Below are positions 1-64,000 of a stretch of DNA of 64,000 bases, piece by piece. Both the position numbers and the translations under genes were made by a program. The notes under the pieces are model-generated. The model worked only from the letters and a program-made list of their open reading frames with translations, made no database searches and had not been told where the DNA came from. Source of the DNA: Blastocladiella emersonii ATCC 22665 (Eukaryota > Fungi > Blastocladiomycota); contig JANHCV010000015.1 of assembly GCA_025594325.1 (NCBI GenBank), forward strand, positions 930,001-994,000. Direction: 5' to 3'. Numbering within the stretch: the first letter of the stretch is position 1; each line of letters starts with the position of its first letter.

Positions 1-219
1 GGGAACGCTGGCAAGCCTTATGCGACGCGCCTGAAACTATCGCGCGATCGCATCACGTGATATCAGAACGCGTCTCGCGCCACTACGCCGAGCCCAGAGT
101 GCGACCTCGCAACACCCCCACGGCACACGCGACGAGTAGGACAGAAGGGATATATTCAAATGGAACACAGCGGGCCAACACGCCGCGTCCGCCGTGCTCG
201 ACCCACGATTGCGCCGGTA

Positions 220-1539
220 CTACTCGGGCTGCTGCGCAAAGTTCTTCTGACTCGGCGACGTGACCATGGCGCTGGACTTGATGGGCGATGCGGACGAGTT
301 GCTCCCGTTCTCGGACTGCCCGCCCTTGCCCGAGACGACCGAGGCGCGGTGGTTCTGGGTGGTCGAGCGGCCGGCCGTCGAGTAGTTGGACTGCCCGCCT
401 TGTTGGGTAGTATCACGCTGCGCTTGGACCCGGATCGAAACGAGGTAGTTGGACGCCAGCAAAGCGTTAATTGACATCCAAACCAGCATGATTGTGAAGT
501 ACACGCTCTTATAATCGCTCCACTCCAAGTACAGCGAGTCCAAGTGGATGTAGCAAACCCATACGCAGAGCAAGACCGTCGAAATAGTGGTTGCGCGGAA
601 CAAGCGGGCAACCTTGGACATGGTGAGGAAGGTCGAGTTCGAGAGCATGATGGCCACGTTCATGATCAAGCAGATCCCGAAGCTGACTATGGTGAGAATG
701 GTGAGCGGCACGACGTCGCGCTCGTCGAGCGCACAGAATCCTTTGGCATTGGTGAATGCCGACATGATGGTGAGGTACCTACACGTTCCGGGAAAAGAGA
801 AAGTAAGTGACTTGGCCCGTGACGGTCTCGAGAGTTCCGAGAGTCGGTGAGCCGGCCCGTAACTGTCTCGAGGGTCCCGTGAGTCAGCGAGCCGGCCCGC
901 CGCGGTCCACTCGACGGAAACGTACTGGATAATGTTGGCCACGTTGATGAGCTGCGTGATGCCGTGAAGCAGGTACCGCCAGCGCATCTTGGCCGTGTGC
1001 GACTCGGCCTTAATGGCCAAGTTGATGAACATTTCGGTCTGGAAGAAGATGTTGGCGCTGAAGATTCCGAAAAGCGAGATCGTGGAGCGCAGCAGGATCC
1101 AGAAGTAGCACGCCGAGGGAGAAGACGACTCGAGGCGGATCGACGAGAGAAGTCGGAGCGCGACCAGGACCGTGACAAGGATGCTGAGCTTGCCGAGCCG
1201 CGACTTGAGATACGTGTGCCGGTTCAGCACCATCCACACAAAGTACGCGCATGTCGCGCCGAGTAGGAACCCGTGGAAGACATCGGTGATGTCTACACAA
1301 ACGCACGCAGGACATGTGTGAGTGTGCATGAGTCGAGATTCACGCGGTGCAGTACGCGGAGTCGAGGTCCGCACGGTTCGGGTGCGGGCGAGTGCGCGCG
1401 AGCCGCGATCCGTGGGGTGCGGAACCGGGCGAGTACTCGCGAGTCGTGATTCGCGCGGTGTGGATCCGAGCGAGTGCGCGCAAGTCGAGATCCGCGCGGT
1501 GTAGATTCGGGCGGGCGCACCTTGCGTGACTCGCGGCAT
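220..1539 (-). CDS. 7TM GPCR-like membrane protein, paralog A (3 exons: 1539-1521, 1292-926, 778-220)
   Basis: Removing GT-AG introns 1520-1293 and 925-779 gives MPRVTQDITDVFHGFLLG...IQYLTIMSAF..., collinear with paralog B. It has seven hydrophobic segments, a Cys at the top of TM3 (SACYFW), a Cys in the TM4-5 loop (GFCAL) and a Ser/Thr-rich C-tail. Confidence 0.8.
   Translation of the reverse strand: MPRVTQGAPARIYTARISTCAHSLGSTPRESRLASTRPVPHPTDRGSRALARTRTVRTSTPRTAPRESRLMHTHTCPACVCVDITDVFHGFLLGATCAYFVWMVLNRHTYLKSRLGKLSILVTVLVALRLLSSIRLESSSPSACYFWILLRSTISLFGIFSANIFFQTEMFINLAIKAESHTAKMRWRYLLHGITQLINVANIIQYVSVEWTAAGRLADSRDPRDSYGPAHRLSELSRPSRAKSLTFSFPGTCRYLTIMSAFTNAKGFCALDERDVVPLTILTIVSFGICLIMNVAIMLSNSTFLTMSKVARLFRATTISTVLLCVWVCYIHLDSLYLEWSDYKSVYFTIMLVWMSINALLASNYLVSIRVQAQRDTTQQGGQSNYSTAGRSTTQNHRASVVSGKGGQSENGSNSSASPIKSSAMVTSPSQKNFAQQPE
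807..900. repeat. 40-bp minisatellite (about 2.3 copies) inside intron 2 of paralog A
   Basis: gtgacttggcccgtgacggtctcgagagttccgagagtcg (807-846), gtgagccggcccgtaactgtctcgagggtcccgtgagtca (847-886), then partial gcgagccggcccgc. Confidence 0.8.
1330..1520. repeat. 41-bp minisatellite (about 4.7 copies) filling intron 1 of paralog A
   Basis: Units start at 1359, 1400, 1441 and 1482 (e.g. gagtcgtgattcgcgcggtgtggatccgagcgagtgcgcgc), plus a partial unit at 1330. Confidence 0.8.
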
Positions 1540-1687
1540 GGTCGATGATGTTGCGGTAGTCTGTTGCGGTAGTCTATTCGAGGTCGTTGCGTAGAGTTTC
1601 GTGTGCCAATGGGCGGGTGATGCTTCGTTTCAGATCGAGGAGCGAACGAGCGGGAGCGGGGGCCAGGTGAAGGTGCCACAAGGTGGT

Positions 1688-1717
1688 TGCGTGCTGCGTG
1701 CTGCGTGCTGCGTGCTG
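1688..1717. repeat. (GCGTGCT)n heptamer microsatellite upstream of paralog A
   Basis: About 4 tandem copies of gcgtgct. Confidence 0.7.
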
Positions 1718-2143
1718 GGTCTCCCGCCCTCGGACAATTCACCGAGTGCCTTTGTGGTTTCGTTTCATGGAGTACTGCCTGAACTTGGCCGGATCCAGCG
1801 AGGCCGGGGCGTGAACGGCAGTCGGAATGTACCGCGACGCGTCGCCGTCTCCCAGGCTGTCTCCCGCCCGCCACGAGCGGACGCGTCTTGGCGGCCGGCA
1901 TCGAAAAATGTCTCTCAAGCACGTGTCTCTATATTGGCCTCCAAATGTGGCACTTTTGGGTTCCATACTCCTCGATCACAAAACATGTCGGGACAGGGCG
2001 ACTTTACACCGACTCATGCGGCGATCCTGAAGCGCACAAGTTTACGTCCGGCGATCGCACCCAGGAAGCCGATCGAGTAGGAAGGGGGATATATCCAGCG
2101 CGAAGCTCTATCAAAACACACATCGAGTCTCCTCGCGCGGACC

Positions 2144-3249
2144 CTAGGTGCTGGCCGTGCCGCCGCTCGAAGCGGCTCCGTCACCGCCCGTGGCGGGCAC
2201 GGTCGGCGAGGACGTGCTGCCGCTGTTGACGGTGCGCCCGCCCGCGGAAAGCACGCCAGTAGAAGGCCGGCTGATCGTCCCAGCGGCGGTCGCGGCAATT
2301 TTGCCGTTCGTGGCGCTGCGGGCGGCGCGCGTCGGGTCCTTGCCGAGGGTGCCCATGGGGGCGCGGCCGAGGGTCGGGGTCGTGAACTCGCTCGTGGCGG
2401 GCGACCGGCCGCTGGTGCCGCTCATCATGGCCTGCTTGGACTTGACGCGCATCGCAACTAGGTAGTTCGAGGCCAGAAGCGAGTTCGTAGAGGCCCAAAC
2501 TAACATTACGGTGAACAGCAAACTCATCCAGTCTTGCCACTCGTAGTACAGAGACACGAGGTGGATTCCGATAATCCAGGAACACAGAAAAACGGTCGAG
2601 ATGGTTGTGATGCGGAAGAGTCGGGCGACCTGCGACATGGACGTGAACGTGGACTTTGAGAGCACGAGGCGGAGGTTCATGACCAAGCAGATGAAGAAGC
2701 TGGTGATGGTCAGGACCGTTAGCGGCACGACGTCGCGCTCTTGTAGTGCGCAGAACCCGTTAGGTGAGACGCTGGCCGACATGACGGTAAGGTATCTGAA
2801 TGGGACAGCGTCGAAGTGAGTTCAAGGCGAGAAATGTACTGCCGGGTCGAGATGACGTACTGGATCAGGTTCGCCAGGTTGATGGCCTGTGTGACGCCGT
2901 GAAGGGCATACCGCGCCCGCTTCTTGGCGCGCGGCGAGTCGAATTTGAGTCCGAGATTCAAAAAGAGCTCGGTTTGGTAGAAGATGTTGAGGGCGAAGAT
3001 GACGAATAGCGAGATGGTCGAGCGGAGCAGGATCCAGACGTAGCAGGAGGGCTGCGAGTAGCTTTCCAGACGGATCGACGTGAGGAGCCGAAGGAAGAGG
3101 AACAGGACGACGAGGACCGAGACGCGGGCGAGGCGCGAGCTGGCGTAGGTGTGCCGATTCAAGACCAGCCAACCGGCATACATGGTGCAGGCGCCGAGCA
3201 GGAACCCGTGCACGATATCGGTGATTTCGCTCACGTTTGTGCGCGGCAT
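2144..3249 (-). CDS. 7TM GPCR-like membrane protein, paralog B (2 exons: 3249-2861, 2795-2144)
   Basis: MPRTNVSEITDIVHGFLLG... One 65-nt intron (2860-2796, GTACGT...CAG) joins ORFs 2719-3279 and 2144-2782 into ...IQYLTVMS... It shares the 7-TM layout and both Cys with paralog A. Confidence 0.8.
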
Positions 3250-3546
3250 GGTGTCGCGGGGTCTCAAGTTACGTTGCAAGGAGTGCGTGCGGCTTCTTCA
3301 TGCGTTCCATCAGGGGGGAGCAAGGGTCAAATCTCGATGACGCGTCGGATCGCGGGTGCAAGTCGGGGCGGCGGCCACACGCACGGCGGCGTGGGGGACG
3401 CTGGACGCGCCGCGCCGCTCACGCGACCGCGGTGGCTGTCGAGCGCCACACCGCCGCCGCCTACCTTGGCGCGATCCCTCCTCGCACTCCCTGCCGCCCA
3501 ACCAACCACTTCCGCCCATGTATCACTAGCCGCAACTTGCCGCAAC

Positions 3547-6500
3547 ATGTCGCTGCTGCTCGACCGCCGCTTCATTATTGAGCGCCTGCGGCTCGCGGTG
3601 CTGTCGCTTGAGGACTCGCCGTGCGAGAACGTGATCTCGCTGCGCGTGCGCCGCCCGGCCTCGCCCACGGCGGGCATCCCGGCCTTTGTCGCGTACCCGC
3701 ACGATAAGATTGCCGCCAGTGGCGCCGACGGCTCGCTGTCGCTGACGCTGCAGGGCATCATCCGCCGCGGGTCCGACCACGCCTCGCGCTGGGACGACCT
3801 GATCCACGACGACACCTACGCCGTCTTCCACGACAACTCGCCGCCCGCCGCCATGCTCGCCATGATCCCGCACCACTACCAGGCCCTGCGCCACGCAGAG
3901 GACCTCATGGCTGCCCCCGGCTTCGCCGCCTCGCCCGACCGCAGCGACCTCAGCGGCACCTCGGTGGCGTCGAGCGTCGCTTCAACGGCCGCCCGCGCGT
4001 CCAGCCCGGAGCTCCACCACCCCTCGGACGTCCCGGCTCGCCGCGACAGCGTGTCGGCGGTGCCGTTCCAGCCGCCCGTCCGCCGCACCAGTCTCTACAC
4101 CCCCGGCGTTCCCAGTCTGGGCCGCACCGCCCGCAACTCGCAGCACGCGTACCCCGTCCCGCCGATCCCCGACGAGGAGGACGCGGATGAACCCGCTGCA
4201 GCGGAAGCACCACCCATGGGCTCGCTCGCGACGCACGCGGGCCACCTCCCCGGCGGCGCACCCGCACCTCCGCTGCCGTCCGATGCCAAGCGCTCGTCGA
4301 CGGGCAGCACGTCCGCCGCGCATACCCACACGCCGCGGAATCTCGTGCTGTCGACCAGCGCGGGCGAGGACCTCGAGATCGAGGCCGAGCTGTTTGGCGA
4401 CGAGACCGACTCCAACTCGATGCTCAGCCCGATCTCGGAGCGCGGCACCCAAGGCAGCTCGCGCCGCGCGAGCGCCGAGTCGGTCGTGACCCAGCTGCGC
4501 GTGCGAGCCGAGGCAGCCGGTGCCGCGGGAAGTGAGCCTACGGGCACAATCATTCAGCCACCACCTCGGTACTTGCCTCTCCTGCGAATCCTAAGCGACG
4601 CAAACCTGACGAATATCCGTGTAGTCGCGCGTCCGCGGGCTCCATCAACCAACAGCGGCCTCCCACACCATTGGCGCCGCAGGGTGCGGCGACAACCAAG
4701 GGTCCGCGCAAGTCGCTGACGGGGCTCATGCCGGTCTCGACACTGCCCGCGATCCCGTCCGTTGAGAGCGCGCCCTCGGGCAGCTCCTCCCCGCCAGCTA
4801 CGACCCGCATCGCGGGCCAGGTGTTTGACGCCACCGCCACGTCTACCACTGCCACTCCGACTCCGCCCGCCGCCGATGAAGCCGAGGACCCGACTGACGA
4901 TGTGGTCCTCTCCGAGAGCCTCAGCATGACGAGGTCGACGATCGAGCCCAAAGTCGAACCGCCCGCCCGACCGCAAGCACCCCCGTCGCCGCTGTTTGTG
5001 CGCAAGGCGGTGCCGCCAAGGCCAACGGGTCGTAGCGCGCCGTCGGGGCTCTCGATGCTGCTCGGCAGCAAGTCGGCGCAGCAGAACCCGTTTGCGGCGA
5101 GTTACAGCCGCTACGTATGGGATCTGCCCCGCTGCTAGCCGTACTCCAGGATACTGACCTTGCACGCGCACGTAGGCCGGCAAGCACGCCAAGGACGTGG
5201 TCAAGCTGCACATCCACGTGCCGTACGCCGAGACGGAGCTCGACATCTCGGTGGGCAAAGGCACGACGGTCGAGCAGGTGATCGGGTACACGCTGTTTGA
5301 GTACGTGGAGCAGGGTCTGGCACCCGTCATTGACCCGCCACGGCAAGAGCTCGGGCACTGGGCCATGCGCATCGTGGAAGACGACGGCACCATCGACGAG
5401 GACTTTCCGGCACTTGACCGCAACCGGCCCATCGATCGGTTCCAGTTCGACGCGTTTGCCCTGTGCGAGACGGCCAAGCTGCCGCCACCACCCTCGCCGT
5501 CCGATCCCGCAGCGTCCGCAGGGTCGGGGTCGGCGGCCACGTCGAATGGGATGGGCACGCTGCGCAGCACACGTGGGAGCACGGCGGGGACGGGCGACGA
5601 GAGCCGGCCCGGGTACAACGGGCTGCCCGGCGACCCGAACGCGCTGGGTCCGCTGCCCGCGCCGATCGCCGCCACTATGGGACGGAATGGAACCGCAGCA
5701 GCAGGACCAGGGCCTCGCGGTGACGCGGATAGCGGCATGGGCGACTCGCAGCAGCAGCAGCAGCAACAACAGAAGCTGTTCATCCGCGTGCACCTGTACT
5801 CGACGATCGAGGTGCGACACACGACGACGCTCAACGTGGCACCGACGACGCCGCTGGGCCACATTCTCGACGCGGTGTGCCGCAAGCGCAACGTGAGCCC
5901 GCGCGACTACGTGCTCAAGCTGCACGACATGCGCACGGTGGTGCCGGACCTGACCAAGCCGTTCTCGTCGCTCGGGCCCGTGTCGGAGCTGTTCCTCATG
6001 AAGAAGAGCATCGGGGCGAGCGCGGGCGACATGTTCCTGCGGCCGCCGGGCGAGGAGGAGTCGGCGACGCCGGCGGAGCGCGGTGCGGCGGGTGTGGGGC
6101 AGTTCTTTGGGCGCACGGGCCTGTCGGCGGTGTCGGCGTACAAGAAGTTCACGGTGGTGCGCAAGATGCCGCTGTTCCTCGGGCGGCAGGAGCGCGTGCT
6201 GGCCATCGACGGCGAGTACCTGCACATCCTGCCGACGGACAACAAGCAGTTCTTTGACAGCGTCAAGACCAGCTCGTACCACGTGTCGTCGGTCATCTCG
6301 TGCAAGCAGAGCAAGAAGGTGGCGGCGGTCTTCCGGCTCGAGGTGCTGCGCAACCCGCACGGCGAGCGCGCGGTGCCGAGCCTGTCGGCGGTCGAGGCGT
6401 TCACGGGCAGCCGCGAGGGCAAGACGTACGACTTTGAGGCGGGCAGCGCGGCCGAGGCGACCGAGATCTGCACCGCGATCCAGACGCTGATCCAGTCGGT

Positions 6501-6564
6501 GCGGCGCGCGGCGACCATGGCGGCGGCCGCGGCGGGCGCGCCGACGAGCCTGGCGGGGCTATAG
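3547..6564 (+). CDS. AVO1: TORC2 subunit SIN1/Avo1 (introns 4569-4624, 5115-5175)
   Basis: SIN1 N-terminus MSLLLDRRFIIERLRL; CRIM domain (TTVEQVIGYTLFEY...DEDFPALDRNRPIDRFQFDAFALCE); RBD-like segment; C-terminal PH domain (YKKFTVVRKMP...RQERVLAIDGEYLHILP). Splice sites restore the frame. Confidence 0.92.
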
Positions 6565-6926
6565 GAGCGAGCCGTGTGCGTGCGTGCGTGATGGCCGCAG
6601 TGATGGTGAGATACAGGACGTCCATTTTTGGTCACTCTGTGGAGCGCGAGGTCGGTTGGATGGGAGTGGCAGGCGGCGCGGGCCGGGTAACGTGGGGTCA
6701 AGTGGGCGACGTTTTCTTCGCCGCGCCCGCCGCTCGCCCGCCCGAACCGCCGCGCTTTGCGACGCGTGTCTGCCCTGGAACGCGCCGCGCATCTGCACCA
6801 TACCCGCCGCCGACCCCGCCCCGTCGCTGCTCGCTGCCCGCAACTGCCCGCACTCGCTCCGCGACCCCCGCCTGCGCCACGATCGCCGCTCCCCGCCGAC
6901 CGCCACCACCACGACCCGCCACCACC

Positions 6927-9900
6927 ATGGAAGACGACGATTTCCTCTGCCCGCTCTGCTGCGAGGAGATTGAGGCCCACGACAAGAACTTTTTCCCGTG
7001 CCCGTGCGGCTACCAGGTGCGCGCCGCCCGCTGCCCGCGACGACCCGTGTCCAGACCGCCGCTAACACCAGTGTCCGACTACCTGCCGACCTCCTCCCGC
7101 TCAACCAGATCTGCCGCTTCTGCCTCAACCACATCCGCGAGAACCTCAACGGCCTGTGCGCCGCGTGCCGCCGCCCCTTCGACGATGACTCGTACCAGTT
7201 CCGCCCCACGCCGTCCGACGAGATCGCGCGCATCAACGCCGAGCGCAAGCGCCGCAAGCAGCGCCAAAAGTCGTCCATGTACGAGGCCGACCGCTCGCAC
7301 CTGCGCGACGTCAAGGTCACGCTCAAGACCCTCATCTACGTGACGGGCCTGCCGCCCAAGTACGCCGTCGAGGAGACCCTCGTCACCGAGCCCTACTTTG
7401 GCCAGTTCGGCCGCATCGTCAAGCTGTCCGTCTCGCGCCGCCCGCCCGCCACCACCGGCGGCCGCACCGGCGAGAACCAGATCGCCATCCACGTCACCTA
7501 CGCCAACGCCCAGGACGCCCTGCGCGCTATCGCGTTCGTCGACGGCGCCACCATCGAGAACCGCACCCTCCACGCCACCTACGGCCAGACAAAGTATTGC
7601 GCCGTCTGGATCCAGGGCCGACCCTGCACCAACGCCCAGTGCACCTTCCTCCACGAGGTCGTAGACGCCGATGCCGCCGCGCCGCCGCCGATTCCGTACG
7701 TCTCTCTTACTCTTATACCCGTCCGCAGTCCGTGAGCACGACGCTAACCATACTGTACCGCGCAACGCTAGTCCACGACCCGCCGGCCCGCCGCGCATCT
7801 TTGGACCCAAGGGCAGGCGACCCGCCCAGGCGAGCGCGCCCGCCGCACCCGAACGGTCGGGATCCGCGTCTTCGATCTTGTCTGGTCCGGCTGCTGCGTC
7901 GCGACTCGCTGGCTTCCCGCCTGTATCGGCAGCCTCGGCGCCGTCGTTTGCCGCTGCCGCGTCCTCGGCCGGCACCTCGGCCGCCAGCTCGTACACGGTC
8001 ACCACCACCCACGACTCGGGTCCCGCGCTTCCTGCCGCCGCGTCCTGGGCGTCCAAGAAGCCCGACTCGCGCCCAACGACCCCGCAGACCGCGGTCGCTG
8101 CCTCGACCACCCCCGACGACCGCACCCTCTCACCCTTCCAGGACCCGACCCCCGCTGCTGCCGCTGCGGCCATCGCCGCCGCCAAGGCCGAGAAGGCGCG
8201 CCAGAACGCCCGCAAGCAGGCCCTGCAGCAGCAGCAGGCCGCCAAGCGCCAGGCCCGCGAGGAGGCGCGCGCCGCCGCCGAAGCGCATGCTGCACAGGCC
8301 GCCGCTGCCGCCGCCCAAATGAAGCAGGAGCTCAACCGCAAGAAGTCGCAGGCCCTCCTCAAGCAGCAGCAGCGCCAGCAGGCCCGTCTCCAGCAGCAGG
8401 AGAGCCAGAAGGCCCTCGACGAGCAGCGCGCCGACAGCAGCGATGCCGCTGAGGCCGACACCAACGACGCCCGCTCGGCCGCTTCCGCCAGCGAGGCTGG
8501 GTCGTCCAAGGCCGCTGCCGCCGCCCGCGCAGCTGCCGCCGAGGAGGAGGTCGAGTCCAAGCACTCCGAGGTGGCCAGCGATGCGCTCACGGCCGACGAC
8601 CAGTCCTCGTGGACCGCCGGCCAGGGCACCCTCGAGGGCGACGACGTCAGCTCCGCCGCAGCTGCCGACTCGTACGAGGAGGAGACCAGTGCCGCCGTGG
8701 AGCCCGAGCAGCCCGCGCGTACGCCGTCGCCCGAGCCGCCGCTCGACCTCGGCGCCGTGGTCCTCGCCGCCCTCTCGGCCGCGTCGATCCCGATCCTCGA
8801 TCCGCAGGCACTGCGCACCAACGCCGACCACTCGCTTGCCCAGCTCCAGGCCCTGTCGCTCGCCCTGCTCGCCTCGCAGCCGCAGCTGCCCGAGTGGATG
8901 CTCGCGTCCACGCGCGTCATTCTCAAGGCCATGGAGCGCCCGCTCTCCTCGGGCGTCTACACGGGCACCTTCCGCCCCTTCGACACGGGCGATCTCATGT
9001 CCGACATCCTCGACGAGAAGACGCTCACGCTCTCGTCGTCGTCGGCCTCGGCCAGCGGTCCGCATGGCCCAGTGCCCCCGCACCTGCACCCGCTCCACGC
9101 GCACGGCGGCCGGTCGCACCTCCCGCAGCACCTCGCTGCGTCTATGGGCCCGCAGCGCCACGGCCTGTCGCCGCACCCTATGGGCCTCGGCGCCCCGCAC
9201 GGCGCCAACCTCCCGCCGCACCTCCAGCAGCAGCAGCAGCAGTACTCGGGTAACGTCGGTATCGGCGGCCTCCCGCTCCAGCAGCAGCCCGACGCGGTCT
9301 CGGGTGCCAACGCCCACACCATGTCGCTCCTCCGTCAGCTGACCCCGTCCCGGTCGCAGCAACAGCTGCTCGACGTCGAGGAGCGGATCCGCCAGTTCGG
9401 CACCGCCGCCAAGCGCGGCCAGCTCCCCGGCTCGGCGTCCATGTCCCGCACCTCGTCCTCGACGGGCCTGTCGGTGCCGTCGTCCATGGGTGCCGGCATG
9501 GCTCCGCCCGGCCTCCCGTTCGCCGACCCCGCGGCGCTGTCGATGCGCATGGACGCGGCCAGCCCGCGCGACGTGCCGCCCGGCCACCTGCAGCAGTTCC
9601 ACGACACGCTCAATGCGCGCGCTCAGCAGCTTCAGCTCAACAAGCCGCCCGGGATCGGTCTTGGCGCCGGGCCCGCCGGGCCTCCGGCCGCAGGCCCGCC
9701 GCCCGGGTTCGGGCTCCCGCTTAAGACGCCGCTCCAATCGTCGTCGGCAAGTAGTACGCTTCTCGCTTCCGCTGTTTGACTGGCCGGGACTCGTTTGTCG
9801 TGGACTCTTGATCTGCGCGCGCTCTCTCAGTGGACCCAAGTGGATCGAGTGACTAACCTCCCCTTTCCGCGTCCGTCTCGAATAGGATCCGCGCCTGCAG

Positions 9901-11297
9901 CCCCGCCTGGCATTGCGCCCGGGTTTGCCCCAGTCGCCGCTGTCGCTTCTCCGGTCTACGAGGGCCGGGCTCCTTCCCCACGGGCCCCTGGCGCCGGCGC
10001 TCCTCCCGCAGCAGCAGCAGTTTCAGCCGCTCCAGGTGCGGCGCGGCCCGACCCCGGGCTCGCTGCGCGAGGCGCTGCCGCTGCGCACCCATCTGCCGAT
10101 GTGATGGGTGGCGGTATCGGTGCGGGTGGTGTTGTGGGTGGTGGGATGGATGGTGGTGCGGTGGGAGCAGCAGGAGCAGTGGGTATGGCAGCAGAGGAAG
10201 AAGGTGCCGAGAAGCAGCAGCAGCAGCAGCAGCAGAGTGTGTCGGACCGCGCATCCGGTACCGCGTCGCCGTCGGGATCCGGCATCGTCACGCCGCCGGT
10301 CCAGGGCGGCCGGCGCGTGCTTGTGATCCGGTCCCAGTCGTCCAAGGAAAAGTCGCTCGCCGAGCAGGCGGCCGAGGCCAAGGCCGAGACCGAGGTCGCC
10401 GAGCCCGCGCCGACCGGTTCGCCCAAGGTTGGCCGTGGCCAGGCGGCCAAGGCCAAGACCAAGGCGCCCGTGCAGCGCGGCGTCGTCAAGTCCGAGTCAT
10501 CACCGTCCCCGTCGCCTTCTCCGTCGCCCGTCCCGGCCGCCATGATCGCCAAGAAGCAGCCCGAGGTCAAGCCCGAGCCCGTGCCCGCCGAGGCCGCCCG
10601 CGCCCCCGCCGCCGACGCGCTCGCTGTGCCCGCGGGGCCGTCCCAGCCGGAGCTCCCCGAGGAGCAGGTGCTCGTGCTCCGTGGCACCGAGGTCCCGATC
10701 ACGCTGCTCGACGAGGCCGTTACCGTGGTCCCGGCGACTCAGGCGACCAAGCACCCGCCCGCGACTCCGACGGTCGTCCTGTCCAAGGCGTCGATCGAGG
10801 TCGGCCGGTCCGCGACGGCCGCGCTCCCCGTTGCCCTCGGCGCCGTTCTGCAGTCGACGGGCAAGCTCCTGGCCGACCTCGGCATGGGCGGCGAGCTGCT
10901 CATCAAGGACATTGACCAGTGGCACCGCGACATGGCCGCGGCCGAGGGCGCCGGTGCGACTGCCGCGCGCGCCACGCTCGACGAGCTCGCCGACAAGGTG
11001 GCGTCGTTCTTCGACCGCGGGACCGCGATCCTCTTTGGCGTGCCCGCCGCGACCCGCCCCGCGCCCGCCAAGCCGCCCGCGCCCGCCCCTGCGCCGCGCC
11101 GCACGGGGCCCAGCAAGCACGCGCGCGCGCTCGCGGCCGTGATCGAGGCGCTTGGCGGCACGTCCGAGGACTACGCGACCGAGGACGACATCGTCAAGCT
11201 CGAGGAGGAGCTGCTCGTGGCCAAGAACGAGGCGCGCATCGGCGACCTCCGGTTCAAGGCGGCGCTCAAGAAGAGCCGCAAGGCTGGCCTCGCGTAG
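6927..11297 (+). CDS. NOT4: CCR4-NOT E3 ubiquitin ligase Not4/Mot2 with a long low-complexity C-terminus (introns 7017-7108, 7696-7771, about 9754-9885)
   Basis: C4C4 RING CPLCCEEI...FFPCPCGYQICRFC, RRM (LIYVTGLP...FGQFGRIVKL), and CCCH (GQTKYC...C...CTFLHE). The downstream ORFs join in frame by GT-AG introns, but the last exon linkage is less certain. Confidence 0.85.
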
Positions 11298-11371
11298 TTT
11301 TGTTGGGTGGAGGGCGAGCGATACACATGCTGCCAGAGTTCTATGATTCTATATTGCGCTCCATCTCGCAC

Positions 11372-13204
11372 TCAATAATAGCCCCGGGCTTGCATCCGCT
11401 TGAACCCGTCAAGCGAAAGGTCCGTGCTGTAGTACGTCGCGCACGACAGATTGGGTAGCGCGCGAGTATCTAGGACATCGATGAGCGAGTCATCCAGCGC
11501 ATTGTCCGAGATCTTGAGTGTCTGGAGCGAGTCGGGCAGCGCGGCCACGAGGAGCGCAAAGGTTTCGTTGACCAACCCAGTCCGCTCAACGTCAAGTTCG
11601 ACAAGCGACGATGCGTCGCGTAGCCACACGACGAGCGCGTCGAGAACATGTTCGGAGAGTCGGAGGCTCGGAAGCTTGAGGTGCGTCATGGACGGAGCAT
11701 GGAGGCGGGCGAGTAGCCGCGAGATCACGTCGGGTCCGGGCTGGCAGTGGTCAAGCGAGAAGCTGGTTATGCTGGGCGGGAGCGTGTCGATGAACTCGAG
11801 CAGATTGAGCGTTGGTGTACTGCGGCCAGAAATCCGGAGGGAACGAAGCCCTGAAGCGCGCGCAAACAGCTGGCTGAGCGCGGCCGGAAGCTGGTGCACG
11901 TCGCCCGAAGCTAGAGACACGGCGAACTCTTGCAGCGAGGCTGGGAGGACTGTTAACGTAGACACTGCGTCGCCGGGAGGAATTTCCGGGGCCTTAAAGC
12001 GCTTGAGTCGCGGCAGCTGACGTTCCACGAACGCTGCCACGAACGCTGTACTGGGCATGGTTCCGGCCATGGAGAGATTCTCAGTAGAGTCGGGAATCGC
12101 TTTGACAACTGCGGCGAGCGAGTCTGCTGGCATGGAACAGCCCCCGACAGCGAGGCAGGTGAGGTTGAGAAGCAAGGGCAGGCGGCGGACAAGTGCTTGC
12201 GTGTCGGCATCACTGAGACTGTCGTTTGTTAGATCGAGCTCGAGTAGTGTGGTAGGTAGCCGATCGAAGACTGGCTGCAGTAAGGCGCCTGTCGACCGAC
12301 GATAGCCGGTGCAATCTGCCAGCGACAGGCGTTGAAGCTGTCGCGGGAGGCAGGCGCCCACCGCCTCAAGCGAAACGCGATTCACGTCGTTGCCGCTTAT
12401 GTCAAGACTGGTGAGCGAGCCAGGAAGCATCAGAGCCAAGCGGATGAGGGTCGAGGCACTCATGCCGCAGCAAGCGAGTGAGAGATCGGTTAGCGAAGCG
12501 TGCAGGCAGGGCAAGGGCTGAGTAAGTTGAATGATCCGGTTGGCGCTCAAGTTGAGCATTTTAACCGAAGCGGGAAGTCGCAGATGAAGCAAGTCTGCTC
12601 CGACAATATCGCACTGAATGAGCGAGATGGACTCCACACGCTGAGCCGGCGAGGCGAGCACGCACGAGAGCTCGTCGAGGCCAGCGGCGGTTACACGACG
12701 GTTCTCAAGCTTGACCTCACGGCACCGGCCGGCCGTAATATCGTCGGCCATTCGCGCGAGGGCTGCGTCGCCCGGTCCTACGCCGGGCGCCGGTGCTGGC
12801 TCATAAAGATCCAGTGCCACTTGAAGCTTGGGAAGCATGAAATGCGAAATGCGAATAGAGACAGCGTTTTCGCGCCAAAACGCGATCACGTCCTCGTGCC
12901 CGTTGAGCATGGCCTGCACAAAGTGTCCGCCCACGGCGTCTATGGAGAGGTTTGGTCCATCGACGTCATGCCAGAGCCGAAGCAGCTTGGCGTTACCGGA
13001 ACGCGTGGCATGTTCGATCGAGAGACTCGGAAAGGAGCGCAGAACCGTTCGTGCGACTCTCGGGGCTCGGACCCGCGGCATAACGCGCAAGTACGGCAGA
13101 ACGCCGCTGACGTCTTCGTCGCGGTTGCCGTGCAGGCGGACCGCGCGGACGAGGATGTCCTCGATGAGGTCGTCAACGTGGAGCCTGCGTTGCACCAAGT
13201 CCAT
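11372..13204 (-). CDS. Intronless leucine-rich repeat (RNI-like) protein with an F-box-like/ankyrin-like N-terminus
   Basis: 610-aa ORF with repeated LxxLxLSxN motifs (VKMLNLSANRI, LTSLDISGNDV, LLELDLTNDSL, LQTLKISDNAL). The N-terminal LIEDILVRAVR and HATRSGNAKLLRLW/AMLNGHEDVIAFW segments are helical-repeat-like. Confidence 0.8.
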   Translation of the reverse strand: MDLVQRRLHVDDLIEDILVRAVRLHGNRDEDVSGVLPYLRVMPRVRAPRVARTVLRSFPSLSIEHATRSGNAKLLRLWHDVDGPNLSIDAVGGHFVQAMLNGHEDVIAFWRENAVSIRISHFMLPKLQVALDLYEPAPAPGVGPGDAALARMADDITAGRCREVKLENRRVTAAGLDELSCVLASPAQRVESISLIQCDIVGADLLHLRLPASVKMLNLSANRIIQLTQPLPCLHASLTDLSLACCGMSASTLIRLALMLPGSLTSLDISGNDVNRVSLEAVGACLPRQLQRLSLADCTGYRRSTGALLQPVFDRLPTTLLELDLTNDSLSDADTQALVRRLPLLLNLTCLAVGGCSMPADSLAAVVKAIPDSTENLSMAGTMPSTAFVAAFVERQLPRLKRFKAPEIPPGDAVSTLTVLPASLQEFAVSLASGDVHQLPAALSQLFARASGLRSLRISGRSTPTLNLLEFIDTLPPSITSFSLDHCQPGPDVISRLLARLHAPSMTHLKLPSLRLSEHVLDALVVWLRDASSLVELDVERTGLVNETFALLVAALPDSLQTLKISDNALDDSLIDVLDTRALPNLSCATYYSTDLSLDGFKRMQARGYY

Positions 13205-13371
13205 GATTCATTCGTTGCATCAGCGAGTGTGGGTTGGGGGAGTGAGCGAGCCAGGGGTGATCGCCGAGAAAGAAGGGCGCGTGGTTCAGAACCTCGGCCT
13301 GAGGAGCGCCACACGCGCTCGCTCCCCTCCAGTCAAAAAGTCAAGTCCAATCCACATTTTAGTCGAGTCTA

Positions 13372-14013
13372 TTACACGACGCGCAGCTTGCGCACGGTTC
13401 CGTCGAGCAGGTGCACCTCGACAGTCATTTTCTGATATTCCCAATCTCCACCGTCGACGCGCGCGAGCTTGGCGTCGACCTTGCCGATGCCGCGGTCGGC
13501 GGCCTTGATGTAGAAGCGCATCTTCATGGCAAAGTGTCCTGGCGCGGTCTCGGTGATGGTGTGCGGGACGTGGCGGGCGCGACGGTGCCGCTCGCCGTCC
13601 ACGTCCATGAGGCCCTTGAACTCGGTGCCGAGCAGGCTGGTGACGGCGGTGACGTTGCGCAGGCGCTCGACCGTCGTGGTGTAGACGTTGTTGGGCGACT
13701 TGGACGAGAAGAGGTCGTCGCCCAGCGCGTACAGGATCAGGCCGCCGACGCTGACGCCGAACAGGACGACGCCGACCTGGCCGCCGGTGCGGAAGAAGTT
13801 GTAGACGGACCGGCCCGCACGGGCGAGTGCTGGCGGGACCTGTGGCCGGCGCGACTTGGCGCCCGAGGCGGTCGCGGACGAGGCCGAGGATGACGACCGC
13901 GACGTGGCGAGGGCACGGGTCGGTGCGCGGCCGGGCGCCAGGCGCACTGCACCTAGTGCGGCGCGACGCGAGGCCGCCGCGACGGCGTGGACGCGACTTG
14001 CATTAGCTATCAT
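13372..14013 (-). CDS. TIM21: Mitochondrial import inner membrane translocase subunit Tim21-like
   Basis: Arg/Ala/Ser-rich presequence, single TM (VVLFGVSVGGLILYAL), then DLFSSKSPNNVY...MRFYIK...WEY typical of Tim21. Confidence 0.8.
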   Translation of the reverse strand: MIANASRVHAVAAASRRAALGAVRLAPGRAPTRALATSRSSSSASSATASGAKSRRPQVPPALARAGRSVYNFFRTGGQVGVVLFGVSVGGLILYALGDDLFSSKSPNNVYTTTVERLRNVTAVTSLLGTEFKGLMDVDGERHRRARHVPHTITETAPGHFAMKMRFYIKAADRGIGKVDAKLARVDGGDWEYQKMTVEVHLLDGTVRKLRVV

Positions 14014-14191
14014 TTCGCACGTGACGGGGTTGCACGGCGGGAGAGAGAGCGCGTCGGGCGATCCCGCCGGGATTTCAACGCGGCGCGCCGTTTGCGCTGC
14101 GCTGCGGGCCGCTGTCTCCGCGCTCTCTCTCCCCGACGCTCGCTCCCGCTCCAACTCTAGGCTAAGCTCCGAAATCAATCCCACCGCCACC

Positions 14192-14942
14192 ATGTCGTCG
14201 ATCCTCCCCCGCGCCGTTGTCATCGGCTCCGACCACGCCGGCTTCGCCCTCAAGGAGGAGATCCGCGCCTTCATCGCGTCCAAGTTTGCGTCGATCCAGG
14301 TCGAGGATGTCGGCTGCTACACGGCCGAGCGCGTACGTTCGTTGCTCGAGAGATGCGGTGACGGCTGCCCTTGCTGACACGCGACCGGCCGCATCCAGGT
14401 CGACTACCCGACGTTCGGCAAGCTGGTCGGCACCAAGGTCTCCAAGGAGGTGACTGGTACGATCCCGCTGAGCCTCTCGAGCGAGCTTCAGGTCGGAGCT
14501 GACGCATGGACCATCGCCTGCACGTATAGAGCCCATGCCGTCGACGCTCGGCATCGTCGTGTGCGGCTCGGGCATCGGTATCAGCATCGCGGCCAACGTA
14601 CGTCGTCGGCGTGATCCGGCTCCACTCTCCCCCCATCGGCCGCTGACCCGCGTCCGATTGCGATCCACAGAAGGTCGAGGGTGTCCGCTGCGCCCTGTGC
14701 CACGACCACTACACGGGCAAGATGTCGCGCATGGTACGCTCCCTCTGTGTTAACAGCAGCAGACCCGATGACTGACATGCAGCGACTCGTAGCACAACAA
14801 CGCCAACGTGCTCGCCCTCGGCGGCCGCACCACGGGCGTCGACGTCGCCAAGGAGATTGTCGAGGCCTTCCTGACCACCGGGTTCGAGGGCGGCCGCCAC
14901 GGCGACCGCATCGCCATGCTCGGCAAGGACTCGTCGTGCTAA
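14192..14942 (+). CDS. rpiB: Ribose-5-phosphate isomerase B (4 introns: 14333-14398, 14457-14529, 14598-14670, 14734-14792)
   Basis: Spliced product has [54 protein letters not shown] and FEGGRHGDRI, all RpiB signature motifs. Confidence 0.95.
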
Positions 14943-15015
14943 GCATTCGAGGAGTGGAGGTCGGTAGTATCATATCGTTTAATAGTAGCATCATGTTTTC
15001 GTCGCCAATGGGAGA

Positions 15016-15854
15016 TCACAGGGACTTGAAGTGCTTGGCGAGCGCGCTCTGGGCGTCCTCCTTGACCTCGCCCTTGGTCTCGTCTACAGCAGCACACGGG
15101 TCAGCAGAAGTGCAAGGAGAAGCCCGGACGATCAGCGTACCAAGAGCAGCGGCCAGCTTGGGCAGCACAAAGACCATGCCGAGCGACAGGAACGACATGA
15201 GCATCATGGGGTTCTGCAGCAGCGCGAGCGGGTTGAAGGCCTGGCGCTCGTCAAAGTAGGTGCGGCGCGCCGTTGCCGCCCACTCGACCTCGCCCGTGGT
15301 CGGCGAGAAGTCGAGCGGCTTGCCCGCGTACCGGTTACTGCGGTCCAGCGGCGACCACGCGGCGCGTGCACGCGTCCCGTCGGCGGGGACCGTGATGAGC
15401 AGGTCCCCGAACAGGAACTGCGGATGATCGAGCGAGACACGGTGGGTGCCAACGTCCAGCGCGCTACTCGGCGGGTGCAGAGCGTCAGCGTCTGCCTCAG
15501 CTCATGCGATTCGAGCCAGCGTACAGGTCAATGGCGCCAGCGGACGTCACAGGCGCCCAGCTCGTCATGTTGACGTAGACCTTGCCACCCGAGATAGGTG
15601 CTACACGCGTCGAGCACACGAATGAGCGCGGGTCCGGGAGGCGCAGCGGACGCGAGCCCTACCCTGGAGGAGGTCCTGGCTCACTGGCGGGACCACGCGC
15701 ACGCGGATCGTCTGGAGCTGCGCGGCCACTGCCGAGGTGAGGAGCGCCTGCACAAAGCTGGACGGCAGGGCGTTGATCTCGTCAGCGGATAGTGCAGCCG
15801 GTTGATGCATGGGGCGGCCTACCAGAGGGCGGCCAGGAGCGCAGCAAGCTTCAT
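15016..15854 (-). CDS. EMC7: ER membrane protein complex subunit 7-like (multi-exon)
   Basis: Signal peptide MKLAALLAAL..., and C-terminal YFDERQAFNPLALLQNPMMLMSFLSLGMVFVLPKL. About 4 short GT-AG introns are inferred. Confidence 0.75.
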
Positions 15855-16129
15855 GTGCATGGTGTTGATGCGTTGCAGGGTGCTTCTTGTGGGCCAAGCG
15901 AGCGTCGTCGTCGACACCTCGAGCGCGGGCGTCGGCGGCGGCGGCGTGGCGCACGGACACGTCGGTCGCGCGCGGCGCGGTCACCTGACGCTGTTTGGCG
16001 CCGATCCGCTCTTCTCGCGCTGTGATCTGCCCGCCCTCTCGTCACCAGTTGCCGACCGCGCCATCGCGGCAATCACGAAGCTTACTCTCTGCATCGCCGC
16101 CCTGCGACCCGACCGACGCGCCGGCCACC

Positions 16130-18340
16130 ATGATCCGCCACGCCGCGCCCATCCCGTGGTCCCGCGCTGCAACCGCGGCCCCGAGGCGCGCCATCTCGCT
16201 GGCGACCCGCTCTACCGCACCCTCGGTGTCCAAGATCGCTAGCCGTCATGCCGCCTCGGCCATCACCGGCCTCGATCGCGCCCTGCGACCGGCCACCCGC
16301 GGGCCCGCGCGCCACCTGTCGGGCTTCAACTTCCCGTCGCTCGGCCTGCCAAACCGCCGCCTCGAGCGCCTCGACTCGGAGGCGCAGGCCGCGCCACACG
16401 ACGCCGACGCCCAGGCCGCGCTGTACCGCGAGATCCTGCGCGTCAACGGCGACCCGCACGCCATCATCTCGCGCTTCGAGCAGTACCCGCGCGTCGCCGC
16501 CAACGACGATGCCGCCCGGTCCTACGTCATTGCCCTCACGCGCGCCGGCCTTTCGGACCGCGTCGTGCCCAAACTCCGCGCCTATCTGATCGCCAGCGGC
16601 GCGTCGCCACCGCCGGGTCTCGCCGCCGTCGCGCCTGCTGCGGCAGCGGGGCTCCAGAGCGCGCTGTACGCGGCAGCGGGATCGGGTGCTGGCGCAGGTA
16701 ACGCGTCACCAGTAGCGACCCTCGCGACACCGCCCGGGTTCACGCCCGACCAGCCCATCTACGTCCAGATGCGCGACAAGCCAGAGTTCTCGCTCAAGCG
16801 CGCCGCCTGGTCGTTTGTCCGCACCGCCGCCTGGGCCTTCTTCCTCCTCACTGGCGTCGGCCTCTTCTTCGACAGCCAGGGCGTCTTCAAGATCGGCGGC
16901 GCGGGTGGCGCAGCCGGCAGCGTCAACCCGTCCGAGGTCGACCCGCAGAGCATGCCCGCCGTGCGCCTGTCCGACGTGGCCGGCGTCGACGAGGCCAAGC
17001 ACGAGCTCGAGGAGATTGTCAGCTTCCTCAAGGACCCACAACGCTTCACCGGCCTCGGCGGCAAGATGCCGCGCGGCGTGCTGCTGACTGGGCCACCCGG
17101 GACCGGCAAGACACTGGTGCGTCGTCAACCAAGAGCGGGAGATCTCGGAGCAGTAACGCTGACAACCTTTTGCTTTTAGCTGGCGCGCGCGGTTGCGGGC
17201 GAGGCGGGCGTGCCCTTCTTCTTCATGTCAGGTTCCGAGTTCGACGAACTGTACGTTGGCGTCGGCGCGCGGCGCGTGCGTGAGCTGTTCGCCGCGGCCC
17301 GCCGCAAGTCGCCGTCCATCATCTTCATCGACGAGCTCGACGCCATCGGCGGCAAGCGCAACCCAAAGGACCAGAGCTACATGCGCCAGACGCTCAACCA
17401 GCTGCTCGTCGAGCTCGACGGCTTCTCGCAGACCGAGGGCGTCATCGTCATGGCCGCCACCAACTTCCCCGAGATGCTCGACAAGGCCCTGGTGCGCCCC
17501 GGCCGCTTCGACAAGCACGTCAACGTGCCGCTGCCCGACGTGCGCGGCCGCATGCACATCCTCGCCGTGCACCTCAAGAAGATGAGCGTCGACCCCGCCG
17601 TCGACGTGTCCGTGATTGCGCGCGGCACCCCCGGGTTCTCGGGCGCCGAGCTCGCCAACCTCGTGAACCAGGCCGCGCTGCAGGCCTCGCGCGAGGGGTG
17701 CACCGCCATTGAGCACCGCCACTTTGAGTTTGCCAAGGATAAGCTGATTATGGGCGCCGAGCGCAAGTCGGCCGTGATCACCGAGGCGTCGCGCAAGCTC
17801 ACAGCGTTCCACGAGGGCGGGCACGCGCTCGTCGCCATGTACACGGAGGGCGCCATGCCGCTGCACAAGGCCACCATCATGCCGCGCGGCCGCAGCCTCG
17901 GCATGACGGTGCAGCTGCCCGAAATGGACAAGGACAACTACACCAAGAAGGAGTACATGGCCATGATCGACGTGGCCATGGGCGGCCGCGCCGCCGAGGA
18001 GCTGCTGTTCGGGCCCGACAACGTCACGTCCGGCGCCCACAGCGACCTGCAGAACGCGACCGCCGTCGCGCGCAAGATGGTCACGGAGCTCGGCATGAGC
18101 GAGAAGGTCGGCCTCGTCGCGCTGCCCGACGACGAGCTCGCCAACATGTCGTCGGCGACCAAGCAGGCCGTCGAGCAGGAGATCAAGGCCACGGTCGAGC
18201 AGTCGTACACGCGAGCCAAGCAGCTCCTCCGCGCCCGCAAGGACGAGCTCACCCGCCTCGCTAACGCCCTCATCGAGTACGAGACCCTCACGCAGGAGGA
18301 GATGATGAACGCCGTGCGCGGGAAGCCCGTGCGGCCATGA
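16130..18340 (+). CDS. YME1: Mitochondrial i-AAA protease Yme1 (intron 17117-17179)
   Basis: DVAGVDEAK, Walker [18 protein letters not shown], Walker [20 protein letters not shown], and M41 peptidase HEGGH. Confidence 0.96.
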
Positions 18341-18422
18341 AAACGATGGGAACCTGTAATAAACGCTCAAAATTTTGCATAGATCGAGGCAATAGCAGGT
18401 TCATTGGTGCATCCGTCCCACA

Positions 18423-19157
18423 TTACAGCTTCGCGGGACCCGTCGCATGCAGCGTGAGCGGCGGGAACTCGTTCGACAGATCGTAGTACATGACAAAAGC
18501 GTCCGTGAGCTCCTCGGTTTTGCCATCCGCGGCCAAAAGCCGGCCAACCTTGGGGATGCGGCCGACCTGCTGGAAGCCCAGGGAGCGCCAGAGCCGGACC
18601 GACGCGTCGTTGCTCACAAACACGAGGTTGAACACGCTGGCGCGGTAGCCCAGGGCCTTGGCGAGGCGCAGGTACGCGAGGGCCATGGCGCGGCCGACGC
18701 GCCGGCCGCGGTGGGCCGCCGCAACGATGAAGCCGCCGTTCGCGTTCATCGAGCAGCGACCGGGGTAGTTGGGCTTGATGTAGAAGGTTCCAGCGATGCT
18801 GGCGCGGATCTGGTCCATGTCCCAGCGCACGATGGTCGACCAAGACGGAGTCTCGTGCGAGGGCGGCACAAGCACGGCCAGGAACGCGGCCGCGCTCAGA
18901 AAGTAGGCCGCGAAACCGGCGGCGTCCAGGTGGTGCTCCTGCGGGTACGTGTTGCCCGCGGCGATCTCGGCATTGAGCAGGCCCTGGAGGTACGCGAAAA
19001 GCGGCGAGGTGTGCGGAAGCGACGAGGCCTCGACCCGCGCAATGGCGATGTCCTGGCCGCCCGCCGTCGGAGAAGGGAAGCGCAGCTGAGCAAGGACAGG
19101 CGAGAGGTTGATGCCGTCGACCTTGGGACCTGCGATCGCGCCGTACGCAGATGACAT
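18423..19157 (-). CDS. GNAT N-acetyltransferase, Mpr1/L-azetidine-2-carboxylate acetyltransferase family, with C-terminal AKL
   Basis: GNTYPQ, GTFYIKPNYPGRCS..NGGFIV, RGRRVG, FNLVFVSNDASVRLWRSLGF..GRIP. Confidence 0.88.
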   Translation of the reverse strand: MSSAYGAIAGPKVDGINLSPVLAQLRFPSPTAGGQDIAIARVEASSLPHTSPLFAYLQGLLNAEIAAGNTYPQEHHLDAAGFAAYFLSAAAFLAVLVPPSHETPSWSTIVRWDMDQIRASIAGTFYIKPNYPGRCSMNANGGFIVAAAHRGRRVGRAMALAYLRLAKALGYRASVFNLVFVSNDASVRLWRSLGFQQVGRIPKVGRLLAADGKTEELTDAFVMYYDLSNEFPPLTLHATGPAKL

Positions 19158-19381
19158 GGTGAGAGTTAATGCGGGGACCGTCGTGGCAAAGTGCAAGAAG
19201 TTTGGCTGACCAGCAGCAAGGTTACATGAGACCGTGGTAGGGTAGATATCGAGAGCGAGGACGGATTCGCTCAGGGACGCGAGGGTTGCCGTGTTGCCGA
19301 CCCGACCCGACCCGCGTCAAGGGAACTGCCCGCGTCCCATCTCCGTGAGCGACGCGGTCCTAGTTCTCCCTCCCCGCCACC

Positions 19382-21222
19382 ATGAAAACGAATGAAAGTA
19401 GGCCGCCACACTCGGTGCACGAGCCGCTCGTAAGCTCGCCGCGCAGCGTCCGCGTGCTCGCGCTGCTCGTCGTGTTCCGGGTGTGGAACGCGCTCTCCAT
19501 CGCCACCTTCTTCAGCCCCGACGAGTACTGGCAGTCGCTCGAGATCGCGTATCTGGCCGTGTTTGGGCACGGCGCAGCTACTTGGGAATGGATGCCTGGA
19601 ATCCAGCTGCGCGGCTTCGCGCACCCGGCCATCTATGCCGCCGGCTACAAGGCGCTGGCGTGGTTGGGCATCGCTCAGTCCGATCTTCTGGTACTATCCA
19701 TGGTCTCTACCCGTCGAATTCGATGCTAAACCCGGTCTCTATTACCACAGATTGCGCTTCCAAGGGTCCAGCAAGGGATCCTCGCTGCTCTCGCCGACTA
19801 CATGACGTTCCGGCTCGCCCGCTCGGAGCACGGGCCGCGGACAGCGCGCTGGGCTCTCATCGCGTCATGCGCGTCGTGGTTCAACTGGTTCTCGCTCCCA
19901 CGTACGCTCGGAAACTCGCTCGAGGCAGTGTGCTTCACGGCGGCAGCGTACCACTGGTCTCGCCACAGCTTCACGATTGCGACGGCACTTCTCGGTCTGA
20001 CTGTGCTCTCGCGGCCGACAGCGGTCGTTATCGCCGCCTTGCTTGTCCTCGTTCGTCCGCCTCCGCAAGGACAGCGCGTCCGAGCGTTTGTAACCTTGAT
20101 TGCAGGCGCCATCCTGATCGTGTTGCTCTCAGCGATAGTGGACGGGATCGGTTACCGCATCGTTTACGACCACCTTGAGCAATCCCTGGCTGGCGCTGGA
20201 CCTGGTTCGCTCACGCGTGACGCGGGCTGGCCGCTCGTAGCGTGGAACTTTGTCCGCTTCAACATCGGACATGACATTGCGTCGTTTTACGGGACGCACC
20301 CGTGGCACTGGTACCTGAGCTCTGGCTGGCCAACGCTGCTTGGGCCGTACCTGCTGCTCCTACCCTGGTTTGCGGCCGACTGGGCACGCCACTGGACGGG
20401 CCGCTTGACGGTACTCGCTACGGTTGTCTACTCGCTGCTCGGCCACAAGGAGTTTCGCTTCCTGGCATGTGTCCTCCCGCTTGCACTGGTTGGCGTCGGA
20501 CGCGGTCTTGCGGCCGTGACGAGCGGTATCGCTCAGCGGGCGCCGTGGCGGTCAAGGGCGACACCTCGCCGCGCTCTGGTTCTTGTGGTTGCAATCGTGA
20601 GCAGCCTCCTCGCTGTGTACACAACACGATTGCACCAGCGCGGCGTCATGGACGCGTCGTGGCACTTGCGCCGCGTTGCCGCCAAGGATGCGACGGCAAG
20701 CGTGTACTGGATGGCCCCGTGCCACAGCGCGCCGCTTTACAGCTACATTGGGCGGCCGATCCGAACGGGCTGGTTGACATGCGAGCCACCAGTCCACCAC
20801 TCGGCGCAAAACGCGGACGAATATCAGGACGAGAGCGACGTATTCTACGCCAACGTCACGGCGGCCCTCGAACAGTGGCGGTGGTCCGAGCGCTGGCGAA
20901 CCGCTTCAGTGTACCTTCCGCGCAATGTCACCAACTCGCTGGTGCCCGATGCTCCCGCTTCTCATCTGGTCGTGTTCGACGCGCTGTGGCAGTCGCACCA
21001 GTCGGTCGGCGTGCTCACTCAGTACAAGGAGGTCCGCTTCTACTCCATCTCTGCTCCTGTCCCGGTGCACGCTAACGCTCGCGCTCCCGAGTGTAGTGCG
21101 GGCGGTACTTCAACTCGCACTGGCACGACGACGCACGACGGCGTGGGGATGTGGTCATCCTGTGCCGTCGTTCCCGAAACTCGACCACCTCCGTTCCAGA
21201 TTCTGCGCAGCATAATACATGA
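19382..21222 (+). CDS. GPI10: GPI mannosyltransferase 3 (PIG-B/Gpi10) (introns 19691-19750, 21032-21096)
   Basis: TFFSPDEYWQSLE...TWEW...LRG, RTLGNSLE, FYGTHPWHWY, HKEFRF, PCHSAP, TCEPP, YQDESDVFY, and YFNSHWHDD after splicing. Confidence 0.93.
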
Positions 21223-21790
21223 GCGATTAGGCTTGATGGAGCACGCGCCGTGTGCGAGCAAGCGAGTGGCGCCGGCGACGCGGCACCAACGCGTCGATCA
21301 GGTCACGTGGGCTGCAGCAGCCGGGTGGCGTCGCTCGCGCACCCCTGGCCGCGGGCCTCGCCGCCACCCGCCCGCCCCCGCCGTTGCCCCCCTCTCGTCG
21401 CCTGCCCTCCTTCCCTCCCCTGGTCGCCCAGATCGCCGAGATTGCAACCTGCTCGCTGCAACGCACGCTATACCACCCTGCGGCCCCGAATTCCGGTGTC
21501 CCAGCTAGACGGCGACTTGGAGCGCCCCCGATTGATTCCCTCCCCTCCCGCGAGACTAGACGACTCGGATCACGTACGCTGCCCCTGTTGCCGATCCTGC
21601 GGGCATCCTGTCGTCGGGACTACAGGGCGATCTCTGCGGTGCCACCCTGGTCGCCGCGGACCCATCGCTTGCCCATTCCCCATCAGGAGGCGATGCGATG
21701 GCTGCTCACTGCCCAGGGACCGATCCTGCGATGCGAGTACGGGTTAACCGTAGCCTGTTACACTGTAGCCGTGATCCCTAACACCGTGCC

Positions 21791-23275
21791 ATGTCGACGA
21801 ATCTGAGCGCGGCCTCGGCAAGCCCCCCGCGGCGCATGAGCTATCTGCCCTCAATGACGTCGCCGGTCGGGTCGCCGCCGAACGGCGGCGGCGCGTCGCT
21901 GCTGGCGCTGTCGGCGGACCCGCTCGAAGATGCGGACCCGGAGCGGCTGGCGGCGATGCTGCACGACTCGCAGCAGGTGACGTCGGTGCTGGCCGAGGAG
22001 AACGAGTACCTGCAGCGCAAGACGGCCAACCAGGCGTCCGAGGCGGCCAAGCTCAACGCGACGGTGGCGCGGCTCGAGCAGGCGCTGTTCCGGGCGCAGG
22101 CGCAGATCGACGACCTGCAGCGCGACCGCGCCTCGCTCGCGGCGGCCAAGCGGTCGCTCGAGAAGAAGCTCGACTCGGAGGTGTCGCTGCTCGACACGGA
22201 GCGGCTGACGTGGGTCCAGCGCGAGGAGGAGCTCGCCGAGCTGCGCAAGACGGTGCGCCACGCCACTTCGGTCGCCCTCAACGCGTCGCCGCCGTCGTCC
22301 CAGGTCGGCGACGACACGCAGTCGGTGGTGGACGAGGCCGAGATGGGCGTGGGCGACGCGGCGGCGCAGCGCATGACGTCGGCGGCCACGGCGCGCGACA
22401 TCAAGGCGGCGTCGCGGGCGCTGCGGGCGCAGGAGTCGCTGATTGTCGACCTGCGCGGCGAGATCAGCGAGCTGTCGTCGACGCTCGACACGGCCAACGC
22501 GCACAACGACGAGCTCAAGGACCGCGTGGTCGAGCTGTCCAACGAGCTGATCCAGCTCGAGGAGATCAACAAGGCGCTCATGGAGGAGAACGAGGCGTTC
22601 CAGATGCTGCTGTCGGAGCGCACCGTCAACGGCGATTTCTACCTGGCGCGGCCGCTGTCCGAGTACACGGACGAGGCCACGTCGCCGACCGGGACGCTGG
22701 CGGGGGCGTCGGCGTCGTCCACGTCGCTCGCGGCCGAGATCGAGGCGCCGGCCAACGCCGAGGAGGTGCGGCGGCTCACGCAGGAGAACAAGGCGCTCAC
22801 CGTGTACATCCAGAAGATCCTGTCGCGCATCATGGAGCACCCGGAGCTGCAGCTGCTCCTCGCGCAGGACTACTCGGCCGACGTGGCGGCGCCCGCCATC
22901 CGGTCGTCGTCGCTGACCCCGGCCGCCGAGGGGAGCAGCGGCAAGACCGCGTCGTCGGTGGCGTCGCGCCGCACCACGATCGCGGGCGCCACGCCCGAGT
23001 CGGCGGCCAAGCGCGCGTCCAAGCGGCTCAGCTGGATCCCGCGCCGCGTGTCCATGTTCGCCGGCGGGCTCGGGCTCGCGGCCGGCGGCGGCTCGGGCAA
23101 CGGCGGCAGCACGTCGCCAGGCTCGCAGCGCGACCGGTCGCGGTCCCCGCTCGAGGGCGACTCGGTGGCCGAGGACGTCGAGGGCGAGGCGGCGGGCGGC
23201 GACGCGGACCGCGACACGGTGCTGGTCGTCGACACGCCGACGCCCATGCCGCTGCCAAGCGCGCGGATCCGCTGA
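21791..23275 (+). CDS. Long coiled-coil protein with a Rab11-FIP/Nuf RBD-like motif
   Basis: Heptad-rich 494-aa ORF with strong codon bias and the motif ENKALTVYIQKILSRIMEHP. Confidence 0.75.
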   Translation: MSTNLSAASASPPRRMSYLPSMTSPVGSPPNGGGASLLALSADPLEDADPERLAAMLHDSQQVTSVLAEENEYLQRKTANQASEAAKLNATVARLEQALFRAQAQIDDLQRDRASLAAAKRSLEKKLDSEVSLLDTERLTWVQREEELAELRKTVRHATSVALNASPPSSQVGDDTQSVVDEAEMGVGDAAAQRMTSAATARDIKAASRALRAQESLIVDLRGEISELSSTLDTANAHNDELKDRVVELSNELIQLEEINKALMEENEAFQMLLSERTVNGDFYLARPLSEYTDEATSPTGTLAGASASSTSLAAEIEAPANAEEVRRLTQENKALTVYIQKILSRIMEHPELQLLLAQDYSADVAAPAIRSSSLTPAAEGSSGKTASSVASRRTTIAGATPESAAKRASKRLSWIPRRVSMFAGGLGLAAGGGSGNGGSTSPGSQRDRSRSPLEGDSVAEDVEGEAAGGDADRDTVLVVDTPTPMPLPSARIR

Positions 23276-23600
23276 CGAGGGACGGGAGAGAACCAGTTTT
23301 GTTCATGTATTCTTTGTGTAATAATTACCATGCCGTGACACGCGCCTTCCTGCGTTCTTCCTCGAAGCGAACGCCACCGGCGGGACCGCCACCCTTCGCG
23401 CCGACCGCGCCGACCGCGCCGACCGACCGCCAGCCTCGCGCCCGCGCCCGCCCCCTCTCCTCCCCACACTGCATGCCCACCTCGCCTCCCGCACCACACA
23501 CCGATGGAACACCGTAGAAGTCGCTGCATCGTCGCCCTGTAACCGCGCATTGCCCACCACGAACGCCACGAACGCAACAACCACCGCCCACGCCGACGCC

Positions 23601-26600
23601 ATGTCCATCACGCCCGCCCCCGTCCTCGACGCCGGGCAATGGATCCAGGACCCGGCGGTACGCGTTGCCGACGCTGCCGAACCCTCGCCCCAAGGGCTGC
23701 CCGCTCACGCCCCGGTGTGCGACCCTCTAGCTGCTCGCGCGCGCCGCCCTGCCGACGGGCTGCCCGCACCCGCCCGCGCTGCCCGCGCCCGAGATCCCCG
23801 CCGACACGCCGGCCGACGTGGCGCCGATTGCGCGCGACTTTGCCGACTTTGCCGCCAAGCCCTACTTTGCCGGCTTCGTGCGCAAGGCCAACCGCCAGGC
23901 GCCCGACGGCCGCGCCCTGCCGCGCCTGGACTGGTCGTGCTGGTACGTCGAGCACACGGGCCCGATCCTCGTCTTCTGGCCGTGCTCGGCGCTCCCGCTG
24001 CCCGCCGCCGCCGCCGCCGACCCGTCGCTCGTCGACGCCTGGGTCCTGCACCTCAAGACCACCGCCACCCCAAACTTCATCAACATCACCGACTCGGACG
24101 TGCGCGCCGTCGCGCCCTCGGCCGCCGCCACCGACGGCCGCGACCACGTCCTCGCTCTCAACACCGCCGGGTGCAACCTGTACCTGCTCGAGGCCGCGTC
24201 GCCCGCCGAGCGCGACCGCTGGGTCGCCAGCGTGCGCCTCGCCTGCTTCGAGTTCTCCAAGCTGCACGAGTGCTACACGGCCGCCTTGCTGCGCCGGCCC
24301 TCGCTCGCCACCGTCCCCGTCGCCGCAGAGCCCGCCTTTGCCGGCTACGTCCAGGTCCGCTACTCGGGCAGCACCGAGTGGACGCGCCTGTGGTGTGTCG
24401 TCAACCCCGAGAAGCCCGTCGGCTCCACCACCACCACCGGCGGCCTGCTCAAGCGCAAGTCCGTCGTCGTGACCCCGGACCGCGGCCAGATCGCCTTCTA
24501 CGCCACCAAGAAGGCCAAGAAGCCTGTCCTCACCCTCTGCAACGTGTTCCAGGCCTACGCCGTGTACCCGGAGCGCCCGCACCTCATCGACCTCTCCATG
24601 CTGTGCAAGGTCGAGGGCACCCTCTTCCTCGACGAGTCCAACCCGGCCTCGCCCGTCCCCTCCCCGTCCTTTGTCCTCATCATGACCTCGACCCCCGCCG
24701 AGATGGCCTCGTTCCTCGTCGCCACCTTTGCCCGCTTCCACCTCTACAACGTCGACCCCGTCGGCCGCCGCCGCGCCGGCTCCATCGGCGATACCACCTC
24801 CATGCGCGTCACCCCGCCGCCCCGCTCCGCCGCCGGCCCCGCACTCTACCTCGACCCGACCGCCGTCATCGGCCTCACTCGCGTCGACGGCGACCTCGTC
24901 GATACCAAGGCCCACCTCGAACGCATCCTCGCCGAGGCCCGCACCGTCACCGCCGACTCGGCCGTCGCTTCCTCAACCCGCTCGATTGCGCCCGCCTCGT
25001 CCGTCGGCGCCGCCGTGCCCCGCCCCGGGTCCGCCTCGCCCGTGCCGCGGCCCGGCTCGTCCACGGGCCCCGTGCGACCCGGCAGCGCCGTCATGAGCAC
25101 CCGCGCCCAGCAGCAGCAGCTCCCGTCCGAATCGGAAGAGTCTGAGCTCAGCGAATCGGCCGACGATGACGACGACTCGTCCGAATCCGACGACTCCGAG
25201 TCTGAATCTGAATCCGAGTCCGAGTCGGAATCGGGCTCCGACGTGTCCACGCCCGTCGCTCGCGACATGGCCCGCATGTCCATCCACGCACCGCCCACAG
25301 GCACCCCCGTCATCGAGGACACGCTGACCGTCAAGTCGTCGTCGGCCCTGCTCGAGAGCGCGACCGTCGGCTCCGAGTCGAGCGTCAACGGCGTGGGCGC
25401 CGCGACCAGCGGGGACGAGGACGATAGCTCGAGCGCCGAGGGGTCCGAGAGCGAGTCCGGGTCCGAGGAGGAGGAGTCGACGGAAAGTGAGGAGTCGGGC
25501 GACTCAGACTCAGAGTCCGAGTCGGAGAGTGAGTCGGGCAGCGACTCGGAGAACAGCAACTCGGAGAGCGAGGAGAGCGAGTCCTCGTCTGGGTCTGACG
25601 ACGAGGAGGACTATGATGATGACGACGGCCAGCTCGCCGCCGCGTCCCTGTACGACCCCAACTCGGCGGCCTTTGACCCCAACGCCATCGACTTCATGTC
25701 AGGGCTCGGCGGCAACCCGGGCATGATGATGAGCGCCCAGAATGCGGAAATGGCGGCGGGCGGCAGCGTGCGGGCCGCCGAGTTCGCGCCCAACTCGCTC
25801 CTGTCCAACCCGAACGCGGCGCCGACCAACCGCGAGAACGAGGAGCCGCTCGTCCCCGCCTTCGTGCAGTTTGGCGGTCTCCTCGCGCGGCCCAAGCCGT
25901 CGCTCCTCGCGCAGCACCAGGAGGTCCAGAAGCGTCAGCAGTACTACGCACAGCTCCAGACGCACCAGCAGCAGCAGCAGCTCGAGGCCCAGATGCGCCA
26001 GCAGGAGACGTACGCGGCGCTCAACCGGCCGCGCGGCCCGCTGCTCACCATGACGCCGCGGAACCGCGACCGCGAGGCGTCGGGCCTGCTCAGCGTCGTG
26101 TCGACCCGCGAGAAGACGCGCCAGCAGCAGAAGAACATGTACACGGGCTTCTCGTCGTCGGGCGTCGCCGAGCTTGTCGAGCGCGGGGCCGGGTCGGGCA
26201 AGCAGCTCGCCATGGACTTTGAGCGCGACCGCGAGCGGCTCCTCGCCCTCGAGCAGCGCCAGATGGCCAAGGAGCTCGCCGAGGAGCGCCAGCGGCTCGA
26301 GGAGATGATGCAGGTCAAGCGCGAGCAGCAGCGCGCCCAGCTCCAGCAGCAGCAGGTCGCCCTCCAGCAGCAGCAGCAGGCCGCCGCCGTCGCCGCCCAG
26401 CAGCAGCAGCAACAGCAGCAGCAGCTCCTCTGGCAGCAGCAGCAGGAACAGCAGCGCGTCCAGGAGCAGCAGCGCCAGCAGCAGCAGCAGCAGCAGTACG
26501 CGGCCGCCATGGGCATGTACGGCGCCCAGTCGTCCGGCGCACCCGGCTACGGCGCGCCCGACCCGCGCTCCAGCTTCATGATGCAGCAGCCCATGGGCAT

Positions 26601-27267
26601 GATGCCCGTGGGATCCAACCCCATGGCCGCTGCTGCCGCCATGTCTTCGGACTCGGACGACGGGTCCTCGGACGGCGACGAGACCGGGTCCGAGTCGGGG
26701 TCCGACGCCGCTTCGCAGTCCGGCTCCGAGTCGGCGTCCGGCGCTGGGTCGGGCACCGAGGACAGTGTCGAGAGCGACGGCCACGACGACGAGTCTTCCT
26801 CCGAGGACGAGCAGGTGCGCCGCCGCAAGCGGCAGCCGACCAAGTCGGCGACTCGCGGCGCGGCCAACGGCAAGTCCAAGCGCGACAGCAACAAGACCAT
26901 GTCCATGATGGGCGGCCTCCCACCAGGCAGCGCGGGCTTCTACGGTGCGCCCGGTGCGCCCGGCGGCTACATGCCCGCCATGTACGGCATGTCGCCCATG
27001 ATGATGCCGCCGCCGCAGGCTGGGATCCCCGGCATGGCGCCCATGCACCCGGCCGCCGCGTACCAGGCCATGCAGATGCAGCAGATGATGATGATGTCGC
27101 CCATGATGCAGAGCATGATGGTCCCGCCCGCATTCCAGCAGCAGCAGCAGCAACAGCAGCCCGACCAAGGCCGCCGATCCGATGGCAAGAAGAAGTCGGG
27201 CGGCAAGAAGTCGCCGCCCGCGGACTCCAAGAAGAAGACCAGCAGCAAGAAAAAGTCCAGATCGTGA
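23601..27267 (+). CDS. Skg3/Caf120-like tandem PH-domain protein with acidic Ser/Glu, polyQ and Met-rich low-complexity tail (intron 23658-23730)
   Basis: YFAGFVRK...PNFINITD...LNTAGCNLYLL...RWVASVRLACFE...ECYTAALL...FAGYVQVRYSGSTEWTRLWCVV. The 57-nt first exon splices in frame. Confidence 0.8.
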
Positions 27268-27914
27268 TCAACGACTGTTGCCCGTCACTAATTCGCACCT
27301 TAACGCGGAAATATATCTGCTGCCTAGCACCATCGAATGCATCGGTGACCATCAGTTAGCGATACCTACTGCGCAGGGAGATGTTCGATCAAATTCAACT
27401 CAGGGTCAGATCGACCCGTTGGGGGGCTGCTCACGCCAAGGACGTTGGCACAACAGGGGCGCGAAGTCAAGTCAGCGTTCCTTGTTGCCAACTACGTCAA
27501 GTCCAAGGGTTTTCTTTCGTGCGCAAGAGTGAGAACAATAGTCGGCCAAGAATTTAGGCAGTTTAATAAAGGAGCGGCCGCGTGGGGCTGGGTGGTCGAC
27601 CGTGGTCATGGCCATGGCCACCACTCCCGCGGCCACGGACACTTTCAACCCAGCGAGACCATGGCCGGTGGGCCGAGGCTTGAAAAAATTTACATCGTGA
27701 CATGGATTAGCATCGGCAATCAATAATAGATCAAAACGATGACAGACGCGAGAGCATCAAGAGGCGAGACCCACGCGGCAAGAGAGGCGATCCGCCGGCC
27801 CAAGAGCGCCTCCTTCCCGAGCGTCGAGAGCAAGTTCATGAAATAAAGTGTATAAATGTCAATTGGTGCAAGTGTTGAGATGAATGGTGGAGGGGAAACG
27901 GTTGAATCGGGTTG

Positions 27915-30900
27915 TCATGTCAGCGGTTGGAGGATGTGATGGTCGTGATGCTGCATGGACTGCAGACTCACTCGCTGCTGCAGGTGCTGATGGTGATGCG
28001 GATGAGGGTGAAGATGGGGATGCTGATGGTTTGTGTGTTGGACGTGCCCGAGCCCGAGCGCGCTCCATTGCACGTCGCCGTGCAGCAGCGGGTAGCTTGG
28101 CGACTGGTTCAACGGGGTACCTTGCGACGAGCTCGTCGGTGTCGGAAGCGCGAGCCACGGTCCGGGGAGCCTCGCAGCAATCGTGGTCGTGGGAGCTGCG
28201 AGTGCGGCGGTCGCGGCTGACGGCACCGGCTGAGGGGGGAAAAGCGCGTCATAGTAAGGAGTCGGCGCCTGCGTATGCGACTGTGCCGAGTAGGCTGATT
28301 GCGAGAACGTCGTGGAACCAGGCGGCACTGCTGCTCCAATATGGTTGCTGTTGCTGTGAGAGAGGCTGTTCCCGTCGACATGATGATCCTGGGCTGCAGG
28401 GGATTTGGCAACACGACGATTTGAGCGAGGTTTCGCTCTGCTTTTTCGTTTCGCCTTGGCCGCATCGGAAGTGTCCGCGACAGTCGCCGCTGTTGGTGGA
28501 AGCGTAGTACTTGGAGAGCTGGCTGGCGGGACACCCTCGGCGATGGCAATATCCTGCTTGAGTTTGGCAACAGCCCGCGGTTTGATGCGCGGCCTCCGCG
28601 GTGCTCGATGCTTGCGCACGGCGCCAACAGGTGGTACCGGTTCGGCCGTGTCCGATCCCGAGGTAGACAAGCGGTGCGCATTGGTTGATGAGGAAGCTGA
28701 CGCAGATGCACCCTCGCGATCCGCATCCAGCGCGTGCGGAGGCCGATTGGACGCGAGGACCGCCTCAACCATGGTGATCGGGGTCTCTTCTCCAAGCACG
28801 GTCGTGACCACGTCTCGCTCACGTCCAAGCGTCGAGTAGCAAGAGCGTTCCAAAGCAACGAGGGCGAGCCCAGCAAGGTCGGTGCGACGTGGAATCTTGT
28901 GAACGCGCAGCTGGTGCGTGCGCAAGTTACCCAGCTGCGTAAACGTCTTGCAGCACCCGTCAACGAGGCAGGTGTACGGCTTGAAGCCCGAGTGCATTCG
29001 CTCGTGGGTGCGCAAGTTCCCCAACTGCGCAAATGAGCGATTACACACGGAACACCGGAACGGCTTGTCGCCCGTGTGATGGCTATTTGATCCGCCGAGG
29101 TCAGAGCGATTGATTGAGCGAGGAGGTCATCAGCGAGTGAGTGGGGATAGGCGTACCGGCGATGCGTTGTCAGATTCCCCATCTGCGTAAACGCCTTGCC
29201 GCATCCTTGAAAGTCGCACACCTGTAAGGGCAACAATGCGGATGAGCCAATGTCGCGCGAGAGGCTTGCCGCAAAAACGTACGTAGGGTCGTTCGCCATT
29301 GTGGATACGCTGGTGCGTGCGGAGGTGCGTGAGCTGAGAGAACTCGCGGCCGCAGTCCGGGACTGGACAAACCAGGTGCGGCCTCAGCGAATCGTCGCCT
29401 TCTTCGTCATCCAACACCTCGGACGAACTTTGTTGATCCGTGTCCATGGCCATGTCGACAAAGCGTGGGCCAGGGCCACGATCCGACGACCCAGCAGCTG
29501 AGCCCCATGACGAGCCATGCAGGTCCAGGTCTTCGAGAAGCGAGCGCGCACCGCCGAGTGAGGAAGACGTAACCGAGAGCGAAGGCGAAGAAGCATGGCG
29601 CGTAGTGGTGCCGTCACTGACGGTTGCTGCTCCTGGTTTCTCCAGAAGTGCTGGACTGGCTGGAGGGCAATTGGACCGGGCGTTGAGGTGGGGAAAGCGT
29701 CGGTGCAAGTGTGTCGATGCTGCCGACGGTTTCTGATGCGGTTCCTGCGGTAGAAAAGCCGAAGGGGATGAGACCAACGGGGACTGGAAGGAGATTGGAG
29801 GTTGAGATGCGTTAAAAGTCCGGTCGAGCTCGATGCTCGGGTCCGAGGCCTTCGGCGACAAGGAATCAACGGGATGATGGCGAGAAACGGAGTCGACCCA
29901 CAGCTGAAGCGAATGCTGTTGTTCTTGCTGCTGCTCTTCGTCAAGCTGTGTGGGCTGTGACGGCTGCTCGCTTGCCTGCAGAGCAAGCGGACTGGTGCTG
30001 GGCAACGCAAACAACCCTTGGTTGGCCTGGTCTTGCGGAGGATGGCATGCGAGAAGGTTTGCGAGGGAACCGGTGTCCTGCGAGTCTGCTTCTGGAGCAA
30101 GGTCCATGGCCTCGTGGTCGGTAGCGGACAGAAAGTCGGGGGTCGCGGGTCCTGCAGCAGGCGGAGTCCGGAACTCGGACGTGCCGCCGTTGAGAAACTC
30201 CCATGCACTGCTGTCCATGGAGAACGGCACCTCGACGCCCGCGCCGGTCATGGCCGAATCGGCCGCGGAGAAAAAGTCGATGCCAACGGGAGGGCCGAGA
30301 TCAGAAGAAGCGCTAAGCGGAGTCGAAGTTGGCATCGATTGCGGCGGATCAAACAGCATGGACGAGTAAGCGTGGGCATGAGAGAAGTGAGCGGCCGAGA
30401 GTGGCATGAAGGTCGAGTGTTGGATTGACTCGCTCCCGCCGGCCACTGGTAGCGAAGCCGTGGGCGTGTTGAGCTCGGACAGGAAGCTGGGCGGGGCGAC
30501 TTCAGGGTGAGGGTCCGCGCTGGTGCAGACCGGGGGTGCGAGTTTGAGCCAGGTGGGCGTGGTCGACGCGCTGCCGAATCCGCGGCCGAGCCCAGCACCA
30601 GGGCAGTCGCACGTCTCGCGCCCGGCGGCGGCACACAAAGGGCAAGAAGTCGAGGGCCCCATGTTCTGGATGCGCGGGTGAAGGTAAGGTAGCGAGTCCG
30701 TCATGGAGAGCCCTGCGGGCGGGGTGAGCTGATCAGTCGACTCGGGCAAACGTTGGCTCTTGAGGGACGACGGCGCGAGATCGCGTTGAGGCTGCAGGGC
30801 GAGCTGTTGTAGCGGCTGCTGGTGGCGCTCCATGGGCCAGCCGCCGAGAGCCTCCATGGCCGAGGACATGGTCGACAGGAGCGCGGCGCGACGCGTGTTG

Positions 30901-31190
30901 TGGTCGGCGAGGGCAGCGGCGACGGCCGACGACAGCGCGTCGAGCGTGTCGTCGCCCTGGACGCTGGGCAAGAGCAGGGGGAGATCGGAAAAGGTCGAGG
31001 ACGGGTCGCCGTGGGTCCGAGACGGGAACGGCATCCATCCCGCGTTCGTGGCCGAGGTCGGGTAGAGCGGCTGCGGCTCGGCCCACGATGCGGGTCCCGC
31101 GGCCGAGGCGGTGGCGGGTGGCAGAGGGCCCGAAGCGGCCGTGGCCCTTGCGGCATTACTTTGGCCAGGCAGAGGCGGGCCACCGAGCAT
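27915..31190 (-). CDS. C2H2 zinc-finger transcription factor, Azf1-like (4 fingers; introns 29282-29222 and one at about 29155-29083)
   Basis: Spliced fingers CPVPDCGREFSQLTHLRTHQRIHNGERPY, CDFQGCGKAFTQMGNLTTH, CSVCNRSFAQLGNLRTHERMH and CLVDGCCKTFTQLGNLRTHQLRVH. The start Met is uncertain. Confidence 0.85.
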
Positions 31191-31721
31191 GGTGTGGGGC
31201 GAGGGGAGGCGATCGGCGCGTCGCGGGTCGATGGACAGGCGGCGAAGGTTGAGCGGTAGTGCCGAGGACGGCAAGTGTCAGGCACGGGCCCAGGCAGGGC
31301 GGGACGTGGCGCAGAGGCTGTTCGGTCGCGGCGAGTAGCAAGAAGGAGCAGCGCGGGGGGAGCAGAGGGAAGAAGAAGCGGGCTGTCGCGGGGACGGCGG
31401 GGCACGCGACGCGACGCGCCCGCGGCTCGGGCGGACGCGCGGCGGGCGCGAGAACACGCGACCGGGCGCGCAATGGGAAGCTGGCCCTGCCGGGCGGGGA
31501 GGGAGACGCGCAGGGAGACGCGCGGGTGCGAGACATTCGGCGAAATTGGGCGCGACGCGTGGGTAGGGCGGTCACGTGGCCGCGCGTCCTCGAGATGGCG
31601 TCATCCCTCGCTCGCTTCTCGCTTCTCGGCTCTCGAGTCAACTTTGCTCCGTGCGATGTACGATCATGGAATTCTAAGTGGGTGGGGGGTGAATACAAGA
31701 GGCGGCCGGGGTGGCTCGCGC

Positions 31722-33733
31722 TCACTTCTTCTGCCCGCTGGCCGCCTCCTTGGCGGCCTGGATCAGGGGGCCGAGCGACGTGAGCGGCGCGGCCTTGGCC
31801 AGGAACGGGTGGCGCAGCATCTCGGCCGCCGACGGCCGGCGGTCGGCGTCGACCTCGAGGCACTTGGCCAGAAAGTCGCGGAACGTGGACGAGAGCTGGC
31901 CGGGGTTCTGCAGCTGCGGCGTGCCGTTGGTCGCAATCAGGTACAGGGCGCGCAGCGGGTTCTCGTTGAGGTACGGCGGCTCGCCCTCGATGCACTCGAG
32001 GCACAGGATCCCCGTGCTCCACACGTCCACCTTGTCGCCGTAGTCCTTGCGCGTGACAATCTCGGGCGCCATCCAGTACGGCGTGCCGACCATGGTGTTG
32101 CGCTTGGACTGGTACTCGTTGATCTGCGCGCAGTACCCAAAGTCGGTGAGCTTGATCTGGCCCTGGTTGCTGAGCACCACGTTGTCGGACTTGATGTCGC
32201 GGTGGATGATGCCCTGCGAGTGCAGGTGCGCGAGCCCCTGCAGCACCTCGCGGCACACGGCCGCGATCTGGCCCTCGGTCATGAGGTTGTACGTGACCAC
32301 GTCCGTGAGCGCGCCGCCGTCCATGTACTCCATGACGACCCACAGGTCGCCCTTCCACAGGAACGCGTCGATGAAGTTGACAATGTTCGGGTGCTTGCTC
32401 TTCTTCATCACGACAATCTCGTTGATAATGAGCTCCTTCTTGGGCTGCTGGTCGAGGTTCATCTGCTTGACCGCCACCACCTCGCCCGTCGACACCTGCG
32501 TCGCCGTGTACACGCCGCCCGACGCGCCCTGCCCGATCTTGACCAGGTTGCGGTACTGCTTGGTCGGGTCGCCCTGCGACACAATCTGCTCGAGCCGCGC
32601 CACCACTGCCTCCTTGGTCATTTCGCGCGCGGGCGCCGCGGGCGCCGCGGGCGCCGCGGCATCCTTGGGCGGCGGCAGCGGCTTGTTGCTCGCAGCGACC
32701 GCGGCAGCCGTGGCACTCGCCAGCTTCTCGGGTGCGTTGGCCGGCATGGGGACCGACGGGGCCGCAGCCGCCGGTGCGGCCGTACCCGTGGCGATCGAGG
32801 ACTGGCGGTGCGGCCGGTTGTGCGAGTCGATGCGCTTCCCACTGGGTTTGCGGCCGATGCCCGGAGAGGTGGAGGGAGAAGTGAATGAGGAGGGGCCGGT
32901 GGTCGCTGGGGCAGCCGGCGCGTACGGGCGCGCGGGGACGGATGGCTTCGGAAGCAGCATCGGGGCAGGCGCTGCCGTGGCAAGCGACGTAGCGGGGAGC
33001 GGGGCGAGAGTCGGCACGGCGAGCGGGGCCGAGGTGGACGACTCAAAGGATAATGGTGGCAGCTGCGGGGCCGAGCTGGGATCCCGTGGGGGACCAGGAA
33101 CTGCTGGCGCGGGGCGGTGGCTGCTACCGGCGACGGCGGCAAGCGCAGCGCCGGCGGCAGATGGCGGCGAGGCGAGCTTGATGGCGGTTGCCGGGGCCGA
33201 GGGCTGGCCGCCGTACTGGAACTTTGTCCACGGGCTCGGCGAGTTGACGCCCTGGGCTTCCTTGGTCGCGTCCTGGTAGAAGCCGATGATGTCGAGCACG
33301 GTCTGCGGGTGCGCGCTCTGCTCCTGCTTGCTGATGCCCGACATGGAGATGAGCGCCTGCCAGTCGGGCGGGAGGCCCGTGAACTCGCCCGTGTCGGGGT
33401 TGTACCCGACGTGCGTGAGGTGCACCGGGTTGTAGGGCCCGCTGATGGTCAGCGACTTGAGCGCGGCAGCCGTTGGCGACAGCGAGTCGCTGCTGCGGGC
33501 CGAGCCGCCCCCGCTGCCGCTCCCAGAACCGCCGTTGCCGTTGTTGTTGAACATGTCTAGGCGACACGCGGGATCAGCAAACTGGCGGGGCTCGCCAACG
33601 ACGCGAGCGAGAGCGTACCCTTGGCTGCGCCGACAAAGTTGTTCAGGACGCCCTTGAAGCCCTTCTTCTTCTCGGTCGGGCCCGGGGGGCCCTCCTCGCT
33701 GTTGATGCTGGTGGAGCTGCCGTAGTTGGACAT
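31722..33733 (-). CDS. STE20: p21-activated kinase Ste20 (intron 33618-33557)
   Basis: [19 protein letters not shown]; kinase motifs [42 protein letters not shown]; C-terminal G-beta-binding-like [10 protein letters not shown]; no PH domain. Confidence 0.95.
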
Positions 33734-34663
33734 GGTGTAGAGCGGGCCCGAGGCCGAGACACGCGGCGGGAGGTGCGCGCTGGTGGCGGGGTGAGGGAGA
33801 GAAGTGCCAGTCGACGTGCGCAGCGGGTGGAAGTGGGCGGTGACGCCGGGCAGGACCGAGAGCGGAGCACGATGAGCTCGGCAGTTCGACGTCGCAATTA
33901 CACGGCACGGCGATGATGAGGGCGCGATGCTAGCCCTCGTTACGGTTGCAGCAAGTTCCAGAGCGTTACGACGTGGTGCTGGTGTGGTCGGGATGCGCGC
34001 GCGGGGCAAGCTTGCGCTGACGGGTGGCGCGCCGCTCGCCACCCCGCCGTCGCTGCCCCGGTCGCTGCTGCCTTCCCGCGCCACCGCGGCCGGCACGCTG
34101 GCACGGCGCCTGTGGGTCCTCGAGCGCCCGCCACCGGGATGGCCCTGCCACTCCCCACACACACATGCATGCTAATGATGTTTTGCCGCGCGCCGTCACC
34201 GAGAGACTCGTGGCAATGGATTCCGCGGTTCCGACGACGCGCCCGGGGACCATAGCCACACGCACTCTCGGGCGACCACATCTGCGCTTGCCCGGCGCTT
34301 GCCGTCCTCAGCATGCCACTCCGACAATAGAGCACTCCCGTGTGCCCATGGCCCTCACTCTGCTTGCTTGCTCACTGAAGCGGCGCCCGAGCTCGTCGTG
34401 TCACTGCGCTTGCGGCGCGGACACGGGCTGGCCTGCGTCAAGGCACATGCCACTGCGCGGCTGCCTACCCGGCGCTGCGCTCGATCCCGTCTCCTGCCCC
34501 TGCTTCCTAGCTCAACCTGCTCGGACTGCACATTGCTACTGTTATTCGGCTCCCTGACACCAAGTTTGGGGCTGTAACTTGTCCGTTGGACAACCGCAAC
34601 CACTGGTACTGAGCTGGCTGTTCGCGGGGCCAACCGCTGCCCGCCGTCGTTCGCCAACCTACG

Positions 34664-35704
34664 CTAGTTGGCGGGCGCCCCGACAAGCTCGTGGTACGTG
34701 GACAAGAGCTCGTCCCCATCAGCGACTTCGCGTGTCGTAACCAGCGCAACCATCTGGAGCGAGCCGCTGCCGCACCTGGGCGACTCAACGTCGGGTTTAT
34801 AGTTCGGCCCTGCGAGGGTCGGATACGTGCTTGGATCCCGTGGCCGGTACGGCGCGTTTGGCAGAAACTGGTGCAGGTGGAGCGGGAGGCTTCCAAGCGG
34901 CATGTCAAACTCGAGGTAAGTAACTTTATACGACAGGGAGGCGCGAGTTAGTTTGGCCAACGGTTGGAAAATGGCGGCGGCCGGGAGTACGCACCGTTTG
35001 CCGGTGCCCCAGGCATCCCATTGTTGATGAACTGGCCAATCGCGAGCGGATTGCTTCTCGTAGAGCTCCGGGTCAGTCTCGTTGGGGGAGAAGTCGGCTG
35101 AGCTGGCGTACCGTAGCAACTTGTCGTCAGGGAGCTGCCATGACGCGTCACACGGCGGATACAGAGTGCCCGGCCAGTGGTAGCGACGCACGAGTCCCTG
35201 GTACACCCATTTCGAGAGTCCGCGTGGCTTCCCATCGATCATGCTCCCATCTGCGCGTCGCAAGACGTAGGCGTTCGCGATGCTCGCAACGAGGACCGGG
35301 TCCGTTGCTTCGTAGACCGTGCCAGGGTACAGGGCGATCACCTGCCCCGCTGGTACGGTCATGGCCTTCATGGACTTGATGGGAGACCGCGCAAACACGC
35401 CAGTGCCCGCGTTCGGAAGCAAGCTTGGCCCACGGCCCGGAATCAAGTGGACCTGGGTCGACGCTGCCGCTTGATGTAGACTGTACCCGGCCTGGGGCAA
35501 CGGACCGCTGTAGCGGCCCTGTTCGCAAGTCCACAAAACATCGAGCACACGCCCGATCTGCTTGATGATGTCCTCGCGCCGGACCTGCATGGACTGCGCT
35601 GGCGCCTGCCCTGGCCCTCGTCCGAGCCCTGCGCCATTGTAGCTCGGGGCAACCAACATCCGCAGCGCCTGGAGTGGATAAAATCGCTTAAGATAATTTT
35701 TCAT
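34664..35704 (-). CDS. SET-domain protein, SETD9-like (2 introns near 35110-35055 and 34995-34925)
   Basis: AGTGVF...VIALYPGTVY...SIANAYVLRRADGSMIDG..RGLSK.VY. After splicing it continues NPLAIGQFINN...ANVTYLEFD...VALVTTREVADGDELLSTY, matching SETD9 motifs. Confidence 0.8.
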   Translation of the reverse strand: MKNYLKRFYPLQALRMLVAPSYNGAGLGRGPGQAPAQSMQVRREDIIKQIGRVLDVLWTCEQGRYSGPLPQAGYSLHQAAASTQVHLIPGRGPSLLPNAGTGVFARSPIKSMKAMTVPAGQVIALYPGTVYEATDPVLVASIANAYVLRRADGSMIDGKPRGLSKWVYQGLVRRYHWPGTLYPPCDASWQLPDDKLLRYASSADFSPNETDPELYEKQSARDWPVHQQWDAWGTGKRCVLPAAAIFQPLAKLTRASLSYKVTYLEFDMPLGSLPLHLHQFLPNAPYRPRDPSTYPTLAGPNYKPDVESPRCGSGSLQMVALVTTREVADGDELLSTYHELVGAPAN

Positions 35705-35863
35705 TAAATTCGCTTTACCGAGGAGGGAGCTTGAGGATCGACCACGGCAAAGGCCCTTGAGTTGCTCACGCCCACGTGCCCCCGTGGCGCTGTCGGCGCG
35801 ACGCCGCCGTCGTCGCGGCCGCTCCCTTCGACCAAATCCACCCCGCGATCCTCTTGCCGAACC

Positions 35864-36990
35864 ATGGAGAGTCGTTCGAGTACTCGCAGCAACATGGACA
35901 CGCCGACGTCGCCGTCCATCGCACCTGCGAGCGGCACCGCCTACAATGTCGAGCACCCCGACTACTTTGACGCAGCTCCGTGCCCGCCTGGGCTCTCCGC
36001 CGCAGAGGCCGAGATCAACTCCTTCCTCGCGCATCAGGTTTCGTGCGGACGCCCCGTTGCCCTCGTCACGTCCGGCGGCACGACGGTCCCCCTCGAAAAG
36101 CAAACCGTCCGCTTCCTTGACAACTTCTCTGCCGGCACGCGCGGAGCAACGTCCGCCGAGTACTTTTTGCGCGCCGGATACGCTGTGGTGTTCCTGCACC
36201 GCCAGTACTCGCTTCGCCCGTTCTCGCGCCACTACACCCACACCCGCGAGACTCTCTTCGATATGCTCGACGTGACACCCGATGGCCGTGTGCAGATCCG
36301 TCCCGACCTCGAGGCCCGCACTCGCGCCGTGCTCGAGGAGTATCGCGCTGCCATCGCCGGCCACGCCCTCCTCAGCATCGAGTTCACCACGATCGACGAT
36401 TACCTGTTTCTCCTTCGGTCCTGCGTCACTCGCATTGACGCTGCCATTGGGGCTCGCGCTCTCTACTACCTCGCCGCTGCCGTCTCCGACTTTTATCTGC
36501 CGCCCGAAAAAATGGTCGTCCACAAGATCCAGTCGCGTGGTGGCGCCCTCGCGCTCACGCTTGACCCGGTCCCAAAGCTCCTTCGGCCTCTGGTCTGCGA
36601 GTGGGCGCCGCACGGCTACGTTGTTTCGTTCAAGGTACTGCCCCGCGCCAGGCACTCAGTCGAGTGAAGTTGACTAACAGTCCCCTCTATCCATTGCTGC
36701 CCTCTCTGGGTTTATAGCTCGAGACTGATCCATCTCTCCTTGAGAGCAAGTCGCGCCAGGCGCTCGACCGTTACGGCCACCAGTTGGTCATCGGAAACAT
36801 GCTTCGGACCCGCAAGCACCTGGTGTACTTCATCTCGGTCGCGGCAGATGGGACCACCACGCAAATGGAGCCGATCCAACTCATGCCTGAGGAGGTGGCC
36901 GCAGGGGTCGAGATTGAGTCGCACATTGTCCCGGACCTCGTCCGTCGCCACGGTGATTGGATGTCGCGTACGGTTCCCCGGTCGTCATGA
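35864..36990 (+). CDS. CAB2: Phosphopantothenate--cysteine ligase (intron 36635-36717)
   Basis: VALVTSGGTTVPLE..TVRFLDNFSAGTRGATSAEYF, YLAAAVSDF, HKIQS, VSFK|LETDP, VIGNML. Confidence 0.93.
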
Positions 36991-37078
36991 ATAGAAAAGA
37001 GAGAGAAATGTACTATTGTATTCGGGACTTGACCTATTGGGATCAGTAACATGCGAGTAGGTTGGGTTTGGCAGAGTC

Positions 37079-38464
37079 TCAGCGCGCTGCAACCTTGACA
37101 TCGATGTAAAGGCGGACGGGGGTTCCACCAAGCGCTTCAGTCAGGGCGGCGGCGGCCGAATCTTGAACTTGGCGTACAAGCAGTCCGCCTTTGCCAACGA
37201 CAATCTTTTCCTGACCAGGTCGATCGACGCGAATTTCCTGCACAATGTACAGCTCGCCCGACGGAAGGGTCTCCCAGACGACGGTTTCCTGGCGAAGCGC
37301 ATACGGCAAGTAGCCGTACAACTTCCCGTAAAATCCTTGGCGGATGAACTGGGCTAGCAGCGACTGCGGCGCGGCATCCGTGCGCACGTCCGGCGGGAAG
37401 AGGTGATCGCGCTGCTTGGCCAGTGAGTCAAGATGCGAGCGCAGCGGACCAAGGCCCCACTGAAGATTAGCCGAAACAAAGTACGTTGGGCAACCAGGGT
37501 TACCTTCGTGGTGGCCCTCCAGCGGACGATACGTCTTGATAAGGAAGGAAACTGCTTGAGCGAGAGTCTGCGTGGCCGGAGCGTCGGTGCTGTCCTCTGC
37601 CGTGGCGAGTCGCGGGGAGGCCCGAATCGCAGCGCTTGAGGACAGGAATACCCCCGGTCCTGACTCGGGGGTAAACATCGCCATCGCCGCCTCAAGGGAC
37701 GATTCGCTTTCGCCTTCCCGAGGCGAGCGCAGCAAGAGCTGGTCAATCTTGTTGAACACGACCGTAACGGGGAGCTTGTACTCGGTGAGGCGGCGGAAGA
37801 GGTACGATTCGATGGGCGCGGTGCCAGACTTGTAAAGAAGCTTTGCCGCATCAAGGACGACGAGAATGTGCTCGGCGTTGGGCAGAGACGCCCACGACGC
37901 GTTGATAACGCCGCGGGAAACCTTGGCGCGGTGCTTGGGATCAACAATGCCAGGAGTGTCAAGGAACACAATTTGAAGCGGCCCGTCGGTGATAACGGCA
38001 TGTATACGCTCGCGGGTTGTCTGCGCGCGCGGGCTAACGATTGAAATGTCTTTGCCCACTAGCGCGTTGACGAGCGACGACTTGCCAGCGTTTGCGGGAC
38101 CCAGGACAGCCGTTTGCAAGAGCCGAGCATTCTCTGGCTGCTCGAGCGGGGCCGCAACATGCGGAAGCGATTGAAGGACACCCGGTCGCGATATAGGCCG
38201 TGGAAACAGGTTGGTCAAGGGTGATCTCGGGGCGGTGCTCGCGGCTGGCTGATTGCCATCGGTGACAGGGTGAAGGCTGCTGTCAACGAGGACGTCCTCC
38301 TCAGAAGCAGACGTAAGCTCTGTGTCAGTGGCGGGTGCGACCTTGGGTTGCGCTAAGCCTGCCCTGAGCTTGGCACGGGCCATGATTGACATGGGGCGAG
38401 CCGAAGCGCTCAACGGGCGGCCTGCTTTCAGCAAGGCGGTTGTGATACATTGGCGAACGATCAT
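37079..38464 (-). CDS. Era-family GTPase with KH domain, likely mitochondrial (ERAL1-like)
   Basis: G1 GPANAGKSSL, G2 QTTR, G3 FLDTPG, G4 FNKID, C-terminal KH-like segment IVVGKGG, and a presequence-like N-terminus. Confidence 0.88.
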   Translation of the reverse strand: MIVRQCITTALLKAGRPLSASARPMSIMARAKLRAGLAQPKVAPATDTELTSASEEDVLVDSSLHPVTDGNQPAASTAPRSPLTNLFPRPISRPGVLQSLPHVAAPLEQPENARLLQTAVLGPANAGKSSLVNALVGKDISIVSPRAQTTRERIHAVITDGPLQIVFLDTPGIVDPKHRAKVSRGVINASWASLPNAEHILVVLDAAKLLYKSGTAPIESYLFRRLTEYKLPVTVVFNKIDQLLLRSPREGESESSLEAAMAMFTPESGPGVFLSSSAAIRASPRLATAEDSTDAPATQTLAQAVSFLIKTYRPLEGHHEGNPGCPTYFVSANLQWGLGPLRSHLDSLAKQRDHLFPPDVRTDAAPQSLLAQFIRQGFYGKLYGYLPYALRQETVVWETLPSGELYIVQEIRVDRPGQEKIVVGKGGLLVRQVQDSAAAALTEALGGTPVRLYIDVKVAAR

Positions 38465-38612
38465 GGCAGAGTCCTTGGGATCAATTACGAGCGTTGCATC
38501 ACATCAAGTTGAGCGAGTGTCTGCGGATCAGGCCAAGGACGGACGAGGGAATAGGGGAAGGGGCGGCCCGCGGGCCAGCGGGTCAGCCGGCAGGCCTGGC
38601 TGCGCATCACAT

Positions 38613-41192
38613 GATGCTGAAGCAGGATCGTCTCACGGACGCGGCCGCCGTCCTCCTCTCCGCGACGCACATCCCCTGTCTCGGCTCGCTTGGGTCCTTC
38701 TCACTCTATGCAACGGCGCATGTAATCTCTCGAACGTCACCCATGAAACTCGTCTCGCATCCCGAAGGATTTTGGCTATGGATGACGCAGGTCGATGCTG
38801 CTGCGGCCTGCGCCGCGGCCGCCGCCGTCGCACTTGTCTCCCTCGGCCAGGTCGTCGCATATGTGCACCTTGCACAGCAGCGTGCGCTTCTCGCTGCCGC
38901 GCTTCCGGGTAATGGGGCGATGCATTCCGCGGAGCCCTGGGCACAATCGCACAGGGGAACGACGCACCTCTCGTGGGGTCACGACACGTACTGGTCCAAC
39001 CGGCCATTGCTTCCACCAATGAGTGCTGGGCGCGCATTCCTGTACCAGGCGGTCGATCTCGTGTGCTTGATGGGAGCGTGGATAGTCTACGTTGGCTCGT
39101 GGATTCCCTGGTTCTTTTCCGTGGTCGCATTTGTCGCCCGCAGTGTGTTTTGCTTCCTCAGCGACGAGATTCCGCTCCGCGTGCGCCTTACTCTGCAGCT
39201 GCTACGACGCAAGGGATTGGTTAGTACGTAAGACCCAAACCTGCACTGGGATACGCTTCAATCGCCGTCCTAACGACATAACGCGTAACCTCGGCCAATC
39301 ATTGTTGTGTAGAGTTTGCGCTTTGCACCGTGACGGTCACCGCAAGCTACCTTGCGAGCGATCTTACTGGCGCCCTGCTGGTCACGTTCTTGAGCGCCAG
39401 CTTCTGTACGTGATCTTACAGAACGTGCAATGCGTTGCACCGCGGGAAATGATCGGCGACTGACATGTCAAATCCAACTTCGCTAGACTTCTCCACTTAC
39501 GGCGACCGAGAGGACCCGCTCTCCCCCGGCACGCCGCGGCCAACCTTTGTGCAGCGGTATCGCACCGCAACCGGCCGCCGTCAAATTCGCTTTCCCGATA
39601 CGCCTAGCCGGCCAAAGGTGCAGTTTCCCAATTTTGCCGCACAATTCGAGCCTCGCCAAGTGAATGAGGGCGACCACCTTCCATTTCTCTCGCTCGACGA
39701 GACTGCGCCTTTTGGCCCACTCCACGACGATGAGCTTCAACCCAATCACCTCTGGGAGTCGAACTTGCAGCCTGTTGCACACGCCCACAGCTACTTTGGC
39801 CCTGCGCGCGAGGCCGACTCTGCACCTGCGCAGCATCATCCGCACAATGCTGCTTGGCCATACCAGCAGCAGCAACAGCAGCAGCAACATCAGCAGCAAC
39901 AGCAGGAACATCAGCAGTATCACGTCGCACCTCTCCAACATGGCCCGCCTCAGCCCCAGCCTTTCTCGCAGACGGTGCCAGCCCAAGGCCGGCCAGCAAT
40001 GGCTCAAGCTGGAATTCTGCGGACAGGACGTAGCCCACTTGTTCGTCGCAGTCCTGCCTTGTCTCGTGTCGCACTTCAGCCTTCTGGTCACGCTGCAAAC
40101 CGCGTTCGTGTCGGGACTCGTCTCGCCAATTCCGCCGCGACAAAACCAACTGCCCCAAGGCTGGCCCAGGCTTCTCAAGCCAGTCGCGGACCGCAGCTTG
40201 CGCGCGGCGTCAGCAAGACCGGCGTGGTTAATCCCGGCGCCAAGGGTCCTATTTCGTTGTCCGCGTCGACGACTTACCTGCCGAGTCTTATTGGCGAGTC
40301 CCCTGCCAAGAAGTTCCGCCCAACGGCCGTCTCCGCGAAACCCGATGCCCAACAACGGTCTGGCCTGAAGCAACCAGCTCCCACCCGCTTCAATCGCACG
40401 CTTAAGGGTGCGAGCGCGTCTACTACTGGTCGCACACTTCAGCAGCAACAACAAATGCAGCAACAACAAATGCAGCAACAACAAATGCAGCAACGACAGC
40501 AACAGCAACAGCAGCAGCAGCAACAGCAGCAGCTCCAACAGCAGCCAGCGCCGCCGGCATGGGGCTTAAACTCAAACTTTTCGTCGGCCCAAAATGGCCA
40601 GGCGACGGGCGGCATCAGCTTGCTGGATCTCGGGCCCGACAGCATGCCACCGCCAGCTGGCCGTCAGCTCGCATCCACTCCGTACGTGCCAATCCGTCCC
40701 TCACGCCTCCGCTTCGCTACGCATGCAAGCAGTATCTCATCCAACGAAAGTCCTGCAATCCATAGCAGCGGCTTCGGAGGCAGGATGCCCCTCATGCAAG
40801 CGGCCGTCCAACCCTCGCAGCAGCAACAGCGTCAGCAGCAATCGCAGTTTCAGCACCAAGGCCAGCAGCTCCAGCAGCAGCAAGCTTTCCAGCAAGCCGC
40901 GCCAGCTCCATCGGGTCGCGGCTTCGCGTGGCAGGTCGACTTGTCACGGCCTCCTCCACCCCCGCCCGGCCGAGAAAATGCTGCCTTCTCCGTCTTCCCC
41001 GCTGAAGTCAGGTCGCCGAACGATAAGGAGCTCTTCGAAATCACCGGTTCGGTTGTTAACAACCTTCAGCGACAGCAGCAGGCTCTCGAAGCGCAGCGAA
41101 AGCAAGAACAGCAACAAATCGCTTGGAATGCTCGACAGCAACCTGGTGCTGGGATGCCGCCGACCTACGGCGATCAATACTACCACCAATAA
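38613..41192 (+). CDS. Hypothetical multi-pass membrane protein with a long Gln/Pro-rich tail (ORFs 38494-39231 and 39465-41192 probably joined by introns 39224-39312 and 39406-39486)
   Basis: Both inferred introns have GTACGT donors, CTAAC/CTGAC branch sites and TAG acceptors, with matching phase 1. The spliced sequence reads KGLVKFALCTVTVTASYLASDLTGALLVTFLSASFYFSTYG. The start codon is uncertain. Confidence 0.6.
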
Positions 41193-42011
41193 ATGAACTT
41201 GGATGACGAGATCAACATATGAGATTCGCAACGCTTGAGTGTCGAAGCTTGGACTTCAGCGGGTGGTGGTTCAGGCGCGGAGGCTCCTCTGGACGCCAAC
41301 TCATAGTAGTCATTACGCAGTGGGTGAAAAAGGGTTCATTCCAGCATTCGAACTGACTAATCATGATGTACACGGGCTGTAAAGAGAGGGGGAGAGGGGA
41401 CAGAGCGGAGGGGTGAAGGAGCGGGAAGAGTGGGCCGGGTGAATGAGCTCTAGCGCTGGCCGCCAAAGAGACCGCCAAAGAGAGAGAATTTACGCGAAGG
41501 TTCGGGTTCGGAGGCAGTGTCGCTGCCAGCCGAAGCAGTAGCCTCAGGGGATGTCGGGGAGTCGGTATGCACGGGGGGTTCCTGCTCCGCGTCGGCGCGA
41601 GCGTGATCATACTAGACACGCGATTCGAGAAGATGAGCGTTAGTTACTATGCCCTGTGACTGTGATCAGAAAATGGGGCGCTGGCGTTTGAGGAAAGGGC
41701 GCGGGGGGCGCAAGGGATGGGTGGTGATGGTGGCGGGAGGGAGCGGTCGATACGAGCAAACCCTGCCGTGGAACAATCGGCAGTGGATCAAGCAACTACT
41801 ATTTGGAGGCAGAACGGGAGGGATGGAGAGCACCAATGGCGCCAGAGGGGTGGGTAAAGCGGGTCGAGTATAGGGCGTTGATAGTTTCGGCGGGACAGAG
41901 GGGCAGGTTTGCTGTGGAGGGAGGTCGGGTGGGCTCAGCGGGAGGCAGAGATGGGCCAAGACGGCGCGAGGACGAGGGACAAAGAGTCGAGCAAGCACCT
42001 AAAGGCAAAAC

Positions 42012-45000
42012 TCATACGTCGAAGATCGGGGTCCCGTTGTCGACGTCCTTGACGCTGAGCGTGGCGCCGAAAAGAGCCTCGGAGAGAAGCTGGCGCTCCT
42101 CCTTGACGTGAAGCTTCTTCTTACCGGTGGCAACCGCACCCGACGGGTTACGGCCGGCGAAGAGGACGGGCGAAGACAGCGGCTGTCCGTAGCTAGTGCT
42201 CTGCTGGACGAGGTGGGCATAGCGCGCCTGGGCGTCGGCGTGATGGGTCGAGTGGCGCAGGGCAGTGGCGATGCGGGGCTCGACAAAGGTCCAGGGACCC
42301 ATGTTCATGGGCTCCTCCTGGACCCACTTGACGCGGGCATTGGGGTACTGGTCAACAAAGTCGCGGACCTTGTCGAAGGGGAAGGGCGTGAACTGCTCGA
42401 TGCGGGCAATGGCAACGTCCTTGACCTGGTTCACCTCGCGAGCGCGCAGAAGCGAGTAGTAAACCTGGCCAGCGCAAAGGACGACCGTTTTGATCTCCTC
42501 GGGAGCGGCAATGGACTCGGGGGCAATCTCCGGGATGAAGCGCTGGAAACGAGTGCCCGCCACCATGTCGGCGAGGGACGAGCGAGCGAGAGGGTGGCGC
42601 AGCAGCGACTTAGAGAAGGGCAGGATGAGGGGCTTGCGGAAGTCGCGGTGGATCTGGCGGCGCAGGGCATGGAAGTAGTTGGCAGGCGTCGAAGGGTAGA
42701 CGACCTGGATGTTGCAGTCCTGGTGCTGGCGCGACATCTCCTGGGGCGAGGGGAACTTGAACGGGTCCTCGTCGGCGAGCTGGAGGAAGCGCTCGATGCG
42801 GGCCGACGAGTGCTCGGGACCCTGGCCGTCAAAGCCATGGGGCAAGTTCATGACGAGGCCGGTGCGCTGGAGCCACTTCTTCTCGCCCGAGGCGACGAAC
42901 TGGTCGATGATGACCTGGGCCGTGTTGGCAAAGTCACCGAATTGGGCTTCCCAGATGACGAGCGAGTTGGGGTTGACGAGCGAGTAACCGAGCTCGAAGC
43001 CCAGAACGCCGTACTCGGAGAGCGACGAGTTGGACACGGTGAAGGCGGCCTGGTCGGGCGACAGGTCGTTGAGTGCCGTGTAGGTGCCCTCGGTCTTCTG
43101 GTCGTGCAGGACTGCGTGGCGCTGCGAGAAGGTGCCGCGTTCCACGTCCTGGCCGGAGAGGCGAACATGGGTGCGCTCCATGAGGAGCGAGCCAAAGGCA
43201 AGGGCCTCGGCCGTCGACCAGTCAATGCCGTCGCCCTCCTGGATAGTCTTGGAGCGGTTCTTGAGGATACGGTTGAGCAGGTTGTGGATGTTGAAGCCCT
43301 CGGGGTAGGACGAGACCTTGCCGCCGATCTGCGACAGCAGCTCGCGGTCGACGCCCGTGTCGCGGGCAGGGACAATCTCGTCGGCGAGCTCCTTGGGCGA
43401 CTTGAAGCCGTGCCAGTTGGAGGAGACCCAGTCCTTGGGGGTCGGAGTGTACTCCTTGGACTTCTCGTAGCTCTCCTCGAGCAGCGACCAGACGCGCTTC
43501 TTGATGGCCTCGATCTCGTCGGCCGTGAAGGAGCCCTCGGTGAGCAGCTGCTGGACGTACTTGTCGAGGACGGGGACCTGCTTAGAGATGGTCTTGTACA
43601 TGCGCGGCTGAGTGAAGGAGGGCTGGTCGATCTCGTTGTGCCCGTGGCGGCGATAGCACACAATGTCGATGACGACGTCCTTCTTGAAGGTCTGGCGCCA
43701 CTCGGCGGCGAGATTGCAGGCGAACACGACAGCCTCGACGTCGTCGCCGTTCACGTGGAGGATGGGCGCGCCGACGGTCTTGGCCACGTCCGAGCAGTAG
43801 GGCGTGGAGCGCGAGAAGCGCGGGTCCGTGGTGAAGCCGATCTGGTTGTTGACAATGATGTGGACGGTGCCGCCCGTGGCGTACGACTTGAGGTCGGCGA
43901 AGCCGAGCGTCTCGTAGACGACGCCCTGGCCGGCAAAGGCGGCGTCGCCGTGGAGGAGGACGGGCATGGCCTTGCTGCGCTCGTTGTCGCCGGCGTAGAA
44001 CTGGATGGCGCGGGTCTTGCCCTCCACCACGGGGTTGACGGCCTCGAGGTGCGAGGGGTTGGCGACGAGCGAGAGGTGGACGCGCTTGCCCGAAGGGGTG
44101 GGGCGGTCGTAGTTCATGCCGAGGTGGTACTTGACATCCCCCGAGCCCTCGGCCACGTTGGGCTCGACGGTGCCCGAGAACTCGCAGAAGATGGACTCGT
44201 TCGGCTTGCGCACAACGTTGCTGAGGACGTTGAGGCGGCCGCGATGGGGCATGCCCATGACGACGCTCTCGACGCCGAGGTCGACGGAGCGATCAATGAG
44301 GGCCTTCATACCGGGGATGAGCGACTCGCAGCCCTCGAGGCCAAAGCGCTTCTCCGAGGGGTACTTTTGCGCAACGAAGCGCTCGAACGAGTCAGACCAG
44401 GCGAGGCGGTCGAGGATCATGGCCTTGTCGGCCTTGGAGAACTTGACGCGGTTCGGGATCTCGACGCGCTCGCGCAGCCAGTCGCACTGACCGCGGTCGG
44501 GGATGTGGGCGTACTCGATGCCGAGGGTGCTGCAGTACGTGTCCTTGAGGCGGGCGACAATCTCGCGCAGGGTGAGCTGGGGCGACTGAGTGCGGAAGCC
44601 GGGCAGCATGCCGGGGCCGAGCGAGAACTTGCGGTCGAGGTCGGCGTCGGTGAAACCGTAGTACTTTGGGTCGAGCTCGGGCGGCGTGGTGGGGTCGAGG
44701 TCCGCATCGTGGATGCCGAGCGGGTCGAGCTGGGCGAGCTGGTGGCCGCGGACCTGGTGGGCGCGGGCGAGCAGCTGGACCTTGAGGTGGTCGGCGATCT
44801 CCGAGGGGCTAGCGCCGGCGCCGGCGGCGGGCTCGGCAAAGTTGGCGAGCGGCAGGGTGGCGGAGCCCTCGAGGCCGAGCGTGGGCGGTGCGGCAAAGGC
44901 GTGGCCGCGCGGGGCGCCCTTGGCGACGTTGGCAAAATAGGTCTGCCACGAGACGTGGACCGAGGCGGGGTCGCGCTGCCACGCGGCGTACATCTCGTCG

Positions 45001-45265
45001 ACGTAGTTGGCCGAGGCGCCGGCGAGGAAGCCCTCGTTGTCGGCGGCGGTGGCGGCGTAGTGGCGGCGGGGCAGGGCGCGCAGAGCGGCCGAAGCGGGGC
45101 TATGCGTGGCGGGGGGTGCGCGAGAGGTCGGGTGGACGGTCAGCATGCGATCGGGCAGCGTCGCGCGGCGTTGGGGGCATCAGAGGCGTACCGCGGCACC
45201 AGGGCGGCCGGCGAGCGGCGGGCGAGCGCCCGCGCGGTCGATGCCAGTAGCAGGCGCGAGGACAT
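42012..45265 (-). CDS. KGD1: 2-oxoglutarate dehydrogenase E1 (intron 45191-45100)
   Basis: [77 protein letters not shown]. Confidence 0.98.
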
Positions 45266-45734
45266 GGCGGCGGAGGCGGGGGTTGGGCGGGCGGGCGAAG
45301 CCCAGGCTAGAGCGATCGGTGGGAGAGCTTGGCGCAGCACGGGGCGCGCGGTGTATGCATTCACGGCGGAGCGTGAGGGGCGATTGCGGGCCGCGAGGAG
45401 GGCGGGGGAGAGGAGCGCGAGTCGGCGCGCGCGGCGGTCGGCGAGGCGGCAGTGGCAGGGACCTTCGGTTTGCCTGCCCCCTTTGTTGTGGAGGCGCAAA
45501 ATAGCCACGCGCGGAAATCCGGTTTTGCCCGAGACCGCCTCTGCGTCATCGCACGTGACCCCGCTCGCGGCCGAAACGCGGTCGGCCGCAGCTCGGGACG
45601 GAGGCTCGGCAAGGTACACACAAAAAAAAATGACGACGAGTATATGTATGATTGGGGGATCGACTCGAACCAGTCACGCCGGTGCGCGCCGCTCACAGTG
45701 GGAAGGAACTTACGCGACCGTCGCTCGTGAGCGC

Positions 45735-46117
45735 TCAGGCGGTTGGCGGCGTGGTGGGCTTGGGGACGCGCACAGCGTTGAGCGTCACGTTGGGATCAAA
45801 CGAACTACACGAGGCGATATCGGTACGACCGCAGCAGGTGGGATCGTTGGCGACGGCCAGGTCAGCGGCGCTGCAACCACATGGAGCAAGTGGGGAGGCG
45901 GCCAAACGCACCGCTGGCACTGCTCGTAGGCGATGCCGAGACCGATGCCGCTGGAAAGCGCAACCGGCCACGTGCGCTTGCGGAACAGCAGCACCGACGT
46001 GACGATCCCCACCGACGTGGCCGCGCCGACCTTGAGGACAAAGTTGGACAGGCAGCGGTCCCACTTGCGCGCGAGCACCTCCTCGGCGGGTATCGCCGCT
46101 CCGGCTTCAGAGTTCAT
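45735..46117 (-). CDS. MIC10: MICOS subunit Mic10 (one intron)
   Basis: EEVLARKWDRCLSN, two TMs with Gly motifs (GAATSVG; SSGIGLGIAY), FRKRTWP loop, and spliced tail SFDP. Confidence 0.9.
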
Positions 46118-46442
46118 GTGTGCGTTCATCGTAGCAGTGGCCGTTTGTCGGAAGCAGGCCGGCAGTTGGGCGCCCGGAGACGGGATGCAAGGAGGGGGTG
46201 CGGCAGCAGGCGTTCCGGCGGTCGCTGGTCGGCGGCCTGTGGTCGTGTGAGGTGGCGTGACACGTCCGCCCCGCTGGAAAGGCGAGGAGATCAGCGGCCC
46301 TCGCTCGCCTCGTCCGACGTGCCGCTCGCTAGCGAAGCGATCCTACCCGCTGCTTGCAACGAAATCGCCGCTATACACCACCTGCCTTGGCCTTGCGCGG
46401 TAAAGCCTCCTCCCCCGCCCGCCCCGTTGCACCTTCGGCACC

Positions 46443-47735
46443 ATGACGGACCGCCTGCCGCCCAACCTGCTGCGGCTCTTTGCCCCGCGCCCGCCGGCAG
46501 AGTACCTCCCGCCGCTCGACCGCGACCCGGCCAAGCGCCGCGGGCCCACCTACTCGGGTGTCGCTCACCTCATGGACCAGCTGCGCGACCACGACTCCGA
46601 CTACGTGCCATGGGACGCGCCCGAGGAGCGCCGCCAACGCCTCGCCGAGGAGCGCCGCACGGCCGCCAAGGCACAGGTGGACGCCGCCCTCATGAACTGG
46701 AAGCCGCACGACGATCCCAACGCGACCGCCGACCCCTTCAAGACCCTCTTCGTCGGCCGTCTGGTCCGTTGGCGAGCCTCTTCATTCGCCTTACTCGCAC
46801 TGGCTCTCCTCGAACACTCCCAGGCCGCTTCACTGACACGCACCCACACGCTCCCTGTCCGCAGAGTCACGACACCACCGAGAAGACCCTCCGCAAGGAG
46901 TTTGAGTACTACGGACCCATCAAGACGGTACGAGTGTGATGTTCCTTCGGTCTGCTCCTGAAAACGCATTCTCACGCCTAAACCGCGTGCGTGCGCTGCC
47001 CTACTGTAGATCAAGGTCGTGCTCGACCAGGACGGCAAGTCCCGCGGATACGCCTTCATTGAATTCGACCGCGAGCGTGACATGACCGCCGCCTACAAGG
47101 CCGCCGACGGCATTAAGCTCGATGGCCGCCGAATCGTTGTCGACGTGGAGCGCGGCCGCACCGTCCAGGGCTGGCGGCCCCGCCGCCTTGGCGGTGGTCT
47201 TGGTCACACGCGCGCTGGCCCCAAGTGGTCCAACCAGGCCTACCCCGGCCGCGACACTTCTCATCTTCGCCCCGCTGGATCACATGCGGGCGCTGCCTCC
47301 ATTTCCGAGTCGTACCACCGCGGGTCCGGAGGGTATGCCCCACGCGGTCCAGGCGGCGGCGACTTTCGCGGCGCGCGCCCGCCGGCAGGCCGGTTCGGCG
47401 GTGACCGCAGAGGTGCTGGTGGCTACGAACCGCGGTATGGTGGGCACGTCGCCGGGCGCGACTACCGTGACCGTGACCGCGACCGCGACCGTGATCCGCG
47501 CGACCGCGACAACCGTGATCCCCGGGATCGGGATCGTGATCGCGATCGCGACCGCGACTACCGGGACCGCGACCGTAACCGGGACCGCGAACGCGATTTC
47601 CGCGACCGCAGCAGCTCTTACCGCGACGACTACCGCAGATCCGCTTCATCCGTGCTGGGCGATGCACAAGCTGGCGGGAGCACGGACTCGTTGACGCTCG
47701 ATCGGGACCGGAGCCCGCCGCCAACCCGGAGGTAA
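46443..47735 (+). CDS. SNP1: U1 snRNP 70 kDa protein (introns 46764-46864, 46928-47009)
   Basis: [29 protein letters not shown]|[22 protein letters not shown]1 [30 protein letters not shown], and an RD-rich tail. Confidence 0.96.
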
Positions 47736-48035
47736 GGTCTGCATTGCCAGCCGCTTATCCCAGACGCTCAATGGAGCTGCTATTGTTCTGCGACTGGACC
47801 CGCTCGCCCTTTTTGTGACCCTCCCCTTCCTGTCCCCTCCCATCCCTCCTCCACAATGAACCTGACTGCACGTTCGATTTCGCCACTCAAAATGACGGGT
47901 GACGGAAGCGGGGACAGATGCGTTCGTGCCGCTGTTACGTCGCAACAAGGCGCTCCTAGTGTGTCAAGGCGCTACACGGTGTAGCAGTGATAGTTCGATG
48001 TGCAAAATGCTCACGTAAATGCAGTGTTATCCAGC

Positions 48036-49959
48036 TCACACAACCAGAGACCAATCCTTGACGAGCCATGCGTCCGCCATCTCTTCGCTGTTAATCCACG
48101 CCTCAAAGTCCTGCGAGCTCGTCTCAGTCGCGTTCCCAAGAAGCTTGAGAGACGCCGCGAGGGATGCTACACGCACACATCGAGGGCGTGGTGGGATAGT
48201 TAGCGTGAGCGTGCAATGGCGGCTTCGGAGGCGACAACAGTACACCACAACTCAATGAATGAAGCGACGTACCGCCGACCCAGGGGCCGCATTGGAACTG
48301 ACCGTTGCCTGGCGTGACGAAGCGCAGCACGTTTTCAACGCCCGCCAAAGCCTCGTACCGCTTGTCGGTCGCCAGGGTATGGAGAGTCTGATCGCGGACA
48401 CGGGAAAGGAAGCCAGGCAGGAGGGTAGTTCCGCCCGACACAACAATGTTCCGCGCACACTCGCCACGCACGTCGCGTGGACACTTCAGGAGGACGTCCA
48501 AGAGCGCCGTTACAACAGACCGCGCATCCGAATCCCCGTCAAAGAGCGTCTCGGCGGCGCGCTCACGCACCCACCCAGGGAGAATGAGCTTCATGTTGCG
48601 ATTGCCACCGATCGGGAGTCCGCGCTCGCCGAGTGGGTAGTACACGGTTGATGCACGCGATTTGTAAATACGGTACTGGTTGACAAGGCGAGGAGGACCG
48701 TCAGTGGCACTTGGTGAATCCACAGGGGCAGGCGACGCGGTTCGAGGCATGCTCGATTCTGTGTCTGGAAGGTTGTTGCTGCTGCTGCCGGGGATGGCAA
48801 ATAGCGACTGGGAATTCGCAGAGTTGATCCCAGCCGGCGGCAATGACGGAACAGGGGGCGCATTGGGTTCGGGTGGGACAGGGCCCAGTGACGAGGCAAG
48901 CTCCTCTTCCGTCGGTTCCGTAACTGTAACCGACTCTCCTGCCTCTGGCACGCCGCCAACAAACAGGGCGCGACACTTGATTTCCTCCAAAAACTCGGTT
49001 GTGAGCAGCTGCGCGACGATTTCATCCGTCCAAGGAACGAGCGTGTGTCCATGACCGACGCCAGCAGCCAGGGCAAGAGTGTCGGGCGATCCGATACCAA
49101 GTCGGCTGGTCAGCCCAAGGGCCCAGTTACTCCACTTGAACCAGAATGCCGTGATTGCGGACAAGTTCGCAACGCGCTCGGCAAACGACGAGGTACGGGA
49201 AAGCGTGAGCTCTCCAGCGCCAGGGAGCTGGCGTCCATGTCCTGCACCGCCGTTATAGGCGCGATAGTCATCGATGGGCGTGAGAAGCGATCCGAACTTG
49301 GTCAGAAGATCCTTGACATTGGCGAGTACGGCATCGCCCGCGACGGGAACCGAGGTGGCATGCGTGTACAGGACGCGATGGTCGTAAACGGGCACGACCG
49401 ACGTCTCCAAATGCCCAGACTCGACTACAATGCCCGCAGACTGGCCAGTGGTAAGCACCGTCATCAAGTCCGCGGGGGCAAACTGGAGGCTTGAGACGCG
49501 GAAACGCTCGAAAAGAACTTTGGCCACGGTTTGCTTGAGCAAGATTGGCATCAAGGCAGGCTCACAGACGATCAACGTTTTGCCCTTGGGGTCAGTGAGC
49601 AGGTAGCGGAAGAAGACGTCGGTAAGGTGATCGGCGAGGTAGAACTCGAGTCGGTTGGCGTTCCTCTGGTCAAAGAATCCCGCGTCCCAGAACTGCACGC
49701 GATCTGCCGTGGCCGCCGACGGGTGGCGAGACCGGTTGGTGACAATGAAGCGTGGCGAGTGCTCGCCAGCGAAACCGACCTTGGTATACATCGACCCGAT
49801 GTCGAGAACAATCCGGTCGTCCGACGTGTAAGGGGTCGTGCTCGCCGTCGTGCGCGACCGGAGCAGCGCCGCAATGTCAGCCGAAGCAAGACTAGCGCGC
49901 GTCGCTGCTGCAGAGGTCCGGTTGCCTGCGGTATCGAGGGCGCGCCGAATTCGATCCAT
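48036..49959 (-). CDS. ARP10: Actin-related protein 10 (dynactin pointed-end Arp10/Arp11) with a large insertion; 3' intron about 48263-48170
   Basis: IVLDIGSMYTKVGFAGE..PRFI, FFRYLLTDPK...IVCE, GIVVESGHLETSVVPVY, LLKCPRDVR...NIVVSGGTTLLPGF, WVG|ASLAASL. Confidence 0.82.
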
Positions 49960-50209
49960 GTAGTTGCTAGTCCTTACATTCAAGGAAAACAGGGAGTAAG
50001 CACGGTGCAGCAAGCAACGAGCGGCGCTGGCGCCTCTCTCCAGGGGATGCTCTCTCTGCCTTGCTTCACGCCCACTCAGCGCCACTCCGATCCGATCATG
50101 TGATTGGTTCTTGTTCGCAACCGCTTGCTTTCGACGCTCGACGATGCGAACGCCTCCATGCTCCACTGACTCCCGTATTTGCAAACGAGTACATCAGTGA
50201 CTTGGGGCA

Positions 50210-51663
50210 ATGAAGCAAAGCCGCCCTAACGACTCGTCCGGCAACTCGCCCGGTTCGCGGCCACTGTCGAGGTCGCGCAACCCCAAAACGGCTACAGCTT
50301 CTGTCGCGCAACATGAACGCTCTGCGAAACGCCAGAGCCTTACACTTGACCAAGCGAACGTCCGGCTCCTTCGACCCCCGACGTCTGGTGCTTCGGGCGG
50401 CGGCGAGCCAAGTGGCCCCCCCTCAGTTGGCAACGAGGTGGTTACAATCCCCCGGAACAGCTCACGGGCTGCGACACCAGTACTTCCGCGCTCCAACTCG
50501 CGTCCGGTCAGTCAAGATGCCAGCTTCTTAGGCTCAGGAAGTCAATCAGCTCGGATCGTAGACCACACCGCCAGACTACACGCTGAAGAACTTCGAAAGC
50601 TTGTCTCAGGGCAGCCAATCCACCTCGTGATTGGTGCCCTAGGGCGCGCGGGAGTGGGCAGAAGTGATCTGCTTTCCCAATTCGCACAGCAACCAGAACT
50701 GGCCTTTCTCAGCCGTGGTGCTGGAGATGATGCGCCTCGTCCGGGCATCGACGGGCACATCTCGAATCAGATCTTACTCCTAGACGCACAACCCTTAACG
50801 TCATCAAAGACCTTTTGCAATACTGTAAGTTCCAACGACCCAGGACTTGCTTCGCACGGTAGCAGCACGGCCTTTGCTCAAAACCCACAGCGACGCAGCG
50901 CTGGGGCCATGAGGCGGTCCGATAGCTACAACGAATCGATGGGGTCCAGCTCAGGTGGAAATGATTTACAGAACGTACAGCTATGCGCTTGGCTCCTGAC
51001 CGTAGTAGATGTTCTCATCATTGTCGCAGATGATTGTGGTGTTGACCGCGAACTCCTCGCCGATCTCCGCCTTGCGCACGAACTCGTTCTTCGGACTGCT
51101 TCAGCACTAACAGTCGCAACGATTATATGTACGTCGCACTTTTCTCTTTGGCACTTTTTCATACCCTGTCAAACTCACACTGAATTGACCCCACAGTCGC
51201 TAAAAACAGAGTACCAGCTTCATCTTTCCACGCGAAAGCATTTCTTCGCTTCGAAAATTTTCTCGCGCAAGAATGCCGCCGTTCGCCGCGCGCCGGATCC
51301 GGTTCCTCGCGTTCATCGAGTGACCTCTCACAGCTGGCACAATCTGCACTTCCATCAGTGGGAACAGCCACGTCCTTCAGCGCGTCCATGAACTTTTTTG
51401 TCTTTCCCAGTTGGGCTCCGCCTCGCCCAACGTCGTCGTCAGCTCTATCGGCTTCCATGTCACCTTTTTGGGGCGGCCCTGTCAACGTTTTCCTTATTCC
51501 GAACAGGGATGCAGACCAACTAGAATACCCGCTATCTTATGAGGAGGCGGTGCAGATTTTCACCCTGTCTGTAGTAGCGAGGCCTCACGGTTCAAAGCCC
51601 CTTGAAAGTGACTGGGCTAAACTGGCCGTCGCTCGGTGGGGCTTGATCATGAGTGGTAACTGA
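50210..51663 (+). CDS. SMG9: SMG9-like nonsense-mediated decay factor (intron 51129-51196; possible in-frame intron 50825-50890)
   Basis: Order of motifs matches SMG9: VIGALGRAGVGRS (P-loop), GID...ILLLDAQP, NDLQNVQLCAWLLTVVDVLIIVAD, spliced TIIFAKNR, PVNVFLIP, and terminal ESDWAKLAVARW. Confidence 0.72.
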
Positions 51664-51844
51664 GTAGTGTGCGAACGAGCTTGACCGGCGCGCGTCAGTT
51701 CCTGAACCTCAGTTGTATTAGACTTTCGAGTGCATGGGATTTTCGCTAGGCGACCCGCCCCAGCCGCTGCCCGTGGTCGTAAACATGAATCTGTTATGAA
51801 TGTCCGGCATATCATAAACGCACTCATTTACCACAGGCGGTCTG

Positions 51845-53284
51845 GTGACTGCGTCAGTTGTGGTGTCCATTCGCCTTGAAGCCCAAACTGTGGTCCTCCG
51901 CCGCGTGTGCCTCGTGCTGCTCAACAGCCCCGACTTCCGCTTCGATGACGAAAAGGTTGAGGCTGCTTACTGGGCACGCGCGGAGCAGCGCTACGTCCAG
52001 TACCTCTCGCTCATGGAGCACACGCTCGTCGAAGGTCACGCTCTCCCCCTACCGCCGCTCGACGTGCTTATGATGTGGCTCGTCCATGTCAAGGACTCGC
52101 ACCGTTATTCCGAGGACCTCGTGCGCGTTTTCGGCGACATCAAACTTCTTCACTTTGTCTTCCCGCTTGACGAGGTCAACGCGTACCTCCAAGCCACTGG
52201 CGCGCCCGTTTCCAGCTCGGGCGCGACGATTTCGGATGCTTCCTGGCAGGACTTTGTTCCCGCAAGCCACGCCCAGTCGTGGACCCAGTTCAGTGGTCAG
52301 GCCTTTGTCCTTGACGCGGAGCAGGTCGCCGCGCCCTGGACCCTGGCATGCCCCTTCTGCCACCACGACCAGGCTTGGGAGTCGGAGCTCTACTCAGAGA
52401 TGCGTACGGGTTCCCGCATGCTCTTCTGTGAGTCGTGCGACAAGTGGATCACGCTGCCCACCGTCTCGGCGTGGCGCCTTGTGGAGGACCTCCGTAAGGC
52501 CGAGAAGGGCCAGGGCCACGTCGCTGGTACCCTCCTTAACTTCGCCAAGGGCAAGATCGACTACAAGCTCGCGCACTCGGTGCACAAGCTGCTCTTCTTC
52601 ACGCACGAGAAGTCCCTGACCGAGATCCTCGAGGCTCGCCTCAACGAGCGCGACGTCGTCAACCCGTGGTCCGAGCTCGATCTGGCCGCCATCCTCCACG
52701 ACTACGTCCAGGCCGCCGTGGACAAGGAGTACTCGGGCAAGGCCAAGGAGCTCCGCCGCAAGGCGGACATTGTCACTGGCAAGATCCTCTCGTACTACCA
52801 GAACGTCATGACGCCGCTTTCTCTCGACCTCATCGTCGCTCGGAACAACTGGGCAAAGCTGTCGCGCGACATTGCGGACCACGTTGAGGGCGGCGACGGC
52901 AGCGTCGCGTTTGACAACGTTGCGGCCCAAACGGTCATCGATCGCTACGCCAAGTTCATGCAGCTGCTCGAGGAGCGGCGCAAGGCGTCCCTCAAGGACT
53001 CGGAGCGCTACAAGAACCTTGTGCCTGCCATCGACATTCTCCTCGCCCATCGCTGCCATCTTCTGGACCCGCTCGCGTACAAGAAGTACTGCGCGTACAA
53101 GTTTGGCAAGATCATGGACTTCAGCCGCTTCACCTGCAAGGCTGAGCTCATTGCCGAATACCAGGATATGGCTGTGTTGTGGAGCCAGAAGTACACGACG
53201 CCCTTCGACCTCCCGTTCAAGAAGAAGAAGAAGTCCAAGGGCATCAAGAAGCTTGTTGGCATGTTCTTTGGCGGGAGCAAGTGA
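51845..53284 (+). CDS. Glycine-rich domain-containing/DUF1399-family protein (true start unresolved)
   Basis: Two family repeats, LPPLDVLMMWLVH...Y..D and RYAKFMQL...LVPAIDILLAH..HLLDP..Y, with strong codon bias. Confidence 0.75.
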   Translation: MTASVVVSIRLEAQTVVLRRVCLVLLNSPDFRFDDEKVEAAYWARAEQRYVQYLSLMEHTLVEGHALPLPPLDVLMMWLVHVKDSHRYSEDLVRVFGDIKLLHFVFPLDEVNAYLQATGAPVSSSGATISDASWQDFVPASHAQSWTQFSGQAFVLDAEQVAAPWTLACPFCHHDQAWESELYSEMRTGSRMLFCESCDKWITLPTVSAWRLVEDLRKAEKGQGHVAGTLLNFAKGKIDYKLAHSVHKLLFFTHEKSLTEILEARLNERDVVNPWSELDLAAILHDYVQAAVDKEYSGKAKELRRKADIVTGKILSYYQNVMTPLSLDLIVARNNWAKLSRDIADHVEGGDGSVAFDNVAAQTVIDRYAKFMQLLEERRKASLKDSERYKNLVPAIDILLAHRCHLLDPLAYKKYCAYKFGKIMDFSRFTCKAELIAEYQDMAVLWSQKYTTPFDLPFKKKKKSKGIKKLVGMFFGGSK

Positions 53285-53378
53285 CCAAGCTTGGTCATCC
53301 TCACACGTGGTTCGCTCGCCCCCACCACATAAATTGCGATTGATTGTTTCACAAACCCTCCAGACCAACTTGAAATGA

Positions 53379-56300
53379 GAAGGTGGAGAGTCGGATCCAG
53401 GCGAGCGGCGCGAGGGCCTCTTCAACAGTGACTTGCGCGCGGCGCTCAACTCGATTCTGGGCCGCAAGCGCGTCAACGCCACCATCGATTACTATCAAGG
53501 TACGAACGACGAACCGACCGTCTGGGACCCCGTCGAGGTGAAGCGGCGGTTGGCCGCGGAGGTGGCGGGGTGGTTCGACCGGGTTGACCTCCCGCCGCTT
53601 CCAGCGGAGTGGGCTGCTGCGTTTGCCCCGCTCGACCACGTTGACCCGGCCATATGGAGCTCGCTCATGGACCCTATTTCGGCGGGTGAGCTCGACGCCG
53701 CACTGAAGGCGGTCCATCCTGACAAGGCGCCCGGCCCGTCTGGCATCACGTATCGTTTCCTGCGCGAGTCGGGCCCGCGCGCGCGTGCCGACCTGCTGAG
53801 GCTCTTCAACGACATTCTCCGCACGGGCGTCGCTCCCGCTCAGTGGCGCGAGGGCTCCATCTACCTGATCCCGAAGACCGACGCAGGGTACACGGGCACC
53901 GCTGCGGCGATGCGGCCCATCACGCTCATGGAGACCGCGTCGAAGCGGTTTATGAAGATCCTCGTGTCGCGCATGATGCACGTCCTCGTTGAGCATGACG
54001 TGCTGCGCGGCGCAAAGTACTCTGTTCTGCCCGGGACAGATACGGCCGTCCCGATCCAGCTCCTCTCGTCCGCCATTGACCACGCCCGGGACTCGGACAA
54101 GGCCATGTACGTGTACTTTGAGGACAAGAGCAAGGCGTTCGACACGGTCCCGCACTCGATCCTGCGGCTGGCCCTGCGCCGCATCCGCCTGCCTGAGCCG
54201 TTCATTGAGTTGTACTGCACGCAATTCCGTGAGGGTCGCACATCGCGTGTGATCACCGCGTATGGGCTCACCGAACCGATCCCGTGTCTCCGCGTCGTGC
54301 CCCAGGGCGCCGTTGAGTCCCCGCTAATGTGGTCCTGTCTCTACGATCCCCTCCTTTGTAACGATATTTCGAAAGGCGCAGATGACGCTTTCCCTCTCCT
54401 CCCGTATGCAGGTCGCGGTTCCTTCAAGTCCGCGCACGCTCGGCCTGGTTACACCCCGCCGAGACGACTCTTCCCTGGCACCAAGCACCGCCCACCCGTC
54501 AAGCTCAAGAACCTGTCGTTCGTGGACGATGCGGCCTTCTTCGCGTGCACGCCAGGCGGCCTCCGCCGCACCGTGGCACGCGTCGACTCGTTCAACGCGG
54601 CCTGCGGCATTCGCTCCAATGCCGCCAAGGGCGCCGTGCTGTCAATCAACTCTAAACGAGAGCCGCTGATCAAGTCCAACGACGTCGAGGTGCCAAGGAT
54701 TTCGAGCGATGGAGCGTTTCGCTACCTGGGCGTCTTCCTCAACGCGACGGGCACGGGTGGCCCGGCCGTAGAGGCGATGGAGGAGACGTTCGGGCGCGCG
54801 ATGCTCTCGCTGCGAAACAAGAAGATCACGGCCAAGATGGCCGTGTACGTCATCAACGCGGTCGTCTGGCCTGCCATGGTGTACCGCTCTCGCAACTTTG
54901 TGCCCAAGCTCCGCCGCTTGCAGAAGTGGGACGCGTCCGCGCGTGCTCTCATTCGCAAGAAGCTGCATGTCGCGAGCGCCTTCCACGCGTCAGCGCTCCA
55001 CCATCTCGCGATCCTCGCGCTTGCGTCCATCGAGGAGCAGGTCACCCGGTACCACATGAAGGCGGTCATCTCTTCTCTCGACCACTGCGATCTCATGATC
55101 CGCACGGCAGTCCGCTGCTCGCTCTCAGCTTTGCAGACCTATCTCACGGTCCCTTACTCGCCGCTTGCCGTCCCAACCAGCGAGCCGACTGCGGAGATTC
55201 CATGCTACTTTGGCGGCTTGCTCGAACTCATGCGCGTCCGGCGCCTCTCGATTGCCGATCTTAGCGGCGAGTATACGATCGGCAACCCCGCCACGGACTT
55301 GCCAATACGCCAGCTGGTGCCCTGGGGGCAGATCCCTCCCACTGTCCGCCGCGCCATGCGGGGCTACTTCATCTCGAACGTCTCGCAGCTTACTCAGCAT
55401 GGCAAGATTGCAGATGGCACCAACCCACAGTGCGCTGAGGAGTTGCTTTCGGGCCGCTTCAACCCAGCGACCAGGTGTTTCGTGCAAGTCCCTGAGCGAG
55501 CCCAGTTCATCGAGCTGGCGAGCCGCTTGCTCCAGGCCTATCTTGCCGACCCTCATGCCCACCGACAGTGGGGCCCGTGCGCAGCCTTTTGCACCCGCGA
55601 GCCCTACCCACTCAGTGTTGACGACCAAGTTGCTCCACCCATCAACATCCGCGAGGCCTTCACCGCAGGCCTTCGCGTGACACAAGTCCCGGCTCAGGCG
55701 GGCCCGCTCGACCTCGATCCTGCACTGGTGCCTGTCTACACGGACGGCTCCATGGTGCCAGCTGCGGACGGGGTCGGGTCGTCCCGCCTTGGAGCGGGCG
55801 TGTGGTTCCCGACGCTTGGTGTCCGTCTGTCAGCGCGCGTCTCGCCTGGCGTAGCTTCTTCTACGCGAGCCGAGGCGTGGGCGATCGCGCTTGCGGTCGC
55901 CGCGGCACCACAGCGCTCGCGGATCCACATCTACTCTGACTCCCAGGCTGCCATTGCATCGGCCATCCGCGTTCTATCGTTCCTTTCCTCCTCCTCGTCT
56001 GATTCTGGCTTTCCTTGTTCCCTCAGTTCTACCGACGCATGGTCGTTTGCAGTGGCAGCCGCGCGTGCCCGCCGCGTGACCTTCACAATCTCCTGGGTCC
56101 GCGGGCACGCCGGCGTTGAGGGGAACGAGATCGCTGACGGGCTCGCCGCTGACGGGGTCAATCTGGCCCAAGAGCTCGTCCTCGCTCCCCCCTTCGCCAA
56201 ACAGATCCGGTTAGATGTTCAGCATGCGCTGTATTTTGATGACGTCCCCGTTCCCACATCCTTCCCTGCATTCCTCAAGATCCTGTCCACTGCACGCTGC

Positions 56301-57959
56301 GATGCGACCCTGCGCTCCAAGTCCGCCCTCCTCTCCTCCCTCCACACCTCCCCTGACCCCGATGAGCACCCTGACATGCTTGCGACCTCACTGGCCATTT
56401 GCTCCGGCTCCCGCCCGCTCGATAAGCGCACCTCCAGCGCTGCGAACCGCGACATCGTCTATCGCGTTCGCCACCTCCTTGGGATCACACCCACTCGCTC
56501 ACTGCTGCACGCCCGCCATCCTACTCTAGTCACTTCACGTACTGCTATTGGCCTTCCGGCGTGCCCTCGCTCTCCCGCTGGCCAGCCCAGCCTGTCGCCC
56601 TGCTCGGTCTCGATTATTGTTCATTCGCTCCCTCTCTCGCTACTGCTCGTTTGACGCTACTGGTCTGATTTGCTCCGTCCGTTTGTCCTATCTTCCCTCC
56701 TTCCCTCACTTCTTCCCCTTTGCTCCTCGACGTGCGTGGTCCAGGCCTTGCTGAATTGCAGCTCTGCCAGAAAAGGCCGGCGCCTGTCGTACAGTGGATA
56801 CTCTGCTTGCAGGTTACAACCGCTGTTAAGAAATAAATCAAAGGTTCCAAAAAAAAATACTCTAGTCACTTCACCGGTGTGTCCTAGGTGCCAAGTAGCC
56901 ATTGACGACGGAAGCCACTGGATGATCTGCACCCGTAACGCCGCGGCCGTGTCCGCAGCGCTGGCCTCTGCCCAAAAGCCCATTGAGCGCTATGCTCTCG
57001 CTCCAACTCGACCGCGACCTCGCTCGACCCGTCCTCGCGGCCATCACGTCCGTCGCCTCCCGATCCCTCTGGCGCGGCGCCTGGCTCTCTCACTCTGCTG
57101 GCTGCGCCGAGGCCGACCCACTCGATTTTTCTGAAGCTCCGCCGCGCGAGCCGCGTGAGCGGGCCCGCCGCCCATTTGGCCAGCCCATTGTCACATTCAA
57201 GTTCATCAACCGCCACCACTACTGCTCTCGCTGTCTGAGCTTGCTCCATTCCCAGGTCCCCAACCCGTCTGGGCGTGAAGAAGACCCGCCAGTGTGCCCG
57301 CCGTCCACCGCGGCCCAGGTGGCTCTTGTTGCAGATCCCTCCGTCCGACTTTGGCTGCTCGGTTCCCCAAGGCACATCCAGTGATGTGACTAGACCAAGG
57401 ATCGGCGCAGTCGACGCAAGTCCAGTAGCACCAGGTGTTTGCGCGCGGTACTGACCCATCCACTTTCTCTCGTTCTGACGACGATGAAACGCATGATCCG
57501 CCACTGAATGGCGCTGACGCACAAGAGAAAAAGAAGCAGAAAAACAAAAAGAAAAGAAACGCAAAAAGAAGAACGTCCGCACAAAAAGATGGAAAAACAT
57601 CTGACGAACCTCACAGGCCATGCCCAATACCACAGCACTGCCACGGGTCCATTGGCATATCCTCGCGCTCTAGCTGGTCACGCCAGCGTGTCTCTCTGCT
57701 CGGTCTCTCTTTACTGCTCTTCGTTCGCTCTCTTAGCTCGCTGCTCGAGCTCGCTCTCTCTTCGCCTCGTTCGCCGATCTCTCTCGTACTCCCCTCTCCT
57801 CCCACAATTCTTCCCCCTATGCTCCTCGACGTGCACGGTCCGGGCTTGTCGTGCTGTGGCTTGCCCACAAAAATGCTGCTGCCCGTTGCGCAGTGGATAT
57901 TCTGCTTGCAGTTCACAACCGCTGTTAAGGAATAAATGCATTGGTTCCAAAAAAAAAAA
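53379..57959 (+). mobile_element. 5'-truncated non-LTR retrotransposon (LINE) with RT, RNase H and a CCHC knuckle, ending in AATAAA and poly(A)
   Basis: Open frame from about 53379 to 56538: KAPGPSG, MRPITL, EDKSKAFDTV, PQGAVESP, FVDD, FRYLG; RNase H YTDGS...EAWAI...YSDSQ...WVRGHAG..GNE.AD; CPRC...H...C at about 56880-56930; AATAAA at 57931 and A11 at 57949-57959. No endonuclease domain is seen. Confidence 0.95.
56539..56857 (+). mobile_element. 319-bp nested retroposed insert (3' end of a related LINE subfamily, or a SINE) with a 17-bp TSD
   Basis: TACTCTAGTCACTTCAC occurs at 56522-56538 and 56858-56874. AATAAA is at 56832 and A9 at 56849-56857. The insert aligns to the host 3' end (about 57634-57959). 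Confidence 0.92.
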
Positions 57960-58560
57960 GACAATTAACTGCGTGGATTGTTTACTATATTTCCATGGTC
58001 AGTTTTATTGTTGCTTTGAATTTACGATTTATGGGTCCTGAACAAGCTGGACATGTGAATAGTCAAAGACTTGACTATGGTTTTGTTTGAGTGCCATGAC
58101 AATTACCTACGTGGCTTGTATACTCTATTTCCATGGTCAGATATTTGTTGGTTCGATATTACGATTTATGGGTCCTCAACCAGCTTGACATGCGGGAAAG
58201 CAAAGATTAGAATATGGTTTTGATTAAGTACCATGACAATCATCTGCGTGGCTGGTTTACTATATTTCCATGGTCAGATATTTTGTTGGTTCGATACTGT
58301 GATGTATGGGTCCCTGGCCAGCTGGACACACGGTAAAGCAAAGACTTGAAGATGGTTTTGTTTGAGTACCATAACAATCATGTACGAGGTTGGTTTACTA
58401 TCTTTCTGTTGTCAAATATTTAGTTGCCGTGATACTGTGATTTATGGGTCCCTGGCTAGCAGGACAAGCGGGTAGTCAAAGATTTGAATATGGTTTTGTT
58501 CGACTACCATGACAATTGTCTCCGTGGCTGGTTTGGTACGTCCCTATCATTGGTAAATTC
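57960..58560. repeat. 138-bp satellite monomers (first partial sub-array)
   Basis: The CATGGTCAG-type motif recurs at 57997, 58135, 58272 and 58410. Confidence 0.9.
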
Positions 58561-59088
58561 ATTGCGTGCATATTGTGATTCGTGGAGGGTCAATGTTGCT
58601 GCTACCTTGCCCGCATGCGCGCTGCGTCCGCCGACCCACCTAGGCCAGACAGGAAGGAAAGGGGACCCCAAGAGCCCCACGACACCACTGTAGCTCCACT
58701 ACCACCACAGCACCCACCAACACCACCTACAAACAAACACGACCCGCCAAGGCGCACGCAGCGACACCCGCAGCCATGCATGCCATGGCGTTGGTGGATG
58801 GTGGCCAACCAATCCTCATCACACACGACACGTATGAAGGTCTGCCTGCATCCACCCATCCATTCATTCAACACACGCTCCCTCACGCACCCTTTCACTT
58901 GTGTTGCTTGACAGCCAGCTAGCCAGGTCCGGCTGCTGCTACCTATCCATTCTGCCTGCCTCCCACGCCCGCCGCGTCCTGAGCCAGGCAGGGCTGTGCT
59001 GCGATACACGGCCGCGGCCAGTCCACGGTAATGGTACCCATGCAGTACGTTCCATGGCCGCCCGGCCACCCTAGCTTGGTGCTTGTGT

Positions 59089-59165
59089 GTCACCTTGGTC
59101 ACCTTGGTCACCTTGGTCACCTTGGTCACCTTGGTCACTTGGTCACTTGGTCTCTTGGTCTCTTG
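59089..59165. repeat. (GTCACCTTG)5 followed by 4 related 8-mers; repeated at 61879-61955
   Basis: Direct reading of the tandem units. Confidence 0.9.
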
Positions 59166-60086
59166 GCGCTTGTGATGGAGGTCTATCTAACCCAGGCACG
59201 CACGGACACAGGCCCGCACGCCCACACGCACTCCCGCCAGGAGCATGTGGTGTGTGGGTCATCATCCACCATTCAGTTTGTAGTCCCTAGCACCCCTTGG
59301 CCCCAGCACTGTCTCCTTCCTGCAGGAGGAGCCCTGCCGCCTCAGCCCTCCGCAGCCAGCCCTCTGCAGCCCAGTGAAGCAGTACGGCTGCTACGCTGTT
59401 TGCAAGGTACGGTGGCCAGGGCGACGCAGGTGCTGTGGTGTTGCTTGCCACTTGGCTGGCGACAGGGGCTGGCGCACCCATTGCAAGGCGTTCTGACGGA
59501 CCCCGCGGCCATGAAAGCATGGGGGCAGCACTGGACACGAGTCTATCAATCAACGGCACTGGGAGGGCAGGCAGGCGCACCCGTTGGAGCGAGCCGACCT
59601 GGATGATAAATCATTGTTGAGTTGAGGACGCCTTGCATGCCTGCCGTTCATGCGAGCGTGTGTGACACCAGGGTGGCCGTTTGCGCCGTGTGCGCACGGC
59701 GTGGAGCGCCAGGCGCTGTGCGCTGTGCGCGCTGCACGGTGCGTGGTGTACATCCGTCAGCGGGTGAGTGGTTTCACGCGCATAGACAGAGGAGCTGCTC
59801 GGAACCCTCGTTGGCCCATCATCATGCAGGGCTTGGAGTGGACAGCAGAGCTGGCAGCCTGGAGGAGACCAGTCGTATATTGACAAACCGAACCCCTCTC
59901 AGACTACATACGAGATAGATAATATCTACTGGGTGGGCGCTGTCAGTCAGGCTGTCAGTGTGGCAGGCTGCCAGGCTGCCAGGCTGCCAGGGCTCATCAT
60001 TCATTCCTTTGTTGGCTGGGACGGCAACCAGAGAGCGCGGGCCCACAAAGACTTGCGAGGCGGTGTGGGTGTTCGGATAGCAGGTA

Positions 60087-60150
60087 GGCAAGTTGGCAGG
60101 TTGCCAGGTTGGCAGGTTGGCAGGTTGGCAGGTTGGCAGGCTGGCAGGTT
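60087..60150. repeat. (GGCAGGTT)8 degenerate octamer array; repeated at 62877-62940; related GCCAGGCT run at 59962-59992
   Basis: Direct reading of the tandem units. Confidence 0.9.
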
Positions 60151-60239
60151 GGCCGTTTACTTAGTTGATTGGACCGTGTACTTTGACGACGGGCTCCATA
60201 CTTAGGGGATCGAAGAGTTGGCTAGTGGAGTGTGCACAA

Positions 60240-61350
60240 AGCGGTAGATTTGAATATCTGGCGCTTTGGTTCCTTGCCCACCTGGACGTGAGGGTATACG
60301 AAGATTTGATTGAGTATAGTTATGTTTGAGTACCATGACAATTATCAGCGTGGCGGGATTGATACATCCCGCTTGTCGGAAATTTTGTTGGTTCAATACT
60401 GTGATTTATCGGCCCTTGCCCACCTGGACATGGGGCACTCGAAGATTTGAGTATGGTTTCGTTTGAGTGCCATGACAATTATCTGCGTGGCTGGTTTACG
60501 ACATTTCTTTGGTCAGATATTGTGTTGCTGTGATACTGTGATTTATGGGTCCCTGGCTAGCTGGACAAGCGGGAAGTGAAAGATTTGAATATGGTTTTGT
60601 TTGAGTATCAAGACCATTACCTGCGTGGTCGGTTATGTAGACTCCTATGGTCAGATATTTTGTTGGTTTGATACTGTGATTTATGGGTCTCCAACCTGCT
60701 GGACATCTGGGAAGTCATAGATTTGAGTATGGTTTTGTTTGAGTACCATGACAATTATCTCCGCAGCTTGTTTACTATGTTTCCATGGTCAGTTTTATTG
60801 TTGCTTTGAATTTACGATTTATGGGTCCTGAACAAGCTGGACATGTGAATAGTCAAAGACTTGACTATGGTTTTGTTTGAGTGCCATGACAATTACCTAC
60901 GTGGCTTGTATACTCTATTTCCATGGTCAGATATTTGTTGGTTCGATATTACGATTTATGGGTCCTCAACCAGCTTGACATGCGGGAAAGCAAAGATTAG
61001 AATATGGTTTTGATTAAGTACCATGACAATCATCTGCGTGGCTGGTTTACTATATTTCCATGGTCAGATATTTTGTTGGTTCGATACTGTGATGTATGGG
61101 TCCCTGGCCAGCTGGACACACGGTAAAGCAAAGACTTGAAGATGGTTTTGTTTGAGTACCATAACAATCATGTACGAGGTTGGTTTACTATCTTTCTGTT
61201 GTCAAATATTTAGTTGCCGTGATACTGTGATTTATGGGTCCCTGGCTAGCAGGACAAGCGGGTAGTCAAAGATTTGAATATGGTTTTGTTCGACTACCAT
61301 GACAATTGTCTCCGTGGCTGGTTTGGTACGTCCCTATCATTGGTAAATTC
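60240..61350. repeat. 138-bp satellite sub-array (about 8 diverged monomers)
   Basis: The CCATGACAAT motif occurs at 60333, 60470, 60608, 60746, 60884, 61021, 61159 and 61297 (spacing 137-138). Confidence 0.93.
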
Positions 61351-63029
61351 ATTGCGTGCATATTGTGATTCGTGGAGGGTCAATGTTGCTGCTACCTTGC
61401 CCGCATGCGCGCTGCGTCCGCCGACCCACCTAGGCCAGACAGGAAGGAAAGGGGACCCCAAGAGCCCCACGACACCACTGTAGCTCCACTACCACCACAG
61501 CACCCACCAACACCACCTACAAACAAACACGACCCGCCAAGGCGCACGCAGCGACACCCGCAGCCATGCATGCCATGGCGTTGGTGGATGGTGGCCAACC
61601 AATCCTCATCACACACGACACGTATGAAGGTCTGCCTGCATCCACCCATCCATTCATTCAACACACGCTCCCTCACGCACCCTTTCACTTGTGTTGCTTG
61701 ACAGCCAGCTAGCCAGGTCCGGCTGCTGCTACCTATCCATTCTGCCTGCCTCCCACGCCCGCCGCGTCCTGAGCCAGGCAGGGCTGTGCTGCGATACACG
61801 GCCGCGGCCAGTCCACGGTAATGGTACCCATGCAGTACGTTCCATGGCCGCCCGGCCACCCTAGCTTGGTGCTTGTGTGTCACCTTGGTCACCTTGGTCA
61901 CCTTGGTCACCTTGGTCACCTTGGTCACTTGGTCGCTTGGTCTCTTGGTCTCTTGGCGCTTGTGATGGAGGTCTATCTAACCCAGGCACGCACGGACACA
62001 GGCCCGCACGCCCACACGCACTCCCGCCAGGAGCATGTGGTGTGTGGGTCATCATCCACCATTCAGTTTGTAGTCCCTAGCACCCCTTGGCCCCAGCACT
62101 GTCTCCTTCCTGCAGGAGGAGCCCTGCCGCCTCAGCCCTCCGCAGCCAGCCCTCTGCAGCCCAGTGAAGCAGTACGGCTGCTACGCTGTTTGCAAGGTAC
62201 GGTGGCCAGGGCGACGCAGGTGCTGTGGTGTTGCTTGCCACTTGGCTGGCGACAGGGGCTGGCGCACCCATTGCAAGGCGTTCTGACGGACCCCGCGGCC
62301 ATGAAAGCATGGGGGCAGCACTGGACACGAGTCTATCAATCAACGGCACTGGGAGGGCAGGCAGGCGCACCCGTTGGAGCGAGCCGACCTGGATGATAAA
62401 TCATTGTTGAGTTGAGGACGCCTTGCATGCCTGCCGTTCATGCGAGCGTGTGTGACACCAGGGTGGCCGTTTGCGCCGTGTGCGCACGGCGTGGAGCGCC
62501 AGGCGCTGTGCGCTGTGCGCGCTGCACGGTGCGTGGTGTACATCCGTCAGCGGGTGAGTGGTTTCACGCGCATAGACAGAGGAGCTGCTCGGAACCCTCG
62601 TTGGCCCATCATCATGCAGGGCTTGGAGTGGACAGCAGAGCTGGCAGCCTGGAGGAGACCAGTCGTATATTGACAAACCGAACCCCTCTCAGACTACATA
62701 CGAGATAGATAATATCTACTGGGTGGGCGCTGTCAGTCAGGCTGTCAGTGTGGCAGGCTGCCAGGCTGCCAGGCTGCCAGGGCTCATCATTCATTCCTTT
62801 GTTGGCTGGGACGGCAACCAGAGAGCGCGGGCCCACAAAGACTTGCGAGGCGGTGTGGGTGTTCGGATAGCAGGTAGGCAAGTTGGCAGGTTGCCAGGTT
62901 GGCAGGTTGGCAGGTTGGCAGGTTGGCAGGCTGGCAGGTTGGCCGTTTACTTAGTTGATTGGACCGTGTACTTTGACGACGGGCTCCATACTTAGGGGAT
63001 CGAAGAGTTGGCTAGTGGAGTGTGCACAA

Positions 63030-64000
63030 AGCGGTAGATTTGAATATCTGGCGCTTTGGTTCCTTGCCCACCTGGACGTGAGGGTATACGAAGATTTGAT
63101 TGAGTATAGTTATGTTTGAGTACCATGACAATTATCAGCGTGGCGGGATTGATACATCCCGCTTGTCGGAAATTTTGTTGGTTCAATACTGTGATTTATC
63201 GGCCCTTGCCCACCTGGACATGGGGCACTCGAAGATTTGAGTATGGTTTCGTTTGAGTGCCATGACAATTATCTGCGTGGCTGGTTTACGACATTTCTTT
63301 GGTCAGATATTGTGTTGCTGTGATACTGTGATTTATGGGTCCCTGGCTAGCTGGACAAGCGGGAAGTGAAAGATTTGAATATGGTTTTGTTTGAGTATCA
63401 AGACCATTACCTGCGTGGTCGGTTATGTAGACTCCTATGGTCAGATATTTTGTTGGTTTGATACTGTGATTTATGGGTCTCCAACCTGCTGGACATCTGG
63501 GAAGTCATAGATTTGAGTATGGTTTTGTTTGAGTACCATGACAATTATCTCCGCAGCTTGTTTACTATGTTTCCATGGTCAGTTTTATTGTTGCTTTGAA
63601 TTTACGATTTATGGGTCCTGAACAAGCTGGACATGTGAATAGTCAAAGACTTGACTATGGTTTTGTTTGAGTGCCATGACAATTACCTACGTGGCTTGTA
63701 TACTCTATTTCCATGGTCAGATATTTGTTGGTTCGATATTACGATTTATGGGTCCTCAACCAGCTTGACATGCGGGAAAGCAAAGATTAGAATATGGTTT
63801 TGATTAAGTACCATGACAATCATCTGCGTGGCTGGTTTACTATATTTCCATGGTCAGATATTTTGTTGGTTCGATACTGTGATGTATGGGTCCCTGGCCA
63901 GCTGGACACACGGTAAAGCAAAGACTTGAAGATGGTTTTGTTTGAGTACCATAACAATCATGTACGAGGTTGGTTTACTATCTTTCTGTTGTCAAATATT
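63030..64000. repeat. 138-bp satellite sub-array (next unit, truncated by window end)
   Basis: Identical by eye to 60240-61210 shifted by 2790. Confidence 0.93.

Follow-up and report, generated by a model that had tools for sequence, protein, structure and literature searches.

A tandem gene pair of Blastocladiella emersonii belongs to a Blastocladiomycota family of seven-helix proteins with a GPCR-like fold and putative receptor function

The window analysed here, a stretch of 64,000 nucleotides of the Blastocladiella emersonii ATCC 22665 genome (contig JANHCV010000015.1), carries on its minus strand, at 220-3249, two spliced genes that are arranged head-to-tail and are tandem paralogs. Their tandem paralogy, their membership of a four-member family in B. 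emersonii, the restricted distribution of this family, its G protein-coupled receptor (GPCR)-like fold with seven transmembrane helices (7TM), the N-out/C-in orientation, the Cys in ECL2 and the set of conserved polar residues form, taken together, a description that we hold to be very probable. The best explanation overall is an orphan GPCR-fold 7TM family acting as candidate receptors, a reading that falls just short of being probable.

A preliminary description of this DNA had placed a tandem pair of 7TM genes at these positions, and both were found there on the minus strand. About 330-350 amino acids had been expected for each product, a range that includes the 346 residues of gene 2 but not the 314 of gene 1. 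The features of the locus are the following.

Gene 1, minus strand, exons 1539-1521, 1292-926 and 778-220: 945 nt, 314 amino acids, TAG stop
Gene 2, minus strand, exons 3249-2861 and 2795-2144: 1041 nt, 346 amino acids, TAG stop
2861..3249, minus strand: gene 2 exon 1, ATG at 3249-3247, encoding the N-terminus MPRTNVSE, TM1-TM3 and the first half of TM4
3' end of gene 2 exon 1, minus strand: phase 2 (CA before the junction), donor CCA/GTACGT
2796..2860, minus strand: gene 2 intron, 65 nt, GT..AG, within TM4
2144..2795, minus strand: gene 2 exon 2, encoding the rest of TM4, ECL2 with the conserved Cys, TM5-TM7 and the tail; TAG at 2146-2144
1540..2143, no strand: intergenic spacer, 604 bp, between gene 1 and gene 2
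1521..1539, minus strand: gene 1 exon 1, 19 nt, encoding MPRVTQ and the first base of Asp
1293..1520, minus strand: gene 1 intron 1, 228 nt, GT..AG
926..1292, minus strand: gene 1 exon 2, encoding TM1-TM3 and the first half of TM4
779..925, minus strand: gene 1 intron 2, 147 nt, GT..AG
220..778, minus strand: gene 1 exon 3, encoding the rest of TM4, the ECL2 Cys, TM5-TM7 and the tail; TAG at 222-220

All three introns of the two genes have GT..AG borders, and gene 1 intron 2 and the gene 2 intron are identical in position and phase. The splice in TM4 is confirmed by the intronless paralog of contig 4 (L004:1333-2523:-), which reads through the junction as '..NLANL.Q/YL..MSA..'. The sequence of P0001, the public protein of the paralog on contig 18, opens with MPRVTQ/DITD and so confirms the 19-nt first exon of gene 1. 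In the public annotation, model H9P43_009820 wrongly joins gene 1 and gene 2 through mis-splicing and should be corrected to two genes that each encode the full set of seven helices. The tails, rich in Ser/Thr/Gly/Ala and divergent between the two genes as had been anticipated, comprise ~65 amino acids in gene 1, where they are Ser-rich, and ~95 in gene 2, where Ser, Thr, Gly and Ala all abound.

Repeats are found in the spacer (the 7-bp unit TGCGTGC, 4.3 copies at 1688-1717), in gene 1 intron 1, which consists largely of a 41-bp minisatellite (1351-1513, 4 copies), and in gene 1 intron 2 (a 40-bp repeat at 814-899).

When both protein halves were used as queries, the 32.65-Mb genome yielded four family loci: the two in the window and single ones on contigs 18 and 4. 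These are the only places matched, so that the array does not continue leftwards as had been thought possible. The contig 18 locus (L003) encodes P0001 (H9P43_005731) exactly, and this paralog is 81-83% identical to gene 1. Gene 1 and gene 2 are, judging from a core identity of 64-66%, the products of an old duplication. Their TM-core identity, put at 55-60% by eye in the preliminary description, proved higher when computed (64% in the N-terminal half, 66% in the C-terminal half), and exon 1 of gene 2 shares 64% identity with exon 2 of gene 1. The dN/dS values of 0.12-0.34 indicate purifying selection; with intact frames and dN/dS well under 1, a pseudogene reading was rejected.

Among 1.84 billion proteins searched with a profile, 19 relatives were retrieved at E<=1e-3; their named sources are Blastocladiella, Allomyces (A. 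javanicus and A. macrogynus) and Catenaria (several members) only, in addition to JGI sample 3300047125, in which the paralogs come from one intron-bearing eukaryote. The family counts about 2-5 members per genome. Pfam scans of 21 members and of four exon translations gave no match and only sub-threshold noise (YfhO, Tmemb_14, DUF2569 etc.), which, with the small number of relatives, upholds the "lineage-specific" unclassified 7TM family proposed at first sight. Word-indexed protein searches with one exon, with a 21-row profile and with a profile of the divergent members alone returned nothing beyond family members; a scan of metagenome contigs with a four-row alignment gave 161 pattern matches and no relative, and the family profile had no match at E<=10 among PDB sequences. 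A tree of the C-terminal half, which is poorly resolved, sets the JGI paralogs and one Catenaria group apart as separate divergent clades and says nothing more. We found no published papers naming these locus tags. As far as public data go, the family appears confined to Blastocladiomycota and one intron-bearing eukaryote.

The fold was examined with an AlphaFold2 model of the full-length public paralog P0001 and not of the window genes, for which exon translations were used in the sequence searches. The model (pLDDT 82.8, pTM 0.73, core >90) has helices at residues 5-34, 38-57, 65-99, 105-133, 152-174, 183-212 and 219-264, two strands (134-138 and 143-148) that form a beta-hairpin between TM4 and TM5, and four residues before helix 1. 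Hydropathy gives six strong segments and the model supplies the seventh, the less hydrophobic TM4 that spans the exon junction, so that the seven TM segments first proposed are recovered; the N-terminus ahead of TM1, rightly described as almost absent, has 4-8 residues and a conserved MPR(T/V)xQDITD. The comparison by AlphaFold and Foldseek that had been recommended at the outset gave, for the model of this paralog, seven helices and, among the PDB matches listed, GPCRs of class A or class C at the top (E from 3e-4, TM-score 0.4-0.5); GPCRs also rank first in an exhaustive structural alignment. In P0001, 12 Lys/Arg residues lie on the ICL1/ICL2/ICL3/C-terminal side and 6 on the opposite side (counted by eye, with loop limits from the model), a bias from which an N-out/C-in topology is predicted, and not the N-in arrangement that would have spoken against the first description. 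On this model the proteins are of the seven-helix GPCR/rhodopsin-like fold, with the N-terminus of a few residues outside and the tail in the cytosol.

Two cysteines, already noticed at the top of TM3 and in the TM4-TM5 loop, are kept across the family members covering those positions; they correspond to Cys68 and Cys144 of P0001, and the latter is conserved even in the most divergent members. In the model, Cys144 belongs to the second of the two hairpin strands of ECL2 and is placed to bridge to the TM3-top Cys in a putative disulfide. Further residues conserved family-wide are an Arg in TM2 near the outer end, an Arg in TM3 seven residues below the TM3-top Cys, a Glu at the cytosolic end of TM3 (motif QTE-L/M-F), and three short motifs: R/K-L-F-R/K where TM6 starts on the cytosolic side, W-x-D/E/S-W/Y-K within ECL3, and W-x-x-x-N within TM7. 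The TM6 motif L-L-C-x-W, which has no Pro, occurs only in the Blastocladiella/Allomyces/Catenaria core group, and TM7 reads W-x-x-x-N-S-L-L, with neither Pro nor Tyr. In all members Lys/Arg are found only at the cytosolic end of TM7 and none has a mid-helix Lys, in agreement with the initial remark that no retinal-binding Lys is shared.

With class A GPCRs (NTSR1, OX1R, P2Y1R, OXGR1) the family has in common the N-out/C-in topology, an ECL2 beta-hairpin whose second strand carries a Cys, the TM3-top Cys, a conserved charged residue seven positions below it and a Ser/Thr-rich tail; by analogy, this charged residue would take the position of the aminergic counter-ion. Unlike class A receptors, the family has Q-T-E for DRY, is devoid of CWxP and NPxxY, and combines a near-zero N-terminus with a very short ICL3, at an identity of only 10-16%. 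Neither the four exon translations nor the 21 members matched PF00001 at E<=10, and none of the 21 members matched the Ste2, Ste3, Git3 or cAMP-receptor Pfam profiles at that threshold, as expected from the lack of such signatures in the preliminary description. The likeness to Ste2 (class D GPCR, PDB 7ad3) is at the fold level only, with 8% identity and a score that does not stand apart from those obtained with unrelated GPCR classes.

That the gene products are ligand-sensing 7TM receptors working by the mechanism proposed here is plausible rather than probable. As the proteins have no extracellular domain, the binding site for a small ligand would lie within the helical bundle, beneath the ECL2 lid; the ligand could be anionic, given the two arginines of the pocket. 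Signalling to a cytosolic partner (G protein or other) would run via ICL2, the short ICL3 and the TM3 Glu/TM6 Arg pair, and the disordered Ser/Thr-rich tails may serve as sites of phosphorylation-dependent regulation. The absence of any class-A microswitch (DRY, CWxP, NPxxY) and of a GPCR Pfam match counts against the receptor reading, as does the small size of the family, unlike the expanded families typical of chemoreceptors. It also counts against it that the only named families linked by any method are THH1/TOM1/TOM3 and GPR137, endomembrane proteins for which we know of no ligand.

According to the alternative to which these names lead, the family would form a strongly diverged fungal branch within the THH1/TOM1/TOM3-GPR137 group, whose proteins are vacuolar or lysosomal scaffolds or regulators, and would not be a surface chemoreceptor; we regard this as rather unlikely. 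GPR137B acts for Rag/mTORC1, and TOM1/TOM3 are anchors used by tobamovirus replicases. The members of this group (PF06454 for THH1/TOM1/TOM3) are, like the proteins described here, 7TM proteins of similar size, and the low copy number and lack of extra domains fit as well, whereas their location in the tonoplast or lysosome sets them apart. Two independent leads weakly suggest the connection. Among the protein-language-model neighbours of P0001 and P0009, which are only 26% identical to each other, the best named families are the THH1_TOM1-3_dom and GPR137_N clusters (scores 0.90-0.92), with 9 of the 10 best named matches of P0009 agreeing on this group; and hmmscan aligns residues 21-103 of P0011, roughly co-linearly, with positions 154-232 of the 273 of PF06454 (E 0.0065, 16.4 bits, sub-threshold). 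A search of the B. emersonii genome with PF06454 revealed no canonical member, so that the slot is free, and the finding of a 2025 survey that GPR137 occurs within holomycotans in nucleariids only (PMC12716839) was likewise counted in favour. However, the PF06454 match concerns one of 21 members and lies under the 25-bit cut-off, the other 20 giving nothing, and 21 scans would yield about 0.14 such matches by chance. Of shuffled proteins, 4-10% also reach Atlas scores near 0.9, the shared-feature counts of P0001 and P0009 (157-169) are below the 170 typical of true family members, and no bridging sequence to the group was found in the protein databases or metagenome contigs searched. If the lead holds, the ancient GPR137/TOM1 group would have in this family its missing counterpart in fungi.

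The 'Remi-sans-famille' (RSF) proteins of choanoflagellates and other protists, set up as an orphan 7TM family by clustering and predicted structure, have a weak structural link to THH1/TOM1/TOM3 (PMC12716839). The family described here is likewise an orphan 7TM-only family, but its corresponding loop has six residues (L-E-W-A-D-W) and the RSF motif is absent.

A wider form of the receptor reading, in which the family is a new fungal GPCR class of flagellated Blastocladiomycota only, whose zoospores or gametes sense a small, possibly anionic chemoattractant in the TM2/TM3-Arg pocket, appears improbable; if it is true, the current list of 17 fungal GPCR classes (PMC12842992) would gain one more.

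Still less credible is a non-receptor 7TM protein, be it a transporter, channel, pump or membrane hydrolase, or one that is PAQR/AdipoR-, microbial-rhodopsin-, GOST- or TRP-like. The conserved charged residues inside the bundle would suit such a function, and UniRef calls one Allomyces fragment 'TRP C-terminal domain-containing protein', a name that the PF06011 scan of 21 members did not reproduce; against this, the top Foldseek matches listed are all GPCRs. A TRP-like identity was rejected, as PF06011 has no match in the 21 members or at the four genome loci, its sole weak match in the genome being on contig 8. PAQR/AdipoR proteins were rejected because of the N-out charge bias, opposite to the PAQR topology, and because no His-rich metal motif was seen and no Pfam HlyIII match was found; GOST proteins (TMEM87, GPR107/108, GPR180) because of the 4-8-residue N-terminus, which leaves no GOLD domain; and retinal-binding microbial (type I) rhodopsins because of the lack of a Lys in mid-TM7 and hence of a retinal site. 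It is extremely unlikely that the family is the receptor for the Allomyces gamete pheromones sirenin/parisin (to our knowledge no sirenin receptor has been identified so far) or an orthologous mating chemoreceptor, since, despite the members in A. javanicus and A. macrogynus and the GPCR-like fold, several copies exist in Catenaria, the four of B. emersonii, for which we know of no described sexual cycle, are under purifying selection, and no sequence feature suggests a sesquiterpene as the ligand.

B. emersonii is a model for the sensory biology of zoospores, including phototaxis and chemotaxis. The published survey of its sensory genes was reportedly Pfam-based and for this reason cannot have caught the family. 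The orphan GPCR-fold reading, modest in its claim, keeps the receptor function putative, whereas the fold and the phyletic restriction are shown. The four-gene, phylum-restricted family, which belongs to no named family, is a candidate set for the chemoreceptors of blastoclad zoospores and gametes.

The two neighbouring 7TM receptor-like genes of the window belong to a small, phylum-restricted and selectively maintained family of seven-transmembrane proteins that have a GPCR fold and no extra domain. The pair, at window 220-3249, lies head to tail on the minus strand, with gene 2 as the upstream member and a spacer of 604 bp, and every intron has GT..AG borders. The features of the locus are the following:

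Features of the gene pair and its surroundings (window coordinates)
3249-2861 and 2795-2144, minus strand: exons of gene 2 (1041 nt, 346 aa, TAG stop)
1539-1521, 1292-926 and 778-220, minus strand: exons of gene 1 (945 nt, 314 aa, TAG stop)
window:2863-3249:-, window:2147-2794:-, window:928-1290:- and window:223-777:-: in-frame exon references
1351-1513: minisatellite in a gene 1 intron, 41 bp x 4.0 copies
814-899: minisatellite in a gene 1 intron, 40 bp x 2.2 copies
1549-1575: 13-bp repeat x 2.1, directly upstream of the gene 1 start codon
1688-1717: perfect 7-bp repeat TGCGTGC x 4.3, in the spacer between gene 2 and gene 1
3547-4716, plus strand: divergently transcribed neighbour of gene 2, with a 390-aa Ser/Pro/Ala-rich stretch for which Pfam gives no match

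Both gene 1 introns are largely minisatellite; the sole intron of gene 2 (65 nt) occupies the same position as the second intron of gene 1 and is free of it. Two independent controls support the gene models, namely the intronless paralog on contig 4, whose open frame (L004:1333-2523:-) runs through the TM4 junction, and the paralog on contig 18, whose public protein (P0001) starts with MPRVTQDITD, the same join as that of the 19-nt exon 1 of gene 1. In the public annotation, gene 2 and gene 1 are fused in one model (KAI9151205.1/H9P43_009820, 506 aa), in which false introns drop several membrane segments, e.g., TM7 of gene 2 and TM6-TM7 of gene 1; it should be split into genes of 346 and 314 aa.

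When the genome (32.65 Mb, 21 contigs) was scanned with the N-terminal and the C-terminal exon, each query found exactly four sites, two in the window and one each on contigs 18 and 4; therefore, the array does not extend leftwards, as had been thought possible. The contig 18 locus encodes exactly the protein H9P43_005731 of B. emersonii ATCC 22665, and its core is 81-83% identical to that of gene 1 (dN/dS 0.31 in the N half and 0.12 in the C half). The preliminary description of a pair of genes is confirmed, with lengths and identity slightly corrected: the proteins have 314 and 346 aa and are 64-66% identical in the core (dN/dS 0.34 and 0.23 in the N and C halves, respectively). Either gene is 54-62% identical in the core to the contig 4 copy. 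All four paralogs have intact frames and look functional. The contig 4 paralog, a 397-aa open frame (L004:1333-2523, minus strand), lacks the TM4 intron common to the other three, which either retroposition or loss of the intron could explain; its public model (P0005) departs from the open frame in the tail only.

Searches for the window genes were made with individual exons. Neither these exons nor 21 family members match any Pfam family, and a sequence search of the PDB gave no match. When 1.84 billion representative proteins were searched with a profile, 19 matched at E<=1e-3. Their named sources are Blastocladiella emersonii, Allomyces javanicus, A. macrogynus and Catenaria anguillulae; the remainder belong to JGI sample 3300047125, in which a eukaryote with introns carries four or more divergent paralogs. 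An additional profile search and a metagenome scan yielded no new relatives, and no paper naming the locus tags was found in the literature searched. A scheme of 2025 that sorts fungal GPCRs into 17 classes relies on Pfam/HMM models, and such a family falls outside its coverage (PMC12842992). In the JGI sample, labelled "metagenome" (contigs Ga0499901_0237 and Ga0499901_3010), each paralog is called as split fragments; one fragment wrongly bears the name "magnesium-transporting ATPase" and a second the name "NDP-sugar epimerase." A public protein of Allomyces javanicus (P0006, 552 aa) joins a truncated catalytic domain of cAMP-dependent kinase to TM3-TM7 of a family member; two neighbouring genes were probably merged in this model, and therefore a PKA catalytic gene may adjoin a family member in Allomyces.

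Hydropathy reveals six strong segments per protein and a weaker one spanning the exon junction. The fold was modelled by AlphaFold2 on full-length P0001 with the 21-row family alignment (mean pLDDT 82.8, pTM 0.73, most of the membrane core >90), giving seven helices (5-34, 38-57, 65-99, 105-133, 152-174, 183-212 and 219-264), a TM4-TM5 beta-hairpin (strands 134-138 and 143-148) and a tail disordered from about residue 265. The conserved Cys68, at the top of TM3, and Cys144, in the second hairpin strand, would be placed as in class-A GPCRs. Twelve Lys/Arg lie on the side of ICL1, ICL2, ICL3 and the post-TM7 segment, against six Lys/Arg and nine Asp/Glu on the opposite side, so that the topology is predicted to be N-out, C-in. 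In Foldseek against the PDB, the top matches are all GPCRs (NTSR1, OX1R, TRHR, OXGR1 and class C 7TM domains), with a best E-value of 3e-4 and TM-scores of 0.4-0.52, and the scores fall off smoothly; the modelled fold is a GPCR/rhodopsin-like seven-helix bundle, from which no class membership follows. The interpretation proposed at the outset is partly supported: the family is lineage-specific and has a GPCR fold, and its role in chemoreception is putative.

The N-terminus is conserved as MPR(T/V)xQDITD. TM2 keeps an Arg (L-R-L-L) close to the outer end, and I-R-L-E follows in ECL1; TM3 keeps its Cys, an Arg seven positions further down and, at its cytosolic end, Q-T-E-L/M-F; TM4 keeps H-G-x-x-Q and two Asn. 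Also conserved are the ECL2 Cys, R-L-F-R where TM6 begins on the cytosolic side, H-L-D-S and W-x-D-W-K in the region of ECL3, and V-W-x-x-x-N in TM7. DRY, CWxP, NPxxY and a mid-TM7 Lys are absent from family members. We tentatively favour a receptor function, in which a small ligand would bind within the bundle, beneath the ECL2 lid and beside two conserved arginines, output would pass via the cytosolic TM3-Glu/TM6-Arg region, and regulation would act on the Ser/Thr-rich tail.

Somewhat less probable is the main rival reading, in which the family would be a highly diverged offshoot of the THH1/TOM1/TOM3-GPR137 endomembrane 7TM group. These are the best named families among the language-model neighbours of P0001 and of another family protein, P0009 (26% identical), and a third member has a co-linear, sub-threshold match to PF06454 (16.4 bits vs a cut-off of 25); the B. 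emersonii genome has no canonical PF06454 member, and among holomycotans GPR137 is reported from nucleariids only (PMC12716839). Such signals are leads, not proof. That the family is the sirenin receptor, a tie touched on in the preliminary description, is unlikely as stated because B. emersonii, which is not known to have a sexual cycle, keeps four copies, and Catenaria has the family as well. Readings as a transporter, an enzyme, a rhodopsin, or a PAQR, GOST or TRP protein each conflict with a feature that defines the class in question.

Besides the correction of the gene model H9P43_009820, the analysis yields a concrete set of receptor candidates that can be tested in a fungus used as a model for sensory biology.

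What the first reader, a model, noticed from the sequence alone, without database searches (positions are those of the whole stretch)
57960..64000. Higher-order repeat: 138-bp satellite monomers nested in a near-perfect 2790-bp unit (candidate centromere or subtelomere)
Seen: monomers within a unit are visibly diverged, most so at sub-array edges, with consensus about CCATGACAATTATCTGCGTGGCTGGTTTACTATATTTCCATGGTCAGATATTTTGTTGGTTCGATACTGTGATTTATGGGTCCCTGGCCAGCTGGACAAGCGGGAAGTCAAAGATTTGAATATGGTTTTGTTTGAGTA. In contrast, the 2790-bp units are almost identical (one SNP noticed). Each unit is about 8 AT-rich monomers plus a 1.6-kb GC-rich spacer. Established: diverged monomers in homogenised higher-order units, with near-nucleosome monomer length and adjacent retroelements, typify animal and plant centromeres; most characterised fungal centromeres are not organised this way. 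Inference: a satellite-type centromere or subtelomeric array in a zoosporic fungus, which I have not seen described.
Basis: partly seen in the sequence, partly recalled or inferred. Interest (0 to 1): 0.8.

Follow-up and report, generated by a model that had tools for sequence, protein, structure and literature searches.

The report
Candidate satellite centromere, LINE-capped edges
The repeat is real and is the left edge of a mid-chromosome block, at least 120 kb long, of near-identical 2.8-kb non-coding units in the water fungus Blastocladiella emersonii; it is one of seven chromosome-specific blocks, bordered at each mapped edge by copies of one jumping gene, and they are the best candidates for tandem-repeat centromeres, a type the fungal centromere papers I checked do not describe, but no experiment yet shows it.

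Summary
From window 57960 to 64000 run units of 2790 bp. Each has about 1.14 kb of diverged 138-bp AT-rich monomers (68-86% alike) and a 1.65-kb GC-rich spacer. Units are at least 99.9% identical.

The array runs to the end of contig C7 (80 kb) and resumes at the start of C4 (40 kb) on the same strand. It is one internal array of at least 120 kb, with about 1 Mb and 1.4 Mb of ordinary DNA on its two sides.

The genome is B. emersonii ATCC 22665. It holds seven such arrays: six span contig pairs and one of 146 kb is complete on C17. Together they make 315 units and about 0.98 Mb. Each has its own unit length, and units are 77-89% alike between arrays. None was found on C1, C3, C8, C15 or C18.

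The arrays are not subtelomeric, not rDNA spacer and not coding. At 13 array edges a close copy of one LINE-like retroelement points its 3' end at the array. At the three edges I could read, its poly(A) tail touches the first repeat base. The two copies I could read lack the endonuclease domain.

Centromere is the best reading (about 0.55) and is untested. Two earlier follow-ups in this scan reached the same reading, one apparently on the C4 half of this array and one on another array.

The parts
57960..64000 (+). Left 6 kb of the macrosatellite array: 2.2 units of 2790 bp. It continues for 74 kb beyond the window to the end of C7 and resumes at C4:1-39727.
57960..58610 (+). First, partial block of 138-bp AT-rich monomers. 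The array starts inside a monomer, and six of the first 30 bases differ from later units.
58611..60261 (+). GC-rich non-coding spacer, copy 1. It holds 9-bp and 8-bp microsatellites and a 19-mer at 58856-58874 that is identical in six arrays.
60262..61400 (+). Full monomer block: seven monomers at 60333-61296 plus decayed edge monomers. GC 0.42.
61401..63051 (+). GC-rich spacer, copy 2. GC 0.61.
63052..64000 (+). Third monomer block, cut by the window end.
51877..57959 (+). 5'-truncated copy of a LINE-like (non-LTR) retroelement that caps the array edge. Its 3' end faces the array. An inverted copy, 95.9% identical over 4.7 kb, caps the other edge on C4.
51845..53284 (+). C-terminal part of the element's upstream ORF (1856 aa in the C4 copy). 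It has a GRDP-like domain and no AP-endonuclease similarity.
53433..56654 (+). Open 1073-aa ORF with reverse transcriptase (aa 146-434) and RNase H (aa 766-909). The closest solved relatives are LINE-1 ORF2p and R2.
56655..57959 (+). 3' untranslated region of the element. AATAAA lies at 57931-57936 and an A11 tail at 57949-57959, directly touching the first array base at 57960.

Best explanation
The finding is the left edge of a chromosome-internal macrosatellite of at least 120 kb that joins contigs C7 and C4 of Blastocladiella emersonii ATCC 22665. It is one of seven related arrays, each specific to one chromosome. I read these arrays as regional, tandem-repeat centromeres.

Shown here:
- The unit is non-coding: an AT-rich block of 138-bp monomers plus a GC-rich spacer.
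- Units are kept 99.9% identical within an array but are only 77-89% alike between arrays. Variants are shared by neighbouring units, which points to local unequal exchange or gene conversion.
- The ordered monomer block is older than the split of at least three arrays.
- Each mapped array edge carries a 5'-truncated copy of one LINE family with its 3' end facing the array. At three sequenced edges the poly(A) tail touches the array. Truncation points differ from edge to edge, so these look like separate insertions. The two copies I could read have no endonuclease domain.

Inferred:
- The kinetochore assembles on CENP-A chromatin somewhere in the array, most likely on the AT-rich monomer blocks.
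- Array edges break repeatedly, and the breaks are healed when the retroelement's RNA is reverse-transcribed from the free 3' end on the array side. This would explain the mirror-image orientation.
For: Extent and pairing:
- The array fills C7 to its end with 29 units and restarts at C4:1 on the same strand with 14 units.
- Units differ by 0-3 substitutions and one 24-bp indel.

Genome map:
- An invariant spacer 19-mer occurs 279 times. Every hit lies in arrays on C2/C5, C4/C7, C6/C21, C9, C10/C11 or C19/C20.
- A one-base variant of the 19-mer occurs 36 times, only at C17:2.063-2.208 Mb.
- Contig-end orientations, unit lengths and sequence types all fit six joins across assembly gaps.
- Arrays lie 1.7 and 2.8 Mb from the telomeres at the heads of C2 and C11.

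Unit properties:
- Whole units are colinear between arrays at 77-89% identity.
- Substitutions show no three-base periodicity, and ORFs are not conserved between arrays.
- ORFs in the unit have no Pfam hit.
- Monomers have positional counterparts at 84-99% in the C11 and C20 arrays, against 77-86% for other monomers of the same unit.

Retroelement:
- Close copies (at least 75% amino-acid identity, most 82-100%) lie within about 5 kb of 13 edges with the 3' end towards the array.
- Poly(A)-to-array junctions were read at C7, C4 and C16.
- The reverse transcriptase resembles LINE-1 and R2.
- Environmental relatives carry an AP endonuclease, but the C7 and C4 copies do not.

Context:
- Housekeeping genes lie 8-17 kb from the array on both sides.
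- A CENP-C gene is present.
- rDNA lies elsewhere.
- The genome paper reports at least six chromosomes and mentions neither centromeres nor satellites (PMC9730499).
- There is a precedent for a centromere-specific LINE in an early-diverging fungus, Mucor Grem-LINE1 (10.1101/706580).
Against: - There are no CENP-A, Hi-C, methylation or RNA data.
- The chromosome number is unknown. Contigs C1 (5.1 Mb), C3, C8, C15 and C18 carry no array, and I could not show that they are arms of the seven array-bearing chromosomes.
- The spacer is better conserved between arrays than the monomers. This hints at a function of its own and is unusual for centromere satellites.
- There is almost no gene-poor pericentric zone.
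- Monomers show no dyad symmetry beyond shuffled controls.
- The edge rule has blemishes. A reversed, endonuclease-bearing fragment lies between the inward copy and the array on C9. A second, reversed fragment lies 8 kb out on C6. The right edge of the C17 array has an outward-facing 3' fragment that ends the contig.
Confidence: 0.55

Rival explanations
1. The arrays are non-centromeric heterochromatic macrosatellites. They would be selfish or neutral tandem amplifications, like knobs or the human D4Z4 and DXZ4 class, that happen to sit once on several chromosomes. The real centromeres would be short or unique sequences elsewhere.
For: No functional data tie the arrays to kinetochores. Five large contigs have no array. 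The unit is long and composite, with a conserved GC-rich spacer. Genes lie within 8 kb of the array. The characterised fungal centromeres in the papers I checked are not satellite arrays.
Against: A neutral amplification is not expected to give exactly one array per reconstructed contig pair, all of common descent, all internal, and all with the same element at their edges. Earlier follow-ups in this scan judged the other centromere candidates noted in this genome, the giant tRNA palindromes, to occur several times per contig (not checked here).
Confidence: 0.27
2. The arrays are tandem arrays of a non-coding RNA gene or regulatory module. The conserved 1.65-kb spacer would be the functional, transcribed part, and the 138-bp monomers would act as enhancer-like subrepeats, as in an rDNA spacer. 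The array would be a gene-dosage device, not a centromere.
For: The spacer is more conserved between arrays (0.86-0.96 per 60-nt bin) than the monomers (0.69-0.91). The layout of subrepeats plus a unique part resembles an rDNA intergenic spacer.
Against: There is no Rfam family hit. There is no convincing conserved secondary structure: z-scores of -1 to -4 appear on both strands against a lenient column-shuffle control. No rRNA genes lie nearby. The eight-base microsatellites inside the spacer vary in length. No RNA data could be obtained.
Confidence: 0.1
3. The array is subtelomeric or a relic of a chromosome end.
For: The arrays sit at contig ends, and distant relatives of the flanking element sit near other contig ends.
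Against: Array-bearing ends pair up by strand, unit length and sequence type. No telomere repeat adjoins any array. One array is fully internal on C17. The telomeres of C2 and C11 are 1.7 and 2.8 Mb away.
Confidence: 0.03
4. The array is an assembly artefact or rDNA intergenic spacer.
For: Near-perfect repeats at contig ends can come from a collapsed or over-expanded assembly.
Against: Units carry ordered, locally shared variants and two length classes. The edges are sharp and joined to unique DNA. The source is a HiFi assembly (PMC9730499). Units contain no rRNA, and SSU genes lie only at the head of C17.
Confidence: 0.03

Closest known systems
Chromosome-specific long-unit centromeric satellites of potato and chicken
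   Same: Tandem arrays of tens to hundreds of kb. Units are in the kilobase range, differ from chromosome to chromosome, and are highly homogenised within an array.
   Different: Those arrays were shown to bind CENH3 or CENP-A, and here nothing has been tested. Those organisms are a plant and an animal, and this one is a fungus. Here all seven arrays descend from one composite unit that has an internal block of 138-bp monomers.
Primate alpha-satellite higher-order repeats (PMC5052062, abstract seen)
   Same: Diverged monomers of near-nucleosome length are ordered inside a larger unit. The unit is homogenised within an array and is chromosome-specific. Monomers have positional counterparts in sister arrays.
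   Different: Alpha-satellite units consist only of monomers. Here 59% of the unit is a GC-rich non-monomeric spacer that is better conserved than the monomers. The arrays are 40-280 kb as assembled, not megabases.
Mucor circinelloides mosaic centromeres with Grem-LINE1 (10.1101/706580)
   Same: It is an early-diverging fungus in which a LINE-like element is found specifically next to centromeres and at scaffold ends that break inside them.
   Different: Mucor has a core of about 200 bp plus a motif, gene-free pericentric regions of 15-75 kb, no CENP-A and no satellite array. Its element carries an AP endonuclease. Here there are large satellite arrays, one element copy per edge with its poly(A) on the array, no endonuclease in the copies read, and a CENP-C gene.
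Retroelements that attach to free DNA ends: Drosophila HeT-A/TART, endonuclease-deficient Penelope-like elements at telomeres (from memory), and endonuclease-independent LINE-1 insertion at breaks (PMC9237045, listed; abstract only)
   Same: The poly(A) end is joined to pre-existing DNA as if primed from a free 3' end. The copies I read have no endonuclease. A sister family sits near contig ends in the same genome.
   Different: Here the DNA that acts as primer is the edge of an internal satellite array, on both sides in mirror image, and not a chromosome terminus. The mechanism is inferred from geometry only.
Inverted-repeat-flanked fungal centromeres (S. pombe from memory; Candida tropicalis, PMC7292649, abstract seen)
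   Same: A central domain lies between inverted repeats: the C7 and C4 flanks are 95.9% identical over 4.7 kb in inverted orientation.
   Different: Here the centre is a satellite array of at least 120 kb, not a unique core of a few kb. The arms are retroelement copies. They are no more alike within a locus than between loci (95-97% either way), so they are not homogenised per centromere.

Membership tests
Satellite (tandem-repeat) regional centromere | Occupied by CENP-A/CENH3 nucleosomes and kinetochore proteins | not testable with these tools
   No chromatin data. Only contig-level DNA runs from one sample were found.
Satellite (tandem-repeat) regional centromere | Exactly one per chromosome | tested here: inconclusive
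   There are seven arrays, each on its own contig or contig pair, and none on C1, C3, C8, C15 or C18. The chromosome number is unknown; the genome paper gives at least six (PMC9730499).
Satellite (tandem-repeat) regional centromere | Long homogenised tandem array, internal to the chromosome | tested here: met
   At least 120 kb, units 99.9% identical, with 0.99 and 1.4 Mb of other DNA on the two sides. Sister arrays are 40-279 kb as assembled.
Satellite (tandem-repeat) regional centromere | The organism has a conventional CENP-A/CENP-C kinetochore | tested here: inconclusive
   One gene with a CENP-C cupin domain scores 80.6 bits against a cut-off of 29. CENP-A itself was not looked for.
Alpha-satellite-type higher-order repeat | The unit is an integer multimer of monomers and nothing else | tested here: not met
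   1651 of 2790 bp are non-monomeric spacer.
Alpha-satellite-type higher-order repeat | Monomers diverge within a unit while units are near-identical, with position-specific monomer types | tested here: met
   Monomers are 68-86% alike and units 99.9% alike. Positional counterparts exist in the C11 and C20 arrays.
rDNA intergenic spacer | Alternates with, or adjoins, rRNA genes | tested here: not met
   No Rfam hit in the window. All 43 assembled units are 2766 or 2790 bp long. SSU rRNA genes lie only at C17:7.5k and 24.9k.
Subtelomeric repeat | Adjoins a telomere, with a fixed orientation towards it | tested here: not met
   No telomere repeat lies at any array-bearing end. Ends pair head-to-tail. 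One array is fully internal.
Protein-coding macrosatellite (D4Z4-like) | A conserved ORF in each unit | tested here: not met
   No Pfam hit. No codon periodicity of substitutions and no ORF position conserved across six arrays.
Non-LTR (LINE) retrotransposon (the flanking element) | LINE-type reverse transcriptase, 3' poly(A) and variable 5' truncation | tested here: met
   Best solved-structure matches are LINE-1 ORF2p and R2. AATAAA and an A11 tail are present. Copies start at amino acids 1, 130, 210, 451, 613, 696, 764, 842 or 873, and most end near 1046.
Non-LTR (LINE) retrotransposon (the flanking element) | AP-type or restriction-like endonuclease | tested here: not met
   No endonuclease domain in the C7 or C4 copies by Pfam at E up to 5, tblastn or BLASTP. 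It is present in relatives P0001 and P0003 and in the 79-80% copies on C11 and C21.

The most novel reading that the evidence does not exclude
A fungus has true satellite centromeres: chromosome-specific, homogenised arrays of a composite 2.6-4.2-kb unit. The centromere-arm boundaries are recurrent break sites. They are healed by an endonuclease-less LINE that is reverse-transcribed from the free 3' end of the array. As a result every centromere is bracketed by mirror-image retroelement copies whose poly(A) tails touch the satellite.
Probability: 0.3. Interest if true: 0.85.

Novelty: new variant of a known kind. Interest (0 to 1): 0.7.

Why it matters
The fungal centromeres described in the papers I checked are point, small regional, transposon-rich regional or mosaic types. 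A review of fungal genome architecture that covers centromeres does not use the word 'satellite' (PMC7385547). The B. emersonii genome paper mentions neither centromeres nor satellites.

If these arrays bind CENP-A, satellite centromeres of the animal and plant type also exist in a deep fungal branch. That would bear on whether this architecture is ancestral to the group that includes animals and fungi, or arises repeatedly.

B. emersonii has a small genome of about 33 Mb. Its arrays are only 40-280 kb as assembled, and one of 146 kb is complete. That would make it a tractable system for studying array homogenisation and centromere-edge dynamics.

The mirror-image, poly(A)-to-array retroelement caps are a specific, testable signature of how array edges are maintained.

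In practice, the map also tells assemblers which contig ends to join: C7-C4, C2-C5, C11-C10, C20-C19, C6-C21 and C9-C16.

Tried and rejected
Copy number and true array length could therefore not be estimated. Later local scripts left them out, except for whole-unit alignments run locally.
Edge structure at 10 of 13 edges rests on coordinates and strands only.
- Coding potential of the spacer: rejected.
- Conserved RNA structure in the spacer: weak and present on both strands, so not convincing.
- Dyad symmetry or hairpins in monomers: z-scores from -1.3 to +1.7, no signal.
- Relatives in metagenomes: two exact-pattern scans found nothing. This says little, because satellites evolve fast and the matches had to be exact.
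- Unit derived from the flanking element or from nearby DNA: no similarity.
- Two arrays on C9: rejected. The hits at 165-195 kb belong to one continuous array of 279 kb.
- A first whole-unit genome search was not scored because there were too many candidates.
- The first two literature searches were too loose to be useful.

Full report
OBSERVATION

Tandem Repeats Finder reports a 138-bp period at 57960-58534, 60310-61324 and 63100-64000, with 76-80% matches. It also finds small 8-, 9-, 14- and 16-bp repeats that recur exactly 2790 bp apart.

Base composition alternates between about 0.38-0.46 GC in the monomer blocks and 0.58-0.66 GC in the spacers. Measured directly, the monomer block 60262-61400 is 0.42 GC and the spacer 61401-63051 is 0.61 GC.

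At an offset of 2790 bp the second and third units show no mismatch. The first partial unit differs from the second at 7 positions. Six of them lie in the first 30 bases next to the edge, and one is at 59145.

Seven clear monomers (60333-61296) are 68-86% identical to one another, and a decayed monomer flanks the block on each side.

One correction applies: more than half of each unit is not made of monomers.

EXTENT

The window is C7:930001-994000 of a 32.65-Mb assembly in 21 contigs.

The array runs to the end of C7 with 29 unit anchors spaced 2790 or 2766 bp apart. It starts again at base 1 of C4 on the same strand, with 14 anchors, and ends sharply at about C4:39727.

The 41 complete assembled units differ from the majority sequence by 0-3 substitutions and one 24-bp indel. 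Variants are shared by neighbouring units. That is the signature of local unequal exchange or gene conversion. The assembled length is 119.8 kb, and an assembly gap of unknown size lies in the middle.

ORGANISM

A distant relative of the flanking retroelement is annotated as H9P43_008529 of Blastocladiella emersonii ATCC 22665. It sits on a contig of 1,500,809 bp, which is exactly the length of C3.

The assembly has 21 contigs, an N50 of 2,021,495 and an L50 of 6. Its telomere motif is AAACCT. All of these match the published assembly (PMC9730499). That paper infers at least six chromosomes and does not mention centromeres or satellites.

GENOME-WIDE MAP

I fetched the first and last 4 kb of every contig and compared them with my unit. 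Array sequence, both monomers and spacer, occurs at thirteen ends:
- C7 tail (+) and C4 head (+)
- C11 tail (+) and C10 tail (-)
- C20 tail (-) and C19 head (-)
- C6 tail (+) and C21 tail (-)
- C2 tail (-) and C5 head (-)
- C9 tail (-) and C16 head (-)
- the C17 tail

Strands fit a join in every pair. Unit lengths are specific to each pair: 2790/2766, 3335/3328, 3049, 2574, 3100/3124 and 2933 bp. The short array stub on C16 is 95.5% identical to the C9 type and at most 84% identical to the others.

A 19-mer in the spacer is invariant in six arrays. It occurs 279 times in the genome. All hits are accounted for:

| Contig | Hits |
|---|---|
| C2 | 17 |
| C5 | 67 |
| C4 | 14 |
| C7 | 29 |
| C6 | 12 |
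| C21 | 4 |
| C9 | 96 |
| C10 | 17 |
| C11 | 8 |
| C19 | 12 |
| C20 | 3 |

The counts for C6 and C21 are by subtraction from the strand totals.

The C17 unit carries a one-base variant of this 19-mer. The variant occurs 36 times, only at C17:2,063,276-2,208,172, with a period of 4.11-4.27 kb. This seventh array, about 146 kb, is fully assembled.

The total is 315 units and about 0.98 Mb. No array was seen on C1, C3, C8, C12-C15 or C18.

Terminal telomere repeats were seen only at the heads of C2 and C11. The arrays on those contigs begin 1.68 and 2.81 Mb from them. The arrays are therefore internal, not subtelomeric.

WHAT THE UNIT IS

Whole units, spacer plus monomers, are colinear between arrays at 77-89% identity. 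The C17 unit is 88% identical to mine. All seven arrays therefore descend from one composite unit.

The spacer is better conserved than the monomers: 0.86-0.96 against 0.69-0.91 identity per 60-nt bin.

Substitutions among six arrays show no three-base periodicity (p = 0.41 over 1.3 kb), and no ORF keeps its position. The ORFs in my unit have no Pfam match. The unit is non-coding.

Monomers m1-m7 of my unit find their best matches in colinear order in the C11 and C20 arrays at 84-99%. That is higher than their identity to other monomers of their own unit, which is 77-86%. The ordered monomer block is therefore older than the split of these arrays. Homogenisation now acts on whole units, as in a higher-order repeat.

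Other tests found nothing:
- No Rfam family matches.
- Monomers have no excess dyad symmetry.
- The spacer shows no convincing conserved RNA fold.
- Two exact-pattern scans of metagenome contigs found no relatives.

NOT rDNA

SSU rRNA genes were found only at C17:7,561-9,463 and C17:24,925-26,827. That is 2 Mb from the C17 array and on a different contig from mine.

THE EDGES

ORF 53433-56654 has reverse transcriptase and RNase H domains. It is most like LINE-1 ORF2p and R2 among solved structures. Its 3' untranslated region carries AATAAA at 57931-57936 and an A11 tail at 57949-57959. The next base, 57960, is the first base of the array.

On C4 the array ends in the middle of a monomer, against a run of seven T followed by the same 3' end read in reverse. 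The same is seen on C16.

The two flanks of my array are inverted copies, 95.9% identical over 4.7 kb. They are no more alike than copies at other arrays, which are 95-97% identical. They are therefore not homogenised within a locus.

A genome-wide protein search places close copies next to 13 array edges: C7, C4, C19, C20, C9, C16, C10, C11, C5, C2, C6, C21 and the left edge of C17. Most are 82-100% identical in amino acids, and one C6 fragment is 75%. In each case the 3' end points at the array.

The copies start at different amino acids (1, 130, 210, 451, 613, 696, 764, 842 and 873), and most end near 1046. This is the 5'-truncation pattern of separate LINE insertions.

Only three other close copies were scored elsewhere: C21:505k, C11:2229k and a fragment at C4:170k. 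No unit-like sequence lies outside the caps in 58 kb of C7 or 20 kb of C4.

There are exceptions to the edge rule:
- A reversed fragment with an endonuclease domain lies between the inward copy and the array on C9.
- A second, reversed fragment lies 8 kb out on C6.
- At the right edge of the C17 array, a 962-bp 3' fragment points outward, 380 bp beyond the array. Its poly(A) is the last sequence of the contig. I cannot explain this.

ENDONUCLEASE

Environmental relatives at 32-36% identity have AP endonuclease, reverse transcriptase and RNase H. The 79-80% copies on C11 and C21 have the endonuclease in the same long open frame.

In the C7 copy, and in the longer C4 copy, the region upstream of the reverse transcriptase is instead an ORF with a GRDP-like domain; it is 1856 aa long in C4. 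It has no endonuclease similarity by Pfam at E up to 5, by tblastn or by BLASTP.

An element without an endonuclease needs a pre-existing free 3' end. If the array side of a break supplies that end, the poly(A) will touch the array on both sides in mirror image, as observed. The AT-rich monomers offer T runs that can pair with poly(A). The arms are 62% GC and rarely do.

This mechanism is inferred from geometry only. Mirrored replication-fork direction, or selection against outward read-through into genes, could also give the orientation.

SURROUNDINGS

Ordinary genes lie close to the array:
- an actin-family gene at 48124-50184
- 2-oxoglutarate dehydrogenase E1 at 42012-45146
- a GTPase at 37079-38464
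- an ABC transporter at C4:56.3-58.4 kb

There is almost no gene-poor pericentric zone.

A gene with a CENP-C cupin domain exists at C16:633k.

INTERPRETATION

The following features are what centromeres would look like:
- seven arrays of common descent
- each array internal and specific to one chromosome
- arrays that are the main breakpoints of a HiFi assembly
- AT-rich cores in a GC-rich genome
- a dedicated retroelement family at their edges

The count agrees with the published minimum of six chromosomes. A centromere-specific LINE has a precedent in Mucor (10.1101/706580).

Against this, nothing functional has been measured, the karyotype is unknown, five large contigs lack arrays, and the conserved spacer is unexplained.

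I put the centromere reading at 0.55 and a non-centromeric macrosatellite at 0.27. A non-coding RNA or regulatory array gets 0.10. Subtelomere, artefact and rDNA together get about 0.06.

PRIOR WORK

I found no paper that links Blastocladiella to centromere sequences. A review of fungal genome architecture does not use the word 'satellite'.

Within this scan, two earlier follow-ups (s1-076320, apparently on the C4 half of this same array, and s1-276118) already concluded 'seven chromosome-specific arrays, candidate satellite centromeres'. I took that as a lead and re-derived the map independently.

New in this report:
- the complete unit census
- the fully assembled C17 array
- the positional counterparts of the monomers
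- the poly(A)-to-array junctions and the mirror orientation
- the missing endonuclease
- the locations of the rDNA and the CENP-C gene

Noticed in passing
G000 contig ends: C2:2883-4757, C6:5119-8233, C21:4031-5940, C4:1447135-1448675, C5:1370138-1373363, C15:2634443-2637226, C19:2009647-2012784, C3:1494520-1496391: A second, distant family of the same LINE type (31-58% amino-acid identity to the array-edge element) sits within a few kb of many contig ends, one of them next to the C2 telomere. The C3 copy (P0009) also shows no endonuclease domain. It may be a chromosome-end-associated retroelement family.
   Followed up: partly
L054 (C4 tail), L047 (C15 tail), L048 (C16 tail), L032 (C20 head, reverse strand); L037 (C3 tail), L038 (C5 tail), L033 (C21 head, reverse strand): Two sets of contig ends finish in the same sequence. 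One set is a G/A-rich block ending '...CTCGGCTTTTGTCC'. The other is an AT-rich block. They are probably shared subtelomeric blocks where the assembler stopped. Rfam finds nothing in them.
   Followed up: partly
L049 (C17:2205774-2209773): 380 bp beyond the right edge of the complete C17 array lies a 962-bp copy of the LINE 3' untranslated region, 97% identical to window 56997-57958. It points away from the array, and the contig ends exactly at its poly(A). By analogy another array should follow, but every array-bearing contig end is already paired.
   Followed up: partly
G000:C17:7561-9463 and C17:24925-26827: Two SSU rRNA genes lie 17.4 kb apart at the head of C17. The rDNA repeat is therefore long and is cut by the contig end.
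   Followed up: no
L024 and L044 (C12 head and tail): The first 90 bases of the 58.8-kb contig C12 are the exact reverse complement of its last 90 bases. The contig may be a giant palindrome or a fold-back assembly product.
   Followed up: no
L022 (C10 head), L025 and L045 (C13 both ends), L030 (C18 head): Several contigs end in long CAG/CTG runs, so pure trinucleotide tracts are a second class of assembly break. Reverse-complemented C10 could join C18 through one of them.
   Followed up: no
G000:C16:633010-633261 (-): This is the only match to the CENP-C C-terminal cupin domain (80.6 bits), in an open frame of 1644 aa. It is the likely CENP-C gene and a handle for ChIP tagging.
   Followed up: no
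L013:4296-9866 (-) = C4:44296-49866; window 51845-53284: The array-edge retroelement has a very long upstream ORF (1856 aa) whose only recognisable part is a GRDP-like domain (PF07173). It stands where relatives carry the AP endonuclease. This is an unusual LINE architecture.
   Followed up: partly
L015 (C1:1-4000): Three tRNA genes lie in the first 3 kb of the largest contig, in line with the tRNA-rich repeats that other scan notes describe for this genome.
   Followed up: no
G000:C9:165000-443892: The C9 array (96 units) is much less regular than the others. Unit spacing ranges from 2.2 to 3.6 kb in runs of similar length, which suggests several sub-domains or layers within one array.
   Followed up: no
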